Source: an uncultured bacterium (lineage in GTDB: Bacteria; Patescibacteriota; Saccharimonadia; UBA4664; SCTI01). Taken from it: 64,000 nucleotides of DNA. The translations under genes were made by a program, and so were the position numbers. The notes under the pieces were generated by a model that was not told the origin of the DNA, made no database searches, and saw nothing but the letters and a program-made list of their open reading frames with translations. The stretch covers positions 103,943 to 167,942 of the forward strand of contig CAVRJJ010000005.1 of assembly GCA_963721685.1 (NCBI GenBank), in the 5' to 3' direction. Of the stretch, positions 1 through 64,000 are shown in pieces (position 1 is the first letter of the stretch; each line of letters opens with the position of its first letter).

Positions 1-1402
1 AATACTCAAACTCATCAAGTCGTTGGGCAAATATCGGGTTATTGGTGGGGTTTGCGGACTTGGTGGTGGGTGAGGCGGGGGGCTTTGGCGGCTGGCCCGA
101 ATCATTGATCAAAGGCTCAGGCTCAGCATTAGGGGTTAGCGGATTGACCTGTAACGGTGTTTTCCCGGAACCATCCGAGGAAGTTGAAAGCTCAATATGC
201 TGGGGGGGCAGCAGGTCTTCCATGACCGCCTCGGGCTCCGCCGGCACGTCGGGTTGAGGCGGGACGGCTGGCAGGGGTTCAGCAGCCGGTAATGGCGCTT
301 CAAGCTGAAGCTTAGGCTCGGGGTTCTCAAGAACCGCCGGTTTTGTGGGCGGCGCAAGCTGCTCTGGCACAAGAGCCTCCCGGGTCGGTAACGGCTCGGA
401 ATCGGGCATTGCCGAGGCGGCCGCATCGCGCAGAGCCCGCGGGGTCTCCGCGGCTGGTTGCGGACGGCGTATTGAAAGGACAGCGCCCGGCTCAGGGTTA
501 ATTAAGTGCTGTAGTCGCATGGGCGGCTTTTGGTCGGCTGGGCTTTCAGAGTCGACAGAAGGTATTACCGGAGCCGGTTGATTAGCAGGCGGCTTAGATA
601 TTGGTGAAGGCTGCCCGCCCGAAGACTTCTTTTCTCCCCGGTCGCCTTTTGAAAAGAGATTTTTAACTACTTTTTGCTGGTCGGCCCCGCCGGCAACCAT
701 TTGGGCTGCCACCGTCATGGTTTTTGCGGTGGTATGCACAGCGGTGAAGCGGTCGGTGGAAGCGTAGAGCGCGGTCAGCATAGTAGTGGCAATATCGGCA
801 TCAATAAGTCCAGACTGCAGCGATTCGGCCAGCGCGATTAAAATTTCAGCTAAACTGGCCGCCGACGTTTCCAAAAGGTTGATAGCGCCATACTGCTCGT
901 TAATACGGTGGAAATCAATATTAACCAAGGGGATCTGGCGCATCATCTCAAGGTTTTGAGTATAAAGCTTATCGATCCGACTGAATGATGCCACGCCAAG
1001 GACGATTACCAGGTCAAAATGCAGGTCGCCGTAGCTGTAGCTTACATCACGCTGGCTAAAGCCGCCGGAAAGCGGCGTGACATTTATGTTCAGCTTGCCG
1101 CCCTCAATAACGTATTTCAACTTATCGACTTCGGCGTTGGCAAGGTCAATTTGGACAATAAAGTCGCGCATCGCGCCCAAATCCCGCTCCATCAAGTTGG
1201 TTGGCAAAAAGCGCGATGCGGGCGGAATGTCGTCGCTGATCACCGCGGTAACTTTCTTGCCAAACTTACGCAAGATAGCCGCCAGGGCAATAGTAGAGGC
1301 TACCTGGTCAATATTCGGGTGCTGGCCGGTAATTAACAGGATAGTTTCCGCTTGGCGGATGGCTTCGGAAGTTTGTTGTTTGGGAGTTAATTCTTTATCC
1401 AT
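1..1402 (-). CDS. DHH-family phosphoesterase-like protein with degenerate catalytic motifs and a long Pro/Ala/Glu-rich C-terminal extension; partial, runs off window start, start codon ATG at 1402
   Basis: Own translation of the minus strand from ATG 1400-1402 gives MDKELTPKQQTSEAIRQAETILLITGQHPNIDQVAS...VNIDFHRINEQYGAINLLE...; no stop before position 1. Not in the ORF track because there is no stop in the window. Resembles NrnA/DHH N-domain, but DxD is NID and DHH is DFH. Confidence 0.5.
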   Translation of the reverse strand, partial: MDKELTPKQQTSEAIRQAETILLITGQHPNIDQVASTIALAAILRKFGKKVTAVISDDIPPASRFLPTNLMERDLGAMRDFIVQIDLANAEVDKLKYVIEGGKLNINVTPLSGGFSQRDVSYSYGDLHFDLVIVLGVASFSRIDKLYTQNLEMMRQIPLVNIDFHRINEQYGAINLLETSAASLAEILIALAESLQSGLIDADIATTMLTALYASTDRFTAVHTTAKTMTVAAQMVAGGADQQKVVKNLFSKGDRGEKKSSGGQPSPISKPPANQPAPVIPSVDSESPADQKPPMRLQHLINPEPGAVLSIRRPQPAAETPRALRDAAASAMPDSEPLPTREALVPEQLAPPTKPAVLENPEPKLQLEAPLPAAEPLPAVPPQPDVPAEPEAVMEDLLPPQHIELSTSSDGSGKTPLQVNPLTPNAEPEPLINDSGQPPKPPASPTTKSANPTNNPIFAQRLDEFEY

Positions 1403-1620
1403 AATACGCTCACAGATTTTTACTATTGTATCAAAAAAACGCCTATCTGTCAATAGCTGTTGTGCTTTGCTTACCGGGTAGTAACTTTTCGGGCATAGGA
1501 TTGCTTAGCTAGCGCTAGCTGATATATGCCTCGAAAAGCTCTACCACGGCGCGCCAACCAGCAAATACACCGCATAATACCTTTACAGCACTCGCTTTTT
1601 CCGCTATAGTCTCATCTGTT

Positions 1621-2019
1621 ATGCCAATTATCAAATCTGCAATTAAACGGGTCAAGCAATCGGCTAAGCGCCGCAGCCACAACCTGCAAGTTAAACGAGC
1701 AATCCACCAGGATGTGCGCGCCTTTACTGATGCGTTAGCGACTGGGGATGCCAAATCCACAGCCGAAACCTTAACCGCGGCTATCTCTGAAATTGACCGA
1801 GCCGTTAAAAAAGGTACCCTCCACCGTAACACCGCTGCCCGCCGTAAATCCCGTCTTCAAAAGCAGGCTAATACTATTGGCGCCAAGCCGGCTGCTAAAG
1901 CTAAGGCTCCGGTTAAGTCAGCCAAAAAGCCAACTAAGGCCAAGGCCGCTCCCAAAGCCGAGGCTAAAGCTCCTGCCAAAAAGCCAACTGCAAAAGCTAA
2001 GCCTAAAAAAGGTGCCTAA
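1621..2019 (+). CDS. rpsT: 30S ribosomal protein S20 with Lys/Ala-rich (histone H1-like) C-terminal tail
   Basis: N-terminus MPIIKSAIKRVKQSAKRRSHNLQVKRA...KKGTLHRNTAARRKSRL is the canonical S20 signature; tail is AKPAAKAKAPVKSAKKPTKAKAAPK... Confidence 0.85.
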   Translation: MPIIKSAIKRVKQSAKRRSHNLQVKRAIHQDVRAFTDALATGDAKSTAETLTAAISEIDRAVKKGTLHRNTAARRKSRLQKQANTIGAKPAAKAKAPVKSAKKPTKAKAAPKAEAKAPAKKPTAKAKPKKGA

Positions 2020-2211
2020 GCGCGCCGAAGACGCCCAAAGTAAACTTTTAGATAGCTGTGAGCAGCTCGTGGCACATGTGAAGTTACTACGCGATTACGC
2101 TACTACGCCCGATAATATTTGGCTGGCTCGGGGCGAACTCAATAAAATTAATGAAATGAGTGCTGAAGTTGACGCGCTGCTAACCGAGATAAAGGATAGC
2201 GGCGAGAATTC

Positions 2212-3144
2212 TTAGGCTTTAACCCGTCCCGCAACTTTATAAATCAACTGCTCAACCAAGACTTCCGCAACCCCAGCTCCGGATTTAATTTGATAATCGG
2301 TATCAACCGCCTCTAAAAAAGCTTCCTTCAAAGCTTCTTCGGTGAATAAATGCCGTTTGGCCAGCATTTTGCCAGACACATAAGGCGACATACCGGCGGC
2401 CTTTGCCAGCTGGGACGAGGACATTGATCCGGCCGTCTTGGCTATTAAGAGATTACGCAGCTGCCAAATAACCATACTCAACATATAAACTTCATGCTGG
2501 CCATCTTGCCGCAGCTTATGGTAGCCTTGGAGCGCTTCGCTAATTTTGCCGGCAGTCATGGCTTCAACCAAGTTAAAAATGGTTTCAACATTTCCCTCTT
2601 CCACCTGCTCGTTCACCGTTTCAAAAGTAATAAGCGAACGGTACGCGACTAGCTTGGCGATCTCGTTGCTCAGCCGCCATTGGTCATCGCCAGCCAGCTC
2701 CAACAACCGAGCCAGTGCGGACCGTTCAATTTCCGCCCCCGCTTCCCGCGCCTGCCGGGTTACCCAGCCCTGGAGTTTGGCTGGCGCCAGCATTTCAAAC
2801 TTTACCGCCTTACCTTTGCTGCTCATAGTTTTAAAATAAGTTGTCCGCTGGTCCACCTGGGGATCGTAAAACACCGCGATGGTGGTTTTGGGAATATTCT
2901 CCAGATAGTCGCCGATTTTTGGGGCAACCGCCTTATTTGCACCAAGATCCTCTATAATTACCAAGCGGCTGTTTGCCAGAAATGGGGCTGCCTGCAACGC
3001 GTTTTGAAACTCATCGGCTTTAACCTTAGCACCATCAATCCGCTCCAGTCCAAAATTGCTCCCAGACTTTTGTTCATAGTCTGCCATGAGCTTGCTAATT
3101 TGCTGCCGGGCTTCATAGGTGTTAGGCCCATAAAAGAAAAAGAT
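2212..3144 (-). CDS. holA: DNA polymerase III delta subunit-like (HolA); ORF track extends to 3249 but MIFFFYGPN start near 3144 is more likely
   Basis: ...MIFFFYGPNTYEARQQI... N-terminal motif, ~310 aa length, sits with fpg/polA on the same strand; weak family-level recognition only. Confidence 0.45.
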   Translation of the reverse strand: MFFFYGPNTYEARQQISKLMADYEQKSGSNFGLERIDGAKVKADEFQNALQAAPFLANSRLVIIEDLGANKAVAPKIGDYLENIPKTTIAVFYDPQVDQRTTYFKTMSSKGKAVKFEMLAPAKLQGWVTRQAREAGAEIERSALARLLELAGDDQWRLSNEIAKLVAYRSLITFETVNEQVEEGNVETIFNLVEAMTAGKISEALQGYHKLRQDGQHEVYMLSMVIWQLRNLLIAKTAGSMSSSQLAKAAGMSPYVSGKMLAKRHLFTEEALKEAFLEAVDTDYQIKSGAGVAEVLVEQLIYKVAGRVKA

Positions 3145-4047
3145 CATCCTGTAAGTGTACCACTCCGAGAAAGCTTCAGCTTTTGACATTGGGGGCACAA
3201 ATGCGTGCCCCGGCCCGCCACCCGGGTTTTGATAATCACGCTTTGGCACACCGGGCAGGTTAGCCCCTGGCGGCGGAACACCCGGGCATTTTGGAGGTAG
3301 TCTCCTTTGCCGCCTAGCGCGTTCACATAAGAGGTAAAGCTGGTACCACCGTGCTCTACACCAAGAGCAATAATGGCTTTTATGGCTTCATAGAGGCGCT
3401 GAACTTCAACTTTAGACAAGCTTCCAGCCAGCCGGGCGGGATGGATTTTAGCCAAATGCAGAGACTCGTCGGCGTAGATATTGCCCACCCCTGCAACGGT
3501 TGACTGATCCAAGATCACACCCTTAACCGGTGAACCGCTACGGCGTTTTAAGATAACTGAAAACGGAACTAGCTCGAAGGCTTCGGTCAGCGGTTCGGGT
3601 CCCAACCGGGCAATTAGGCTATCGCGCAATACATCAGGGTTGGACACTAATTTTACCCAGCCAAAGACTCGTTGGTCGTTGAAGTACAATATTGAACCGT
3701 CACTGAACCTAAAAATAACTTTGGTACTTTTATCCGGTAGCTGATCGGCCATGCTTTTAGTAGGATGGCCGGCGGCGTAACGCTCTCCTCCCGACTTAAC
3801 CAACACCATTTGGCCAGTCATTTTCAGATGGAACAGTAAGCTATAGCCGGTATCAAGTTCAATAATTAAGACTTTACCCTTGCGGCCGATCTTGGTGATA
3901 TGTGGCGCCAATCGCCTGAGCATCGGCTAATTCAGCCGACGACTGGAACGACTTCGGGTGCAGCACTTCAATATCGGTAAACTTCAGCCCAACAATGTTC
4001 TGCTGTAATCCAAGACGGATGGTTTCAACTTCTGGTAACTCCGGCAT
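3144..4047 (-). CDS. mutM: formamidopyrimidine-DNA glycosylase (Fpg/MutM), interrupted by a +1 frameshift near 3890-3925 (N-terminal 52 codons in another frame)
   Basis: Minus-strand translation from ATG 4045-4047 gives MPELPEVETIRLGLQQNIVGLKF... (catalytic Pro2/Glu3), stop after ...AIGATYHQDRPQG. Downstream frame has IGRKGKVLIIEL...HLKMTGQ...C-terminal zinc finger CPVCQ...CPQC. Confidence 0.75.
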
Positions 4048-4094
4048 AGGAGTATTGTAACCTGGTACGAATGTTACTTAAATAAGTGCGCCTT

Positions 4095-4127
4095 CCGGCA
4101 CGGACACCGAGAGGGCGTCCGTGCCGT
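4095..4127 (-). terminator. GC-rich hairpin downstream of high-GC gene 4156-4596
   Basis: cggcacggac-accgagaggg-cgtccgtgccg 10-bp stem; weak U-tract. Confidence 0.3.
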
Positions 4128-4155
4128 GATGACGACGACCGGATCGGAAGATCCA

Positions 4156-4596
4156 TCAGGCAGCCGCGGCAACAGCGGTGGGGACAGCGCTGTTGACCGT
4201 CGCGCTCCACTTGGAGTCGTTGCTGGAGATCCGGCGCCTGATGTTCGGCTTCCTCTGGAGGAGGCGCTTACGCAGCGCAACCGTAAGGCAGACGACCACA
4301 CCGTCGTTAACTGCCTTGGGCAGCGCCTTCTCCTTGTCGGCGCCGATGCGGCTGATGTTGAACTGCTCGATGATCGCGAGAACCTCCTCCACCTGGAGGT
4401 CGTTGAGGATGCCCTCGATCACGTCGTCAAGCGTGTCGGTGGTCGCGAGGCGATGCAGCCAGTCCTCAGGCAGATCCCTTGCTCGGTCGAGTTCGACCAA
4501 GATCTGGCTGGCGGCGGCCTGCAGCACCTTGCTGAGCTCCGGCGTCTCGATGTACGTGCTCTCCGCGGTTGCGGGGAGTGCTGTAGCTGTCATGGT
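4156..4596 (-). CDS. hypothetical protein on a high-GC insert between fpg and polA (start MTATALPATAES with AGGAGG RBS)
   Basis: taggagggatcacc-ATG on minus strand at 4596; GC visibly higher than flanks; no recognisable domain. Confidence 0.4.
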   Translation of the reverse strand, partial: TMTATALPATAESTYIETPELSKVLQAAASQILVELDRARDLPEDWLHRLATTDTLDDVIEGILNDLQVEEVLAIIEQFNISRIGADKEKALPKAVNDGVVVCLTVALRKRLLQRKPNIRRRISSNDSKWSATVNSAVPTAVAAAA

Positions 4597-4742
4597 GATC
4601 CCTCCTAGGAATCGTCGTCGAGGTAAAAGCATTGTGCTCCACCCATACTTTATTTATAGTCCTCTCTCCAGCTATGCGCAATGCTTACGCTGGTGATAGT
4701 CACAGAACGAATTGCTTTAAAGATGCTTTTTATTAGAGCTAC

Positions 4743-7475
4743 CTACAAGTCGCCCCAGCTTTTGCCCACTTTGGTATCTACCGCGATTGGCACGCCAAGA
4801 TCATAGACGTTTTCCATGGTGTCGCGCATGAGGTATGATACTTCTTCGGCCTGGCTTTCCTCAGCCTCAACGATCAGTTCGTCATGGATTTGCAGGAGTA
4901 GCATAGCGCCTTCGGGCAGTTTGGGTACCAGGGCAATCATCGCCAGCTTGATGATATCGGCGGCGGTGCCTTGAAGAGGCACATTCACCGCTACCCGTTC
5001 CGCGGCGTTGCGGATTAAAAAGTTATTTGAGTTAATTTCCGGTGAAGGTCGCCTGCGCCCCAGTAAGGTTTCGGTGTACTCATTCTTATGGGCGAACTCT
5101 TTTAATCCTTCAATATATTCTTTTAGGGTTTTGCGGATTTCAAAGTAGCGCTCAATGAACTGCACCGCCTCTTCACGGCTGATACCGGTGGCTACACTTA
5201 ACCCATGCGGACTCATGCCGTACAAGACGCCAAAGTTAATGGTTTTAGCGCTGTAGCGCTGCTCCGGCGTAACCTTATCCAGCGGCACCCCAAACATCTC
5301 GGCGGCGGTTTGCTGATGCAGGTCGATCCCCTTCTTGAAGGTTTCAATCATGCCTTTATCTTTACTGAGGGCGGCGGCAATGCGCAATTCAATTTGCGAA
5401 TAGTCGGCGCTAATGAATACGCGGCCCTTTTGGCGCTACAAAAGCTTTACGGATCTCGCGGCCAATTTCGGTGCGGACCGGAATGTTCTGCAAGTTGGGG
5501 TCGGTAGAATTAAGCCGTCCGGTTTGGGCAATGGTTTGGTTAAAGCGGGTATGGATGCGATTGTTTTTATCAACCAGCTTGGGCAGTGTTTCAACATAGG
5601 TTGATTGCAACTTGGCAAACTCCCGATAGCTGGAAATCATTGGTATGATCGGATGCGCGTCTTGTAGCTTTTCTAGCTCGTGAGCAGCCGTAGAAAGGCC
5701 GCCGGTTTTGCCTTTTTTCACCCCATGCGAAGGAAGCTTCAACTGGTTGAAAAGAATGTCGGACAGTTGGGCCGGAGAAGCGATATTAAACTTCTGTCCG
5801 GCGGCTTCCCAGATTTGCTCTTCCAGCTTTGCCAAATCCTTGGTTAACTTTTCATTAAACTTATTAAGGAAAGCGCTATCAAGTTCAATGCCCGCTATTT
5901 CCATCTGACCCAAGTATTTCAATTAACGGCCACTCGGTGGCTTTGCCGATCCGGTCAAAGCCCTGCTCCTTCAGCTCCGGTTCCATTTTTTGAAACAGCC
6001 GCCAGGTTATATCGGCGTCTTCGGCGGCGTAGGTAGTAGCCTCATCAATGGCGACATCATCAAAGGTAATTTGAGTCCGGCCGCTGCCAATTACCTCAGA
6101 AATCGGGATCATTTCAATGCCAAACTCTTTATACGCCAGGTCGTCCAATGACTGGGAACGGCCCAGCGGATTCAGCAAAAAAGCCGCGATCATGGTGTCA
6201 AACGAAATGGGGCTCGGCGTGATCCCGTGGCGAACAAGAATTTTGTAGTCGTATTTGGCATTGTGCGCGATCTTGCCAATGTCGGGGTCTTCAAAGGCCG
6301 GGCGCAGACGCATCCAGAATTACTTTTTTATTCAACTGTGAACCCTTTTTGTGCGCAACCGGAATGTAGTAGGCTTCAGCCTCTTTTAAGCTGACTGAAA
6401 TGCCAACCAGCTCGGCCTCCATTTCATTCACGCTCGTGGTTTCAGTGTCGAACGCGAACTCCTTGCTAGCTTGAAGGCGTTCAGCGAGTCTTGTTAATGC
6501 CGCTTCGGTCGTAATAGCCGTATAAGATGCGTTTTCCAAGTGCACACGCTGCTTTGCCGGCACCTCTACCCCGGGACCATCAAAGAGGTTGGGAGCTGAT
6601 ACCGTCATCTCTGGAGGCAGCTTGGTGAGCAAGGCCTTAAACTCCATCCGCCGAAACAGTTCCTGAATTTGTTGCTTGTTATACTGGCCAACCTCGGCCG
6701 GCTGTAAGTCCAGGTTGATAGGCGCGTCGCAGACAATGGTGGAAAGCTTTTGGCTTAAATAGGCCATATCTTTGTTCACTTCCAAGCGCTCTTTGAGCTT
6801 GCCTTTCAGCTGATCCAAATTGTTATACACGCCATCCAAACTACCGTAGGTTACGATGAGGTCTTTGGCGGTTTTCTCCCCTACTCCCGCGACGCCGGGA
6901 ATATTGTCGCTGGCATCACCCTTTAAGGCTTTAAGGTCAATGAACTGCTTGGGATCAACCCCGTAGCGTTCTTTGAGTTCAGGTAATCCATAAATAACGG
7001 TATCGGTAAAACCGCGCTTCATAGTGTAGATCTTGGTGTTTTCATCGATCAGCTGCAGTTCATCAAGATCGCCGGTTACAATAATGGTTTCCAAGCCTTG
7101 CTGTTCGGCCTGACGGCCAAGCGTACCAATAATGTCGTCGGCTTCGTAGTTGTCCAGCTCGATCCACGGCAAGCCCAATGCCTCGGTGACCTGGCGGGTG
7201 TAAGGTATTTGGGCATACAGGTCGTCGGGCTGCTTTTTGCGGGTAGCCTTGTATTCCGGGTACATTTCTTTGCGGAACGTATCACTCGATTTGTCCCAGG
7301 TGACAATCGCGTATTTTGGTTTTAGGTCGGATAACACCTTAAGCAGGATCATGGTGAAGCCATAGGTAGCGTTGGTAGGTATGCCCTCCGCGTTGGAAAG
7401 GTGCGGAATGGCGTGGTAGCCGCGATGAAACACAGCACTCCCATCAACCAGGACTAAGCGGTCTTTTTTACTCAT
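4743..7475 (-). CDS. polA: DNA polymerase I (5'-3' exo, 3'-5' exo-like, polymerase domains), split into 4 ORFs by three +1 frameshifts (near 6291-6313, 5885-5922, 5387-5410)
   Basis: Pieces carry MSKKDRLVLVDGSAVFHRGYHA (5' nuclease), KYDYKILVRHG, motif A region ISADYSQIELR (visible only after skipping one nt at ~5392), and RRRPSPEINS...QGTAADIIK...QIHDELIVEAEE motif C. Confidence 0.85.
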
Positions 7476-7502
7476 AGGGATAGTATAGCGTAGGTAAGAT
7501 TA

Positions 7503-8135
7503 TCAAAGCTGGCTGGCGGCGTAGTGGGGGTGCGGCTTTTGGGGGTAAGCGTCCGCGATTTTCACGGCTACCGCCTCAAGCTGCTCCAGCGTGCCATCGT
7601 TGCTAATGGTGGTATCAGCCGCTTGGATAACCGCCTCAATCTGCTGCGCACTACCAGCCCGCTCGGCTTCTTCGGTGGCTTTAAAGGTTTCAAAGCTGAC
7701 GTCATCCCCTGCCCGACCCCGGGCTTGCGCCCGCTGATAGCGGATTTCAACCGGTGCATCAATTGCAATGATCGTGTCACCCCGCTCATGGATGTAGTCG
7801 GCCTCGACTTTCTGGCGCAATCCCGGATACAGCAGGATGTCGGTTCCTGCTTCAGCTGCCTGATGAATTGATTGCTCAAGCCAGTAGGTATAACCGTGCT
7901 CGGCACCCACTTCGTCAACGGTCTTGCGCAGCACATTCCGGTCGGACGGGTCACCAAGATCGTGGTCGCGCACGTACTGGCGGATCAGGTCACCCGAAGA
8001 CACCATACCAACCTTGTGTCCGCGGCTTTCCAGCTGCTCTTTCAGCATTTCAGCAAAGCGGTCCTTGCCGGCACCAAAGTAGCCGGCAATGCCAATAATG
8101 TGTGGATTTTGGTCAGGTGTTTCTGGTTGATTCAT
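7503..8135 (-). CDS. P-loop kinase, dephospho-CoA kinase-like (CoaE-like)
   Basis: Walker A IGIAGYFGAGKD at N-terminus; position immediately upstream of polA mirrors polA-coaE synteny in monoderms. Confidence 0.45.
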   Translation of the reverse strand: MNQPETPDQNPHIIGIAGYFGAGKDRFAEMLKEQLESRGHKVGMVSSGDLIRQYVRDHDLGDPSDRNVLRKTVDEVGAEHGYTYWLEQSIHQAAEAGTDILLYPGLRQKVEADYIHERGDTIIAIDAPVEIRYQRAQARGRAGDDVSFETFKATEEAERAGSAQQIEAVIQAADTTISNDGTLEQLEAVAVKIADAYPQKPHPHYAASQL

Positions 8136-8186
8136 TTACCCATTTTATCAGATAAGATTAGATTGAGTGAAAGAAGCGGCAGATGT

Positions 8187-8224
8187 GCATCAAATTTGCC
8201 ACTAAAGTGATGCAAATTTGATGC
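8187..8224. promoter_or_regulatory. perfect 13-bp inverted repeat GCATCAAATTTGC (12-nt spacer) GCAAATTTGATGC plus a third TTGATGC half-site
   Basis: Read directly in the intergenic region between rpoD end and coaE-like start; half-site TGCATCAAAT also forms the unit of the 11-bp tandem repeat at 33988-34129. Confidence 0.4.
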
Positions 8225-8317
8225 TATATTGATGCCAACTTTGGCCAACCTATATTACGTGTTGCAAAAGCCGTTGCTTCATTTTCATCTTCATCACGAC
8301 TCAGTCGGCCGAAAACC

Positions 8318-9427
8318 TTAAGCCAGGTAGTCTTTCAGCTTCTTGCTCTCACGGTGGCGGCGCAGCTTCATCAAAGCTTTAGCTTCAATTTGGCGGATGC
8401 GCTCACGGGTAACCCCAAACTCCAAGCCAACTTCTTCAAGGGTATGACTTTTGCCATCCTCGAGACCAAAACGCATACGTAAAATTTTCTGTTCACGTGG
8501 TGTTAGTAGGCTCAGAACACTAGCCACCTGTTCTTTAAGCAGTTGATTGGCAGCCACTTCCGGTGGTGTCGGCCGGTCTTCATCTTCAATAAATTCACTT
8601 AAGGTTGAATCTTTATCATCACCAACGGTGGAATCAAGCGATACAATATCCTGCTTGATCTTTAAGATATGGTTGACCTTTTCAACCTCAATCTCCATCT
8701 CCACGGCAATCTCTTCCGGTAAGGGTTCGCGGCCCAGCTCCTGGACTAAGCGGCGTTGGGTGCGGATCAACTTATTTATGGTCTCAACCATATGCACCGG
8801 GATACGAATGGTTCGGGCCTGGTCGGCAATGGCGCGGGTAATAGCCTGGCGAATCCACCACGTGGCGTAGGTTGAAAATTTAAATCCTTTAGTATAATCG
8901 AACTTCTCAACAGCCCGTAGCAAACCGCTGGAACCTTCTTGAATTAGGTCAAGCAGGTCAAGGCCGCGGCCAATGTATTTCTTGGCAATTGAAACGACCA
9001 GGCGGAGGTTTGCTTCAACCATCTTGTCTTTGGCAGCCTTATCGCCCTTGGCAATGCGTTTGGCAAGTTCAACCTCTTCCAGCGCGGTTAGGAGGGGAAC
9101 CCGGCCAATTTCGCGCAGGTACAAGCGCACTGAGTCATCAGCGATATCTTTAACATAATCGTCGCTTTCCTTGGGGGAGGCTTCATCTTCTTCCTCCCCT
9201 TCCCAAATCAAGCGGTCTTTTTGGTCGGTTAATTCTACCCCGGCCTCCATAAGTCCGGCGTACAGTTCATCAAGCTCCTCCAGGTTGTCTTCCGCGTCGG
9301 GAATAACCTGGGAAACCTCTTGCTGGGTAACAAACCCCTGTTCTTTGCCTTTTTGTAATAATCTTTCGACTGCTGGGGAATAATGATGTTCCCGCTCTTC
9401 AGTAATCGGTGCAGCTTTTTTGGCCAA
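8318..9427 (-). CDS. rpoD: RNA polymerase sigma factor, sigma-70 family (primary)
   Basis: Regions 2-4 motifs: [50 protein letters not shown] and C-terminal [24 protein letters not shown]. Confidence 0.9.
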
Positions 9428-9437
9428 AAAATTCTCC

Positions 9438-11219
9438 TTAATCGTCTTCGGTTATAAGTGTTTGGTACTGGGCCAATAGGCGCTTAGCCAAATCAGCGTC
9501 GCCTTTATCCTCAGCCTCGCGTAACTTGTGGCTGAGCTTGGTCTTCGTATCTTTGTTCGTAACTATTCGCAGACGTCCTGCCAGTTGAAATGCTTCAAAA
9601 CTGCGTTCTGCGGGAGCGAATGAGCTAAATTCTTCCTCGCCCCGTAGTGCAAGTATTTTTACATAATCAGCGGCACTTGGCAAGCCAGCGGCCACGTCGC
9701 TTGCAGGGGCTCGGGCTAGTTGCTGCAGCATGTCTAGGATAGCCTGGTGATCCGGGTCGGCAAAATGGGCTAATGTTAGATCGTCAAGGCTGCTGCGGAC
9801 TTCAGGAAATGCCAAATTGATAGCCAGGACCGATTCCTCGAGCAACCGGCGAGCGGTTTTTGATGCCGGTTTGATGATGGTAACCGCTGGACGCTGGCTG
9901 CTTATAAGATCTGTGGTTCCGGTTTCAGCTTTCTTGATTTTCTCCCGAACTGACTCTTGGCTGATTTCAAGTTTCTGGGTTAGGCGCTCAATATAATGCC
10001 CTTGCTCAACCGGATCCGCAAGCCGCTGCAAGCTTGCAGCTACACGTTCGCCATATTGACGCTTACCCGTGATGGTAGAAAGTTCATATACCTCCTCCGC
10101 TTGAGCGAACAAATAATCGAGCACATATTCGGCATCCCCGATCGCTTTTTGCCACGCCTGAACATCTTTTTGGATCAAGTCATCAGGATCTTTGCCTTGG
10201 GGAAGCCGAACCATTGAAAGGGTTAATCCCAGCTTTTGGCTGAGCTCGATGGCCCGTTCAGTCGCGCGTAATCCAGCGGCGTCGGCATCAAAGCAAATTT
10301 TAATGTTCTTGGTCAGGCGGCCAAGAGCCTTAAGCTGATCAAGCGTAAAGGCGGTGCCGCTGACCGCCACAACTTGCTTCACACCCACTTGGTGGCTAGC
10401 CACGACATCCATGTTGCCCTCCACAATAACCACCTCGTCATGCTCGCGAATGGCTGCCTTTGCTAGATGGAGACCAAAAATAATCCGGCTTTTATCATAA
10501 AGGTCGGTTTGGGGCGTATTAAGATATTTCGGCATTTGGTCGTCATCAAGTACCCGACCGGTAAAGCCCACGGGAGCGCCCGCGGCGTCGCAAATGGTGA
10601 ACATCAGGCGTCCACGGTAAAGGTCATAAATAGTGGAGCTACCGCTTTTTTGCCCAACTAAGCCGGCTTTAATAAGCTCGAGCGGACTAAAACCTTTTTT
10701 TAGCAGGAACTGGCCCAGTGCATTCCAGTCGTCCGGCGCGTAGCCAATTTGAAAATCAATAACCGTCTGCTTTTTAAGGTGGCGTTGCTTAGTGGCGTAT
10801 TCTAGTGCCGAGCGATTTTTGACTAGTGATGCCTGAAAATATCTAACAGCCCATTCCAGGGCTTCACGCGAGCGCTTCTGTACCTGTTTCGCTTCAGCAC
10901 TGGCTGGAGTGCGTTCTTTCAGCTCAATCCCGGCTTTGCGGGCCAGCAATCCCAACGCGTCACGAAACTCCAGGCCTTCGTACTGCATAACAAAAGTAAT
11001 TATGTCGCCGCCGGCGTTACAGCCGAAACAATGCCAAATCCCCTTTTCCGGGCTAACCATAAAGCTTGCCGATTTTTCCTGGTGGAAGGGACAGGGCGCT
11101 TTAAGGTTGCGCCCCGCTTGTTTTAACGGAATATAGCCGCCAATAACTTCCGCCACATCTAAGCGTTCTTTGACCTGCTCCACGTCGTTCATAGGAGTAT
11201 TATACCAGTAAACGAACAA
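9438..11219 (-). CDS. dnaG: DNA primase
   Basis: Zinc-finger [31 protein letters not shown] region ([17 protein letters not shown]). Confidence 0.9.
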
Positions 11220-11688
11220 AATACGAACACGGAATGTGAAAATAAGTGCGTGCTACGACCACCTGCCCCGCGAGGGAGGCAGATGGTCGTGGGCGCGAGT
11301 TGAAGCTGCGGAAGCTTCAGCAGATTGATGTGTTCATGGCCCCGCAGAGGGTCCTGCAGGCATCCGACTGCCCCTCGAGGTGGAAGGGCGTGAACGAAGT
11401 TCTCTCACGACTGCCGCGAGGCGGCCCTGATCGAACCTTCTGGCTGTTGCCGGACTCCTCTTGGAAGGTGCGGAGGAAGAGCCGGTACCTCCCGGTGAAA
11501 CGGAAGGTGGTGCCGGTGGAGACATCAAATGTTCCTCACTCGCGTTTGACATTCATAGCCGTTATGTCGCGATGACAACCGGTCAGAGGAATGTGTTTGG
11601 ATGGGATCCTGCGCAAAAGGAAGCCCTAAGCGCAAGGCTTTCATTTATACCTTTTACCCTTACTTTAAGAAAGCTTTTTATCGGAAAA

Positions 11689-12492
11689 TTAATGTTGCTT
11701 AAAAAAGCCTTCTTTTGTCAGTTGTTCCAACAACCTCGTAACCCGCTCGGGGTTTTCATCAGGAAAATGCTGCATTATGGCTTGGCCGGTAAGCACTGGA
11801 AACTCAAGCAGCAAGCGAATAAGCCGCCCGCGGAGCTGGCGGTCGGAGCCTTCAAACTTCGGCTGAGGGTTATAGTGCTGACTGCGGCGGTTGGGATTAG
11901 GGACTGTTTTAGCAAGATGGGTTCCGTAATCCATAAGCGCGTAATACCATTCGCGCGGGCTGGACTTATCCAGCGCCGCTTCAACTAGGGGCATAAGTTC
12001 CGTGTCGCTAACCGTGTCTGCGTTTGGAAAAAAATGATAAATAAAAACCCTCCGAATGTTGGTTTCAATAAATACTACTGGCTGGTTAAACGCGAAGGCC
12101 GCGATAGATCCGGCGGTGGCGGGGCCAATTCCTGGAAACAAAATGAGTTTAGCCGGGTCGTCCGGAAATATGGACCGATGCTTTTGAACAACAATCTGGG
12201 ACAAGCGTTGCAAATTAAGTGCCCGGCGATTATAGCCCATGCCTTGCCAAGCCGATAGCACCTTAGCGGTCCGGGCTGTTGCCAACCGGTGGAAGTCGGG
12301 AAATTCAGCAATAAATGCGGGGTATTTTTGCAGTACCCGCGCTACCTGTGTTTGCTGTAACATAACTTCAGAGATTACCACGTGGAAGGGTGTCGGCTGG
12401 TCGCGCCAAGGCATGGGCCGCCGCTGGTGGCGGTAATAGTCCCAAACGTGGTTTTGAAACTCTGTTATTAAGGCGGGCTTTTGGTTGGCCAA
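11689..12492 (-). CDS. HhH-GPD base-excision DNA glycosylase (Nth/MutY-like; no obvious C-terminal 4Cys Fe-S cluster)
   Basis: VMLQQTQVARVLQKYPAF...ILFPGIGPATAGSIAAFAF helix-hairpin-helix GPD motif. Confidence 0.65.
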   Translation of the reverse strand: MANQKPALITEFQNHVWDYYRHQRRPMPWRDQPTPFHVVISEVMLQQTQVARVLQKYPAFIAEFPDFHRLATARTAKVLSAWQGMGYNRRALNLQRLSQIVVQKHRSIFPDDPAKLILFPGIGPATAGSIAAFAFNQPVVFIETNIRRVFIYHFFPNADTVSDTELMPLVEAALDKSSPREWYYALMDYGTHLAKTVPNPNRRSQHYNPQPKFEGSDRQLRGRLIRLLLEFPVLTGQAIMQHFPDENPERVTRLLEQLTKEGFFKQH

Positions 12493-12495
12493 TAA

Positions 12496-12930
12496 TTACC
12501 CTAGATGGCTTGGTGCACCACCGAAGCTCCGCGGCATCGGATGGGGCGCGAGATGCAATGAAACCACCGGATGGCTTTCGGCACCAGGGCCATGAAGATC
12601 AAGAAAAGAATTTTTCATTTGGATTTTGTCGCGTGTACTTAAGTTGGAATGCTGGATCTGGTCAACCGCTTGGTGGATTGTGGGATGCTCCATGCGGTCA
12701 ACCACTTTAAAGCGTTGACGATCCATAACCGTATTATGCCCGCTGTATTCAACCAAACTACCAACCTGAAGTTGCTGATGGTGGGCGTCATTAAGCCGCA
12801 ACGCTAGCGGGTTTTTGTGCCTCATCAGCAGATCATAACTATGGTGCTGGAGCGGGACAACGGAAGACATATAGTTATTATAACGCAGATACTTCTTCTC
12901 TACTTGTGCCGCTTGGAAGCGTCCAGCCAT
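12496..12930 (-). CDS. hypothetical His-rich protein (true start uncertain)
   Basis: ORF only; no recognised motif. Confidence 0.2.
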   Translation of the reverse strand: MAGRFQAAQVEKKYLRYNNYMSSVVPLQHHSYDLLMRHKNPLALRLNDAHHQQLQVGSLVEYSGHNTVMDRQRFKVVDRMEHPTIHQAVDQIQHSNLSTRDKIQMKNSFLDLHGPGAESHPVVSLHLAPHPMPRSFGGAPSHLG

Positions 12931-13315
12931 GTGGTGGAGCGAAGGATGTCGGCCTGGGCAGCGGCAATATCCCGATCTTCTTGAGACGACTTAAGGCGCT
13001 CTTCGGCCTCGGCAAGTTTTTGGCGCTCATTGAACTCATCAATATCCCCTACCTGCGCGGCGTCATCAACCAGCAGGATTACCCGCTCGCCATCAACTTC
13101 AACCAGCCCGCGCGTAATGACAAGATGGTCCATGGTGCGGTCTTCAGCTTTATAGCGAATATCAACCGTACCGGCACTAGCCACCGCGGCTAGCGGGGCG
13201 TGGTGCGGCAAAATTCCCAGAGAGCCAGCAGTGGTGGGCACCACAACTTCGCGAACCTCCTGATTAAAGACCGGTCCACCAGGGGTTAGCACCTCAAACT
13301 GTAATGTGCCTGCCA

Positions 13316-13316
<1 letters not shown>
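12900..13316 (-). CDS. atpC: ATP synthase F1 epsilon subunit
   Basis: MAGTLQFEVLTPGGPVFNQEVREVVVPTTAGSLGILPHHAPL; last gene of atp operon. Confidence 0.85.
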
Positions 13317-14731
<1,415 letters not shown>

Positions 14732-15691
14732 CTATTGTTCCTCAATTGCAGCGGCGGCACCGGTAATTTCCGAGATTTCCTGGGTGATCCCAGCCTGCCG
14801 GATAGTGTTAATTTGCAGGGTAAGCGAGTCAATTAAATCGCTGGCGTTGTCGGTAGCATTACGCATAGCCAGCATCCTCATAGCGTGCTCACTAACGCCA
14901 GCCTCCTGGGCGGCATTTAAAACTGAGGCGTCAAACAAGCGCTCCAATGCCACATCCACCACCTCTTCGGCGCTGGGCTCCAGCAGGGCAATGACATGAG
15001 GTCGCTTTTGACTATTCGCGGGTGACGTGTGAGGCGGGGACCCCGGCTGCCCGGAGACTTTGTCGAGGACTTGCGGGGTGCCGACCACGGCAGGACCCGC
15101 CGTATTGAGATCTACCGGCCAGATTGGCAAGACACGGACTTCCTGTTTCAATGCAGAGTGGGAATGGGTGTAAATAACTTCAATGGCGTCAATGGTGCCC
15201 TCAACGTACTGGGTACGTAAATATTCTGCCAGAGGCTTAACGTCGTTTATGCCGGGATCGGTGGAACGGCCAACAATTTGCTCAAGGATGGTCGCGTATT
15301 TTAAATGCTTGGCAACCCGAATAGCCTGCGCACCGATAGCGATGAGCTTAACTTCAACTTTCTTTTCCTCATATTGAGCAACCTGCGAGCGGAGACGGGC
15401 TGCCACATTGTGGTTATAAGCGCCAGCCAATCCCCTGTCTGAAGCAATTACCATAATCGCAACACTGCGGACCTTGTCGCGCTTCCACAGAGTTAGGTCA
15501 CTTTGCTCAATATCCTGGCTGAGCAAGCGTTGCAGGGTAGCCATGGTGGCCTCAATATAACTGCGCGAGCGCTTGGAAGCGGCTTGAGCCCGGCGCAACT
15601 TCGTGGCGTCCACAAGCTGCATCGCTTTGGTTGTTTGGCGGGTGTTGCTGATTGAGCGGACCCGCCGTTGCAACTCTTGCATCTGAGCCAT
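14732..15691 (-). CDS. atpG: ATP synthase F1 gamma subunit
   Basis: MAQMQELQRRVRSISNTRQTTKAMQLV... and C-terminal ITQEISEITGAAAA. Confidence 0.9.
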   Translation of the reverse strand: MAQMQELQRRVRSISNTRQTTKAMQLVDATKLRRAQAASKRSRSYIEATMATLQRLLSQDIEQSDLTLWKRDKVRSVAIMVIASDRGLAGAYNHNVAARLRSQVAQYEEKKVEVKLIAIGAQAIRVAKHLKYATILEQIVGRSTDPGINDVKPLAEYLRTQYVEGTIDAIEVIYTHSHSALKQEVRVLPIWPVDLNTAGPAVVGTPQVLDKVSGQPGSPPHTSPANSQKRPHVIALLEPSAEEVVDVALERLFDASVLNAAQEAGVSEHAMRMLAMRNATDNASDLIDSLTLQINTIRQAGITQEISEITGAAAAIEEQ

Positions 15692-17226
15692 TAGGAAGCC
15701 TCGTGGGGTATTAGGTCTGCCAACGCGGTTTTGATGATTTTCTTCAAACTCTCCATCTCATCATCGCTAATCGCTCCAGACTTATTGATTGATTCAGCAA
15801 CTTTGGGATGCTTAGCCAGGTTTTTCAAAAGGCTTTCGCGGGCTTCGGCCATATCTTCAACTTTAACTTTATCGAGCGGCCCGGTCGTACCGGCAAGCAG
15901 GAGGATGCATTGCTCAGCTACGCTCAATGGCTGGTACTGCGGCTGCTTGAGCAGCTCAATCAAGCGCTGGCCGCGATCGAGTTGGGCCCGCGTGGCTTCA
16001 TCAAGATCACTGGCAAACTGGGTAAAAGCGGCTACCTCGTTGTATTGCGCCAAGCTCACCCGAAGCGGACCCGCCAACTTTTTAACGGCTTTTGGTTGGG
16101 CGGCGCCGCCAACCCGGCTCACCGAGTTACCAACATCAATCGCGGGGCGGATACCCTGGTTAAACAGGTCGGTCGTTAAGAAAATTTGTCCGTCAGTAAT
16201 TGAAATTACATTCGTTGGGATGTAGGCGGAGATATTGCCAGCTTGGGTTTCAATAATTGGGAGCGCCGTCAGAGAGCCCGCCCCTTTTTCGTCGCTCATT
16301 TTGGCAGCCCGCTCAAGCAAGCGGGAATGCAGGTAAAACACGTCGCCGGGATAAGCCTCACGGCCGGGAGGGCGGCGCAGCAATAACGACATTTGGCGAT
16401 ACGCTTGGGCATGACGGGTTAAATCATCATAAATTGCCAGCGCGTGGCCGCCGTTGTCGCGAATGTATTCCCCAATTGAGGCGCCGGCGTAAGGCGCAAG
16501 ATACTGTAATGTGACCGGATCGGTTGCTGACGTCGCCACAATAATACTTGAATCCAAGGCTTCAGCTTGGCGTAAGCGCTCAACCAAACGGGCAATGGTG
16601 CTGCGTTTCTGGCCAATAGCAACGTATATTGAAATAATGCCGCTACCCTGCTTCATCTGGTTAAGCATGGTATCTAAAGCAATGGCCGTTTTGCCGGTTT
16701 GGCGATCACCAATAATGAGCTGGCGCTGGCCGCGGCCAATCGGGACCATACCGTCAATCGCGAGAATCCCGGTTGCAACCGGCTCATGTACCGATTTCCG
16801 GCTCATTACATCGGGCGCGGGGCTCTCAATGGGGCGGTGTTCCTTGGCTTTTACCTCACCCAACCCATCCAAAGGGCGGCCCAATGGATCAATTACCCGG
16901 CCTAGCAAGGCGTCCCCTACCGGAACGGTTAGCTGCTTCCCGGTTTGGGTGACTTCAGCACCGGCTCCAATCATGTCGTTCTCATCAAGCAGGACAACGC
17001 CTATTTCATCCTCAAGCAAGTTGAGCACTAATGCTGTGGCGGTTTCGCCTCCTTGCTTCAGCTCGAGCACCTCACCCAGTTGGGCTTTCGGCAAACCCTG
17101 GATAGTTGCAACCCCGTCACCAAGCCGTGAAACCACCCCATGGCCCTTCAGTTCGGCAGGGCTTGGCAAATTAGAGATAGCGGTCTTCAGTTCAGCGGTA
17201 ATGTCGGAAATAGTAAGTTTAGCCAT
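15691..17226 (-). CDS. atpA: ATP synthase F1 alpha subunit
   Basis: GDRQTGKTAIA Walker A, overlap ATGA with atpG. Confidence 0.95.
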   Translation of the reverse strand: MAKLTISDITAELKTAISNLPSPAELKGHGVVSRLGDGVATIQGLPKAQLGEVLELKQGGETATALVLNLLEDEIGVVLLDENDMIGAGAEVTQTGKQLTVPVGDALLGRVIDPLGRPLDGLGEVKAKEHRPIESPAPDVMSRKSVHEPVATGILAIDGMVPIGRGQRQLIIGDRQTGKTAIALDTMLNQMKQGSGIISIYVAIGQKRSTIARLVERLRQAEALDSSIIVATSATDPVTLQYLAPYAGASIGEYIRDNGGHALAIYDDLTRHAQAYRQMSLLLRRPPGREAYPGDVFYLHSRLLERAAKMSDEKGAGSLTALPIIETQAGNISAYIPTNVISITDGQIFLTTDLFNQGIRPAIDVGNSVSRVGGAAQPKAVKKLAGPLRVSLAQYNEVAAFTQFASDLDEATRAQLDRGQRLIELLKQPQYQPLSVAEQCILLLAGTTGPLDKVKVEDMAEARESLLKNLAKHPKVAESINKSGAISDDEMESLKKIIKTALADLIPHEAS

Positions 17227-17611
17227 GAGATATCCTTAGGGTTTGTAGTTGATTATCTAGTGTTAGATCAAGCGAAACATCAGCGGTGGTTAAATGAGCT
17301 CCTCCCAGCAATTTGGGGTCAATACTGGATTGCAGCTCATAGCTGGTACCACTTAGCTTATGAGCGAGTTCCTGGCTGAAGCGCTCCAATATTCCGTCGG
17401 GCAGGTTGTGCGCGCTGGTAGCGTGTACCACAATATGTCCTTTCGTCTGGGCCAATTCACGCTCCAGCTCCGGAATTAAACGGTCGAGCTGAGGCCGCGC
17501 ACCGCCGGCCGACATAACCGCGGCGGCCGCGCCAGCAACCTCGCTTAACTCATGCTCTTCAAGCATTGAGATCATGGCGGCGGCTAATCGGCGATGACTA
17601 ATTTTAGCCAC
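17219..17611 (-). CDS. atpH: ATP synthase F1 delta subunit (short)
   Basis: Position between atpF and atpA; OSCP-like C-terminus. Confidence 0.7.
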   Translation of the reverse strand: MAKISHRRLAAAMISMLEEHELSEVAGAAAAVMSAGGARPQLDRLIPELERELAQTKGHIVVHATSAHNLPDGILERFSQELAHKLSGTSYELQSSIDPKLLGGAHLTTADVSLDLTLDNQLQTLRISHG

Positions 17612-18143
17612 GGCGTCCCGCCGCTACAAACGCTTTTTCCAGCAACGCGGCGTCCCGCTTTTCATCCAATTTTTCTTCAATCAACCGGGAAGTCGCGGCA
17701 ACTACTAATGTACGGGCTTCTGACGCCAGCTCTTTACGAGCTGCCTCTAACTGACGCGTGGTTTCGCGCTTAGCTTGCTCAATAATATGTTCGGCCGAAC
17801 TTTCAGCTTCCGAGATAATACCATTTTTCTTCTTTTCGGCCTCAAGACGGGCTTCAGAAATAATTTCGGCGGCATGGGATTTAGCTTCGGCCAAAATTTT
17901 CGTGCGTTGCTCAGAAATAGCTGCCTTTTCCGCTTGGGCCTCGGCGGCCGCTTTCAAGCTGTCTTCAATTGTTTTGCGGCGGCGTTCGAGCGCGCCCAAA
18001 ATTGGCTTATAAGCGTAGCGGCGCAACACCCAAAACAAGATTGCAAAGTTAATTAATTCAAAAATGAGCGCCGGCAAACTAATACCAAGCGCGCCTAGGC
18101 CGGAGCTATGGGTTTCCGCTGCAAACAATACCGGAAATGGCAT
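17604..18143 (-). CDS. atpF: ATP synthase Fo subunit b
   Basis: N-terminal TM then long charged coiled coil (AEAQAEKAAISEQRTKILAEAK...). Confidence 0.8.
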   Translation of the reverse strand: MPFPVLFAAETHSSGLGALGISLPALIFELINFAILFWVLRRYAYKPILGALERRRKTIEDSLKAAAEAQAEKAAISEQRTKILAEAKSHAAEIISEARLEAEKKKNGIISEAESSAEHIIEQAKRETTRQLEAARKELASEARTLVVAATSRLIEEKLDEKRDAALLEKAFVAAGRRG

Positions 18144-18146
18144 GGG

Positions 18147-18395
18147 CTACCCGAGAAACTTAATTATAAAACCAAAGACCAGCGCGAAAATGGCCAATGA
18201 TTCGGTGAACGCGATGGTTAGAATCATGAGACTGGTAACCCGTCCTTGGGTTTCAGGATTACGCCCAACCGCTTCAATAGCTTTAGCGCCAATTAAGCCT
18301 ATTCCAATGCCCGGGCCAATGGCTCCGATAGCTACCGTCAAACCGGCGGCTAGGTTCCTGACTTGTTCTGGATCAATTGCATATTCTGCTGCCAT
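18147..18395 (-). CDS. atpE: ATP synthase Fo subunit c
   Basis: Two-helix proteolipid with GIGPGIGIG loop and essential carboxylate helix (AFTESLAIFALV). Confidence 0.9.
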   Translation of the reverse strand: MAAEYAIDPEQVRNLAAGLTVAIGAIGPGIGIGLIGAKAIEAVGRNPETQGRVTSLMILTIAFTESLAIFALVFGFIIKFLG

Positions 18396-18397
18396 TA

Positions 18398-19168
18398 TTA
18401 CTCCTTTACTGCTTCTTTTATTACTTGATGCTCATCAGCCACGGGCGTTATTGCCAGCTTAATGAAGACAAGCGTTAATATACTAAACACAAAAGCTTGC
18501 ACCGCTCCAACGAAGAGCTCAAAACCCAAAAAGGGCGTTGGCCCAAGTATTGGCACCAGCCCACTGATAACGATGAGTAATACCTCGCCTGCAAAGATGT
18601 TACCAAATAACCGGAAAGAAAACGAGAGAATTCTGGTGAATTCCAGAACCATTTCCATAACCCCGGTTCCCCACATTATTGGTCCGCCATGAAAATAGCG
18701 CTTCAGCGTGCCGCCCACTCCCAGTGTACGGTAGCCAATAATCATGGTGACAAAGAACGAGATTAAGGCCAGAGCAATGGTGGTATTTAGATCGGAGGTC
18801 GTCCGCCTAAACAGCGGCACCTCGCCCGCGGGAGTATCAATCATAATATGGGTAAATCCCGGTATAAGTCCCAGCCAGTTATTGACAAGAATAAAGAAGA
18901 AAAAGGTAGCGATAAGCGGAAAGTACTTTAATGCAAGCTTGCGGGATTCAAATACCGTCGTCATCTGTTCAATAATGGCATCAACGGCGGTTTCAACCAC
19001 AAAGCCCAGTCCCCTGCCGGGTTTCTCAACAGTCCGCCGAGCTATGACTATCATGGTGATTGCCAAAATAACGGTGATAAGCGTACCCGCCAAGATGGAG
19101 TTGGTTACGGCAAAGGAGCCAATATGGAAGACGGTTTGCGAGGGCAGCGAAATGTGGACGTCATTCAT
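18398..19168 (-). CDS. atpB: ATP synthase Fo subunit a
   Basis: Polytopic; conserved R in LSFSFRLFGNIFAGE. Confidence 0.9.
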   Translation of the reverse strand: MNDVHISLPSQTVFHIGSFAVTNSILAGTLITVILAITMIVIARRTVEKPGRGLGFVVETAVDAIIEQMTTVFESRKLALKYFPLIATFFFFILVNNWLGLIPGFTHIMIDTPAGEVPLFRRTTSDLNTTIALALISFFVTMIIGYRTLGVGGTLKRYFHGGPIMWGTGVMEMVLEFTRILSFSFRLFGNIFAGEVLLIVISGLVPILGPTPFLGFELFVGAVQAFVFSILTLVFIKLAITPVADEHQVIKEAVKE

Positions 19169-19173
19169 GGACG

Positions 19174-19908
19174 CTAAAGGCTCCTTTTAGATGCGCGACG
19201 GTTTACCTCGGCCTGCATCCGGCGGACGGTTCCTCGCACGAGTACATATGATAACGCAATTGCCACAACACATCCACCCAAAAGGAATAGAGGTGTTGTG
19301 CCTAACTGCCGATCGAGCAGCCCACCTCCAAAACCTAATAGAATTAAAGGACCGGCGGCCTGCCAACCGACCGTACCAACCAACGCCCATACGCGCAAGC
19401 CGTCCAGCGGACTTGCCACTTGGCCCTCTGGATTACGGAATGCCAGCCACCCCAAAGCCCGATAGAGGGCTTGGCTAGGTGGACTTAACTCGTAGGTATG
19501 CAGCTGATTTGTTTCAACCCACACCGCCTCAACCAAATCGTCCGCCGCCTTCATTTCACCGCTGTCATATTCACAAAGGTATTCCAAACAGTAATGATAA
19601 ACCATTTCCCCATGCTTATTAGGCGCGTCCACTTCTTGGGGCTCATCCAGGTATTCAGGAACGACGCAGCGGATATTCTTCACCTCAATGCCCAGCTCTT
19701 CACGCAGCTCGCGGCGCAATTCCGCGTGCAAGTAGGCATTGTCGTAATCCTGGCGCTGCCACAGCTTGGCGGCCAAAGCAGCGTCTTCGACTCCCCCGCC
19801 CGGGGTGTGCCAGGTATCCGGGTACGGCAACCGGCCCTTGGCTTTGCGCCCGAGTACCACTTGTGTTCCCTTTTGGACGACGCCGCTGACGATATAGCGG
19901 GATTTCAA
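19174..19908 (-). CDS. Nudix hydrolase fused to an AtpZ/AtpI-like membrane domain (ATP-synthase gene-1 family) directly upstream of atpB
   Basis: Nudix box GGGVEDAALAAKLWQRQ...ELRRELREELGIEV; C-terminal 2-TM GLLDRQLGTTPLFLLGG matches AtpZ-type motif. Confidence 0.55.
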   Translation of the reverse strand: MKSRYIVSGVVQKGTQVVLGRKAKGRLPYPDTWHTPGGGVEDAALAAKLWQRQDYDNAYLHAELRRELREELGIEVKNIRCVVPEYLDEPQEVDAPNKHGEMVYHYCLEYLCEYDSGEMKAADDLVEAVWVETNQLHTYELSPPSQALYRALGWLAFRNPEGQVASPLDGLRVWALVGTVGWQAAGPLILLGFGGGLLDRQLGTTPLFLLGGCVVAIALSYVLVRGTVRRMQAEVNRRASKRSL

Positions 19909-20837
19909 ATGACTTCCTCATAGGTAACTGATACGTTTTCTGGGTAGTCTTTCTCGGATTTCTCTTCATCCGTACTATAGCGGCAGACAAAACGTATGGT
20001 GGGATATTTGACCTTCAGCACCCGGTGTACCATATCCATACCGGTTTCCGGATCCCGGCCGGCGGCGGCAAAATGGGCAAACATAGCTGAGGCCACCTTT
20101 AATGGCAGTTCATCTTTCGAAACTTCTTCTTGATAAGAACGCTTATTGGCCACCGCGTCGCACTTATCCGCGGCTTCAAACAGCGCTTGCATCGTTTCGA
20201 ACTTCCGAAAGCTATACGCGTCCGTCAAGCCAAGCTCAAACAACCGGTCTTTTTCTTTTTCCTTATCATATGATGGCTGGCCTTGGATTTGATGGTGCAA
20301 CTCCACCAACGCCCTAACCATGCGGTCGTTCTCAAAATCTTCGGAGATCATCTGGGCTGAGTATTCGGCGTGCTTGGCCATTACCACGCTTTCTTCGTCA
20401 GTCAGCTTGCGTGGGAGCTTCACCAGCGCGGCAATTTCTGGCTCTAGCTTGCCAATATCATGCAATAAGGCGGCATCTACCAAGGTTCGAAGATTATCCG
20501 GACTGAACTGAAGCTCCTTTTGGTACGTTCTTGCTACAGTTGCCACAAGCCTCGCTACGCCCAGGATATGGCTATAGGTTTCCTTGTCATATTTGGGAGA
20601 GGTTTCGTTTCCTAGCTGGTCCAACCACTTTTTAATGTCCGGATTCGCGATGGCTCGTTCAATGTCTACTTGAACTTCCTCTTCCAGGCCGCGGTTTGTC
20701 TCTGCCCATGCCCCTTCAACCTGCCGATCATCAATGTCAGCCGCCAACGCATCGAGTGGATCATGCTCAGCGGGTTCAAACGGCGGCTCAGTTGTTTCAG
20801 TTTCCGACACGTATGGGTTTTCCTTTACTTTCACCAA
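19905..20837 (-). CDS. HD-domain phosphohydrolase
   Basis: HILGVARL...LLHDIGK motif. Confidence 0.6.
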   Translation of the reverse strand: MVKVKENPYVSETETTEPPFEPAEHDPLDALAADIDDRQVEGAWAETNRGLEEEVQVDIERAIANPDIKKWLDQLGNETSPKYDKETYSHILGVARLVATVARTYQKELQFSPDNLRTLVDAALLHDIGKLEPEIAALVKLPRKLTDEESVVMAKHAEYSAQMISEDFENDRMVRALVELHHQIQGQPSYDKEKEKDRLFELGLTDAYSFRKFETMQALFEAADKCDAVANKRSYQEEVSKDELPLKVASAMFAHFAAAGRDPETGMDMVHRVLKVKYPTIRFVCRYSTDEEKSEKDYPENVSVTYEEVI

Positions 20838-20902
20838 GTATAGCGGATTACAGCAGCCGTTAAACGTGAAGAAGGCCCGAAGATGAGTTTCGAAATCCTT
20901 CT

Positions 20903-21328
20903 TCAGACCTTTCTGGTCGGGTCTTTGGCATGTCTCTTCCTGCGATGAGACGCCTTGTAGTTAATTGCGGCGATATGGGCGTGAGCTAGTACTTCCTCGC
21001 GCTTGCCTTCGCCGATGGCTCTGCGTGTCGTTAAGGACGAGCCGTCGAGCCATTCATGGGGCGCCCTTAGCCAGGCGACGGCGAACTTGTCGCTGCACTC
21101 ATGCAGGTAAAGAAGCGCTACCGCCAGAACAGAAAGGCGTTCGTAATACTCTACTTCAATTGCGTTGAATGGATCATCCAACCAGCTAGCGACTACTTCG
21201 TGGGTTGCTTGAGTTGCAAGCCGAAGATCCTTGGCGCTCAGGGCATAACGATCCCTGAGCACACATGCGAGATTGCGTGTTGCAGGGGTCACCCACTTCT
21301 CCTTAAGCCATGCCGATAGGAGCTGCAC
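20903..21328 (-). CDS. hypothetical protein, elevated GC, possibly Xre/MbcA/ParS-like antitoxin C-domain (orphan)
   Basis: ...AWLRAPHEWLDGSSLTTRRAIGEGKREEVLAHAHIAAINY weak similarity to DUF2384 pattern; adjacent to tRNA cluster. Confidence 0.25.
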   Translation of the reverse strand: MQLLSAWLKEKWVTPATRNLACVLRDRYALSAKDLRLATQATHEVVASWLDDPFNAIEVEYYERLSVLAVALLYLHECSDKFAVAWLRAPHEWLDGSSLTTRRAIGEGKREEVLAHAHIAAINYKASHRRKRHAKDPTRKV

Positions 21329-21467
21329 GGACGCAGTCCTTCTGCGGCGGATGGAATCGAGTGGTACTTACTACGAAAACCCCATGGAAAAGGGATTTAA
21401 ACCGACGGCTTAGATTACCATAAAAAGCGTCCCGTGGATAGATGTAGGTTTAACAAATAATGCCATT

Positions 21468-21557
21468 TGGCGGAGAGAGAGGGATTCGAACCCTCGGTAC
21501 GGTTGCCCGCACACACGCTTTCCAAGCGTGCTCCTTAAGCCACTCGGACACCTCTCC
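21468..21557 (-). tRNA. tRNA-Ser (anticodon GGA), long variable arm
   Basis: Manual fold of reverse complement: GGAGAGG acceptor, anticodon loop TTGGAAA, T-loop GGTTCGAATCC, CCA present. Confidence 0.8.
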
Positions 21558-21620
21558 AGACCTGGGAATTATAGAGGTTCTGGATTGATTTGGGTAGTCA
21601 GAGAAATTATTTAACCAGGC

Positions 21621-21651
21621 GTCTGGTGGAGGCACCGGGAATCGAACCCGG
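21621..21651. repeat. 31-bp direct repeat copy 1 (tRNA 3' end: gtctggtggaggcaccgggaatcgaacccgg)
   Basis: 29/31 identical to 22598-22628; corresponds to T-arm plus acceptor 3' strand of the tRNA-like gene. Confidence 0.8.
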
Positions 21652-21695
21652 CCGACCCGAGTCGCGATCAGGTCACGACGCCAGTCTGTACCCCC
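21624..21695 (-). tRNA. tRNA-like element, degenerate or noncanonical (good acceptor/T-arm/CCA, no canonical D/anticodon arms in 72 nt); probable integration-site remnant
   Basis: Reverse complement GGGGGTA...CCGGGTTCGATTCCCGGTGCCTCCACCA; middle 31 nt cannot be folded into standard D plus anticodon arms; 10-bp complement between flanks tgtctggtgg/ccaccagaca. Confidence 0.35.
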
Positions 21696-21807
21696 GAAAG
21701 GTACACCGTACCACCAGACATTTTTATCGTATCAATCCGACATTACATTAGAATTAAATGTTGGTGTTTTTATTGAAAAATATGATTCGAGGGATATAAT
21801 TGAAATT

Positions 21808-21833
21808 GACCCGAGTCGCAATCAGGATCGCAC
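21808..21833. repeat. internal partial copy of tRNA-like body (gacccgagtcgcaatcaggatcgcac vs 21655-21680)
   Basis: 22/26 match read directly. Confidence 0.6.
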
Positions 21834-21852
21834 GGCATCAGCCATACACACG

Positions 21853-21880
21853 AAAAGAGCAGCCATGCTGCTCTTTTCTG
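21853..21880 (-). terminator. hairpin aaaagagcagc-atg-gctgctctttt after asparaginase-like gene
   Basis: 11-bp stem flanked by A/T runs immediately after stop at 21881. Confidence 0.45.
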
Positions 21881-22393
21881 CTATTCAAACCTAAATAATT
21901 CCACATTCTTGTCCACTTCACTGGAGGCAAAAATCCCGCCGTTCATGGAAAGGTAAACGCCGGGTTTAATGTTAGCAAACGACGCAACTACAAACCCCAG
22001 GTTGAAGCCGGCATCGGACGCGGCGAAACCAGTCAACGGGATCATCGATCCGGTCACAATAATTTTCTTAAGCCCCCCCCCGCTAAATTCTTGATCTAAA
22101 AATTGGGCTGTGTCTCGCATGGTAAAGGTGCCGTGGGTTACGATAATATTCTCGTGCGGGCTGGCATTAATGGCTTTGACAAGCTTCTTCCGATCTTCGT
22201 CGTTAATGTCCCGGCTGTCTTTTTCGATGACACTTTCAGTACTAAAATTGAAATGAGGCTTTATGAGATTGTGAAAATAACTTTCAATTGATGAATCCAG
22301 CTTCATGAGCTTTTTATTAATAGCGTCGTAGGCCGGGTCAAAGAACTCAATAGTTCCACCCATTTTTACAATGTGGACGTGGCTGTTTGGCAC
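21881..22393 (-). CDS. L-asparaginase/glutaminase family N-domain-like protein (170 aa, short) on AT-rich cassette between tRNA fragment repeats
   Basis: KMGGTIE (TGGTIAG-like) and IIVTHGTFTM (hGTDTM-like) motifs. Confidence 0.5.
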   Translation of the reverse strand: MPNSHVHIVKMGGTIEFFDPAYDAINKKLMKLDSSIESYFHNLIKPHFNFSTESVIEKDSRDINDEDRKKLVKAINASPHENIIVTHGTFTMRDTAQFLDQEFSGGGLKKIIVTGSMIPLTGFAASDAGFNLGFVVASFANIKPGVYLSMNGGIFASSEVDKNVELFRFE

Positions 22394-22597
22394 GATTAAG
22401 CTCCCATTTTATAACTGACATTAGTATAACTCATGCTTACAATTGGATGAGCTGATAAAAAACGAGCTGGAGTCGCGATTTAGCCGGTAATTATTCTTGA
22501 TCTGCGTTGCTTCAGGCGGTAAAATGTAAACTAGTTCGTAGCCAAGTCTTGATACATAAAACCCAGCAATTGCTGGGTTTTATGTCAGTACTATGAT

Positions 22598-22628
22598 GTC
22601 TGGTGGAGCCACCGGGAATTGAACCCGG
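22598..22628. repeat. 31-bp direct repeat copy 2 (orphan tRNA 3' fragment, no tRNA body upstream)
   Basis: gtctggtggagccaccgggaattgaacccgg; sequence 5' of it in RNA orientation is not tRNA-like. Confidence 0.8.
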
Positions 22629-22657
22629 AAAAGTGCATATGTTGCTACAATTAAGTT

Positions 22658-23404
22658 GTGAGTAATATTTTCCATCCAACCAGTTTTAACAACATTTCCG
22701 GATTAACCGTTGCCCTAAGCCTGCGTGACCAGGCGCAGCCCGGCGAATTTAGCATGCTGCCAACCAACACCACCATGGATGTTGTCATGGCTAACCGAAA
22801 ACAGTTCGCAGAAACACTTGGCTTTAAGGAAACGAGTCTTATACGAGCTAATCAAGACCATACCAATCTAGTGGAGGAAGTTACCGACGCCTATCCTACA
22901 ACGGATCCGCCCCAGGCCGACGCCTTAATTTCTAAGACTCCTGGATGGCTCATCGGCGTCACTATTGCCGACTGTGTCGGGCTGGCACTGTATGATCCGG
23001 TGAATTCCGCCCTTGGCATCGTCCATTCGGGCCGCAAAGGGACGATTGGTCGTATCGCTTCCAACACGATCCACAAAATGCAAGAATCGTACGGTACTGA
23101 TCCTGCAGAACTCCTCGTGTATCTTTCACCCTGCCCAAACCCCGACGAATATCCGATTGACCTCGATACCGCCAAAGCTTGCGACCCCCGCTACCTATCC
23201 CCTACTTCCAACCCCAATGAGGTTTATTATGACAACCGCCTAGCGGTTTATGACCAACTAATTGAAGAAGGGGTTGCTCCTGAACATATTGAAATCGATG
23301 AACGCTCAACTATAAGTAACCCCCAGCTCCACTCTTATCGTCGTGACGGGGATAAAGCCGGGCGAATGATGCTCGCGATCGGTTTAAAAAATGAAAAGTT
23401 TTAA
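22658..23404 (+). CDS. pgeF: YfiH/PgeF family (DUF152) purine nucleoside phosphorylase/peptidoglycan editing factor
   Basis: TIADCVGLALYDP and IVHSGRKG motifs. Confidence 0.7.
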   Translation: MSNIFHPTSFNNISGLTVALSLRDQAQPGEFSMLPTNTTMDVVMANRKQFAETLGFKETSLIRANQDHTNLVEEVTDAYPTTDPPQADALISKTPGWLIGVTIADCVGLALYDPVNSALGIVHSGRKGTIGRIASNTIHKMQESYGTDPAELLVYLSPCPNPDEYPIDLDTAKACDPRYLSPTSNPNEVYYDNRLAVYDQLIEEGVAPEHIEIDERSTISNPQLHSYRRDGDKAGRMMLAIGLKNEKF

Positions 23405-23439
23405 TAATTGCTGGTAAACGGACCAGAACACAAACACGT

Positions 23440-23466
23440 GGGGGCGGAGCTCGTCGCTCCGCCCCC
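23440..23466 (+). terminator. GC hairpin gggggcggagc-tcgtc-gctccgccccc after pgeF
   Basis: 11-bp perfect stem 36 nt after stop; no strong T-tract. Confidence 0.45.
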
Positions 23467-23549
23467 AGTGTCACTCCAACCCACGCGGGCCTACGTGGGT
23501 TATGACTGGCGTGAATCGCCGGTCAGTTTGGTTTAGGCGCGGCAGGCGC

Positions 23550-23783
23550 CTAGGTGATCAGCGTGTCGCCACCGAGGTCGGGCGCGTCGCCGAGGGCGTC
23601 GTCGATGATGTCGTCGTCGGCCGCGTTCGAGGTGACCCGGAGGAAGCCGCCGTCGGGCGTGATGGGCAAGCCGGCCTCGAGGTGATGGCAGTGCGCGCCG
23701 CGCGTGTCGCGGTCGATCTCGTGCGCGATGCCGTCGCCGAGGGTGAGGCCATAGTCCTTCGGCGGTGCCAGAATTCCCAGCAT
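23550..23783 (-). CDS. small acidic hypothetical protein (77 aa, MLGILAPPKDYGL...) on high-GC cassette; ORF-track 151-aa version over-extended
   Basis: aggagcaggatc-ATG RBS at 23783; conserved 5' element lies upstream at 23891-23987. Confidence 0.4.
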   Translation of the reverse strand: MLGILAPPKDYGLTLGDGIAHEIDRDTRGAHCHHLEAGLPITPDGGFLRVTSNAADDDIIDDALGDAPDLGGDTLIT

Positions 23784-23890
23784 GATCCTGCTCCTCTTCT
23801 TGCGATGAATAGCAACGCTTAACGATCCCGTCAGCTTATCAGATGCTCCGATAGCTTCATTGGTCGTTTGGTGGTCGATCCTCGAATACG

Positions 23891-23987
23891 TTGCTGTAAC
23901 CCGAGCAAAAAATAACCATATAAAATGGTGAACTTTTGCTCGGGTTACGACGTTGTGTTCTGGTCTGTCAAAGAAATAATCGTAATT
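23891..23987 (-). promoter_or_regulatory. cassette 5' element copy A: TTTCTTTGACAGACCAGAAC plus 15-bp-stem hairpin GTAACCCGAGCAAAA/TTTTGCTCGGGTTAC
   Basis: Read directly; same architecture as 27659-27756 and 29313-29423. Confidence 0.6.
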
Positions 23988-24146
23988 TGCAATATGCATA
24001 ACCACAACTACTGGTAATAAAGTATATAATTCATTTTCGAAATGTCAACAAAAAGCACCGACACTTCATTTTTGTCTTGACTACTGCGTATCCTGATAGC
24101 AACCGATCAAACGATAGGCGCAGGCAAGTGAAGAACGTATTTGTGA

Positions 24147-25169
24147 CTAGCCCAGTTCTTTCTTTAGCTTTTCAACAAGCTCAACGGGGGTTGGATCAAT
24201 CTGATTGAGAAATGCCAGATAGGTCGCCACGAAATCCCCCAGCAAAACCGACCATAGCATTTGCTGTAACTTGGTTTCGCCTTGCGCCTCAACTACAATG
24301 GGTGCCGGCATAATACCGGAAAGCAAACGGTTAGAAACTTCAAAACGTTTTTTAACCCGGTCATTATCCAGGCTTGAATGCAACTGCACCACCGCCATGC
24401 CGCTGTCTTTGGGATGATACCAACCTATAAACTCATTGTGGTTAAATTCGGGAAAGGCATTCACAAATGCCTGGTTCTTGGCGTTTTCATTAAAATCGAT
24501 TTTCCACTTTACCGCTGGCATGGCCAGGGTTGGGCCGCCATACATAACAATGGGATGGCCCACCAGTTTTTTGGCAATTTGCTTGGCGGCGTTATCGGCT
24601 TCGGCCACATTGGGCAGAAAATACGACGCCTCGTGCAATACCCATTCAGCGCTGGTTTCAAGCTCTTCCGTTATACCCTTAACCAAGCCAAGCTCTTCAA
24701 GTAATGTTGCCAGGGCCTTTACGCCGTAAAAGACAGCCATGCGCGGCTGGATGCCGCTGGGAATTTTAATTACTGGAAACGCTTCCCCCTGTTCGGCTAG
24801 CTTGCCGCCCGCTGTCATGATAATTACACCGGCGCCGGTCGTCTTTGCCTGCTCAAAGCAAGACAGGGTTTCCTCGGTATTACCAGAATAACTGGATACA
24901 ATTACCAGCGTTTGGTCATTTACGTATTTGGGCAAGGTGTAATCCCGGACGATCTCAATGGGTATAGTTAAGCGATCTGACAGCCAGTGACGGATGAATT
25001 CGGCAGCAATAGCCGATCCGCCCATACCCGCCAAAACAATCTTATCAAGACCTTCAACCTCGGGCACATCAAATTGGTACTGTTCCCTTAGTTGCTCCCC
25101 TTCGCTGGCCACTACGGTAAGTAAGTCGCTGTGATCAAACTGGTGGATATATTTTGAGTCGTCTAGCAC
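24147..25169 (-). CDS. SIS-domain bifunctional phosphoglucose/phosphomannose isomerase family
   Basis: LAGMGGSAIAAEF, VIVSSYSGNTEET SIS motifs; host-like GC. Confidence 0.65.
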   Translation of the reverse strand: MLDDSKYIHQFDHSDLLTVVASEGEQLREQYQFDVPEVEGLDKIVLAGMGGSAIAAEFIRHWLSDRLTIPIEIVRDYTLPKYVNDQTLVIVSSYSGNTEETLSCFEQAKTTGAGVIIMTAGGKLAEQGEAFPVIKIPSGIQPRMAVFYGVKALATLLEELGLVKGITEELETSAEWVLHEASYFLPNVAEADNAAKQIAKKLVGHPIVMYGGPTLAMPAVKWKIDFNENAKNQAFVNAFPEFNHNEFIGWYHPKDSGMAVVQLHSSLDNDRVKKRFEVSNRLLSGIMPAPIVVEAQGETKLQQMLWSVLLGDFVATYLAFLNQIDPTPVELVEKLKKELG

Positions 25170-25237
25170 GTATGCCTCCGCTTAGTATCCTCGTATTGTA
25201 GCTTCTAGGCGCAGAGGAGTCGAATAATTGCTGAGTG

Positions 25238-26070
25238 TGACACATCAGAACATAGGAGACGCGGGCGGGGGCCGTCCAAAGCCCCCGCCTTGTGAATGCG
25301 CCTCTGGCACCGATCCAGAGGTAGGCGATAGGATCGGCATCAGCTGTGCCGCAGGTGCGGCAGAAACTACGGAAGATCCAGCGAACGGCAACTGAGGCCG
25401 ACGGGAGGGGAAACGACCCCAGCCACCGTTCGCTTTACAGGGCTTGACCTTCTCCAACGCGCGACTCCCTGAGTGACGCGCGGTATGCACGCGGTAGACA
25501 GCTAAATGTCACTGCCAAAGCCGCGTACGTTTGAGCGCCGAGGCGCGGCGCCTAGATCTGATTCGAACTGCCACCGCCGGATCGCTTCGAGGTGGAGACC
25601 ATCCCCGGAAGGTTCACGACCTTGCCGGTTGTGGACCTGATCGGCAGGCCAGGAGGCGGCATGCCGAACGGAACCTTCTCGGTCCCCCGATGTCGTGTCG
25701 TCATTTGACGCTCCTGATGGGCGCGCTGTTGCGCTGTCGGAGGTACCTCGTCGGACTGACCGCCGTCGACGATGTCGAGACCACGCTGTACGTAGTGGTC
25801 GGCCGCAACACGGCGACCGGAGTGGTACTGGGGCCCGCTGCAGACGAGCCGTTGGTATGGCCATTCATCGATGAATCCCCTCTTCTAGCTGCGCGAAGAC
25901 AGTGGCTGCCAAGCCACGAGACAACATTCCGTGATCCATCCTTGCAATCAAAGACGCTTGTCTCATCCGTAGATATATCGCGCATATATCCCGAACAGCT
26001 AACCGCCAATATAAATTAGAAGCTGGCTGTCCGGGACAAAAACCGAAATTCGCTATGTTCTGATGTGTCA
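25238..26070. mobile_element. 833-bp high-GC cassette bounded by 17-bp perfect inverted repeats TGACACATCAGAACATA; right end also carries the TTGACA-type cassette 5' motif; small Ser/Thr-rich ORFs inside (e.g. 25701-25868 minus, 56 aa, GAGGGGA RBS)
   Basis: IRs at 25238-25254 and 26054-26070 read directly; coding content ambiguous (all six frames open due to GC). Confidence 0.35.
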
Positions 26071-26264
26071 AAGAATGTCGCGAATACTTATAAATAACCG
26101 CAACTGGTAAGACATTGTAGTTATACTTGCCAGAAGCGTCAACCCAGCAAGCCGTTGCGGGCTCTGCACCTTTAACCTGGCCGCTTTGTCAAAAAGCTCA
26201 TAAAAGCGAATAATTGCTGTTAGAACAGGCTTGAACACAATAGCAGGCATAGCGAGGTGGACAT

Positions 26265-26739
26265 AGTCGACATGGTGGCGGGCCGAAGCCCGCCACCGGT
26301 CGAGTTGAAGGGCTAGATGCCCGGTTGCGGGTCACTCCACTTGCTGTATCGCTGGCCGACGATGCGGTACTCGATGACTCCGTTCACATACACCGGCTTC
26401 TTCTCGACGTAGTAGACGCAGTCCAGCGTCGTGATCTTCCAGCGCTGCCAGTCGACGCGCTTGCAGGCCCCGTAAGGCACATTCGTGGCGTTTGAAACGC
26501 CCCATGCCTGGACGACTGCATCTTGAGCTTCAAGGCATGTCGGCATCGCGGGGTGATCGATCTTGGCCGCGATGTTGAAGAACACCGCAGTCGGACTCGG
26601 AGACCAACAGGGGTTCCAGTCTGGGTCGCACTCGCCCCTTGTTCCGTAGTCGTTGTAGTCAGGTTGCACCTGGCTGACCGGCGTGCTCGCACCAGCCACT
26701 GGCCACGGCGAGTTAATCGGTTGCGCGTCGTAGTAGTAG
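26265..26739. repeat. 475-bp block nucleotide-identical to 27881-28355 (3' gene ends plus 3' hairpin); second identical block 26792-26873 = 28408-28489
   Basis: Direct base-by-base comparison; mosaic identity. Confidence 0.9.
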
Positions 26740-27602
26740 TCGACATAGGTTGCCGCCCCATCATCAAGATCCATGATCTTGATTTGGGCCCGCTGCTGTA
26801 CGGGGCCCCGCCCGTAGGTGTCCAGCGCCGGGTCATAGGCGTTGGGGTAGTGGTAGTAGATCGGGAACGGCGTCGAACCTTGGAGTTGGAAATCCTGGTA
26901 GTAGCCGTCGCCAGAGTGAATCCGAATCCGCCGACCCACACCATTGTCTGTGTTGGCCGTCCGCGGGACGTTGATGATCAACTCTGCCCGAATGAGCTTG
27001 TTCGAAGTACCCGTCGGGTGAGTCAATCCACTAGTCGTCGATTCCGTGTGGCTCCTTGTTGAAAACGAGGAAGACACAAGCTTGTCTTCCTTTGCCACGT
27101 AATACCCGCCTTGGAAGGAATCGATTACAGTCGATCTCGTATACGGAGACGTCGGTACAGGAGCCAAAGCCGAGGTTTGGCTCCCCCCGTATTGCGAAAC
27201 GTATGGAGCGCTGGCATTTGCGCGTGCGCGCGACTCAGCAGTGGAACTTCCTGGAGCTCCAAGCATGCCTTGTCCCGCTGCTTCTACTGCGCGACGGGCT
27301 GTGTCACCCCGAATTGACTGCTTTGAAGGGCAAGCCGATCCAGTTGTTTTGATGACGGTGATGACCCACTTGGTGCCGTCCCACTGAGCACGCAGGTAGA
27401 CATAAACGTCGCATTGCTGCCCGCTCGAGCAGAAGATGAGCTTCGTGGTTGGCGTAGCCGGATTTGCCGAGACAATGCAGTAGTGCGGCAAGCCCGTCAC
27501 CGGGTCCGGAATGTGGAAGGCGGCACTCGCTGGCGACGGCGCAACTGCCATTGCCACGGACACTACGATGGCGGCTGCCAACGTAGTAAATAGTCTTTGC
27601 AT
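26313..27602 (-). CDS. secreted Cys-rich hypothetical protein, paralog A (signal peptide MQRLFTTLAAAIVVSVAMAVAPSPASA)
   Basis: 429 aa; C-terminal 190 aa identical to paralog B; 6 Cys in last 90 aa. Confidence 0.6.
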   Translation of the reverse strand: MQRLFTTLAAAIVVSVAMAVAPSPASAAFHIPDPVTGLPHYCIVSANPATPTTKLIFCSSGQQCDVYVYLRAQWDGTKWVITVIKTTGSACPSKQSIRGDTARRAVEAAGQGMLGAPGSSTAESRARANASAPYVSQYGGSQTSALAPVPTSPYTRSTVIDSFQGGYYVAKEDKLVSSSFSTRSHTESTTSGLTHPTGTSNKLIRAELIINVPRTANTDNGVGRRIRIHSGDGYYQDFQLQGSTPFPIYYHYPNAYDPALDTYGRGPVQQRAQIKIMDLDDGAATYVDYYYDAQPINSPWPVAGASTPVSQVQPDYNDYGTRGECDPDWNPCWSPSPTAVFFNIAAKIDHPAMPTCLEAQDAVVQAWGVSNATNVPYGACKRVDWQRWKITTLDCVYYVEKKPVYVNGVIEYRIVGQRYSKWSDPQPGI

Positions 27603-27658
27603 CTGATGCTCCTCACATGTAGCTGGGCAGTGAAAGGCAATTACCTCGTTCTCGAGCT

Positions 27659-27756
27659 CACTGCTGTAACCCGAGAAAAAGCTTGCAATAGATTATCTAC
27701 AAACTCATTTTCGGGTTACAGCAGTGTTCTGATCTGTCAAAGAAAATGCCGTAATC
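27659..27756 (-). promoter_or_regulatory. cassette 5' element copy C (19-bp stem cactgctgtaacccga.aaa / ttttcgggttacagcagtg, then GTTCTGATCTGTCAAAGAAA)
   Basis: 57 nt upstream of paralog A start. Confidence 0.6.
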
Positions 27757-27928
27757 AAACCTAATAGGAGCAACTACGACAAGTGTAGGGATTCTAATGC
27801 TTACTGTTGCACTTCGTCAATAGCGCCAATTTAAATAATTGCATTTGAAACGGATCAGAAGACTTTTAACTTGAGTTGTTAGTCGACATGGTGGCGGGCC
27901 GAAGCCCGCCACCGGTCGAGTTGAAGGG

Positions 27929-29254
27929 CTAGATGCCCGGTTGCGGGTCACTCCACTTGCTGTATCGCTGGCCGACGATGCGGTACTCGATGACTCCGTT
28001 CACATACACCGGCTTCTTCTCGACGTAGTAGACGCAGTCCAGCGTCGTGATCTTCCAGCGCTGCCAGTCGACGCGCTTGCAGGCCCCGTAAGGCACATTC
28101 GTGGCGTTTGAAACGCCCCATGCCTGGACGACTGCATCTTGAGCTTCAAGGCATGTCGGCATCGCGGGGTGATCGATCTTGGCCGCGATGTTGAAGAACA
28201 CCGCAGTCGGACTCGGAGACCAACAGGGGTTCCAGTCTGGGTCGCACTCGCCCCTTGTTCCGTAGTCGTTGTAGTCAGGTTGCACCTGGCTGACCGGCGT
28301 GCTCGCACCAGCCACTGGCCACGGCGAGTTAATCGGTTGCGCGTCGTAGTAGTAGAACGCGTAGGACACGCTCCTGTCGTCGAGATCCTCAATCTTCAGA
28401 ACCGCATGCTGCTGTACGGGGCCCCGCCCGTAGGTGTCCAGCGCCGGGTCATAGGCGTTGGGGTAGTGGTAGTAGATCGGGAACGGCGTGGTGGTCGATA
28501 TGAACATGTCCACGTGCGAGCCGTCGCCGGCGGAGATCCTGATGCGCCGGCCGTTGATGTTGGTACGCGGCACATTGACTACGAGCCCCGCCTCCATCAC
28601 CTTGTTCGAAGTACCCGTCGGCTGCTTGAGCACAGCGGTCTCGGCGTGATTTCTTGGCGTGATCCCGCCCGTTGATCCGCCCTTTGCCCGGATGGTTCCA
28701 CCGTCGAAACTTTCGATAGCGGTGAACGGCCGTGCATATGGCGCCGGGGGTGTCTGGCTGGTCGACCATGTCGGATTTGAAGCGGTCAGATATGGGGCCG
28801 TCCCCTTCGCCCTTGCAGACGCCGCCGGCCCCCAGCCTGGCGGCGGAGGATTCGCTCCACCGGGATCACCCAACATCCCCTTGCCAGCCTGTTCGACGGC
28901 TCGCTTTCCCTTGGCCGCGCGTTGCGCTCGCCTGGCCGGGGTCGCACCTACCGCCGTCGATTCCGTCACGACCCACTTGCCGTTGATGAACTCAGCGCGC
29001 ATCCAGATGGAGACGCTGCTGCGCGTCCCGTCGACGCAGTGCACAACGGCTACGCGCGGCCCTTCGCCCCGATCGATGACGACGCAGGTCAACTCCTCTC
29101 CCGTTTCCGGGTCGGTGATGATGTAGGCCTCAATCCCTTCGCCACCGGGAATGAAGATGGGGCCGTTCGCGCTTGCTGGTGACGGCGAGAACGCCATGGC
29201 CAGCATCGCGGCAACGGTTACGCATAGAGCCATCCGACGTTTTCTCATTTTCAT
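27929..29254 (-). CDS. secreted Cys-rich hypothetical protein, paralog B (true start MKMRKRRMALCVTVAAMLAMAF at 29254; track ORF over-extended to 29449)
   Basis: gggagcattctc-ATG RBS; signal peptide; conserved blocks TGTSNK..VNVPRT, TPFPIYYHYPNAYDPALDTYGRGPVQQ shared with A. Confidence 0.6.
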   Translation of the reverse strand: MKMRKRRMALCVTVAAMLAMAFSPSPASANGPIFIPGGEGIEAYIITDPETGEELTCVVIDRGEGPRVAVVHCVDGTRSSVSIWMRAEFINGKWVVTESTAVGATPARRAQRAAKGKRAVEQAGKGMLGDPGGANPPPPGWGPAASARAKGTAPYLTASNPTWSTSQTPPAPYARPFTAIESFDGGTIRAKGGSTGGITPRNHAETAVLKQPTGTSNKVMEAGLVVNVPRTNINGRRIRISAGDGSHVDMFISTTTPFPIYYHYPNAYDPALDTYGRGPVQQHAVLKIEDLDDRSVSYAFYYYDAQPINSPWPVAGASTPVSQVQPDYNDYGTRGECDPDWNPCWSPSPTAVFFNIAAKIDHPAMPTCLEAQDAVVQAWGVSNATNVPYGACKRVDWQRWKITTLDCVYYVEKKPVYVNGVIEYRIVGQRYSKWSDPQPGI

Positions 29255-29312
29255 GAGAATGCTCCCTTGGTTGCTGGTAACAGTGTATGGTGAATCTTTA
29301 TCGACCTCAGGT

Positions 29313-29423
29313 CCACTGCGTAACCCGAGCAAAAAACCACCAAAAAAGTATGGTGGACTTGTGCCCCGGGTTACGCCCGGTAAATTTATGTGTCCTAACC
29401 TGTCAAAGAAACTAGTCGTAATT
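29313..29423 (-). promoter_or_regulatory. cassette 5' element copy D (imperfect hairpin gcgtaacccgagcaaaaaaccacca / tggtggacttgtgccccgggttacgc, then CCTGTCAAAGAAA)
   Basis: Upstream of paralog B start. Confidence 0.5.
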
Positions 29424-29558
29424 AGAGAAAAAGCTCTAATTGCGGCCACATGGTATTAGATTCTATAATGAATTTTTAATTTGTCAATATATGTTCAGCC
29501 AGCAGAAAGAGCCTACTATAGCTCTTTCTGCTCAATATCAATTATCCTGTTCTGAGCT

Positions 29559-31232
<1,674 letters not shown>

Positions 31233-31261
31233 TCAGGTTTAGATTGTAAAAAAATGTTACT

Positions 31262-31524
31262 TGCTTTTGGCAATTGCCAACACGTCTTCTTCTTTAATAA
31301 TCAGCATGTCCTGGCCATCAACACGTAATGGTGTCCGGTCCGTACTGCTTATAGACCACTTGGTCGCCAACTTTCACTTCCTTCACTTCCTTGCCCACGG
31401 CAATAACTTCGCCCATTTGAGGCTTTTCTTTGGCGCTATCCGGCACATAAAACCCGCTGCTGGTTTTATCCTGAGCCTCTAACGGCTTGGCAACTACACG
31501 GTCAGCTAATGGCTGTAACGTCAT
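31262..31524 (-). CDS. groES: co-chaperonin GroES, C-terminal 22 aa out of frame (+1 insertion near 31320)
   Basis: MTLQPLADRVVAKPLEAQDKTSSGFYVP...; after skipping one nt frame continues LRVDGQDMLIIKEEDVLAIAKSK* ending ~31262. Confidence 0.8.
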
Positions 31525-31646
31525 TTGGTAACTCCTCCATTTATCGCAATTATCATTTAGTCTAATTTAGCACTCACATGCCTAGACTGCTAGTAGCTAT
31601 CTTAGCGAGAGGATTTTTGCCTGTCAACAGCCTAAATGGAGAATCT

Positions 31647-32284
31647 TTAGGAGGATTTAACCCGTTCAAGAATAAACTTAATGACGTCTTCAACATTCCG
31701 GTGGGTGGTGTCGATTACCGTGGCATCTTCAGCTTGCTTGAAGGTTCCAACTTTTTTGGCGGCGTCGGCGGCATCCCGTTCAAGCAAAGAGGTGACGGTT
31801 TCATGGCCGCGGCCACCGGCGTTTACCCGCCGCACCCGCTCTTCAGGGTCGCACGTGAAATGAAACTTGTAGGGCGTATCGGGAAATACCCGGGTAGTTA
31901 TATCGCGCCCTTCCATAACTACACCATTTTCATTGGCGTAGTTACGCTGTAACGATAAAATTTGGTCGCGCACCTGCCGGATGGCTGGACACCACGGCAA
32001 CCTGGTTGTTGACATCTTCCAGATGAAGCTTGCCGCGGACATCTTGCCCGTTGACGGTTACTACGTTACCGCCGTCAAACTTAAACTTGATGGCTTTGGC
32101 GATTTCCAAATTTCCCTTGGCATCCTGGGGGTCAATGCCGGCCTGTAAACAAGCAAATGTAATGCCGCGGTAGAGTTCACCGGTGTTTAAATGCGGAAGA
32201 TTAAGTTTTTCGGCAACACCCCGAGCTACGGTGGAAGTTCCGGTTCCGGCTCCGCCGTCTATCGCGATAATCAGTCTTCGTCAT
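31647..32284 (-). CDS. cmk: cytidylate kinase, broken into three frames by two +1 insertions (near 32272 and ~32000)
   Basis: ATG 32284 overlaps Mur-ligase stop (ATGA); middle frame LIIAIDGGAGTGTSTVARGVAEKLNLPHLNTGELYRG; C-frame EGRDITTRVFPDTPYKFHFTCDPEERVRRV. Confidence 0.7.
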
Positions 32285-33588
32285 GCTTTCCCTTTGCTTA
32301 AAATTGCTTTTTTAGCCTCGGCAAACTCATTCCACGGCTCTTCCCCGCTTGCGCGTTCGATGGTTTTTTCGTGCCCCTTGCCCAGCAGCATGACAGTGTC
32401 GCCTTGTCCGGCTTGTTGCACGGCAAAGGCAATTGCCTCGCTCCGATCGTGCACCAAAAACAAGTTTTTGTCACGCGCTTTTCCGGCTTCCGCGGCTCCC
32501 GCGGCAATCTGCTCCAAGATAGCTTGGCCGTCAATGTCGCGGTCGTCCTCTTCGGTTACCACTACTATATCGGCGTAGGTCCCGGCGCTGCGTCCCTGCA
32601 TTGGCCGTTTGGCCTCATCACGCCGCCCAGCTGAACCGAACATGACAATAAGCTTATGGGGCGGCTTAACGGTGGCGCGCATATCGCTTAATAATTTTTC
32701 AAAGGAATCGGGGGTATGGGCAAAGTCGACAATTACGGTAAAGTCCTGGCCTTCCTCAATCTTGGTCATCCGCCCTTCAACCACCTTAAGGGCGGCGATC
32801 CCCTGTTCAATTTGGGCGTTGGTAAGGTTAAGCGTAATTCCAACGCTAACCGCCGCCAACGAGTTATAAACGTTAAAACTGCCAGGCAAATGCAGTGTGA
32901 TATGCAAGGTATCATTCCCACGCCGAACCAAGTAATGGCTGCCGGTAGGAGTTGTTGTAACGTCAACAGCTTTGATATCGCCAGACTTAACCCCATATGT
33001 CAGCGGATGCGGCACATCGCCAGCAAAGGCGGCGGCGCTAGGATCTTCGGCATTAATAACCCCAACTTGCAAGCCGTCCTTATTGCTCCGGGCAAGCTGA
33101 AACAGGCGGCGTTTCGCGTCCCGGTAGCGCTCAAAGGTTTCGTGGTAATCTAGGTGCTCATGATTGACATTGGTCATTACCGCCACACTAAAGGGCACGC
33201 CCCATACCCTGTGTTGAGCCAAAGCGTGGCTGGTAGTTTCCAGCACAAGCCATTCAATGCCATCGGCACGCATTTGCTTTATGCGCTGCATCAACGGAAA
33301 AGCCTGCATGCTCGTCATATGCACATGATTGTGATGCTGCCACTTAGGCGTTCCGTATCCTATAGTGGTCATATAGCCAACGTTATAACCAGCTTCCTTT
33401 AACGTGGTCCAAATCAAGGTGGTCGTTGAGGTCTTACCGTCGGTTCCGGTAACGCCAATTACCTTCAAGCCGCGGGCGGGAAACCCGTAATAAATGTTGG
33501 CAGCAACCGTTTCAAGCAGATGGCCATAGGGCTCAATTTGGCGGAAAAGTTGGCGAGGGATTAAAGATTTTACAACGCGGCGAAACAT
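32281..33588 (-). CDS. Mur ligase family protein (MurE/MurF/MurT-like, 435 aa)
   Basis: GVTGTDGKTSTTTLI P-loop, Mur ligase middle-domain pattern; exact member undetermined. Confidence 0.6.
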   Translation of the reverse strand: MFRRVVKSLIPRQLFRQIEPYGHLLETVAANIYYGFPARGLKVIGVTGTDGKTSTTTLIWTTLKEAGYNVGYMTTIGYGTPKWQHHNHVHMTSMQAFPLMQRIKQMRADGIEWLVLETTSHALAQHRVWGVPFSVAVMTNVNHEHLDYHETFERYRDAKRRLFQLARSNKDGLQVGVINAEDPSAAAFAGDVPHPLTYGVKSGDIKAVDVTTTPTGSHYLVRRGNDTLHITLHLPGSFNVYNSLAAVSVGITLNLTNAQIEQGIAALKVVEGRMTKIEEGQDFTVIVDFAHTPDSFEKLLSDMRATVKPPHKLIVMFGSAGRRDEAKRPMQGRSAGTYADIVVVTEEDDRDIDGQAILEQIAAGAAEAGKARDKNLFLVHDRSEAIAFAVQQAGQGDTVMLLGKGHEKTIERASGEEPWNEFAEAKKAILSKGKA

Positions 33589-33625
33589 TAGCTCACATTG
33601 TACCTTTCCCTAGGTAAGCCGTCGA

Positions 33626-33913
33626 CTAGCGAATAATCCCGATCTGTATATAAAAAGCGTAAAGTTCAGGGTCGGTGGTGGCAATGGTCGGAGCTACATT
33701 GGGAGGCCAATGGGTGAATTGGTCTGGGTGGGGTAGCTTGCCAAGCATCTTGAGAGGCTTCGATTGATTGGAGCGCACTTCATCTGTATCACGGTCAGCT
33801 AAAAGTGTAGCCATAACCTTAAGCAATGCAGCAAGCGATGCATAACCGAGTTTAAATGCCTGATTCTCGGCTGATAGCTTAGTGTGGTTTGAAAGCCGGA
33901 TAATTACTTGCAT
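33626..33913 (-). CDS. hypothetical small protein
   Basis: ORF only. Confidence 0.2.
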   Translation of the reverse strand: MQVIIRLSNHTKLSAENQAFKLGYASLAALLKVMATLLADRDTDEVRSNQSKPLKMLGKLPHPDQFTHWPPNVAPTIATTDPELYAFYIQIGIIR

Positions 33914-33987
33914 GCTGATATTTTATTTTCTAAAACTTAATTTTGAGTTAAATGAGGCTTGTTTATCTCTAAGGCAAGATAAGAGAC

Positions 33988-34129
33988 AAATCTGCATCAA
34001 ATCTGCATCAAATCTGCATCAAATCTGCATCAAATCTGCATCAAATCTGCATCAAATCTGCATCAAATCTGCATCAAATCTGCATCAAATCTGCATCAAA
34101 TCTGCATCAAATCTGCATCAAATCTGCAT
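33988..34129. repeat. 11-bp tandem repeat (ATCTGCATCAA)x~13, perfect
   Basis: Read directly; lies in intergenic region before divergent gene 34240(+); ORF 33882-34133 is an artefact of it. Confidence 0.95.
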
Positions 34130-34239
34130 TTAAGTTTAGTGCATCCCAAAAAATACTGTAAGAAAGTAAGCGCAGCCGTGTTGACTTAAATTAAGGTCTT
34201 TGACACCATGGTAACCATAGGCATTATGTAGGGGGAATT

Positions 34240-34467
34240 ATGAAAATTATTAGCTATCTTCGCGAACCAAATAACACCGGTATCGCTCTTTTTGGCTTAG
34301 CTGCCACAATATTAATCGCAATTATTGGAGCCGGTTCGCTCGGGCTTGTCGCAACCGCGCAACTCCTTAACCAAGTTGCCCAACCGATTTGCGCCGCGGC
34401 GATTGGCGTTTTGATGTACTTAGCATTGGTCGCCCGCCAGCTTGAAAAAGCTAACGCCGACCGCTAA
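34240..34467 (+). CDS. small two-TM membrane protein, hypothetical
   Basis: GGAATTATG RBS-like context; hydrophobic helices. Confidence 0.35.
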   Translation: MKIISYLREPNNTGIALFGLAATILIAIIGAGSLGLVATAQLLNQVAQPICAAAIGVLMYLALVARQLEKANADR

Positions 34468-35492
34468 TAAAACAGCCGGTGGTGCCGACGCGCCTCGTAG
34501 GCCATCACCAAGCGCTCCCCCATCTGGCGCCACAGCTGGTACGATCTAGAATTTAATACCAAGTCATAAGTACCAATAAATTCTGTGATTTCGGAATTAA
34601 AGCCTCGCTTAAAACGCGCCAATCCAGCTAATGGATGATCGGGATTATCAATTTCGGCTAGCGGCGGAACACCATGCAGGTCGTATTCTTCGACGCCCCG
34701 GCTCTTTAGCCAGCGCATAATTTCCCACTGCATAAGATAAGGCGCCTGCAATTCGGGATGATCGCGGTATGAGGCACCATCTTTATAAAGGCCTGATTTA
34801 CCAAGATACGTTATAAACGCCCCGGCTACCGGCTCCTCTTCAAAGTAAGCAAAAAACATTTGCCCGCTCCCCTGTTCGGCATGTAAGCTCCAAAAATCGG
34901 TAAAATAAGCCTCCTCCCGGGCATACACCCCGGCACGCTCATAGGTTGATTTTGCCATTCGGTAAAGCTGAGCCATGCTTTCCGAGTTTGTCTCTGCGGC
35001 CTTAACCGTGACACCTTTTTTAGCTGCTAGCCGAATATTGTAGCGGGTTTTTTGCTTAAACGAAGCTATTATTTCATCTTCACTGGGCTTTAAATCCACT
35101 ATTACCGTCGCCGTGTTGTACTGAATGTCCCGGGTTCTCAGCAGTCCGGCAGCGGCCATTTGAGCCGGCTCACCTTTTTCCTTTGCTATTTCCGGGTCCA
35201 TACGAACGCAGAATGCATTACTGCTGCGCAGCTCTTTAACAACTTTCTTTAAGCTTGGTAAATCATTCACGCCTGGCCCTTTAGGTATATAGGTATACTT
35301 TCCCAAAATCGGAATATGGCGCGACAGTGTTAGTATTGCCACCCCGCCGGACACAATATAGTCTGCCTCCCAACCGTGGCGGATCTTAAGTTCGCCAAAC
35401 GCCTTCGCCTGCAGGACATTGCCGCCATCCGGATTAGCGGTGATTAACCGGTCCCAGTCTTTGCGTTCTTCAGGTGTAGCCGTTCTTAGCAT
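34464..35492 (-). CDS. FemAB-family peptidoglycan interpeptide-bridge aminoacyltransferase (paralog 1)
   Basis: ~340 aa, FemAB-like architecture, tandem with paralog of same size. Confidence 0.55.
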   Translation of the reverse strand: MLRTATPEERKDWDRLITANPDGGNVLQAKAFGELKIRHGWEADYIVSGGVAILTLSRHIPILGKYTYIPKGPGVNDLPSLKKVVKELRSSNAFCVRMDPEIAKEKGEPAQMAAAGLLRTRDIQYNTATVIVDLKPSEDEIIASFKQKTRYNIRLAAKKGVTVKAAETNSESMAQLYRMAKSTYERAGVYAREEAYFTDFWSLHAEQGSGQMFFAYFEEEPVAGAFITYLGKSGLYKDGASYRDHPELQAPYLMQWEIMRWLKSRGVEEYDLHGVPPLAEIDNPDHPLAGLARFKRGFNSEITEFIGTYDLVLNSRSYQLWRQMGERLVMAYEARRHHRLFY

Positions 35493-35495
35493 TGC

Positions 35496-36464
35496 CTATC
35501 CCCTGCCTCGAAACTTCCGGTAAAGCGAATATGCGCGGTATTTAAGCGGTTTTACCGGGATATCCCAGGTACCAAGGTAATCCACCGGCTTACCGCCAAA
35601 CGCTACTTTGAACCGGCTTAAGGAAGCGAGTCTATGACCAACCTCATCCGCGGGAGCAACCCCCCATAAATCAAACCGCTTAAGGCCTGCAGTCTTGGCG
35701 TCTAATATCGCCTGCCAAACTAAAGAAACCGACGCTTTGGCTTGACGATTTTGCTGCTGGTGGGCTCCGGCATGCATGTAGTAGCGTGTCCCCTCCCAAT
35801 CGTAGAACAATGCTGCCGCCACAGGACGGCCGGCAACCTCAGCCACATACAGTTTGGCAATGCCTAATGGTTGAAGGACGCTCCACAGTTTCTGGTAGTA
35901 GCTGGCGGGATAAAAGGTTACGTTAGAATGCTTAGCGGTTTCAGCCAGCATGGCTTGAAACACCTCAAAGTCTGATTGCTTATTAGTTTGTCGAACGCTA
36001 ATCCCCCGCCGCTTGGTGCCGTTTATCAGATTACGATGACCCGACGCAAGATCAAACCGAAGCTTAGATTCAGGCTGAGTTAAATCAAGCACACGAGTAT
36101 GCTGCGGGTCGACTTCGGCAACCGGTCGACCACCAAGCTTAAGCATTTCTTTAGTGCTTATGTTTGCATGTGGCTCTATCCGAACAAAATCGGTACCCAG
36201 CTCTTTCGCCGCCGCCAGCGTTGACATGATCGCGGTACTCATTGCAGCCTCATCGCGCGCTACCGGACCGTAGCCGCACAGCAAATAACGCAGGCCATGA
36301 CTCCCCCGCACCGCACCCGCCCAGCGCCAGCCATCACCCATGTCCCACACAACTTCGCGTTCCAACTGTTGTTGAAATAACATCCATGATTGACTCTGCA
36401 AAATGCCGCCGCCCAGCTTTTGCAGTTGATTATCCCAGTCGTCGGGCGGCAGTCCGTGTTTCAT
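35496..36464 (-). CDS. FemAB-family aminoacyltransferase (paralog 2)
   Basis: As above; HAGAHQQ...RFDLWGV pattern parallel to paralog 1 (HGVPPLA..). Confidence 0.55.
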   Translation of the reverse strand: MKHGLPPDDWDNQLQKLGGGILQSQSWMLFQQQLEREVVWDMGDGWRWAGAVRGSHGLRYLLCGYGPVARDEAAMSTAIMSTLAAAKELGTDFVRIEPHANISTKEMLKLGGRPVAEVDPQHTRVLDLTQPESKLRFDLASGHRNLINGTKRRGISVRQTNKQSDFEVFQAMLAETAKHSNVTFYPASYYQKLWSVLQPLGIAKLYVAEVAGRPVAAALFYDWEGTRYYMHAGAHQQQNRQAKASVSLVWQAILDAKTAGLKRFDLWGVAPADEVGHRLASLSRFKVAFGGKPVDYLGTWDIPVKPLKYRAYSLYRKFRGRG

Positions 36465-36504
36465 ACTGCGTATTGTACGAGCAATCCTGATATACTTCTA
36501 CCCT

Positions 36505-37536
36505 ATGAGGATTCTGGGAATTGAAACCAGCTGTGATGAAACCGCCGCCGCGGTAGTAGAAGACGGCCGCCACATCCTTAGCAATGAAGTAGCTTCCCAA
36601 GCTGATTTACACGCTCAGTTCGGTGGCGTGGTGCCGGAGGTGGCCGCCCGCAGTCATATTGAAGTAATTTTGCCAATTATCGAAAAAGCCCTATCCCAAG
36701 CCAAAAATGATTGGAATGGTATTGACGCGATTGCCGTAACTCAGGGGCCAGGACTAATTGGCTCACTGATGATTGGCACCCTAACCGCCCAGGTGCTAGC
36801 GACCCTTAAAAATAAATCGTTGATTCCAGTAAACCACATTGAAGCCCACACCTACGCCAACTTCTTACTGCCCGCTCCCCTTCCCTTTCCACTTTTGTCG
36901 CTAACCGTTTCCGGCAGCCACACCCAGCTAGTATTATTCAGAGACCATGGGAAGTATCAGGTTTTAGGTAAAACTATTGATGACGCGGCTGGCGAAGCTT
37001 TCGATAAGGTAGCGCGTATGCTTGGGCTTTCGCGTGCCAGCGGCGCCGCTATTGAAAATGCCGCCAAGAGGGGTAATTCACAAGCTTTTACCTTTCCTAA
37101 GCCGCAATTAGGCAAGGAAAGTTTAAATTTCAGTTTTAGCGGCTTGAAAACCGCGGTACTACGAACCGCCCAAACAGCGGTTGGGCGCGACCACCGCACC
37201 CTATCCCATGAACTGCCCGTACTGCTGAGCGACCAGCAGCGCAATGATTTAGCCGCCAGCTTTCAAAAAACCGTAACAGAGATCCTGGCTGGACGCCTGC
37301 TCCAAGCTTACGAGGCCCACTCCCCCATCTCAGTAGTGATTGGCGGCGGAGTGGCGGCCAACCAGGCGCTTCGAAATGAAGTGGCGAAGCTGCTTCCAGT
37401 TGATGTCAGCTATCCCCCGCTTGAGTTATGTACCGATAACGCCGCGATGATTGCCAGCCTAGGATATTTCCAGACAAAAAACACCCGTACATCTGAAGTA
37501 TCCGTAATTACGCCCAACCCAATTTTATCAATGTAA
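36505..37536 (+). CDS. tsaD: tRNA N6-adenosine threonylcarbamoyltransferase
   Basis: MRILGIETSCDETAAAVV..., VIGGGVAAN. Confidence 0.85.
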   Translation: MRILGIETSCDETAAAVVEDGRHILSNEVASQADLHAQFGGVVPEVAARSHIEVILPIIEKALSQAKNDWNGIDAIAVTQGPGLIGSLMIGTLTAQVLATLKNKSLIPVNHIEAHTYANFLLPAPLPFPLLSLTVSGSHTQLVLFRDHGKYQVLGKTIDDAAGEAFDKVARMLGLSRASGAAIENAAKRGNSQAFTFPKPQLGKESLNFSFSGLKTAVLRTAQTAVGRDHRTLSHELPVLLSDQQRNDLAASFQKTVTEILAGRLLQAYEAHSPISVVIGGGVAANQALRNEVAKLLPVDVSYPPLELCTDNAAMIASLGYFQTKNTRTSEVSVITPNPILSM

Positions 37537-37594
37537 AAACCGTAAGGCAGCATTATTTTGATACCCCACCTGCTAACCTGATACACTTTATGCC

Positions 37595-40132
37595 ATGAGT
37601 GAGATGGAAAAAGCCTACGAACCGGCCAAATACGAAACCGACATTTACAAAATGTGGGAAGACTTAGGCGCGTTTAAACCGCTTGAGGAAGCCACAAAAG
37701 AACCTTTTTCAATTATCATGCCGCCGCCAAACGCCAACGGCAGCCTGCACACTGGGCACGCTATGTTTACGGTAGAAGATATTATGGTCCGCTATCGCCG
37801 CATGCAGGGCCATCCCACCCTCTGGCTACCCGGCACCGACCATGCCGGTATTGAAACCCAGGTAGTGTTTGAGCGTGAGCTGGCAAAAGAAGGTAAAAGC
37901 CGTTTTGACTTTACCCCCCAAGAGTTTTACCAAGCCGCGCTGGAATACACCAAGAGCAACCAACACCGGATTATTTCCCAGTTAAAAAGCCTGGGCTTCT
38001 CGGCCGATTGGAGTCGGCTCAAATTTACTTTGGATGATGACATCCTGGAAACTGTTTATCACACTTTCGGACGCCTTCACGATGACGGCTATATCTACCG
38101 CGGCAACCGCATTGTTAATTGGTGCCCCACCTGTAACTCGGCTTTTGCCGATATTGAAATCAGTTACCGCGAGCAAGCCGACCCCCTGTACTACCTCAAG
38201 TACGGCCCATTTGTGCTAGCCACCGTTCGGCCGGAAACTAAGTTTGGTGATACGGCGGTAGCGGTCCACCCCAAGGATGAGCGCTACCAAAAATATATTG
38301 GTAAAGAAATTGAAGCTGAAGGACTGCTTGGGCCATTCAAGCTTAAAGTTATTGCCGATGAGCACGTCAGTCCGGAGTTTGGTACCGGCGTTATCAAGGT
38401 TACTCCCGCCCATGACCCGAACGACTGGGAGATTGGATTACGCCACAACTTAGAAGTGAAACAGGCAATTGGAACCGATGGCAAGCTTACTAAATTAACC
38501 GGTAGATACGCCGGCATGACGGTCGCGGACGCCCGGGAGCAAGTGGTTCATGATCTGGAAGAACGCGATCTCATTGATCATATTGAAATGAACTATTCTC
38601 ACAGTGTTGCTTACCATGGCCGCTGTGGCACCCAGATTGAACCTCTTGTGACCGAGCAGTGGTGGTTGAAGGTTGACGAGTTAAAGAAGCCCGCCATAGC
38701 AGCGGTCAAAAATGGTGAAATTACGTTAATCCCCTCTCGCTTTAAGAAGGCTTACATCGACTGGTTGGAAGACTTGCGCGACTGGAATATAAGCCGGCAA
38801 AACTGGTTTGGTATTCGAATTCCGGTTTACTACAACATCTCAGATGACACGTCCAAGGCGCCGTACCGGGTGTTTTCACGTGAAAACTTAGCTAAAGAAT
38901 ATTACGGTGAAGGCAATTATGAGCAGGAAACCGATGTATTCGACACCTGGTTTTCCTCAAGTCAATGGCCTTACGCTACCCTGCAAGCTACCGGCGACTT
39001 TGACCGCTTCTACCCTACCTCAGTTATGGAAACTGGCAGGGACATCCTGTTTTTATGGGTAACCCGTATGGTTATGCTCGGTCTCTACGCTACCGATAAT
39101 GTTCCCTTCAAAAACATCTACCTTCACGGCATGGTAAACGATTCTCACGGTAAAAAAATGAGTAAATCTAAAGGCAATGTAATTAATCCTTTGGAGTGGA
39201 CGGCCAAATACGGAACCGATGCCCTTCGGCTTGCTCTAACCATTGGTATAACCCCAGGTAACGATGGGGCCTTATCTGAAAAAAAGGTTGAAGGTTACCG
39301 TAATTTTGCTAATAAGCTGTGGAATGTGGCTCGGTTTATTCTTGATAAGGTCGAAAGTAACTACACCCCTACCCCGCTTGCACCAGTTAGCTTGGCCGAC
39401 GCCTGGGTTTTAAGTAAGTTTTCACGTGAAAACGCCGCAATAACCGAAGCAATTGAAAATTACCGGTTTAGCGAAGCTGGCGAACGCGTATATTCTCTTC
39501 TTTGGAATGATTTTGCCGATTGGTATATTGAAGCTTCCAAAACTGAGGCTAACATGAGCGTACTGGTTTATTGCTTAGAAAATATCTTGAAACTTACCCA
39601 CCCTTTTGCTCCTTTCGTAACAGAAGCAATTTGGCAAAATATTCCTTGGCAAAGCCATAATCTTATATCTGAATCTTGGCCGGAAAATGGGGAGCAATAT
39701 GCACAAAAAACACAGCAATTTGAAATGATTATGGCTTTGGTAAGTTATATTCGCACTATTTCGAGCGATTTAGCTTTAACAAAACCAACCCTCCTGATAA
39801 AGGATTCCCTGCTAAGTGAAAACCAGTCCTTGCTGAAACGCTTAGCCCGCCTGGGTAAAGTGGTAGCAGTTCAAGAGGGGAGGGGACTTAGGGTTCCCGG
39901 CACCCATAACGCGTGGTTGGACATCGATGAAGCTACCATTAAACGCTACCATGACCGGTTAACGAGCCGTCGGGCCGAAGCAGCGCTGTATCTTAAAAAG
40001 CTAGAAACGCAGCTAGCAAATAAAGCGTATCTTTCAGGCGCCCCGGCAGAGCTTATTACCCAAACTAAAGACCGCGTGGCAGTTACAAAACTGCTACTAT
40101 TGCAGTTAGATGAGCAGATCAAAGCAATCTAA
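37595..40132 (+). CDS. valS: valyl-tRNA synthetase
   Basis: PPPNANGSLHTGHA (HIGH), KMSKSKGNVI (KMSKS). Confidence 0.95.
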   Translation: MSEMEKAYEPAKYETDIYKMWEDLGAFKPLEEATKEPFSIIMPPPNANGSLHTGHAMFTVEDIMVRYRRMQGHPTLWLPGTDHAGIETQVVFERELAKEGKSRFDFTPQEFYQAALEYTKSNQHRIISQLKSLGFSADWSRLKFTLDDDILETVYHTFGRLHDDGYIYRGNRIVNWCPTCNSAFADIEISYREQADPLYYLKYGPFVLATVRPETKFGDTAVAVHPKDERYQKYIGKEIEAEGLLGPFKLKVIADEHVSPEFGTGVIKVTPAHDPNDWEIGLRHNLEVKQAIGTDGKLTKLTGRYAGMTVADAREQVVHDLEERDLIDHIEMNYSHSVAYHGRCGTQIEPLVTEQWWLKVDELKKPAIAAVKNGEITLIPSRFKKAYIDWLEDLRDWNISRQNWFGIRIPVYYNISDDTSKAPYRVFSRENLAKEYYGEGNYEQETDVFDTWFSSSQWPYATLQATGDFDRFYPTSVMETGRDILFLWVTRMVMLGLYATDNVPFKNIYLHGMVNDSHGKKMSKSKGNVINPLEWTAKYGTDALRLALTIGITPGNDGALSEKKVEGYRNFANKLWNVARFILDKVESNYTPTPLAPVSLADAWVLSKFSRENAAITEAIENYRFSEAGERVYSLLWNDFADWYIEASKTEANMSVLVYCLENILKLTHPFAPFVTEAIWQNIPWQSHNLISESWPENGEQYAQKTQQFEMIMALVSYIRTISSDLALTKPTLLIKDSLLSENQSLLKRLARLGKVVAVQEGRGLRVPGTHNAWLDIDEATIKRYHDRLTSRRAEAALYLKKLETQLANKAYLSGAPAELITQTKDRVAVTKLLLLQLDEQIKAI

Positions 40133-41018
40133 AAAGTTTTGGTTAATTGCCGCGGGTACTTTTGCGGGGGCAATAGCAGTTAGTGTGGCTTTAACTCCCG
40201 TCGCAAGCGAATATGTAGCATTCCGAGCGGCAGAGTATGCAGCCACGGCCCGGAGCAGCCAAGACGAAGCTAAACAAATTGGCCACTACCGCTTAGCTTT
40301 AGCTTTAGATCCGCAAAAGAGCGCCTACCGAAGTGAATTAGCCTCGGTTTACCTCAAGCAAAACAACCTTGAAGCGGCCATTAGCGTGTTGGGAGATACA
40401 AAAGAGGAGCGAATACGCAAAGCTGGCTATCAGCTTAGTTTGGGCTTATTCAAGGAAGCGGAACAGAGTATCGCTCCACTGGATAGTCCTGAGGCAGCCA
40501 TAATACGGTCTAGAATCGCCTTGGAGCAGGGGAATGCCCCAAAGGCCTACCAAGCAGTAAAAAGCCCTAGAAACGACTCAGAACGGCTCCAATTAGGGCT
40601 TAGTTATACTCTTGCGGGCATGTCCGATAACGCCAGGGAGGTTTTGGTGCTTATGAAGGCGGGGGAGCAAAAACGCCGTCTCGAGCGAATTCAAGGTGGG
40701 GGAGTGGCATTGGCCCAAGAGCTCTACCGGGAAAGACTCTACCGCAGCGCTGAACGGGTACTAAAGCAGGCGGGGGAATCAGGCGAAAAGTACTTATTGC
40801 TGGCGCACGTACAACTGGAGCAGGCTTCTTCAGATAAGAAAAGCCGCCAAGCAGCGCTTAGCCAGGCAAAAACCAGTCTGGCCAAAGGAGTTGGACGCGA
40901 TCCGGCTAACCTGAAACTACGCGAGCTTCTTCGAGAAGTTTACCAGCATCAAGGTGATGAAACAGGCGTTTCACGTGAAAACCAAGCGATTCAAAAGCTG
41001 CGGACAGGTAAACTGTAG
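40110..41018 (+). CDS. membrane-anchored TPR-repeat protein
   Basis: N-terminal TM FWLIAAGTFAGAIAVSVAL then TPR-like helical repeats. Confidence 0.45.
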   Translation: MSRSKQSKKFWLIAAGTFAGAIAVSVALTPVASEYVAFRAAEYAATARSSQDEAKQIGHYRLALALDPQKSAYRSELASVYLKQNNLEAAISVLGDTKEERIRKAGYQLSLGLFKEAEQSIAPLDSPEAAIIRSRIALEQGNAPKAYQAVKSPRNDSERLQLGLSYTLAGMSDNAREVLVLMKAGEQKRRLERIQGGGVALAQELYRERLYRSAERVLKQAGESGEKYLLLAHVQLEQASSDKKSRQAALSQAKTSLAKGVGRDPANLKLRELLREVYQHQGDETGVSRENQAIQKLRTGKL

Positions 41019-41044
41019 CTATTCATTATACTAAAAATAAAAGC

Positions 41045-41134
41045 TGGCGGAGAGGGTGGGATTCGAACCCACGATACCGTTGCCGGTATACCGCTTTTCG
41101 AGAGCGGCGCCTTCAACCACTCGGCCACCTCTCC
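41045..41134 (-). tRNA. tRNA-Ser (anticodon CGA)
   Basis: Manual fold: anticodon loop CTCGAAA, long variable arm, T-loop GGTTCGAATCC, CCA. Confidence 0.85.
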
Positions 41135-41209
41135 TGGAGAAAGCTATTTTATTATCGGCTAACAGTAGGTTTGGGGCAAATAAACAGTATTTCCTCTAAG
41201 AGATTCAAG

Positions 41210-42271
41210 CTAATGCTTGGACGACTCCACGTGCTGGCGAATCATCTCAACAGCCTCAGGCGCGGGTTCCCCCGTGACAAAATCAATTTTAGAATACGGT
41301 ATTTGAACCATATAACCCCTCAATGGGCGTTTAATTTGGCGTGAATAGCTATTTACCTTAGCCCTGAACTGGTTAAGGGATTTCTCAGTCTGCGTACTAA
41401 AATGGCTAGCTTGGCCGTTCTCATCGAGCGTCACACCGGGAAATCCAATGGTGTCGGTTTCATAAACCGCCATTTCACCATCTCGCGTGCCTTTTACTTG
41501 CACAACCTCATCATCGGCCCCCCAAAGATCAATTGCATTAAAAGCATCCTCTTTTGGATGAGACCAGTGTGGATTACCTCCTATTTGAGCAAACGCTTTA
41601 TAGGTGGCGACTTGACTGACAACCGAGCGGCGCAGGGCTGGCATGGTTCGAACATTGCCGGTATGCCCAGCCAGCCGTTCAGCGGTGCTCCAGAACTTTT
41701 CTAAATATTCTTTATCGCCAGATTGAAGCTCAACGAAATGTGAGATAAGGAACTGGAACTGAGTAATCTCTTGTACCAGCCGCTTGGCTTCGTCTCGATC
41801 GCCGCGCTCCCTAGCGTCATATAATTGGGCGTTAGCAGCAAAAAAATCTTGAAGTCCAAACATTACTTCCACCGCCTCAAGCTGATCGGGGTAGTCCATC
41901 TCGTAAAGTCCCTTCTGTCTAGCGGTTTCGGCCAGGTCTCCGGCGGCGAGCACCTCAAACAGCTCCTTTTGACGCTCCCAGGCGGCCTGAAGCTGCTCGG
42001 AAGGAGAGTGCTTACGAGCTAAAACCTCAGCGCGAGCTCTTTTATCGCCATAGTTGAAACCAAATTTTTCCTCCCACCATTCCTCGAGGGCCTGTCTTGC
42101 GACTGCACTCTCCTCATCAGATAAGGGAAGACCTTCCATTCGGCGATAAAGAAGCTCTTGGACCCTACTATCAAACAAAGCCATATCTTGGATCAACTCA
42201 ACACGCTCATAGGCTTTTGTTGACTGAGGTTCACGTTCGTCTTCCGTAAAAATCGGGGTTTGAAGCTCCAT
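41210..42271 (-). CDS. hypothetical protein (353 aa)
   Basis: ORF with coding-like composition; no motif recognised. Confidence 0.35.
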   Translation of the reverse strand: MELQTPIFTEDEREPQSTKAYERVELIQDMALFDSRVQELLYRRMEGLPLSDEESAVARQALEEWWEEKFGFNYGDKRARAEVLARKHSPSEQLQAAWERQKELFEVLAAGDLAETARQKGLYEMDYPDQLEAVEVMFGLQDFFAANAQLYDARERGDRDEAKRLVQEITQFQFLISHFVELQSGDKEYLEKFWSTAERLAGHTGNVRTMPALRRSVVSQVATYKAFAQIGGNPHWSHPKEDAFNAIDLWGADDEVVQVKGTRDGEMAVYETDTIGFPGVTLDENGQASHFSTQTEKSLNQFRAKVNSYSRQIKRPLRGYMVQIPYSKIDFVTGEPAPEAVEMIRQHVESSKH

Positions 42272-42385
42272 GATCTGATAATATCATGATGTAGAGAAGG
42301 TTCAGCACGATGGCTGAAACTTAAACCGCTTTATTGCCATACAGCTGATCACTTTAGGCAAATAGCTTGCTTGATTATTGCGTGA

Positions 42386-42411
42386 GAACGCCCCCTCCAG
42401 GGCGTTCTCAA
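42386..42411 (-). terminator. hairpin gagaacgccc-cctccag-ggcgttctc downstream of 42453-43064
   Basis: 10-bp stem; weak U-tract. Confidence 0.3.
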
Positions 42412-42452
42412 TCGATTGACGGAGGTCGCCTGGAGGAGACGCTTGGATCGTG

Positions 42453-43064
42453 CTAGCAGCCGAGTGGCTTCAGTGCCGCTTCCGGCAGCGTATCCACGAG
42501 GTCTGCGAGGTGGCCCAGGTTGACCGGCTCCCTCAGCTGGTTGAAAGGACAGATCAGGACGAGCCCGATCTCGGTCTGCCGGTAGATGCACTCGTAGCAG
42601 ACCAGCCCATGGAACATGGCCAGCATCGCTGCGAGTTGCAGCATGGTGCCCACGTTGAAATCGGAGGTCGCGTACCTGCAGTTGTCCGTGAGTCCACCGA
42701 CGGTGACCAGCATCTCGTTGAGATCGAGGAACCCGCCGGAAACGTGCCTGTAGAGCAGCATGCTCCCGGAGCGAGGAACGCAGACGATCGCGTCCCCGAC
42801 CATCGGAGGCGAGACCACGGCGCGCGGCACGGTGTAGTCAGCTTGAACTCGCACCCGTGGCTGATGCCGCCGGGTGTGGTTCCTCATCAGCGTCAGGATG
42901 CCGACGGAGCCGAGCAAGGCGATCGTGGAGCCGAGGGGCATCCACTTCGGACCCTCGACCCAGCCACTGAGGTAGGCGGAGGTAATGATCGCGGACAAAC
43001 CTACGGCGATCAAAAAGAACGGCCACATGGGGCCGGTGTACGAAACCCTACTTGAAATCGACAT
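42453..43064 (-). CDS. high-GC membrane protein with C-terminal Cys-rich region, hypothetical (start MSISSRVSY, GGAGGA RBS)
   Basis: RBS plus ATG at 43064; 2 TM helices. Confidence 0.4.
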   Translation of the reverse strand: MSISSRVSYTGPMWPFFLIAVGLSAIITSAYLSGWVEGPKWMPLGSTIALLGSVGILTLMRNHTRRHQPRVRVQADYTVPRAVVSPPMVGDAIVCVPRSGSMLLYRHVSGGFLDLNEMLVTVGGLTDNCRYATSDFNVGTMLQLAAMLAMFHGLVCYECIYRQTEIGLVLICPFNQLREPVNLGHLADLVDTLPEAALKPLGC

Positions 43065-43180
43065 TGATGCTATCCTCCAGGTTGGGGTAGGCCCTATCGC
43101 TAGGGGGCTGACATCAGTCAACACATTGCAGATAATAATACCATATTTATACTAATATAGCAAATTTTGATATTTGAAAT

Positions 43181-43245
43181 AAGCATAAGTCCTATGGTGC
43201 AGCACACTGGCTGAGGTTAGAACCATTTTATTATCGTATGGCGTA
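43181..43245. repeat. tRNA-Arg-derived att-like repeat R1 (aagcataagtcctatggtgcagcacactggctgaggttagaacc...)
   Basis: Shares aagcataag..ctatggtgc with the 3' flank/end of tRNA-Arg (46234-46253) and a degenerate T-arm. Confidence 0.8.
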
Positions 43246-43258
43246 GGTTGGAGCCCAA

Positions 43259-43684
43259 CTAAGACTTTTTTATCCTGAGCGGGTTAACTAATTTGAGCCC
43301 CTCAATATGCTGAAAATCATCCTTATTTGCAGTCCATAGCGCAACATCATGCTCAAGAACCGTAGCCGCTATGATCGAGTCACCTAAGCTCATGCGTCTG
43401 GCCTGGCGGAGTTTAATTGCTCGATCAACGATTGCGTCAGTAAGCGCAAGGCTATACGACTCCCCAAAGAGAGCATCAAGCAGTAGCAGCTCATTGGCAG
43501 GAATTCGGGCGTAGCCAAGCGCTTCAATTTTTGTGATGCTGGCGTGAGCTATGTCAGTTTCTGCAATAACATGGCGATCGAGCGTACCGTTTGAAAGATA
43601 AATAAATATATTGGTGTCGAGAATGATCACCAGAATTACTCTCTTCCTGGTAGAGAACGATCCGCACGATTCGTGCGCTGCCAT
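43259..43684 (-). CDS. vapC: PIN-domain toxin VapC
   Basis: ILDTNIFIYL...TANKDDF PIN acidic residues. Confidence 0.75.
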   Translation of the reverse strand: MAAHESCGSFSTRKRVILVIILDTNIFIYLSNGTLDRHVIAETDIAHASITKIEALGYARIPANELLLLDALFGESYSLALTDAIVDRAIKLRQARRMSLGDSIIAATVLEHDVALWTANKDDFQHIEGLKLVNPLRIKKS

Positions 43685-43899
43685 GCAGCCGGGTCATGTA
43701 TGTCTGTATAAGCTCCAATTTCTTGCAGTTGCTTCAGTAGTTCTTGTATCCGCTTTCGATCCTGTATTGATTCCGAAGTTGGTAATGCAATAATGGCTTT
43801 TTGCCCTAACTCCAACTGCGCGTCCTCTACGTACTTTTTCGGTACGCGAAGGGCATAGGAATTACCAGTTTTAATAACGGTTGCAGTGTAATTACGCAT
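43636..43899 (-). CDS. vapB: AbrB/MazE (SpoVT-AbrB) antitoxin VapB
   Basis: MRNYTATVIKTGNSYALRVPKKYV swapped-hairpin motif; overlaps vapC. Confidence 0.7.
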   Translation of the reverse strand: MRNYTATVIKTGNSYALRVPKKYVEDAQLELGQKAIIALPTSESIQDRKRIQELLKQLQEIGAYTDIHDPAAWQRTNRADRSLPGRE

Positions 43900-43965
43900 T
43901 GTAACTACAATTATACTTACAACGCTATAAGCGTCAAGTCACATTTTGTACTGATAATGGAAAAT

Positions 43966-44020
43966 AAGCATAAGCCCTATGGTGCAGCACGTTGGCTGAA
44001 GTTAGAACCATTTTATGTGG
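43966..44020. repeat. att-like repeat R2
   Basis: aagcataagccctatggtgcagcacgttggctgaagttagaaccattttat. Confidence 0.8.
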
Positions 44021-44051
44021 TTAACCTGATGGGTGTTGACGAAATTGATGG

Positions 44052-44273
44052 TTACGCCCAAAACTCTTGGGCACCAAGGTTCGACTGCTGTATAATATTC
44101 CTCAAAGTACCGGGTAAGATATCCCGACTGTGGAATGGAACCACAACGATAGCTTTAGTATCTGGGCGATGATAAATGCGGTGACTGCCGGTTTGGCGTT
44201 TCAGCAGAAATCCTTTACCAAGCAGCACTTTCTCGAGTTCTTTTGGCGTGTACGAGCGGCTCTGCTTCGGCAT
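44052..44273 (-). CDS. hicA: HicA mRNA-interferase toxin
   Basis: GSHRIYHRPD...VVVPFHSRDILPGTLRNIIQQ. Confidence 0.75.
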   Translation of the reverse strand: MPKQSRSYTPKELEKVLLGKGFLLKRQTGSHRIYHRPDTKAIVVVPFHSRDILPGTLRNIIQQSNLGAQEFWA

Positions 44274-44286
44274 ACTTGAGTACTAC

Positions 44287-44553
44287 TTACAGCCTAGCCG
44301 GAGAGCCAAAAGCAATTTTCCTGGTCGTGATGTAGTAGTCATCTGCATCTGGCCGAGGTAATGGTTCCCCAAGTTCAACCAGCGTTTCCAGGTAAAGTTT
44401 GATGGCTTGCTCCATGTTGGTGACAGCTGTATCAATTGTTGCACCAAAATCGGACAAACCTAAAGAGGGTGCATAGGCTACATAGACAGTTTTGCCATCC
44501 TGCTGCTCTTGCTCGACGATAATTCTATAGTTAGATACTGTAGTTTTCATATG
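44287..44553 (-). CDS. hicB: HicB antitoxin (start MKTTVSNYRII; track ORF over-extended into repeat R3)
   Basis: UPF0150-like: YAPSLGLSDFGATIDTAVTNMEQAIKLYLETL. Confidence 0.65.
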   Translation of the reverse strand, partial: HMKTTVSNYRIIVEQEQQDGKTVYVAYAPSLGLSDFGATIDTAVTNMEQAIKLYLETLVELGEPLPRPDADDYYITTRKIAFGSPARL

Positions 44554-44617
44554 ACCAATTATATCATGTTCACCGACGCAATTATCTGTTGAAGTTGGCA
44601 GTCTCCACAGAAAGAAT

Positions 44618-44675
44618 AAGCATAAGCTTAATGGTGCGACACACTGGCTGCGGTTAGAACCTTTTATTATCGTAT
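44618..44675. repeat. att-like repeat R3
   Basis: aagcataagcttaatggtgcgacacactggctgcggttagaaccttttattatcgtatagc. Confidence 0.8.
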
Positions 44676-44818
44676 AGCAAATCATATCAGGCAAATGGGA
44701 TTGGAAGAAATTAGAACTTTCAATGGTGGAAGCCTATAGATTTTCGAGCTTTTGCCTAGACGTGCAGGCGCCCCGCTGGGCGAGGTGCCTGCGGGGCGCT
44801 AGTTGGACCTCTTGCTCT

Positions 44819-45355
44819 TTATGCGAACCCAGGTTCGGGAACGACGCTCGAGGAGCCGGGACGGCCGGTGACACGCATCTCGCGCATCCCCTTCCGTGCG
44901 CCCTCAAGCCACAGCCACTCGTTCGTTCCACCGTGGACGCAGATCAGGTGCCCGTGCTCGGGACATCCGAGGAGGTTGAGGGACTCGTGATCGATCCAGT
45001 CAACGTTCTCCATGCAGGTCGGGCAGACGATCTGGAGGTTGACCCACCCCTGCTTCCTGGTTGGGTTGTAGGTGACCTCAACCAGGTTGCCGGGACCGTG
45101 AACCTGCATGTAGCCCCGGGGAAGGGTCGTGGTGTAGCCACGCACCTCCCAGGGAGCCAGACTCGGGTACTTGGGCTTGTCAATGCCCTTGACCTCGAGA
45201 TGGATGTCACCTCCGCATGCCAGGGGGAAGCAGAGGTTGCGCAAGCCATGCGCTCCCGCCGGATGCTGATCGAAGAGGTTCAGGACGAAGTCCCACTTGG
45301 ACGGTCCCTTGCCGGTTTCCAGCGAAATGGGCAGAATGTAAGCCAATTGACTCAC
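44819..45355 (-). CDS. high-GC hypothetical protein with Cys/His clusters (CPTC...CPEHGHLIC)
   Basis: ORF only; start uncertain. Confidence 0.3.
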   Translation of the reverse strand: MSQLAYILPISLETGKGPSKWDFVLNLFDQHPAGAHGLRNLCFPLACGGDIHLEVKGIDKPKYPSLAPWEVRGYTTTLPRGYMQVHGPGNLVEVTYNPTRKQGWVNLQIVCPTCMENVDWIDHESLNLLGCPEHGHLICVHGGTNEWLWLEGARKGMREMRVTGRPGSSSVVPEPGFA

Positions 45356-45486
45356 CCTTCTATGGTTCGTACCTCGAGAGTGCGAGGAAACACGTTGCGC
45401 CGAAGCACCACCTAAGCCAGTTGACCCAGGAATAGGGAATATTATATCATGTATGTCTTAATAAGTCCAGGATTAAGATTGTAAAA

Positions 45487-45548
45487 AAGCATAAGCCCTA
45501 TGGTGCAGCACGCTGGCTGAGGTTAGAAGCATTTTAGTGTCGTATAGT
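45487..45548. repeat. att-like repeat R4
   Basis: aagcataagccctatggtgcagcacgctggctgaggttagaagcattttagtgtcgtatag. Confidence 0.8.
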
Positions 45549-45718
45549 GGTGCGGTAGCGGCAAATGGATAGTCCAGCCCGGATGAAAAGAACCTAAACG
45601 CGTTAAAGCCCCACTGGGCTTACATGTGTAGCTCCCAATGGGGCTGTTTGGACAGGCAGGTGGCGTAATATGCCATTTGAACTCGCCAACTGCGAGCCTG
45701 CCTTACTGAAGACGACGG

Positions 45719-46105
45719 TTACTTCCGTGCCCCGATGTGGTGCAGACGCTCTTTCTTGAGCTCCTGGATGCCCAAGTCGGTGTCCCAGATCCTGCTCAGC
45801 AGGGTGTGAAGGACGCTGTCGGCGAAGGCCACGAAGGAGTCCCACGACATATCGTCGTAGGGGGTCTTCACGGTCCAGGTGATGCCCTCTGCCTCCAGCT
45901 GAATCAGAACCATCATCGCAGCGCCATCGGTGGGAGTGATCTCCTCGATGGCCTTGTGGATGGCCTTGTCGAGGTCGTCCACGTTCCATGCTTCGGGGGT
46001 GGCGTGATCGGCGTTGTACCACGCGAAGGCGCGGATGCCGAGGAGTTCGAGAGTCTGGGACTCCCTGAGCTTGTCAATGGGGTCGGGATCGCATGTGAGC
46101 GACAT
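45719..46105 (-). CDS. high-GC hypothetical protein (start MSLTCDPDPIDKL, GGAG RBS)
   Basis: RBS plus ATG 46105. Confidence 0.35.
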   Translation of the reverse strand: MSLTCDPDPIDKLRESQTLELLGIRAFAWYNADHATPEAWNVDDLDKAIHKAIEEITPTDGAAMMVLIQLEAEGITWTVKTPYDDMSWDSFVAFADSVLHTLLSRIWDTDLGIQELKKERLHHIGARK

Positions 46106-46247
46106 CTGATCTCCAGAGGTTCGAAAGGGTTGCTTGACCTTCAGCGTCAACAATAATAACATATAGAGCATGATAAGTCAATGGCAGATTATGTGCGACG
46201 GTCATCGTCGAGGTATGAATAGGATGAAAGAATAAGCATAAGTGCTA

Positions 46248-46324
46248 TGGTGCGCCCGGCAGGATTCGAACCTGCGACCTCCAGTACCGCAAACTGACGC
46301 TCTATCCAGCTGAGCTACGGGCGC
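46248..46324 (-). tRNA. tRNA-Arg (anticodon reads GCG)
   Basis: Manual cloverleaf: GCGCCCG acceptor, D GCTC/GAGC, anticodon loop TTGCGGT, T-loop TTCGAAT, discriminator A, CCA. Confidence 0.8.
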
Positions 46325-46376
46325 ATGTGGGCTTAAGACTTCAAGAGATTATCATAATTTCAGGTCGGGCGGAAGG

Positions 46377-46931
46377 TCAAAACCTTACGTAGCGCGTTAA
46401 CTTTTCCACGAAATCCGGCTCGCGGTCGAGACGAGGTAAATGCTGGGCCAGGACTTCTTCAATATGATTAAAGTCTTCTTCTTCACACAAAACAGTAAGC
46501 CGTTGGGAAAAGCGCTTGGCCGGTTCAAAATCAATTTCCCGCCACCCCACTTGAGGGTGCAGGCTATAAGATTTAAATAGTCGGTAGTCATGCAGTTTAT
46601 CGTTAATATGAATGCCTTGTTCGTCCACCGCGTATTCCAACGTACGCGGGTCCTTCCGCGAATAAACAATTACTGCAAACGTCATTACTGCCACTAAGGC
46701 GGTTCCGGTCCATTGTCGAAACCATGCCAACCCGGCCGCTAGGATTGTTGCGATTACAAGCAGCCCGACATACCAAGCTGCCGACTTGGAATGGGCCACA
46801 TACTCTGAAGCCTCCCACGCGAAACCATCTATCTGATCGTCAGGCGCGGTGTCTTGCTCCAAAATCCGCTGCTCTAAATCGGAAGAGGGGAGTGGAGGTG
46901 TTTCTTGGACTGGCTGCTGCTGAGGGTCCAT
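46377..46931 (-). CDS. hypothetical 2-TM membrane protein
   Basis: AAWYVGLLVIATILAAGLAWF...ALVAVMTFAVIVY. Confidence 0.4.
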   Translation of the reverse strand: MDPQQQPVQETPPLPSSDLEQRILEQDTAPDDQIDGFAWEASEYVAHSKSAAWYVGLLVIATILAAGLAWFRQWTGTALVAVMTFAVIVYSRKDPRTLEYAVDEQGIHINDKLHDYRLFKSYSLHPQVGWREIDFEPAKRFSQRLTVLCEEEDFNHIEEVLAQHLPRLDREPDFVEKLTRYVRF

Positions 46932-47036
46932 TTAAAATCCTTACGCTTTTATTATGCCTGAGGCTGGTGCTGAAAACAATCGGTTGAAGCAATTGCCTGA
47001 AGCGGCGGGAGACTGTTATGCTGAGATGTGGCGTCT

Positions 47037-47126
47037 GGAGGGGTGTCCGAGTGGTTGAAGGAACCGGTCTTGAAAACCGGCAGGGTTGCAAGATCCTCGT
47101 GGGTTCGAATCCCACCCCCTCCGCCA
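47037..47126 (+). tRNA. tRNA-Ser (anticodon TGA)
   Basis: GGAGGGG acceptor, loop CTTGAAA, long variable arm, GGTTCGAATCC, CCA. Confidence 0.85.
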
Positions 47127-47242
47127 GCAATTGTGATAGTCTCGATCTTTTTTAGACGCAAGCCGGAAGTAGGCACAGCCGCATGTCAACTCATTGATTC
47201 AGCCCCTGCTCTCCTGTATGCTTTCATACTGTAACCGCCTAT

Positions 47243-47335
47243 GGAGAGGTACCCAAGTGGCTGAAGGGGCGGGTTTGCTAAACCTGTAGGGGGATGTAAG
47301 TCCCCGCGAGAGTTCGAATCTCTCCCTCTCCGCCA
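47243..47335 (+). tRNA. tRNA-Ser (anticodon GCT)
   Basis: GGAGAGG acceptor, loop TTGCTAA, long variable arm, AGTTCGAATCT, CCA. Confidence 0.85.
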
Positions 47336-47343
47336 GCACTAAT

Positions 47344-47949
47344 TTAATCCCGGGCAGCCACCGCCCCATAAGCTACTGTGGCGCCCGCTGCCCGCAGCAC
47401 TTGAGCGCACTCACTGAGCGTGGCTCCTGTTGTTAAAACGTCATCAATAAGCAGCACCCGTATTTCCTGCAAATTGCCCTTAGCGCCGAACGCGCCTTTA
47501 ATATGCTCGGCACGCTGGCGCCGCGACTTTCCAACTTGCTGGTTAGCGCGGGCACGGTATAGCAAGCGGCGATAGGGGAGTAGTAACTCACGAGCTAACT
47601 GTTTGGCAATAAGTTCCGCTTGGTTGTAACCTCGCTGACGAAAACGCGAAGTTACCACCGGAACTGCCGTCACCGCGTCTAACTCAAAACGCTTAGGCTC
47701 AAAATAGGGGAGAAGGGCATGAGCAAAAATGGTTGCCGCTTCACGCTGATGCTTGTACTTTAAACGCTTAACAAGTTCGCGCAGCGTTGTTTGGTAAGGC
47801 CCGGCAGCCACGATTTCTGGCACACCAGGGCATGATGCCTGGACCAGCTGAAAAACATCTTCCCAGCAGTTCTGGCAAACCAGGCTTCCTTCATAGTCGC
47901 AGCGCGCACAACATGGCGGCGCCAACAACCTTGCAAGTTGCTGTAGCAT
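47344..47949 (-). CDS. comFC: ComF-family phosphoribosyltransferase (competence protein ComFC-like)
   Basis: N-terminal 4-Cys zinc finger CCARCDYEGSLVCQNCW; PRT motif VLLIDDVLTTGATL. Confidence 0.7.
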   Translation of the reverse strand: MLQQLARLLAPPCCARCDYEGSLVCQNCWEDVFQLVQASCPGVPEIVAAGPYQTTLRELVKRLKYKHQREAATIFAHALLPYFEPKRFELDAVTAVPVVTSRFRQRGYNQAELIAKQLARELLLPYRRLLYRARANQQVGKSRRQRAEHIKGAFGAKGNLQEIRVLLIDDVLTTGATLSECAQVLRAAGATVAYGAVAARD

Positions 47950-48127
47950 AGACTCCTTTCATCCTGTTAGTATAGATAGAGATTATTACCATATTCTTAA
48001 GCCTTCACCATCAGCGCATCATACCTGTATTGCTTTTGCCTTTCAGGTGTGGAATAATCAGGCAAAAGGCCGATGTCGGTGAGCAGCATTACGCCTGGTA
48101 AGGTAGGAGTTTTAAGGAGACAAAAGC

Positions 48128-48559
48128 GTGGCACGAAAGAACCCAACCAACGACGAAACCATATTAGAGAATGAGTTTCTAAATGATGAAGAAGCCGGGC
48201 AAAACTGGCTGGAAGAAGAGCAGGAAGTAGAAGGCCAATTAGCGGTAGACGTATTCCAAACGAAAGAAAGCGTGGTTATTAAGGCTCCAATTGCCGGAGT
48301 TGACCCTAAGCAGCTGGAAGTAGCCATTGCTGAAGATGTGGTAACCATCCGCGGTGAGCGGGTTGACGACTCGGTTGTTGAACGCGAGAACTACTATGTG
48401 CAGGAATGCTACTGGGGGGCCTTTAGCCGCTCAATCATTATGCCGGTAAGCGTCAATGCCGATAAGGCTGAAGCGAGCTTAAAGAACGGTGTGCTCAGCA
48501 TCAGCATTCCTAAAGTCATTCAAGATAAGATTAAGAAAATCAAAGTTATCGCCGGCTAA
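48128..48559 (+). CDS. Hsp20/alpha-crystallin small heat-shock protein
   Basis: ACD pattern ...VDVFQTKESVVIKAPIAGV...GAFSRSIIMP...GVLSISIPK. Confidence 0.8.
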   Translation: MARKNPTNDETILENEFLNDEEAGQNWLEEEQEVEGQLAVDVFQTKESVVIKAPIAGVDPKQLEVAIAEDVVTIRGERVDDSVVERENYYVQECYWGAFSRSIIMPVSVNADKAEASLKNGVLSISIPKVIQDKIKKIKVIAG

Positions 48560-48571
48560 ACCGACAACCAT

Positions 48572-48602
48572 AAAAAAAGACCCTTTCGAGGGTCTTTTTT
48601 TA
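48572..48602. terminator. bidirectional rho-independent terminator (aaaaaaagaccctttcgagggtcttttttt) between convergent hsp20 and pilin P1
   Basis: 8-bp GC stem flanked by A-run and T-run. Confidence 0.8.
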
Positions 48603-48620
48603 TTGGCTTAAGTAGCCGAT

Positions 48621-49046
48621 TTATTCGCCGGCACCGGGAGCAAGCGACGAAGTAACGAAGTTTACTATGGCGTAGGCCAAAATCGCGACGATAATGCCAA
48701 TCACCGAATAGAGAATGGTATCTTTGGCTGAAGAAACATGTTCTTTATTACCCTGGGAAATAACGTAGCGCAAGCCACCGATAATCAACATGATAACGGC
48801 CACGGCACCCACTAGGAAAATGAGAATGTTGGCAATGGTGTGGAAGATACCACCGGCGCCAAACAAGTCGCCGCTGGTGCCTTTTGCTTGGGAACATTGG
48901 GCTCCGGCGTTAATAGGGTTCTCGGCAGAAGCCGGATCACTGCAGGTCTCTCCGGTAGTTTCACCGGCCAAGATCGCTGAGGGCAGAAAGCCGGCGGCAA
49001 CAATGCTGACCTTGAGCACCCTGTCGTTTAGAAGTAGTTTATTCAC
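48621..49046 (-). CDS. T4SS VirB2/TrbC-like pilin paralog P1
   Basis: Signal peptide, Cys-containing variable region, TM1 IANILIFLVGAVAVIMLIIGGLRYVISQG, loop, AKDTILYSVIGIIVAILAYAIVNFV TM2. Confidence 0.6.
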   Translation of the reverse strand: MNKLLLNDRVLKVSIVAAGFLPSAILAGETTGETCSDPASAENPINAGAQCSQAKGTSGDLFGAGGIFHTIANILIFLVGAVAVIMLIIGGLRYVISQGNKEHVSSAKDTILYSVIGIIVAILAYAIVNFVTSSLAPGAGE

Positions 49047-49119
49047 AATTTAATTTCCTTTTAAGTTGTTACGCTTATTTTGGTGCAATATTATCATAGT
49101 TTAATCCAGATGGCTACCA

Positions 49120-49518
49120 TCAAGGCTCGCGGGGCGGCGGGGGAGCCAAAGCTCCGGATACAAAATTAACGATCGCGTAGGCTAAAATCGCGACCACAAT
49201 CCCAATAATGCTATACAGCAGGGTGTCTTTAGCGGACTTAACTTGGGCCGCGTCGCCTTGGGAAATAACGTAACGCAATCCGCCAATGATCAGCATGATC
49301 ACGGCCACGGCACCCACCAGGAAAATAAGCAGGTTCGCGATTTGGGAAAAACTTCCCTGTAGGTCGCCCGAAACGCCAGCGGGTTTTGCATCCCTGGCAC
49401 CTTCGTCAATTTTTGTTACCGCCAGGGCCGATTGCGAGAGGGAAAGGCAAAAAAGCCCGGCCAAGAGTATTTTTTGCTTATACCGATTAATCATTAATCC
49501 TCCTTTATTACCCAACAT
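49120..49518 (-). CDS. T4SS pilin-like paralog P2
   Basis: Same architecture; GGLRYVISQGD...AKDTLLYSIIGIVVAILAYAIVNFV. Confidence 0.6.
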   Translation of the reverse strand: MLGNKGGLMINRYKQKILLAGLFCLSLSQSALAVTKIDEGARDAKPAGVSGDLQGSFSQIANLLIFLVGAVAVIMLIIGGLRYVISQGDAAQVKSAKDTLLYSIIGIVVAILAYAIVNFVSGALAPPPPREP

Positions 49519-49906
49519 TTTGACTCACAAACCGGACAATCGCGTAAGCCAAAACCACGACAATCAAACCGATAACGGCGTAAAGCAGCGTGTCTTTGGC
49601 GGCTTTAATCCTAGCCGCGTCGCCGGTTGAAGTAACGTAGCGAATGCCCGCTAAAATAATAATTATTACGGCAATGGCTCCGGCTACCAGCAGCAAGGTA
49701 TTGGTCACGTCTCCAAGAAAACCATTGTCACCGGTAAGTTCCTTTTGCCCGGTAATGTTGCATTTGCCATTAACAATGGTGCCGCCGGCTCCTTTGCACA
49801 GATTAATTTCTGTGGTTGTTGGAGGTGGAGGCGGCGGAGCTCCTGCAAAGGAAGCCCGCGACACGCCAAGCCAAAGCCCTGCCAGCAATAGCCCAATCCG
49901 TTGCAT
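49508..49906 (-). CDS. T4SS pilin-like paralog P3
   Basis: AGIRYVTSTGD...AKDTLLYAVIGLIVVVLAYAIV; poly-Pro after signal peptide. Confidence 0.6.
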   Translation of the reverse strand: MQRIGLLLAGLWLGVSRASFAGAPPPPPPTTTEINLCKGAGGTIVNGKCNITGQKELTGDNGFLGDVTNTLLLVAGAIAVIIIILAGIRYVTSTGDAARIKAAKDTLLYAVIGLIVVVLAYAIVRFVSQNVG

Positions 49907-50265
49907 TAAGCTATCTTCCCCACTACGAAGCCCACAATGGCCCGCGCCAAAATCACCACGATCAACCCGATAACCGCATAAAGGATGGTGTCTTTAGCGG
50001 CTTGGATGCGTTTGGCATCCCCCGTTGAGGTTATATAACGGATGCCGCCCATGATTAAAATCAGAACCGCGATGGCGCCCACCACAATGAATAGCGTATC
50101 TATTACCACATTGAGCTTTGTTGTAAGGGCGGTATCGCTGCAGGCCGCCGAACCCGCCACCGCTTTCAGCCCCTCGCATTGCTGGCTAGCGGCAAGGGCG
50201 CCTTGCGGGACAATCATAAGAATAAAAAGTCCGAGCCGCGTAAGTTTTTGCCGAATTGCTAACAC
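49906..50265 (-). CDS. T4SS pilin-like paralog P4
   Basis: GGIRYITSTGD...AKDTILYAVIGLIVVIL. Confidence 0.6.
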   Translation of the reverse strand: MLAIRQKLTRLGLFILMIVPQGALAASQQCEGLKAVAGSAACSDTALTTKLNVVIDTLFIVVGAIAVLILIMGGIRYITSTGDAKRIQAAKDTILYAVIGLIVVILARAIVGFVVGKIA

Positions 50266-50266
50266 C

Positions 50267-50677
50267 CTAGCCTCCTGCCGCGTGAATAATAAATGCCGAA
50301 ATCGGTACTGCCAGAAAGGTGACGATCAACCCGATAATAGCATAGAGCAGGGTATTCTTAGCGCTTTCTATACGAGTGGGGTCACCGGTTGAAGTGATAT
50401 AACGCACACCTCCCATAATGACAAAGATGAAGGAAACAATGCCAGCCGCGAACAAGAAAATATTTAAGAACACTTGGAAGTAGGTGAGCCCATCAGGGTC
50501 GCCATTGCTATCAAGCTTTTGGCCATCCGCGTCGCAGCCGCTCATGGCGGGAAGGGCGTCGCAAGCTTTCCCCACAATAGACGATGGCTTGCTGGCTGCC
50601 ACGGCAGGGGAGCTAGCGAAAATAAAACCACTTACCAACACTGTAAGAATAAGCATAAGATGTTTCATTGATTGCAT
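50267..50677 (-). CDS. T4SS pilin-like paralog P5
   Basis: GGVRYITSTGD...AKNTLLYAIIGLIVTFL. Confidence 0.6.
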   Translation of the reverse strand: MQSMKHLMLILTVLVSGFIFASSPAVAASKPSSIVGKACDALPAMSGCDADGQKLDSNGDPDGLTYFQVFLNIFLFAAGIVSFIFVIMGGVRYITSTGDPTRIESAKNTLLYAIIGLIVTFLAVPISAFIIHAAGG

Positions 50678-50710
50678 TGTAACTAAAACACCAGATAGGT
50701 GTCAAAAAGG

Positions 50711-51088
50711 CTAAGGGCTTTTAGCAATAATAAACCCAACAATAAAAGGAGCGAGCACCGACAGCAAAAGGCCAATCGAAGCGTAGATTAGCGTTTGTTT
50801 GGCTCCCTCAACCCGTTGGGCATTGCCGCTGGAAGCCGCGTAGCGTATGCCACCCAGGACCAGGAAAATTACCGACAGCACACCGGCAATCAGCGAAAGG
50901 GTATTAATAGCCCCCTTAGCTATATCGCTTGCCTTTACATTGGGAACATCAAGTTCGCTGGGGTCGTTGGCCAAACACCCGCTGGGGGGGCACTTAGCGT
51001 CGGGATCGGGAGCATCGGCAAAAGCCATTCCTCCCGCCAAAGTCAGGGAAACAAAGCCGCACATAAGCATAATAAAAAAGCGTTTCAT
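50711..51088 (-). CDS. T4SS pilin-like paralog P6
   Basis: GGIRYAASSGN...AKQTLIYASIGLLLSVL. Confidence 0.55.
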   Translation of the reverse strand: MKRFFIMLMCGFVSLTLAGGMAFADAPDPDAKCPPSGCLANDPSELDVPNVKASDIAKGAINTLSLIAGVLSVIFLVLGGIRYAASSGNAQRVEGAKQTLIYASIGLLLSVLAPFIVGFIIAKSP

Positions 51089-51402
51089 TCCAAACCTCTG
51101 GCGAGGAACTCAATTATTAAATAGGCTCCGGCGGATAACATAATTCCCACTACCGCGTGAATAAGTCCGGTTTTAGCCGCGGCGGTTTTGGCCGGTTCGC
51201 CCTGCGAAACAATGTAGAGAATACTGGCATAAATCACATAAATAACCGCCAAAATACCTATCAGCATGAGGAGGATTTCAACAACATTTGCTAAAATAAT
51301 GACGATTTGCTTAATACTGGTGAACTTAAGCTCCCCGGAACCATCCCGAGGGATGCCTTTATAGAGGTTGGGAAAGATATCGGCTAAGAGATGGGTATAC
51401 AT
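51085..51402 (-). CDS. pilin-like paralog P7, lacks signal peptide/Cys region (degenerate)
   Basis: ILYIVSQGEPAKTAAAKTGLIHAVVGIMLSAGAYLII core retained. Confidence 0.4.
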   Translation of the reverse strand: MYTHLLADIFPNLYKGIPRDGSGELKFTSIKQIVIILANVVEILLMLIGILAVIYVIYASILYIVSQGEPAKTAAAKTGLIHAVVGIMLSAGAYLIIEFLARGLE

Positions 51403-52056
51403 TTAAGAACTCGTAAACAGTTTAACATCCGGCGGCAGGATCATTTGAATCAGCCCGAACATAATTACAAACAAGACAAGGCCGGTAATTGCCCCTTTTA
51501 TCCGCTCTTTAGCTTCTTTGGCAATTTCAGGGTCATCGCCGGAAATAACGTACTGCAGCCCGGCAATCACCAGCACCAGCACAAGAATTACCCCAAAGAT
51601 TCCGGTTAAAAATTGCACGCCATATGCCACCAGAGCGAAAATCGGATTTTGGTCGCCGCCGCCGATGCAGCCGCCGGTTCCCAGGGCCTTGCTTACCTTA
51701 ACCCCTTTGCCGGTACAACCGCCGGCGCTGGGGTTGGCCGCCCGGTCGTTGCGACCGCTTTCAGCCCCTTTATCGTACGACTTGTTGCAGGATGTAAGCT
51801 TTGCCCCACGTAAACTGGAGGGCTTACACAGCGCGCTCTTGCTAACACCCCCCTCGGTGTAACCACCTACGAATGCCTTTTTGCACTGCGTTTCACTTAC
51901 CTTGGTTGAAGTGGGGGCGTTGGGGTAACTTCGGCAAAAGTCATTGGCCTGTTCGGTTTTGGAGGCTGGCGCGGCCGAAGCCGTTTCGGTAACCAGAACC
52001 CCGGGAACTCCCAAGGTCATAACCAGCACCATAAGCTGCAGAAGATAACGTTTCAT
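51403..52056 (-). CDS. pilin-like paralog P8 with long Cys/Gly-rich extracellular region
   Basis: Signal peptide, 8 Cys, AGLQYVISGDDPEIAKEAKERIKGAITGLVLFVIMF. Confidence 0.5.
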   Translation of the reverse strand: MKRYLLQLMVLVMTLGVPGVLVTETASAAPASKTEQANDFCRSYPNAPTSTKVSETQCKKAFVGGYTEGGVSKSALCKPSSLRGAKLTSCNKSYDKGAESGRNDRAANPSAGGCTGKGVKVSKALGTGGCIGGGDQNPIFALVAYGVQFLTGIFGVILVLVLVIAGLQYVISGDDPEIAKEAKERIKGAITGLVLFVIMFGLIQMILPPDVKLFTSS

Positions 52057-52108
52057 GGGCTTTATTTTAGGCTTCAGGTAGCCCAGCTGTCAAAGTTGTT
52101 ACGTTTAA

Positions 52109-55087
52109 ATGGTGCATTTCGGGGTAAAATCCATTACACTTATGCTTATGAAGAGGAGTAATTCCCGAGTACTCGCGGCGCTCGCCGTCTACCTGTTCGC
52201 GATGGTGGCATCTTTGCTCGTGCCCCTGTTTGCGCAGCCCGCGCAAGCAGCCACGGTAGAGCGCGACTGGGTAATGGTTTTCCCAACCGATAGGGAAGTG
52301 TTAGCTGAAATGAACCGGGAGCTTAGCACGGGCGTTACATCACAGCCTGGTTTTTCCCCGGGTCTGAGCCAAACCTATGTAATGCATAAAAACGACTTAT
52401 GGGATCCGGCCGGGTTTCGTAAGTTTAGCTTTAACCGGGCAGCATCGGACCAAGCAAATTTCCGTTTTTACGCCTTTACCACCTCTTATTACTGTGCCAA
52501 CGATAAAGTAGTTAAATCCAAGCCTTCATCGGGTGACTATTCATTTGTGGAGCTAAAGCTGAACGCGGTTATTAAGGCCGGTTTTGCCAGCACGCCGCCG
52601 CCCACCCACGACACGACCCTTACCGTTAAGCGCTTCACCCACTACAACTCAGCGGGCACCGGGGTGGATTACGAGGTTGGCAACAAAACCAAAACCGGAA
52701 CCCTGCAGCAAGTCGCCCGGCACCGCAGTTGTATGCCCGGGGAAACCGTCTTTTCCCCGACGTCGAGCGCCAGCGACCTATTTGCAATCCGTAATATTAA
52801 AGATCCGGCGGTAAACGATTCCACCTGGGCAAACGCCAAAGACAAGGTACGAGACCAAGTGGAAGCCGACCCGATTACCGGCTCCGACCCTTCGGCGGGT
52901 GGCGGGGGCAGCACCGGCTCAACCGGGGCCGACACCGACCAAGGAGACCAGTGCCCCCGAAAAGCCTTTAACTTTGGCTGGTTGATTTGCCCGGCGCTTG
53001 AACTGGTTAATAATCTCTTTGTGCAAAATTTCCAAAAATTTATGGCTGGCGCTCTCAGCATTGACCCCTTAGACCAAAACGGCGCCGATAAAAATATCTA
53101 CCTGGTATGGAAAAACCTTCGCGACCTCGCGAATGTGCTGTTCCTGCTTATTTTCATGATAATTGTGCTAGCCAACACCCTCTCCATTAATGTGCAGACC
53201 TACACCATTAAAAAGATGATCCCCAAACTGGTAGCGGCGGCGATACTGGTCCAGTTTTCCTTTATCATCAGCGCGGTCATTATAGACGTGGGTAATATCT
53301 TAGGGGATGGCATAGGCGACCTCATTAAGAGCGTGGCAAATACACCGGGAGGCACAAACGATAAAGCCATTGATGGCTTCTTCCAGAACTCCGCCGCCGC
53401 CATAACCGCGGTGGTGGGGGGAGGCTTAATTGTCGGTTCCGCGATTGCCACATCGGGAGCAACGGTTGGTGTGGCGATTGGTGCCATAATACTCGTCGGA
53501 ATAACCGCCTTCTTCGCGTTTTTGTCTATTCTCCTAACCCTCGTGCTGCGGAAGATGATAATCATCATTCTCATTATCGTTTCCCCGCTGGCATTCGCGG
53601 CCATGGTCCTTCCCAGCACCGACAAGTTCTTCAAGATATGGCTGGAAACGTTCATTAAAGTAATTATGATGTACCCGATCATCGTGTTTATGTTTGGGGC
53701 AGCCACCGTTTTGCAAAAAGCCGTGAGTGGCGGCGAAGGCGGCGTGGGCGATGACGCGGGACTGGTAAAAATAATGGCGGCGGCTATGCCAATTGTGGCG
53801 TGCTTTATGGTTCCGAAAGCCTTCGCCTGGGGAGGAAAGTTAATGAGTGGCGGATCTAACGCCATTGACAGTCTGGTGCGCGGTAAGATTGGCGGCAAAG
53901 CCACCGCTAAATTCAAAGCAAGCGACGCCTATACCGTTCCTCGGGCCTTGCGTGAGGGCAACAAGCAAGAAAAAACCGAAGGCCACGCGGGCTTGGACGG
54001 CAAAGATCCCCTCAGCAGGTACCGGCGCTATAAGGCTGGCGTTAAGCTTAGGGGTGACTACCTTGGGGGGAACCGGACCATAGCAAAGGGCGCGGATGGC
54101 AAGTACTGGCATATTGATCCTGATACTGGGAAAAGAACCTTAAATAAATATGGAGATATGTCACGCATGCAGACTAAGCAAAGAAACGCTTATTTGCAAA
54201 AAGGCATTGATGCCAACAAAGAACTTGACCGGAATGAAATACTTGGTCTCTTAGATCCGATGCGACAGGGTGCTCAACACGGAGACTTCAAGGACATTAA
54301 AGAGAATCCGCTGCTTTATGACCAAATGGTGAATGGCATTGGTAGCTATATTGAAAAAGAAGGCAAGCTTCCTTACGCCGAAGCACTCGATGATTTGGCA
54401 GACTTAGGGCATGCCCTCGGTAAAGGTAGTGAAAAGATAGGAATGGACAGGGACTTCCTGATGAGCCGGGACCATAAAGTAGCAGAGGCTCACCCCGTTT
54501 CATCGGAAGGTGCCCAAGTAATGCCGACCGCGCAAAGAGTCGAGCTGAATGACGACGGAACTACTAAAGTTGCCAATAAAGAGTTCCATGGCGTAGAGGG
54601 CTCAGAAGCTAAAAAAGCCACGGTCTTTAAAGAAGGAAGCCATGCACATGAAGATATCAAGAGAAAATTTGGCGCTGAAACATTCATGGGCGATAACCAC
54701 GAACAAGCGGTGGATCAGCTCGCCCACAATTATGTCCAAACTTCTTCAGGAGAACAACAGCGCCTTCTCGACCACCTGCTCGCGGACGATAATAATAAAT
54801 TCGTTCTTCATAACCTAAGAACAACCCCCACCGCCTACCGTAACGTAAAACCCGAAACGGCCGCTGCGGTCGTAAGTCACGCAAACAAGTCCTTGGCTCG
54901 CCTTGGACATCTTAAGTCGACTGGACCTAGTAACGACCAAGAAAGAGCGGAGCTGGCCCTCCTCACCAAAAATGAAAGTAGCTATATAGTTGCCTCCCAT
55001 TTTCAGGACGACCTTACGCAATATAATGACGAAGCCGGTAAGACTGGATCAAAACTCAATCTTGCACTGGAGGATCTAAGGTCATAA
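52109..55087 (+). CDS. VirB6/TrbL-like polytopic T4SS membrane protein with large N-terminal extracytoplasmic domain and C-terminal hydrophilic tail (992 aa)
   Basis: Signal/TM, then >8 TM helices in aa ~330-600; first gene of plus-strand T4SS operon; TAATG coupling to next gene. Confidence 0.5.
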   Translation: MVHFGVKSITLMLMKRSNSRVLAALAVYLFAMVASLLVPLFAQPAQAATVERDWVMVFPTDREVLAEMNRELSTGVTSQPGFSPGLSQTYVMHKNDLWDPAGFRKFSFNRAASDQANFRFYAFTTSYYCANDKVVKSKPSSGDYSFVELKLNAVIKAGFASTPPPTHDTTLTVKRFTHYNSAGTGVDYEVGNKTKTGTLQQVARHRSCMPGETVFSPTSSASDLFAIRNIKDPAVNDSTWANAKDKVRDQVEADPITGSDPSAGGGGSTGSTGADTDQGDQCPRKAFNFGWLICPALELVNNLFVQNFQKFMAGALSIDPLDQNGADKNIYLVWKNLRDLANVLFLLIFMIIVLANTLSINVQTYTIKKMIPKLVAAAILVQFSFIISAVIIDVGNILGDGIGDLIKSVANTPGGTNDKAIDGFFQNSAAAITAVVGGGLIVGSAIATSGATVGVAIGAIILVGITAFFAFLSILLTLVLRKMIIIILIIVSPLAFAAMVLPSTDKFFKIWLETFIKVIMMYPIIVFMFGAATVLQKAVSGGEGGVGDDAGLVKIMAAAMPIVACFMVPKAFAWGGKLMSGGSNAIDSLVRGKIGGKATAKFKASDAYTVPRALREGNKQEKTEGHAGLDGKDPLSRYRRYKAGVKLRGDYLGGNRTIAKGADGKYWHIDPDTGKRTLNKYGDMSRMQTKQRNAYLQKGIDANKELDRNEILGLLDPMRQGAQHGDFKDIKENPLLYDQMVNGIGSYIEKEGKLPYAEALDDLADLGHALGKGSEKIGMDRDFLMSRDHKVAEAHPVSSEGAQVMPTAQRVELNDDGTTKVANKEFHGVEGSEAKKATVFKEGSHAHEDIKRKFGAETFMGDNHEQAVDQLAHNYVQTSSGEQQRLLDHLLADDNNKFVLHNLRTTPTAYRNVKPETAAAVVSHANKSLARLGHLKSTGPSNDQERAELALLTKNESSYIVASHFQDDLTQYNDEAGKTGSKLNLALEDLRS

Positions 55088-55938
55088 TGGGTACCTATAA
55101 AGTTCCTCAAGATGTTGAGTCCGACGATAAGATCTTAGGGCCGTTAAGCATGAAGCAGTTCATCTATGCCATGATCGGCATAGGCTACGGGCTGTTAACC
55201 TTCGCGATTTTAAAATCAGTTATCATCATTTGGATCCTGGTGGGTGTTCCGCCCATGCTCGCGCTACTGGCACTTGGTTTGTACCAGAAAAAAGACCAGT
55301 CAATGGAAACCTACATTGTCAGCATCATCCAATTTATCGTCCGGCCAAAAGTCCGCTATTGGCAAAAGGAGCCAATTGCCGAAGTGTTCCACCTTGAACC
55401 GCCGCCGCCAAAACCGGCCATGGAAATGCGAGATTCGCGTAAAGTCCGCAGCCAGCTGGCGCAGCTAGCCAACGTGGTAGACACCCGCGGCTGGTCGGTT
55501 AAGCATCCCGAGCTGCAAGAGCTCCAGGAGCTGCACGATTTACCAACGGTTGATCTTGGTGGCAGGGTTGGCGGCGGCCAGTTAGGCGGCCCATCCACCG
55601 TGGGAATGGAGCCGCCGGAGGTTAGCGACGAGGATGACATGCTAAGCTCCACTACCACCAAAGCCGGGGAGTTGGACGCGCTGATTGCCAATAGCGTTAA
55701 AAGCCTACGCGCCGAGGTAATGGAGGGCATGGCAGCCGGCCATGTTCCAGGGGACGCTCCTGCCCTCTCAAGCACAAGCGGGATGACAGTGGCCCCATCT
55801 GGTGATATACTCAAATTAGCCGCGGAGGGTGGGGATTTGTCAGTTGCCCAAATTGCTGCCCAAGCCCACCGCTTTAATCAACCAACCGCCGAAGGGCAGC
55901 AAGTGAGCGTGCAGAATGCCAACAGCCAACCAGCCTAA
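55087..55938 (+). CDS. VirB3-like small membrane protein (2 TM near N-terminus) with disordered C-terminal tail
   Basis: FIYAMIGIGYGLLTFAILKSVIIIWILVGVPPMLALLALGLY; position immediately before VirB4. Confidence 0.45.
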   Translation: MGTYKVPQDVESDDKILGPLSMKQFIYAMIGIGYGLLTFAILKSVIIIWILVGVPPMLALLALGLYQKKDQSMETYIVSIIQFIVRPKVRYWQKEPIAEVFHLEPPPPKPAMEMRDSRKVRSQLAQLANVVDTRGWSVKHPELQELQELHDLPTVDLGGRVGGGQLGGPSTVGMEPPEVSDEDDMLSSTTTKAGELDALIANSVKSLRAEVMEGMAAGHVPGDAPALSSTSGMTVAPSGDILKLAAEGGDLSVAQIAAQAHRFNQPTAEGQQVSVQNANSQPA

Positions 55939-56659
55939 TCCCGCCCCCAAGCCCAGCACCCAAGATACACTGCTGATTTCCGAAATCCGCGACGGGGTAG
56001 TGGTGATGCGCGACGGTAGCTTACGCAATGTGCTTATGGCCAGCGCGGTAAACTTTGACCTTATGAGCGCGGGCGAGCGTGAAGGGGTGGAGTACGCCTA
56101 CCAAAGCTTCTTAAACTCGCTGCACTTCCCTATTCAAATTGTGGTTAAGTCGCAGCGGCTGGAGCTTGAAAGCTATATTGCCAATCTCCAGCAACTTCAA
56201 ACCGAGCAAGACAACCCGATGCTCGCTAATTTAATGGATGACTACATTGCCAATATCTTCAACCTGATTGACCAAGTTAATATCATGGATAAGCAGTTTT
56301 ATGTGGTAGTGCCGTTTTATCCGCCCGTGGTGGATAAAATTGCCAAAAAGAATATTGTCTCGAGCATCGCGGGATCATTTAAAAAAACCACTGTTACCAC
56401 CGTTAATGAAACCGACTTTAACGCTTATAAAGAAGAGCTGGCCCAGCGCGTGGGGTTGGTTTCCAGCGGTTTGGGGCAAATGGGGGTTCGTAATATCCCC
56501 CTCAACACCCAGGAATTGATTGATTTGTATTACTCCGCCTACAACCCGGACGCGGCTGAAAACCAAAAGCTGGTTGAGGCCGCCCAATTGCAAACCGCGG
56601 CGGTTACCAAGGGTGAGGGTGAGGCGCCGCGCCACTTGGCCGGCGGAGGGCCGTACTAA
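55916..56659 (+). CDS. probable VirB4 N-terminal domain encoded as separate ORF (247 aa), TAATG-coupled to ATPase ORF
   Basis: Length plus 621 aa = canonical VirB4 size; no TM; overlaps upstream gene by 23 nt in +1 frame. Confidence 0.4.
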   Translation: MPTANQPNPAPKPSTQDTLLISEIRDGVVVMRDGSLRNVLMASAVNFDLMSAGEREGVEYAYQSFLNSLHFPIQIVVKSQRLELESYIANLQQLQTEQDNPMLANLMDDYIANIFNLIDQVNIMDKQFYVVVPFYPPVVDKIAKKNIVSSIAGSFKKTTVTTVNETDFNAYKEELAQRVGLVSSGLGQMGVRNIPLNTQELIDLYYSAYNPDAAENQKLVEAAQLQTAAVTKGEGEAPRHLAGGGPY

Positions 56660-58524
56660 TGGGGGTGTTTGGCGGCAAAAAACCAGTTAATGACCCCATT
56701 GCGCTAGCCGAAGCCCAGAGGGCCAAAGAACAGCAGGAAGCCGAGGCCATTTACCGGCAGGGCATTGTGAGCCTGCGCGATCTTATAGCGCCGCCCAGTT
56801 TGCAGGTAACGGCCGACCACATCCAAATCGGTACCCGCTTCGCCCGGACATTATATGTGTACGGCTATCCCCGCCAGATTTTTACCGGATGGTTAAGCCC
56901 CCTGGTAAACCTTGATGAGGTCATGGACCTAAGCATGTTCATTATGCCGGTCGAAAGCCAAATTGTATTAAACAACCTGAGACGCAAAGTAGGCCAACTG
57001 GAGGCCAGCTACAGTATTAACCAGGAAAAAGGCCGGGTGCGCGATCCCGGCTTAGAAGCGGCCATTATGGACGCCGAGGAGCTGCGCGATAAGCTGCAAG
57101 TTGGTGAGGAGCGGTTTTTCCGCTTTGGTTTATATGCCACCATCTACGCCGACAGCCTGGAAGAGCTCAAGGACGTTCAGCGTAAGATTGAGGGTATTTT
57201 TGGGCAATCGCTGGTTTATACCAAAGCCGCGACCATGCAGATGGAGCCGGGCTTTAATTCTACTCTGCCGCTCGGCACCGACCAGCTTCAAGTAGCGCGC
57301 AACATGGACACCAATGCCCTTTCTACCAGCTTTCCGTTCACCTCAGCCGAACTCAGCCGCAACGAAGGCGTGCTCTACGGTATTAACCGTCACAACAATG
57401 GGCTGGTGCTATTCGACCGATTCAGCCTGGAAAACGCCAACATGGTGGTATTTGCAAAATCCGGAGCCGGTAAAAGCTTCGCAATTAAACTTGAGGCCAT
57501 CCGGAGCTTAATGCTGGGCACTGAAATTCTGGTTATCGACCCCGAAGATGAGTACCGGGCGCTATGCGAAGCCGTTGGAGGCAGCTACTTGCGCCTAAGC
57601 CTAGCCTCCGACAATCGGCTTAATCCATTCGACCTTCCTAGAGTCCTCGACAGTGAAGACGCCGACAATGCCCTGCGGGCCAACATTATCACACTGCACG
57701 GCTTATTGCGCCTGATGATGGGAGGCCAAGCCGCGCCGCTCGGTCCGGCCGAAGACGCCGACTTGGATGTGGCACTCATTAATACCTACGCTAAAGCCGG
57801 CATTACCAACGACCCCCTTACCCACGGTGCCACCCCGCCCACCATGAACGACCTGCATAAGACTTTGTCGGAAATGAGCGGCAACGGTCCCGCGCTGGCC
57901 CAGCGCCTGCGCCAGTACACTACCGGAACATTTGCCGGCATCTTCTCGGAACAATCAAACGTTGACCTCTACAACAAGTTTGTGGTGTTCAACATCCGTG
58001 ACCTGGAAGACGAGCTGCGCCCGGTTGGGATGTACATTGTTCTTAACTACATTTGGAACAAAGTAAAAAGTGACAAGAAGAAGCGCATCCTAATTGTGGA
58101 TGAAGCCTGGCAGCTCATGAAGTTTGAAGATAGCGCTAACTTTATGTTCAGCATTGCCAAGCGAGCCCGAAAATATTTCTTGGGCCTGACCACCATCACC
58201 CAGGATGTCGACGACTTTCTAAGCTCGCGGATGGGCCGCGCGATTGTATCCAACTCATCACTGCAGCTGCTGCTGAAGCAAGCCCCCAGCTCAGTGGATA
58301 TTATTGGCGAAACCTTTAAGCTAACCTCTGAAGAAAAAACCCGGCTTACCACGTTCCCGGTTGGAGAAGGCCTGTTCTTTGCCGGCCTTAACCACGTGGT
58401 GATGCGTATCCTAGCCTCCGAGACCGAAACTCGGCTGATTACCACCAACCCCCAGGCGGTAGCCAAGCAGGAGGCAGCCACACAGGCATACAGAGAGGCC
58501 CAGCAGGAAATAGCGGGGGGCTAA
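56659..58524 (+). CDS. virB4: VirB4/TraC/CagE-family T4SS ATPase (C-terminal ATPase domain)
   Basis: Walker A VVFAKSGAGKSFAIK, Walker B KKKRILIVDEAWQLM. Confidence 0.8.
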   Translation: MGVFGGKKPVNDPIALAEAQRAKEQQEAEAIYRQGIVSLRDLIAPPSLQVTADHIQIGTRFARTLYVYGYPRQIFTGWLSPLVNLDEVMDLSMFIMPVESQIVLNNLRRKVGQLEASYSINQEKGRVRDPGLEAAIMDAEELRDKLQVGEERFFRFGLYATIYADSLEELKDVQRKIEGIFGQSLVYTKAATMQMEPGFNSTLPLGTDQLQVARNMDTNALSTSFPFTSAELSRNEGVLYGINRHNNGLVLFDRFSLENANMVVFAKSGAGKSFAIKLEAIRSLMLGTEILVIDPEDEYRALCEAVGGSYLRLSLASDNRLNPFDLPRVLDSEDADNALRANIITLHGLLRLMMGGQAAPLGPAEDADLDVALINTYAKAGITNDPLTHGATPPTMNDLHKTLSEMSGNGPALAQRLRQYTTGTFAGIFSEQSNVDLYNKFVVFNIRDLEDELRPVGMYIVLNYIWNKVKSDKKKRILIVDEAWQLMKFEDSANFMFSIAKRARKYFLGLTTITQDVDDFLSSRMGRAIVSNSSLQLLLKQAPSSVDIIGETFKLTSEEKTRLTTFPVGEGLFFAGLNHVVMRILASETETRLITTNPQAVAKQEAATQAYREAQQEIAGG

Positions 58525-58527
58525 GCA

Positions 58528-61500
58528 ATGCAGCCAACGCTTTCCCCACAAGATGATGAGGAGCTCGATAACCCGGTTGACGACCATGACGCACTGGGGG
58601 AGGAGGACAACGCACCCTATAGCGATCTGCCGCGCAGCCACCAGCCGGCATCTTCACGCTTCCAGGATGATGCCCAGCGCGGTTTAGATGATATCCCGGT
58701 ACAAGACCCGGCCCACCGCAGCAACCGCCCGGGCGATGGAACAGCCAGGGCCAGTGATGGATCGCCCCTGCCGGGAGGACCCGCCAGCGAGGTCTCATCC
58801 ACGAAAAAAGGCGGGGTGAGTGACGAAGATGGCCCGGAGGGTGAAGAGGGCGAAAAACCAAAGCCCAAAACATCTGCCTACAAGAAATATAAAAGATACA
58901 AGCTGGCCAAAAATACCGCTAAGGCCATGCTGGGCAGCAGGCGGGCGATTTTCGGACTAATCTTCAGCGGCAGCATCATTGGTTTACTGATTGGCGGATT
59001 TTTTCTCCTAGCCCCCTTCAAGCTGATGTTTATGAAAGAAAACATCGATCAAGTCCGGATGGCGCGGATGTATTACATCTTGGATAGGCGCAGCGACCGG
59101 TTCCTGGTAACCATGCTAAAAGCCGAGATAGCGGGCGAAGACGCTGGCGGCCAAAACCGCTACTTTATTGCAAAGGGCTGGGTTGGATCAGAAAACCCCT
59201 TCACCCAGTGGTATAAAGACATGAGAACCGACAAGTTTTTTGAGCAAATGGAGCGCACCCAGGGCGTCCGCTTTATTCGCGAAAAACCGGCGGGTGGCGG
59301 CAAAGACCGCCTGGTAAAACTAAATGTTCGGGGCGAAATAATCGACTTTAGCGCCATAACCAACGATGGCGGCATGGTTTTTGAAGACACCGAACGGTTT
59401 GAGCGGCTGGTAGACACGCGCTACGCGAGCAACAAGGAAGCTCGCCGGGCCTGGAACGGAGCGGTTAAAGACGCCACCAAACGCCACCAGATCATCATGC
59501 GTTATACCATGCGTAAGTGGGGAAGGGAGCGTCTGGGTATTACCAAGTGGCGCTTTTTCGAAAACACCCGAGAGAAAGCCGACGACAAGGTGAGGGCGAC
59601 ATGGAATAAATCCGTCCGTAAGGCCGCGATCAGCGGCAAGGCCATCCGCTGCTTATTTGATGTGGGGCCGTGCCCCGACAGCGACAGCCTAAACGACAGC
59701 GACAACGCGACCGGCGCCCCCGACCCGGAATTTGAACAGGCCGCCAACGAAGCCGATGCCGAGGCGGAACAGGATAGCACGCCCGAAAATCCCAATGACC
59801 CCAGCAAATCGACCCGGCTGTTCGCGAAAAAGATTGTTTTAAAACTCATTCCGTTTGTAAACATTGCGGAGATAATTGACCTCGCGATGCATGTTGACAA
59901 GATGTTTGAAGAAAAGAAGCTGTCTAAAATGGTTGCCGCCTATCGCGCCGCCGAGTACGCGAGCGCCTATTTTACCTTCTCAACCCTTACCGACAACCTT
60001 AAGGCCGGCAAGGACGTGAGCGGCCCGGAGGCTGGCGCGGCGCTAGCGATGTTTAACGGTATGGAAAATAGCGACGGCTACCTGCAAGTTACCAAAAATT
60101 CATCGAGCACCGCCTTCCTTCCCAGCCTGAATAAGGCCTATGCCGCGGATTCTAACCCTATTGATCGGGTTGATGATTCATTCCGCGTTAATGGGTCATC
60201 AAACGCCTCAAAATTTGAAGCCCTTTACGAAAAAACGGTTGGCAAAATTCTTCGCCCCATCCTCAGGGAATGTGACGGACTTATCAATTTCTGTACTATC
60301 GCCAGCAAAATATCCGGCGTTATCGGATCGGTTATTGAAACGATTCTTAAGCCGCTGGTCGCGGTGGCCGCTCCGGTGGGAGGGTTCCTTTTTAGCGCGG
60401 TAGCCGGACAAAGCCCCCAAGAGGCGATGCAGGGAGTAATGGCCGATGCCACGGTTTTCATGGCGGGCTCATCAAAGTGCTCTACAAAATCAGTGAAAGA
60501 ACAGGAAAAAACCGGCAGGGGCGGTGGCCGCCTATTCAATTGTGTTGATGGGGGAGCATCGGTAATAACCGAGGCGGTAACGCAAAATATGGGTGGCGGG
60601 CCCGCCACCACCGTGACCATTAACGAGCTCAACGCCAACATCGCCCAGGCAAAGAGGGAGGAAGATACCGGTAGAAGCCTGTGGGACAAGATCGCTTCCT
60701 TAGAACGAGGGGATTCTTTGGTAGCCAAGCTCATTATGCGCGGCCCGTCATCCGGCAAAGAGCTGGCGGCAAACTTCCAGGGTATGCTTGCCTACATCAA
60801 CCCGGTCAACCTTTTAGATGCCGGCGGTGCCAGCATTGTGGCTCTTTCCAGCCAGCCTTCTTACGCTGATATATTAGATGACAATATGTACGGGGTGGCC
60901 CGGTACGCCGTAAGCGAAGAGGACCTTGCCAAAGAGCCTTATGGCAGCAAGAGCAAAGCCGAATGCGACAAGGAAATGGCCGAATACAAGACCGCCATGG
61001 AGGCCGGCGGCAGCCCCCCAACCAGCATGTGTACGCTGGACTCCGAGGTTGCCAACTCTCTTGCTTGCCTTAATAGTGAAGACCCCGATTGCGCCAGGGT
61101 AGGCGAGCAGGCCATGACACCCTGTCTTGCAGAGCAATCTACCGTAACCAGCCTAACCGGCCAAGCGCCCGTGGATGCCCCTGGCCAAAACCGAAAAATC
61201 GTCCTTATTGGTGATTCACTACTAACGGGTGCCGATGAAACCGGCGACCTCGGGGGCCGGCTTGAGGCCAAAGGTTTCAACGGCGTGGATATCGTAATTG
61301 AGGCATCAAACGGACGCTCAATAACCGGCGCTGGTACCAGCGGGAGCCGGCTTTCCGGGGAAGAGGCGGTTGAGCAGCTGGGCGAGCCTGGCGGGGCAAT
61401 CGACGGCGCCTCCGTGGTTGTGGTGGAGTTAGGCACAAACACCAGCGGAACCCCAGCCCAATTTAAGGCCCAGGTGCGCAAACTTGTTGAATCGATAAAA

Positions 61501-62268
61501 AACGCGGACAAAGAAAGTGATGCCCTAATTTATTGGGTAAGTATTGTGTCCAAAAAAGATGCCAGGTACGCCGCTTATAACGAGGCGATCGAAGAAGTCG
61601 CGGAAAGCGAAAATATCTCGGTAATTACCCCCAAGGACATTAGCCTGAACGCCGATAAAATCCATCCGACACCGGAAGGATATAAAAAGTACGCCCAAGC
61701 CATTGCCGGCGCGGTTGACGCCGACGGTTTAGGTGACGCGGCCAAGCCCGACTGTGGCAACCCGGATGACGCGGTTATTGCCGGCGACGCCCAAGAGATA
61801 GCGGGAAAGCTAAAAGAACTAATGGGCGGAAGCTCGCCGAAGGTGCTTGGCGACAGCCGTTACCTTAAGCAAATTACCAATATTGCTGACGGCAAAGCTG
61901 GCTGCAATGTTGACGAGGCCATCCTTAAGTTGATATATGGCATGACTACTAAAGGCTACCAAGTGAGCATTTCCTCCTTAAACCGCTTTTGCACAAAGGT
62001 GCTGACCGCCTCTGGCGAGGGAAGCAACCACTATAGAAATGGCGGCGGCCACGCGGTGGACTTTCAGGCGGTAAACGGGCAGGCGGTAAATGGCGGGAGC
62101 GCCTTATCGATCAAGTTTATTAAGGATATGGAAGATTTTATGCTAGACGGGACTGAGCTGGGGCAAGTAAACTGCCGCTCGGAACAATTAAGCTTCAGCA
62201 AAAAAGTAAGCCAGGTAAACGACTCTTGCAACCACATTCATGTCGGCTTTGAGCGAGGAGCAGAATAG
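58528..62268 (+). CDS. 1246-aa membrane-anchored multidomain cell-wall hydrolase: acidic disordered N-terminus, one TM, SGNH/GDSL esterase domain (~61190-61700), C-terminal M15-like zinc-peptidase-like region
   Basis: SGNH blocks read directly: IVLIGDSLLTG, ASNGRS, ELGTNT, DKIHPTPEGY; C-terminus SNHYRNGGGHAVDF...NHIHVGF resembles M15/VanY His-Asp-His pattern (weak). Confidence 0.6.
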   Translation: MQPTLSPQDDEELDNPVDDHDALGEEDNAPYSDLPRSHQPASSRFQDDAQRGLDDIPVQDPAHRSNRPGDGTARASDGSPLPGGPASEVSSTKKGGVSDEDGPEGEEGEKPKPKTSAYKKYKRYKLAKNTAKAMLGSRRAIFGLIFSGSIIGLLIGGFFLLAPFKLMFMKENIDQVRMARMYYILDRRSDRFLVTMLKAEIAGEDAGGQNRYFIAKGWVGSENPFTQWYKDMRTDKFFEQMERTQGVRFIREKPAGGGKDRLVKLNVRGEIIDFSAITNDGGMVFEDTERFERLVDTRYASNKEARRAWNGAVKDATKRHQIIMRYTMRKWGRERLGITKWRFFENTREKADDKVRATWNKSVRKAAISGKAIRCLFDVGPCPDSDSLNDSDNATGAPDPEFEQAANEADAEAEQDSTPENPNDPSKSTRLFAKKIVLKLIPFVNIAEIIDLAMHVDKMFEEKKLSKMVAAYRAAEYASAYFTFSTLTDNLKAGKDVSGPEAGAALAMFNGMENSDGYLQVTKNSSSTAFLPSLNKAYAADSNPIDRVDDSFRVNGSSNASKFEALYEKTVGKILRPILRECDGLINFCTIASKISGVIGSVIETILKPLVAVAAPVGGFLFSAVAGQSPQEAMQGVMADATVFMAGSSKCSTKSVKEQEKTGRGGGRLFNCVDGGASVITEAVTQNMGGGPATTVTINELNANIAQAKREEDTGRSLWDKIASLERGDSLVAKLIMRGPSSGKELAANFQGMLAYINPVNLLDAGGASIVALSSQPSYADILDDNMYGVARYAVSEEDLAKEPYGSKSKAECDKEMAEYKTAMEAGGSPPTSMCTLDSEVANSLACLNSEDPDCARVGEQAMTPCLAEQSTVTSLTGQAPVDAPGQNRKIVLIGDSLLTGADETGDLGGRLEAKGFNGVDIVIEASNGRSITGAGTSGSRLSGEEAVEQLGEPGGAIDGASVVVVELGTNTSGTPAQFKAQVRKLVESIKNADKESDALIYWVSIVSKKDARYAAYNEAIEEVAESENISVITPKDISLNADKIHPTPEGYKKYAQAIAGAVDADGLGDAAKPDCGNPDDAVIAGDAQEIAGKLKELMGGSSPKVLGDSRYLKQITNIADGKAGCNVDEAILKLIYGMTTKGYQVSISSLNRFCTKVLTASGEGSNHYRNGGGHAVDFQAVNGQAVNGGSALSIKFIKDMEDFMLDGTELGQVNCRSEQLSFSKKVSQVNDSCNHIHVGFERGAE

Positions 62269-62282
62269 TGGGTGGGCTTAAG

Positions 62283-64000
62283 ATGGTGGCGCCCCCCACG
62301 AGGGTCCACGGCTGGCGCTACGGCCTGTGCTGGGCGCTCATTATAGCGCTTAGCATGCTGGTGCCGGCGCAAGCGCTGGCCATCAGCAAGGCCGACAAAG
62401 AAGCCGTGCTGTATGACACCCCGTACTACGACCCCACCCAATGCCAGGAAGCTCCGGCGCAAGACCTAACCACCGACCCCAAAGGCTCAAGCTCCCAAGA
62501 GAAAGCCTTTGATTTTTACAAGAAACAGGGCGTAAGCGCTGAAGCGGCGGCCGGGATTGTTGGCAACCTTATTGTAGAGTCGGGCGCCAAGCTCAACACT
62601 AGGGCAACCAACGGTAGCCACTGGGGCATAGTGCAGTGGGATGCCGGCCGCTATGCCAAGATGCAAAAATACGCCAAAGACAACAACATGAGCGAATTCA
62701 ACCTGATCGCGCAACTGGAATATTCCTGGATAGAGGCAAAACAAAGGAATGTTCCCGAAGCCATGCGTTCGGCCGACACCCCTGAAAAAGCCGCCGTGGT
62801 GTGGGAAAATCTAGTTGAAAACTGCGGCTGCACCATAGACAAGCGCAAAACCGAAGCCGCGAAGGTGTTTAAAAAATATGGTCGATCTGCCGCGCCTGAC
62901 GACGATGCCGACACCGGTTCCAGCGTTGACCCCATTAACCCACGCTTAAGCTTGGCGGAGGTAGCTAATAAACACAGCCTACATTCAGCAATTATCAAAG
63001 AACTTGATGGCGACACCATAGGAAAATATAAAGCCACTACCGCGCCCAATGCCCCGGGCAGCACAATGAAGCTCATAATTGTAGATGTTGTTTTACAAGA
63101 CGAGCTGAGCCTAAATAAAACCCTTCGCGTATCAAGCGAGTTGCATTACGGCGGGGACAACGACCTGGGCGGCAACACCATATCGGTTCGTGACGCGATC
63201 AAAGCCACTCTTGGAGCCTCCAGTAATGTCGGGGCAAATGTTTTAATAAAAGCGCTGGGTGGCGTAGACGCGTTTAGCACAAAGGCCCATAAATACGGCT
63301 ACACAAAAACCACTATGGAAGAGTATTATCAGCCCGGTCCTGACAACAATACCAGCACGATTCGCGACCAGGCCGAAGCTATGAGCCGGATTTTTGACGA
63401 AACCGGCGAGGGCTACAAAATTGCGCAGAAGGCCTTGCAGGACGCCGCCAACGGAGAGGGCAACCACTTTAATGTTGAGGGAGTGATTGCCACTAAAGGG
63501 GCGTGGACCGACGAGGTGGCGGGCAATGTTGGTAAGTTTAAAATCAGCAACAAGGATTATATAATTGGCTTGTACTACGAGGGTAATTCATCCTCGGAAG
63601 CGGCCAAAAAGGCTATCCGTGAGGGGTCGGCCGACTTGGTCAAGCTAATTAAGACAGGGATACCCTCGAGCGCGGACAGCATAATCGCCAGCTGCTGCCC
63701 GAACGTAGCCACCGACGGCACTCCGGGAAACTCCAACGGTTCGGATGCCGGGGTGTGGAGCAGCGGCCTTAGCGCTCCCTTTATTGTGGAACAATACGCG
63801 ATTGAGGTGCTGAAGAACTTAGCAAAAAAGAAGGGGGTTGAGGAATCGAAGGCTGTTACCAAAGAGCACGTGCTCGCGCTGGTTACCTGGGTGCTTCTAG
63901 AGGGCGGTGATATCGCAAACGACGGCCGCTTTAACCTGTACAATACCGGCAAATCAGCGCCCGAGCTTAACGACGGCGCGCACACCGCTAACGGGCTTGG
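62283..64000 (+). CDS. secreted protein, partial (no stop in window): phage-tail-lysozyme-like domain plus class-A beta-lactamase/PBP-like serine hydrolase domain (SxxK, SxN, KTG)
   Basis: Own translation from ATG 62283: signal MVAPPTRVHGWRYGLCWALIIALSMLVPAQALA; AAAGIVGNLIVESG motif; STMK (63067-63078), SSN, KTG motifs; absent from ORF track. Confidence 0.6.
   Translation, partial: MVAPPTRVHGWRYGLCWALIIALSMLVPAQALAISKADKEAVLYDTPYYDPTQCQEAPAQDLTTDPKGSSSQEKAFDFYKKQGVSAEAAAGIVGNLIVESGAKLNTRATNGSHWGIVQWDAGRYAKMQKYAKDNNMSEFNLIAQLEYSWIEAKQRNVPEAMRSADTPEKAAVVWENLVENCGCTIDKRKTEAAKVFKKYGRSAAPDDDADTGSSVDPINPRLSLAEVANKHSLHSAIIKELDGDTIGKYKATTAPNAPGSTMKLIIVDVVLQDELSLNKTLRVSSELHYGGDNDLGGNTISVRDAIKATLGASSNVGANVLIKALGGVDAFSTKAHKYGYTKTTMEEYYQPGPDNNTSTIRDQAEAMSRIFDETGEGYKIAQKALQDAANGEGNHFNVEGVIATKGAWTDEVAGNVGKFKISNKDYIIGLYYEGNSSSEAAKKAIREGSADLVKLIKTGIPSSADSIIASCCPNVATDGTPGNSNGSDAGVWSSGLSAPFIVEQYAIEVLKNLAKKKGVEESKAVTKEHVLALVTWVLLEGGDIANDGRFNLYNTGKSAPELNDGAHTANGL

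Follow-up and report, generated by a model that had tools for sequence, protein, structure and literature searches.

CPR bacteria, including Saccharibacteria, live in attachment to other bacteria, their hosts, and a T4SS is essential for that lifestyle. Of the essential parts of the T4SS cluster, the least is understood about two large wall-active proteins whose genes directly follow virB4. The stretch of DNA analysed here, called the window (64,000 nucleotides from an uncultured member of the Saccharimonadia), breaks off inside the gene for the second of them, which raises the question of what this protein is and which wall it acts on. A sequence-only reading had described the ORF as a fusion of a lysozyme-like domain to a serine hydrolase resembling beta-lactamases and penicillin-binding proteins (PBPs). 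Both of these domains are present, but the full protein, P0001, has four: it is predicted to be secreted and to combine four modules that cut the cell wall, one of which is built on a beta-lactamase fold.

The ORF had been reported as partial, without a stop at the window edge, and the frame from 62283 to 64000 is indeed open (572 codons, 0 stops). The database protein P0001 shows 100% identity over the entire in-window ORF and is 868 aa long, the window portion amounting to approximately its first two-thirds. Translation probably starts at the GTG at 62268, which appears likelier than the previously chosen ATG at 62283, codon 6 when counted from this GTG. The GTG overlaps the upstream stop codon TAG (62266-62268) by 1 base, and an AGGAG sequence is found at 62256-62260, 7 nt 5′ of it. 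Read from here, the partial ORF (62268..64000, + strand) comprises codons 1-577 of 868 before it runs off the window. A look-up of the exact P0001 sequence for the DNA 3′ of the window edge returned no record, and the context there was taken from the related loci L003, L004 and L005.

The T4SS context in which the ORF had been placed is genuine. Directly 5′ of it, all on the + strand, lie genes for a 992-aa polytopic protein with a weak TrbL/VirB6 match (52109..55087; positional counterpart of SEML1_0011), a PrgI (VirB3-like) protein (55087..55938), a TrsD/TraD-like protein (55916..56659) and a VirB4-type T4SS ATPase of the NCBIfam CD1110 family (56659..58524; E 6e-112). They are followed by the gene for a 1246-aa protein with a GDSL/SASA esterase module at about aa 890-1060 (58528..62268, + strand), which is the positional counterpart of SEML1_0007. 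An array of eight VirB2-like T4SS pilin genes (PF18895; 48621..52056, − strand) is divergent from the operon. The ORF had been taken as the end of this operon, but in relatives the operon continues past the window. The synteny PrgI-TrsD-VirB4-large protein-hydrolase-PEGA or Big_5 protein is kept in three other Saccharimonadales loci, and the hydrolase is situated one gene 3′ of VirB4 in the window, L003, L004 and L005. An M15/VanY peptidase at the C-terminus of the 1246-aa protein, suspected from SNHYRNGGGHAVDF, was unsupported. The L004 and ML1 counterparts of this protein end in such a peptidase; its own C-terminus gave no Pfam match and no PDB sequence match, and BLASTP of the 1246-aa protein against the L004 VanY C-terminus showed no similarity.

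The locus is collinear with the T4SS cluster SEML1_0006-0019 of Ca. Southlakia epibionticum ML1, and, as judged from gene order, the ORF is the positional counterpart of the hydrolase gene SEML1_0006. The latter occupies the same slot of the collinear cluster (VirB6-like, PrgI, TrsD-like, VirB4, a ~1100-1250-aa protein, hydrolase), and a PEGA protein follows the hydrolase in both ML1 and the relative L004. This assignment is positional and architectural, because only the lysozyme-like PF18013 module is related by sequence to P0017, a SEML1_0006-like protein: the two modules share 39% identity, while the other two tested by hhalign, the middle and the C-terminal module of P0001, showed no homology to P0017. 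Unlike P0001, SEML1_0006 does not contain a beta-lactamase-fold module. Its domain order differs as well, and its second lysozyme-like domain can be recognised as a PF01832 glucosaminidase, whereas that of P0001 is cryptic. [quoted passage not shown] 2023, PMC10633639), and every gene of the ML1 T4SS cluster, including this hydrolase, was scored GD/ES/ES by Tn-seq (PMC10633639 Tables S1/S2). Essentiality is thus known for the positional counterpart, which by sequence shares just the PF18013 module with P0001, and may extend to P0001 by analogy. The peptidase and lysozyme homologues encoded 3′ of virB4 probably replace VirB1 (PMC12102498). Since a wall hydrolase at this slot is already known and essential in ML1, the general finding is not new; the only new element compared with the known cluster is the beta-lactamase-fold module.

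The N-terminus of P0001 agrees with the signal peptide previously proposed, in that a basic stretch, a hydrophobic stretch and A-Q-A-L-A follow one another in the order typical of Sec substrates. The predicted Sec signal peptide, read from the sequence, covers aa 1-38 (62268..62381, + strand) and is composed of an R-rich n-region, the hydrophobic core LCWALIIALSMLV and the A-Q-A-L-A cleavage region. The same N-terminal layout is repeated in all 16 homologues. The first lysozyme-like module follows at aa 77-204 (62496..62879, + strand). Here, the motif AAAGIVGNLIVESG, which had been called phage-tail-lysozyme-like, falls inside a Pfam match to PF18013 Phage_lysozyme2 (E 1.9e-23; 83.6 bits vs a gathering threshold of 28.2) spanning profile positions 3-140 of 140. 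The structure model of this module is helical, with pLDDT values of 77-94, and the Glu of 'VESG', E104 (62577-62579, + strand), is its candidate catalytic residue.

The second module (aa 228-464; 62949..63659, + strand) is a serine hydrolase module of the class A beta-lactamase fold according to Pfam, Foldseek and hhalign, which bears out the beta-lactamase/PBP-like half of the sequence-only reading. It matches PF13354 Beta-lactamase2 with an E-value of 4.3e-14 (52.8 bits vs a threshold of 22), and Foldseek superposes its model on GES, TEM and CTX-M with a TM of 0.73 over ~262 columns. When class A-like low-molecular-weight (LMW) DD-peptidases such as M. tuberculosis Rv2911 (PDB 4p0m) are included with the class A enzymes, the fold matches range from TM 0.68 to 0.73. 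By hhalign, the module aligns with TEM-1 at a probability of 96.9 over 232 columns. A first local hhalign to TEM-1 and the PDB hmmsearch both ended before the third motif, and alignment through this motif needed a 114-sequence profile and global mode. Two DD-carboxypeptidases, 4p0m and 4rye, are also among the PDB profile matches, with E-values of about 4e-8 to 2e-7. With Pfam, P0001 itself gave no Peptidase_S11 or S13 profile match, while weak matches to S13 and S11 were found in 7/56 and 2/56 relatives, respectively.

Three ordered active-site motifs, STMK, SSN and KTG, had been assigned to this module. We judged the active-site geometry by secondary-structure placement in the model together with the TEM-1 alignment, and counted conservation over 114 relatives that are 25-58% identical. 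The first two are genuine family motifs. S265-T-M-K268 (63060..63071, + strand), with the putative nucleophile Ser and general-base Lys, lies at the N-terminus of helix H265-277, and its S265 and K268 are retained in 112/114 and 111/114 relatives. S318-S-N320 (63219..63227, + strand) is the equivalent of class A S130-D-N in the alignment to TEM-1, with S318 kept in 113 and N320 in 104 of the 114. In contrast, KTG is a chance tripeptide. K462-T-G (63651..63659, + strand; P0001 462-464) is located at the end of the domain's last helix, H444-464, and starts directly after the residues paired with the TEM-1 C-terminus ('ADLVKLI' / 'ASLIKHW') in the full-length hhalign. A Lys occurs at this position in 28/114 relatives only, and shuffles of the downstream sequence yield KTG in 14% and K[ST]G in 28% of cases. 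The true third motif is T-K410-G-A-W (63492..63506, + strand) on strand E406-413 (beta3), which pairs with K234-S-G of TEM-1. K410 is present in 108/114 relatives, and the residue after its column is W in 65 and I in 22 of them, giving a family consensus of N-K-W-[G/A]-G where P0001 has K-G-A.

The module therefore has in common with class A enzymes an S-x-x-K on helix alpha2, an S-x-N in the next loop and a Lys on strand beta3, while K410 stands in K-G-A (K-W-[G/A] in the family) and the canonical K234-[T/S]-G is absent from strand beta3. It further differs from class A enzymes and LMW DD-peptidases in its low identity to them (15-20%) and in the residue at the class A Glu166 column. Depending on the alignment to class A enzymes, this column falls on Q355 (63330..63332, + strand) or on the adjoining Y354, and the 114 relatives have no conserved Glu at the Q355 column, where the residues listed are S (54), D (21), N (17), K (8), H (5) and R (2). 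Judged by these residues, the module is not a beta-lactamase, because it has no equivalent of Glu166, the deacylation base, and its third motif is non-canonical. If the module were a true class A beta-lactamase that confers antibiotic resistance and is fused to a lysozyme by happenstance, this would fit the Pfam Beta-lactamase2 match, the class A fold and the name 'beta-lactamase class A' given to one relative by JGI. Apart from the two residue differences, the NCBIfam model bla_class_A (NF033103) scores 32.2 bits, far below its 200-bit cut-off, identity to real enzymes is 15-18%, and the module, unlike class A enzymes, is embedded in a lytic multi-enzyme encoded among T4SS genes, so that we regard this explanation as hardly credible. 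K-G-A lacks the hydroxyl group by which the substrate carboxylate is usually bound, so that the substrate may not be the canonical D-Ala-D-Ala terminus.

The same two departures from class A enzymes, at the third motif and at Glu166, would fit a non-catalytic domain that binds peptidoglycan or serves in targeting and positions the glycosidase modules. Degenerate modules are possible in multidomain T4SS hydrolases, the LytM domain of PrgK being an example. However, the catalytic Ser and Lys, the Ser and Asn of S-x-N and the Lys of beta3 are retained in 91-99% of the 114 diverged copies, and such conservation at 25-58% identity is hard to explain without catalysis. A purely targeting role is thus improbable.

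The remaining modules are less easily recognised. A disordered G/S/T-rich linker (63660..63749, + strand; model pLDDT below 50) carries a conserved 'CC' dipeptide, C476-C477 (63693-63698, + strand), which is enriched in the family (29 observed vs 3.4 expected in 56 members). The second lysozyme-like module, at aa 495-690, begins in the window (63750..64000, + strand). This region gave no PF01832 match, no other Pfam match and no PDB sequence match; model comparison points to a cryptic, all-alpha GH73/FlgJ-like fold with an invariant Glu capping a helix, E545 of 'LEGGD' (63900-63902, + strand). Beyond the window, on the same strand, aa 712-868 form a candidate Cys/His peptidase with C756 and H823. 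Its 'DCGxFV' and 'GHTxIYVG' motifs are invariant; in an alignment with 7cfl (E 1.6e-3), they match the Cys and His of that protein. In Pfam, this part of P0001 stays below the Amidase_5 threshold (18.5 bits vs 21), which the relative P0003 exceeds (25.4 bits vs 21). The hydrolase of L005 passes CHAP (35.9 bits vs 26), which does not imply that its C-terminal module is homologous to that of P0001. Based on the conserved Cys/His and the weak papain-clan matches, we tentatively classify the C-terminal module as NlpC/P60-like.

The beta-lactamase-fold branch comprises 137 cluster representatives in 1.84 billion. In the 5.8-billion-protein set, a second round of profile searching brought in one further member only. 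The combination of domains had been called uncommon, which holds for the branch as a whole but not within it, since PF18013 plus Beta-lactamase2 is the commonest architecture there (25/56). Members of the branch go under three names in databases, 'serine hydrolase', 'D-alanyl-D-alanine carboxypeptidase' and 'beta-lactamase class A', the last of which is probably a misnomer. Among the 56 relatives whose domain architectures were determined, the beta-lactamase-fold module is constant and its partner domains are shuffled, and all of them are lytic (lysozyme, SLT, M23, NlpC/P60, CHAP, amidase, GDSL). Giant phage tape-measure proteins (P0080, P0087; 3,000-4,100 aa) carry the branch too, beside M23 peptidase modules. 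A tblastn search of 50,697 deposited phage genomes with the window's beta-lactamase-fold module returned no match, while the tape-measure-borne copy gave one good match, in a Microcoleus phage, and five partial ones. Literature searches on T4SS hydrolases, CPR hydrolases and tape-measure proteins yielded nothing specific about a beta-lactamase-fold module in them.

These partners bear on the suggestion that the protein cuts the wall and then re-seals it, for which we found no support. A DD-transpeptidase that re-crosslinks the wall after lytic cuts is conceivable insofar as penicillin-recognising folds include transpeptidases and P0001 reaches 18.1 bits (E 1.7e-3) with the Pfam Transpeptidase profile, a weak match below the threshold of 22.1. 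The best matches of the module are nevertheless class A beta-lactamases and low-molecular-weight DD-carboxypeptidases rather than high-molecular-weight PBPs, the partner domains in the family are lytic without exception, and phage tape-measure proteins, which also carry the module, need no wall repair. We consider such a role very improbable.

The composition of P0001 can be compared with that of known T4SS hydrolases, and P0001 may be functionally analogous to VirB1, PrgK, TraG (pIP501), TcpG and CwlT of monoderm conjugation systems. Each of PrgK, TraG, TcpG and CwlT pairs an SLT, muramidase or glucosaminidase module, which cuts glycans, with a CHAP or NlpC/P60 peptidase of the papain clan, and T4SS function depends on these proteins. 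P0001 combines predicted export with putative glycan-cleaving modules (PF18013 and GH73-like) and an NlpC/P60-like peptidase module. It has four modules compared with two or three in these proteins, and, to our knowledge, neither a penicillin-recognising-fold serine module nor a PF18013 domain has been reported in any of them. Like P0001, PrgK (pCF10), TraG (pIP501), TcpG (pCW3) and CwlT (ICEBs1) are encoded in T4SS operons and exported or anchored (in part from PMC12102498). By the logic of the same study (PMC12102498), P0001 is outside the reach of the VirB1, TrsG and CD419 profiles.

Combined, Pfam, fold and locus support a secreted fusion of a lysozyme-like and a penicillin-recognising-fold domain in a T4SS operon, as the sequence-only reading had it, and the peptidoglycan-cutting role it envisaged, possibly on a host wall, fits all the evidence. 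P0001 is probably a peptidoglycan-degrading enzyme that is exported by Sec and dedicated to the T4SS, with D-Ala-linked peptide bonds as the target of its serine module. Its modules are arranged in the order PF18013 lysozyme-like, class A beta-lactamase-fold hydrolase, GH73/FlgJ-like lysozyme fold and NlpC/P60-like peptidase. After export, the two glycosidase-type modules would cleave glycan strands, while the NlpC/P60 and serine modules would cleave stem peptides. The serine module would act as a DD-peptidase (carboxy- or endopeptidase), forming an acyl-enzyme on S265 with the help of K268, S318, N320 and K410. Jointly, the modules could create a local gap in the wall for the T4SS channel or pilus to cross. 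By analogy with conjugative systems, the wall breached would be the cell's own, and quite possibly that of the actinobacterial host as well.

Alternatively, P0001 may be a lytic effector directed mainly at the host, opening the actinobacterial wall at the contact site in the manner of a phage tail lysin, either to let the pilus through or to release nutrients, instead of serving machine assembly in the wall of the producer. It is epibiotic growth specifically that requires the T4SS (PMC10633639), and turnover is far more rapid in the wall-active genes than in the machinery. VirB4, TrsD and PrgI of the window and of L003 are 90%, 75% and 55% identical, whereas the hydrolases share 41% identity over 64% coverage and differ in domain order, and no similarity is detectable between the large neighbour proteins. 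The free shuffling of partner domains points in the same direction, and two very large multi-enzyme proteins seem excessive for one thin wall. The modules are also typical of virion-associated lysins, which attack from outside and which the full P0001 model matches: tape-measure lytic modules, tail lysozymes and phi29 gp13 draw on the same set of PF18013, M23, NlpC/P60 or CHAP and GH73-like domains. Those hydrolases are virion parts; P0001 is chromosomally encoded in a T4SS operon and has its own Sec signal. Against a host effector, all characterised monoderm T4SS hydrolases that we know of (PrgK, TraG, CwlT, TcpG) target the donor's own wall, fast evolution is general for VirB1-type hydrolases anyway, and no immunity gene was identified. 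A dedicated host effector is thus possible, if somewhat unlikely.

For the biology of these epibionts, our analysis places a serine enzyme on a beta-lactamase fold as the constant core of the second post-virB4 protein in one Saccharimonadales lineage and draws attention to a small and distinct branch within the penicillin-recognising superfamily. It raises the hypotheses of DD-peptidase activity, of specificity for the host's wall as opposed to the cell's own, and of inhibition by beta-lactams, which might offer a chemical handle on epibiont-host attachment. More speculatively, and with still less likelihood than the host-effector role, the T4SS and tape-measure copies, marked by the K-W-[G/A] third motif and the lack of Glu166, may represent an undescribed penicillin-recognising branch for breaching foreign walls from outside, in which the Saccharibacterial member would be a DD-endopeptidase acting on the host wall and the shuffling would track host peptidoglycan. 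If so, the enzyme would be a determinant of epibiont host range.

The reading frame at 62283-64000, read from sequence alone as an exported fusion of a lysozyme-like and a PBP/beta-lactamase-like domain, runs uninterrupted through 572 open codons. Across this entire frame it is 100% identical to P0001, an 868-aa database protein from a 466-kb NCBI/ENA contig, which provides the residue numbers used here. The start of P0001 is the GTG at 62268, five codons before the ATG at 62283, which places its first 577 codons inside the window and 291 past its end. This GTG is the more likely start of the gene, judging from the sequence, because it shares one base with the upstream stop codon (TAG, 62266-62268; TAGTG) and is preceded by AGGAG (62256-62260) at a distance of 7 nt. 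Furthermore, the stop/start overlap suggests translational coupling of the hydrolase gene with the upstream 1246-aa gene. The proposed signal peptide shows a predicted Sec-type layout, MGGLKMVAPPTRVHGWRYG-LCWALIIALSMLV-PAQALA↓IS, and N-termini of this type could be read in all homologues (16/16).

Both halves of the proposed fusion were recovered by Pfam well over the curated cut-offs, namely as PF18013 (Phage_lysozyme2, E 1.9e-23) and PF13354 (Beta-lactamase2, E 4.3e-14). The AlphaFold2 model of full P0001 contains four folded modules with disordered linkers between them. In residues 712-868, 'DCGxFV' and 'GHTxIYVG' are invariant and align with the Cys and His of the NlpC/P60 hydrolase 7cfl (E 1.6e-3), and weak matches to Amidase_5, NlpC/P60 or CHAP recur among the members. 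The reading of the product with the best support is a peptidoglycan hydrolase that is exported by Sec and dedicated to the T4SS, in which two modules would cut glycan strands and the other two peptides. A 'CC' dipeptide (63693-63698; C476-C477) was also observed in the Gly/Ser/Thr-rich interdomain linker. Such dipeptides occur 29 times in the linkers of 24 of 56 family proteins versus 3.4 expected from shuffling, usually as [GST]x-C-C-[PS], and C704, the lone cysteine of the following linker, is invariant in a 16-sequence alignment. A disulfide staple, a processing site and a metal site are possible roles for 'CC'.

Searching 1.84 billion cluster representatives for relatives of the beta-lactamase-fold module yielded only 137 at E ≤ 1e-3 and 93 at E ≤ 1e-10. 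In an alignment of 114 near-full-length copies, S265 (112/114), K268 (111/114), S318 (113/114), N320 (104/114) and K410 (108/114) are conserved, compared with 28/114 for K462 of the KTG, which the sequence-only reading had taken as the third active-site motif after STMK and SSN. In the AlphaFold2 model of the full protein (module pLDDT 81-94), S265 opens helix 265-277, S318-S-N320 forms the loop preceding helix 320-329 and K410 is located on strand 406-413, whereas K462-T-G closes helix 444-464, the last one of the module. When the 114-sequence profile was aligned globally to TEM-1 with hhalign, the probability was 96.9 over 232 columns. Here, 'IATK410GAW' pairs with 'IADK234SGA', and 'ADLVKLI' with the C-terminal 'ASLIKHW' of TEM-1; therefore, the class A fold is already complete where KTG starts. 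When the downstream sequence was shuffled, 14% of the shuffles produced a KTG. Taken together, conservation, model placement, alignment and shuffling establish STMK and SSN as real and KTG as a chance match outside the class A fold, while the true third motif is K-G-A in this protein and N-K-W-[G/A]-G across the family. With S265, K268, S318, N320 and K410 conserved, a purely binding role of the module is disfavoured.

Foldseek against the PDB revealed a complete class A fold, with GES, TEM and CTX-M matched at a TM score of 0.73 (~262 columns, 15-18% identity) and Rv2911, a PBP homologue of mycobacteria, at 0.68. This fold would fit a true beta-lactamase, a reading that is nevertheless disfavoured: with 32 bits, the score for the NCBIfam class A model falls far short of its cut-off of 200, Q355 occupies the Glu166 column in one alignment and Y354 in the other, and Glu is absent from the listed family residues at the Q355 column (Ser, Asp, Asn, Lys, His and Arg). 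The module would rather be a DD-peptidase-type serine hydrolase.

What stays constant in the family is Beta-lactamase2 (55/56 relatives), while its partners vary and are all peptidoglycan-acting: PF18013 (25), M23 (12), GDSL (8), SLT (5), C39-like (4), NlpC/P60 (4), CHAP (3), Rpf-type transglycosylase (3), and amidase, 3D and glucosaminidase (1 each). Some weaker members are giant (2,000-7,770 aa), including P0113 (7770 aa), and both scanned members above 3,000 aa were identified as tape-measure proteins of phages; P0080 (3252 aa) combines TMP_3 with Beta-lactamase2, and P0087 (4118 aa) TMP_3, M23 and Beta-lactamase2. The copies in giant proteins carry the motifs S-T-I-K, S-D-N and K-I-G. Among predicted viral structures, the top matches of the full P0001 model are virion-associated wall hydrolases. 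The module is rare in deposited phage genomes, with Microcoleus phage My-WqHQDG as the sole good match.

The proposed T4SS operon setting was confirmed, as genes for a VirB6-like protein (992 aa), PrgI, a TrsD-like protein and VirB4 (CD1110 family, E 6e-112) lie upstream on the same strand, with the 1246-aa gene (58528-62268, + strand) between VirB4 and the hydrolase. The remaining T4SS genes likewise overlap or abut (55087, 55916-55938, 56659 and 58524-58528). Divergent from this operon, a VirB2-like pilin array (48621-52056, - strand) comprises eight consecutive ORFs of 105-217 aa, all matching PF18895 (T4SS_pilin) and some additionally TrbC/VirB2; in this it resembles both the array that is essential in S. 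epibionticum ML1 and the 'VirB2 arrays' (PMC12102498). The window also holds six tRNA genes (21468-21695, 41045-41134, 46248-46324 and 47037-47335), of which four encode distinct tRNA-Ser (gga, cga, tga, gct) and the other two both encode tRNA-Arg(gcg).

All five related genomic loci belong to Candidatus Saccharimonadales MAGs. The three with sufficient flank share the order PrgI, ~250-aa gene, VirB4, ~1000-1230-aa protein, ~850-aa hydrolase and small PEGA/Big_5 protein (3/3). The last are exported PEGA or Big_5 (Ig-like) proteins 3' of the hydrolase (L004, 11793-13072; L005, 11832-12509), and an equivalent gene would lie just past the window's end, where its product may be either a partner of the hydrolase or its inhibitor. 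The ML1 cluster SEML1_0011 to SEML1_0005 has the same order, which makes our ORF the positional counterpart of SEML1_0006. All of these ML1 genes were scored GD/ES/ES by Tn-seq, including the essential PEGA protein SEML1_0005; structure-based annotation assigned a cysteine proteinase and two lysozyme-like domains to SEML1_0006 and a DD-peptidase (M15) fold to SEML1_0007 (PMC10633639 Tables S1/S2). However, the beta-lactamase-fold module is absent from SEML1_0006, and sequence homology with a SEML1_0006-like protein of similar domain make-up is confined to the PF18013 module (39% identity).

Compared with the related locus L003, identity is 90% for VirB4, 75% for the TrsD-like protein and 55% for PrgI, and 41% for the hydrolase across 64% of its length, with a different domain order. 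The sole recognisable module of the 1246-aa protein is a GDSL/SASA esterase (aa ~890-1060), and its counterparts in L004 and ML1 (SEML1_0007) have a VanY/M15 C-terminus. Similarity between this protein and its positional counterparts, that of L003 included, is undetectable, although the adjoining VirB4 shares 66-90% identity, and it looks as if a very large gene had been exchanged like a cassette. The wall-active genes turn over, by replacement or reshuffling, at a far higher rate than the T4SS machinery.

The fold, the domain identities, the conserved motifs, the gene order and the essentiality of the ML1 counterpart are shown, whereas the catalytic activity, the cleaved bond and the attacked wall are inferred. 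By analogy with PrgK, TraG and CwlT, the hydrolase would act on the producer's own wall. The host's wall is a serious candidate as an additional target, in line with the fast turnover of wall-active genes and the phage-lysin-like module set, neither of which is decisive. The earlier suggestion that the protein cuts and then re-seals peptidoglycan is disfavoured, as the partner domains in its family are all lytic. An essential multi-module wall hydrolase at this Saccharibacterial T4SS position is already known, and databases name relatives 'serine hydrolase', 'beta-lactamase class A' or 'D-alanyl-D-alanine carboxypeptidase'. In the literature, we found no description of the beta-lactamase-fold module as the hydrolase's constant core in one lineage, of its atypical third motif, of its lack of Glu166, or of a penicillin-recognising-fold lytic module in tape-measure proteins. 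While no surprise in kind, these findings are relevant to research on CPR epibiosis and on the penicillin-recognising superfamily.
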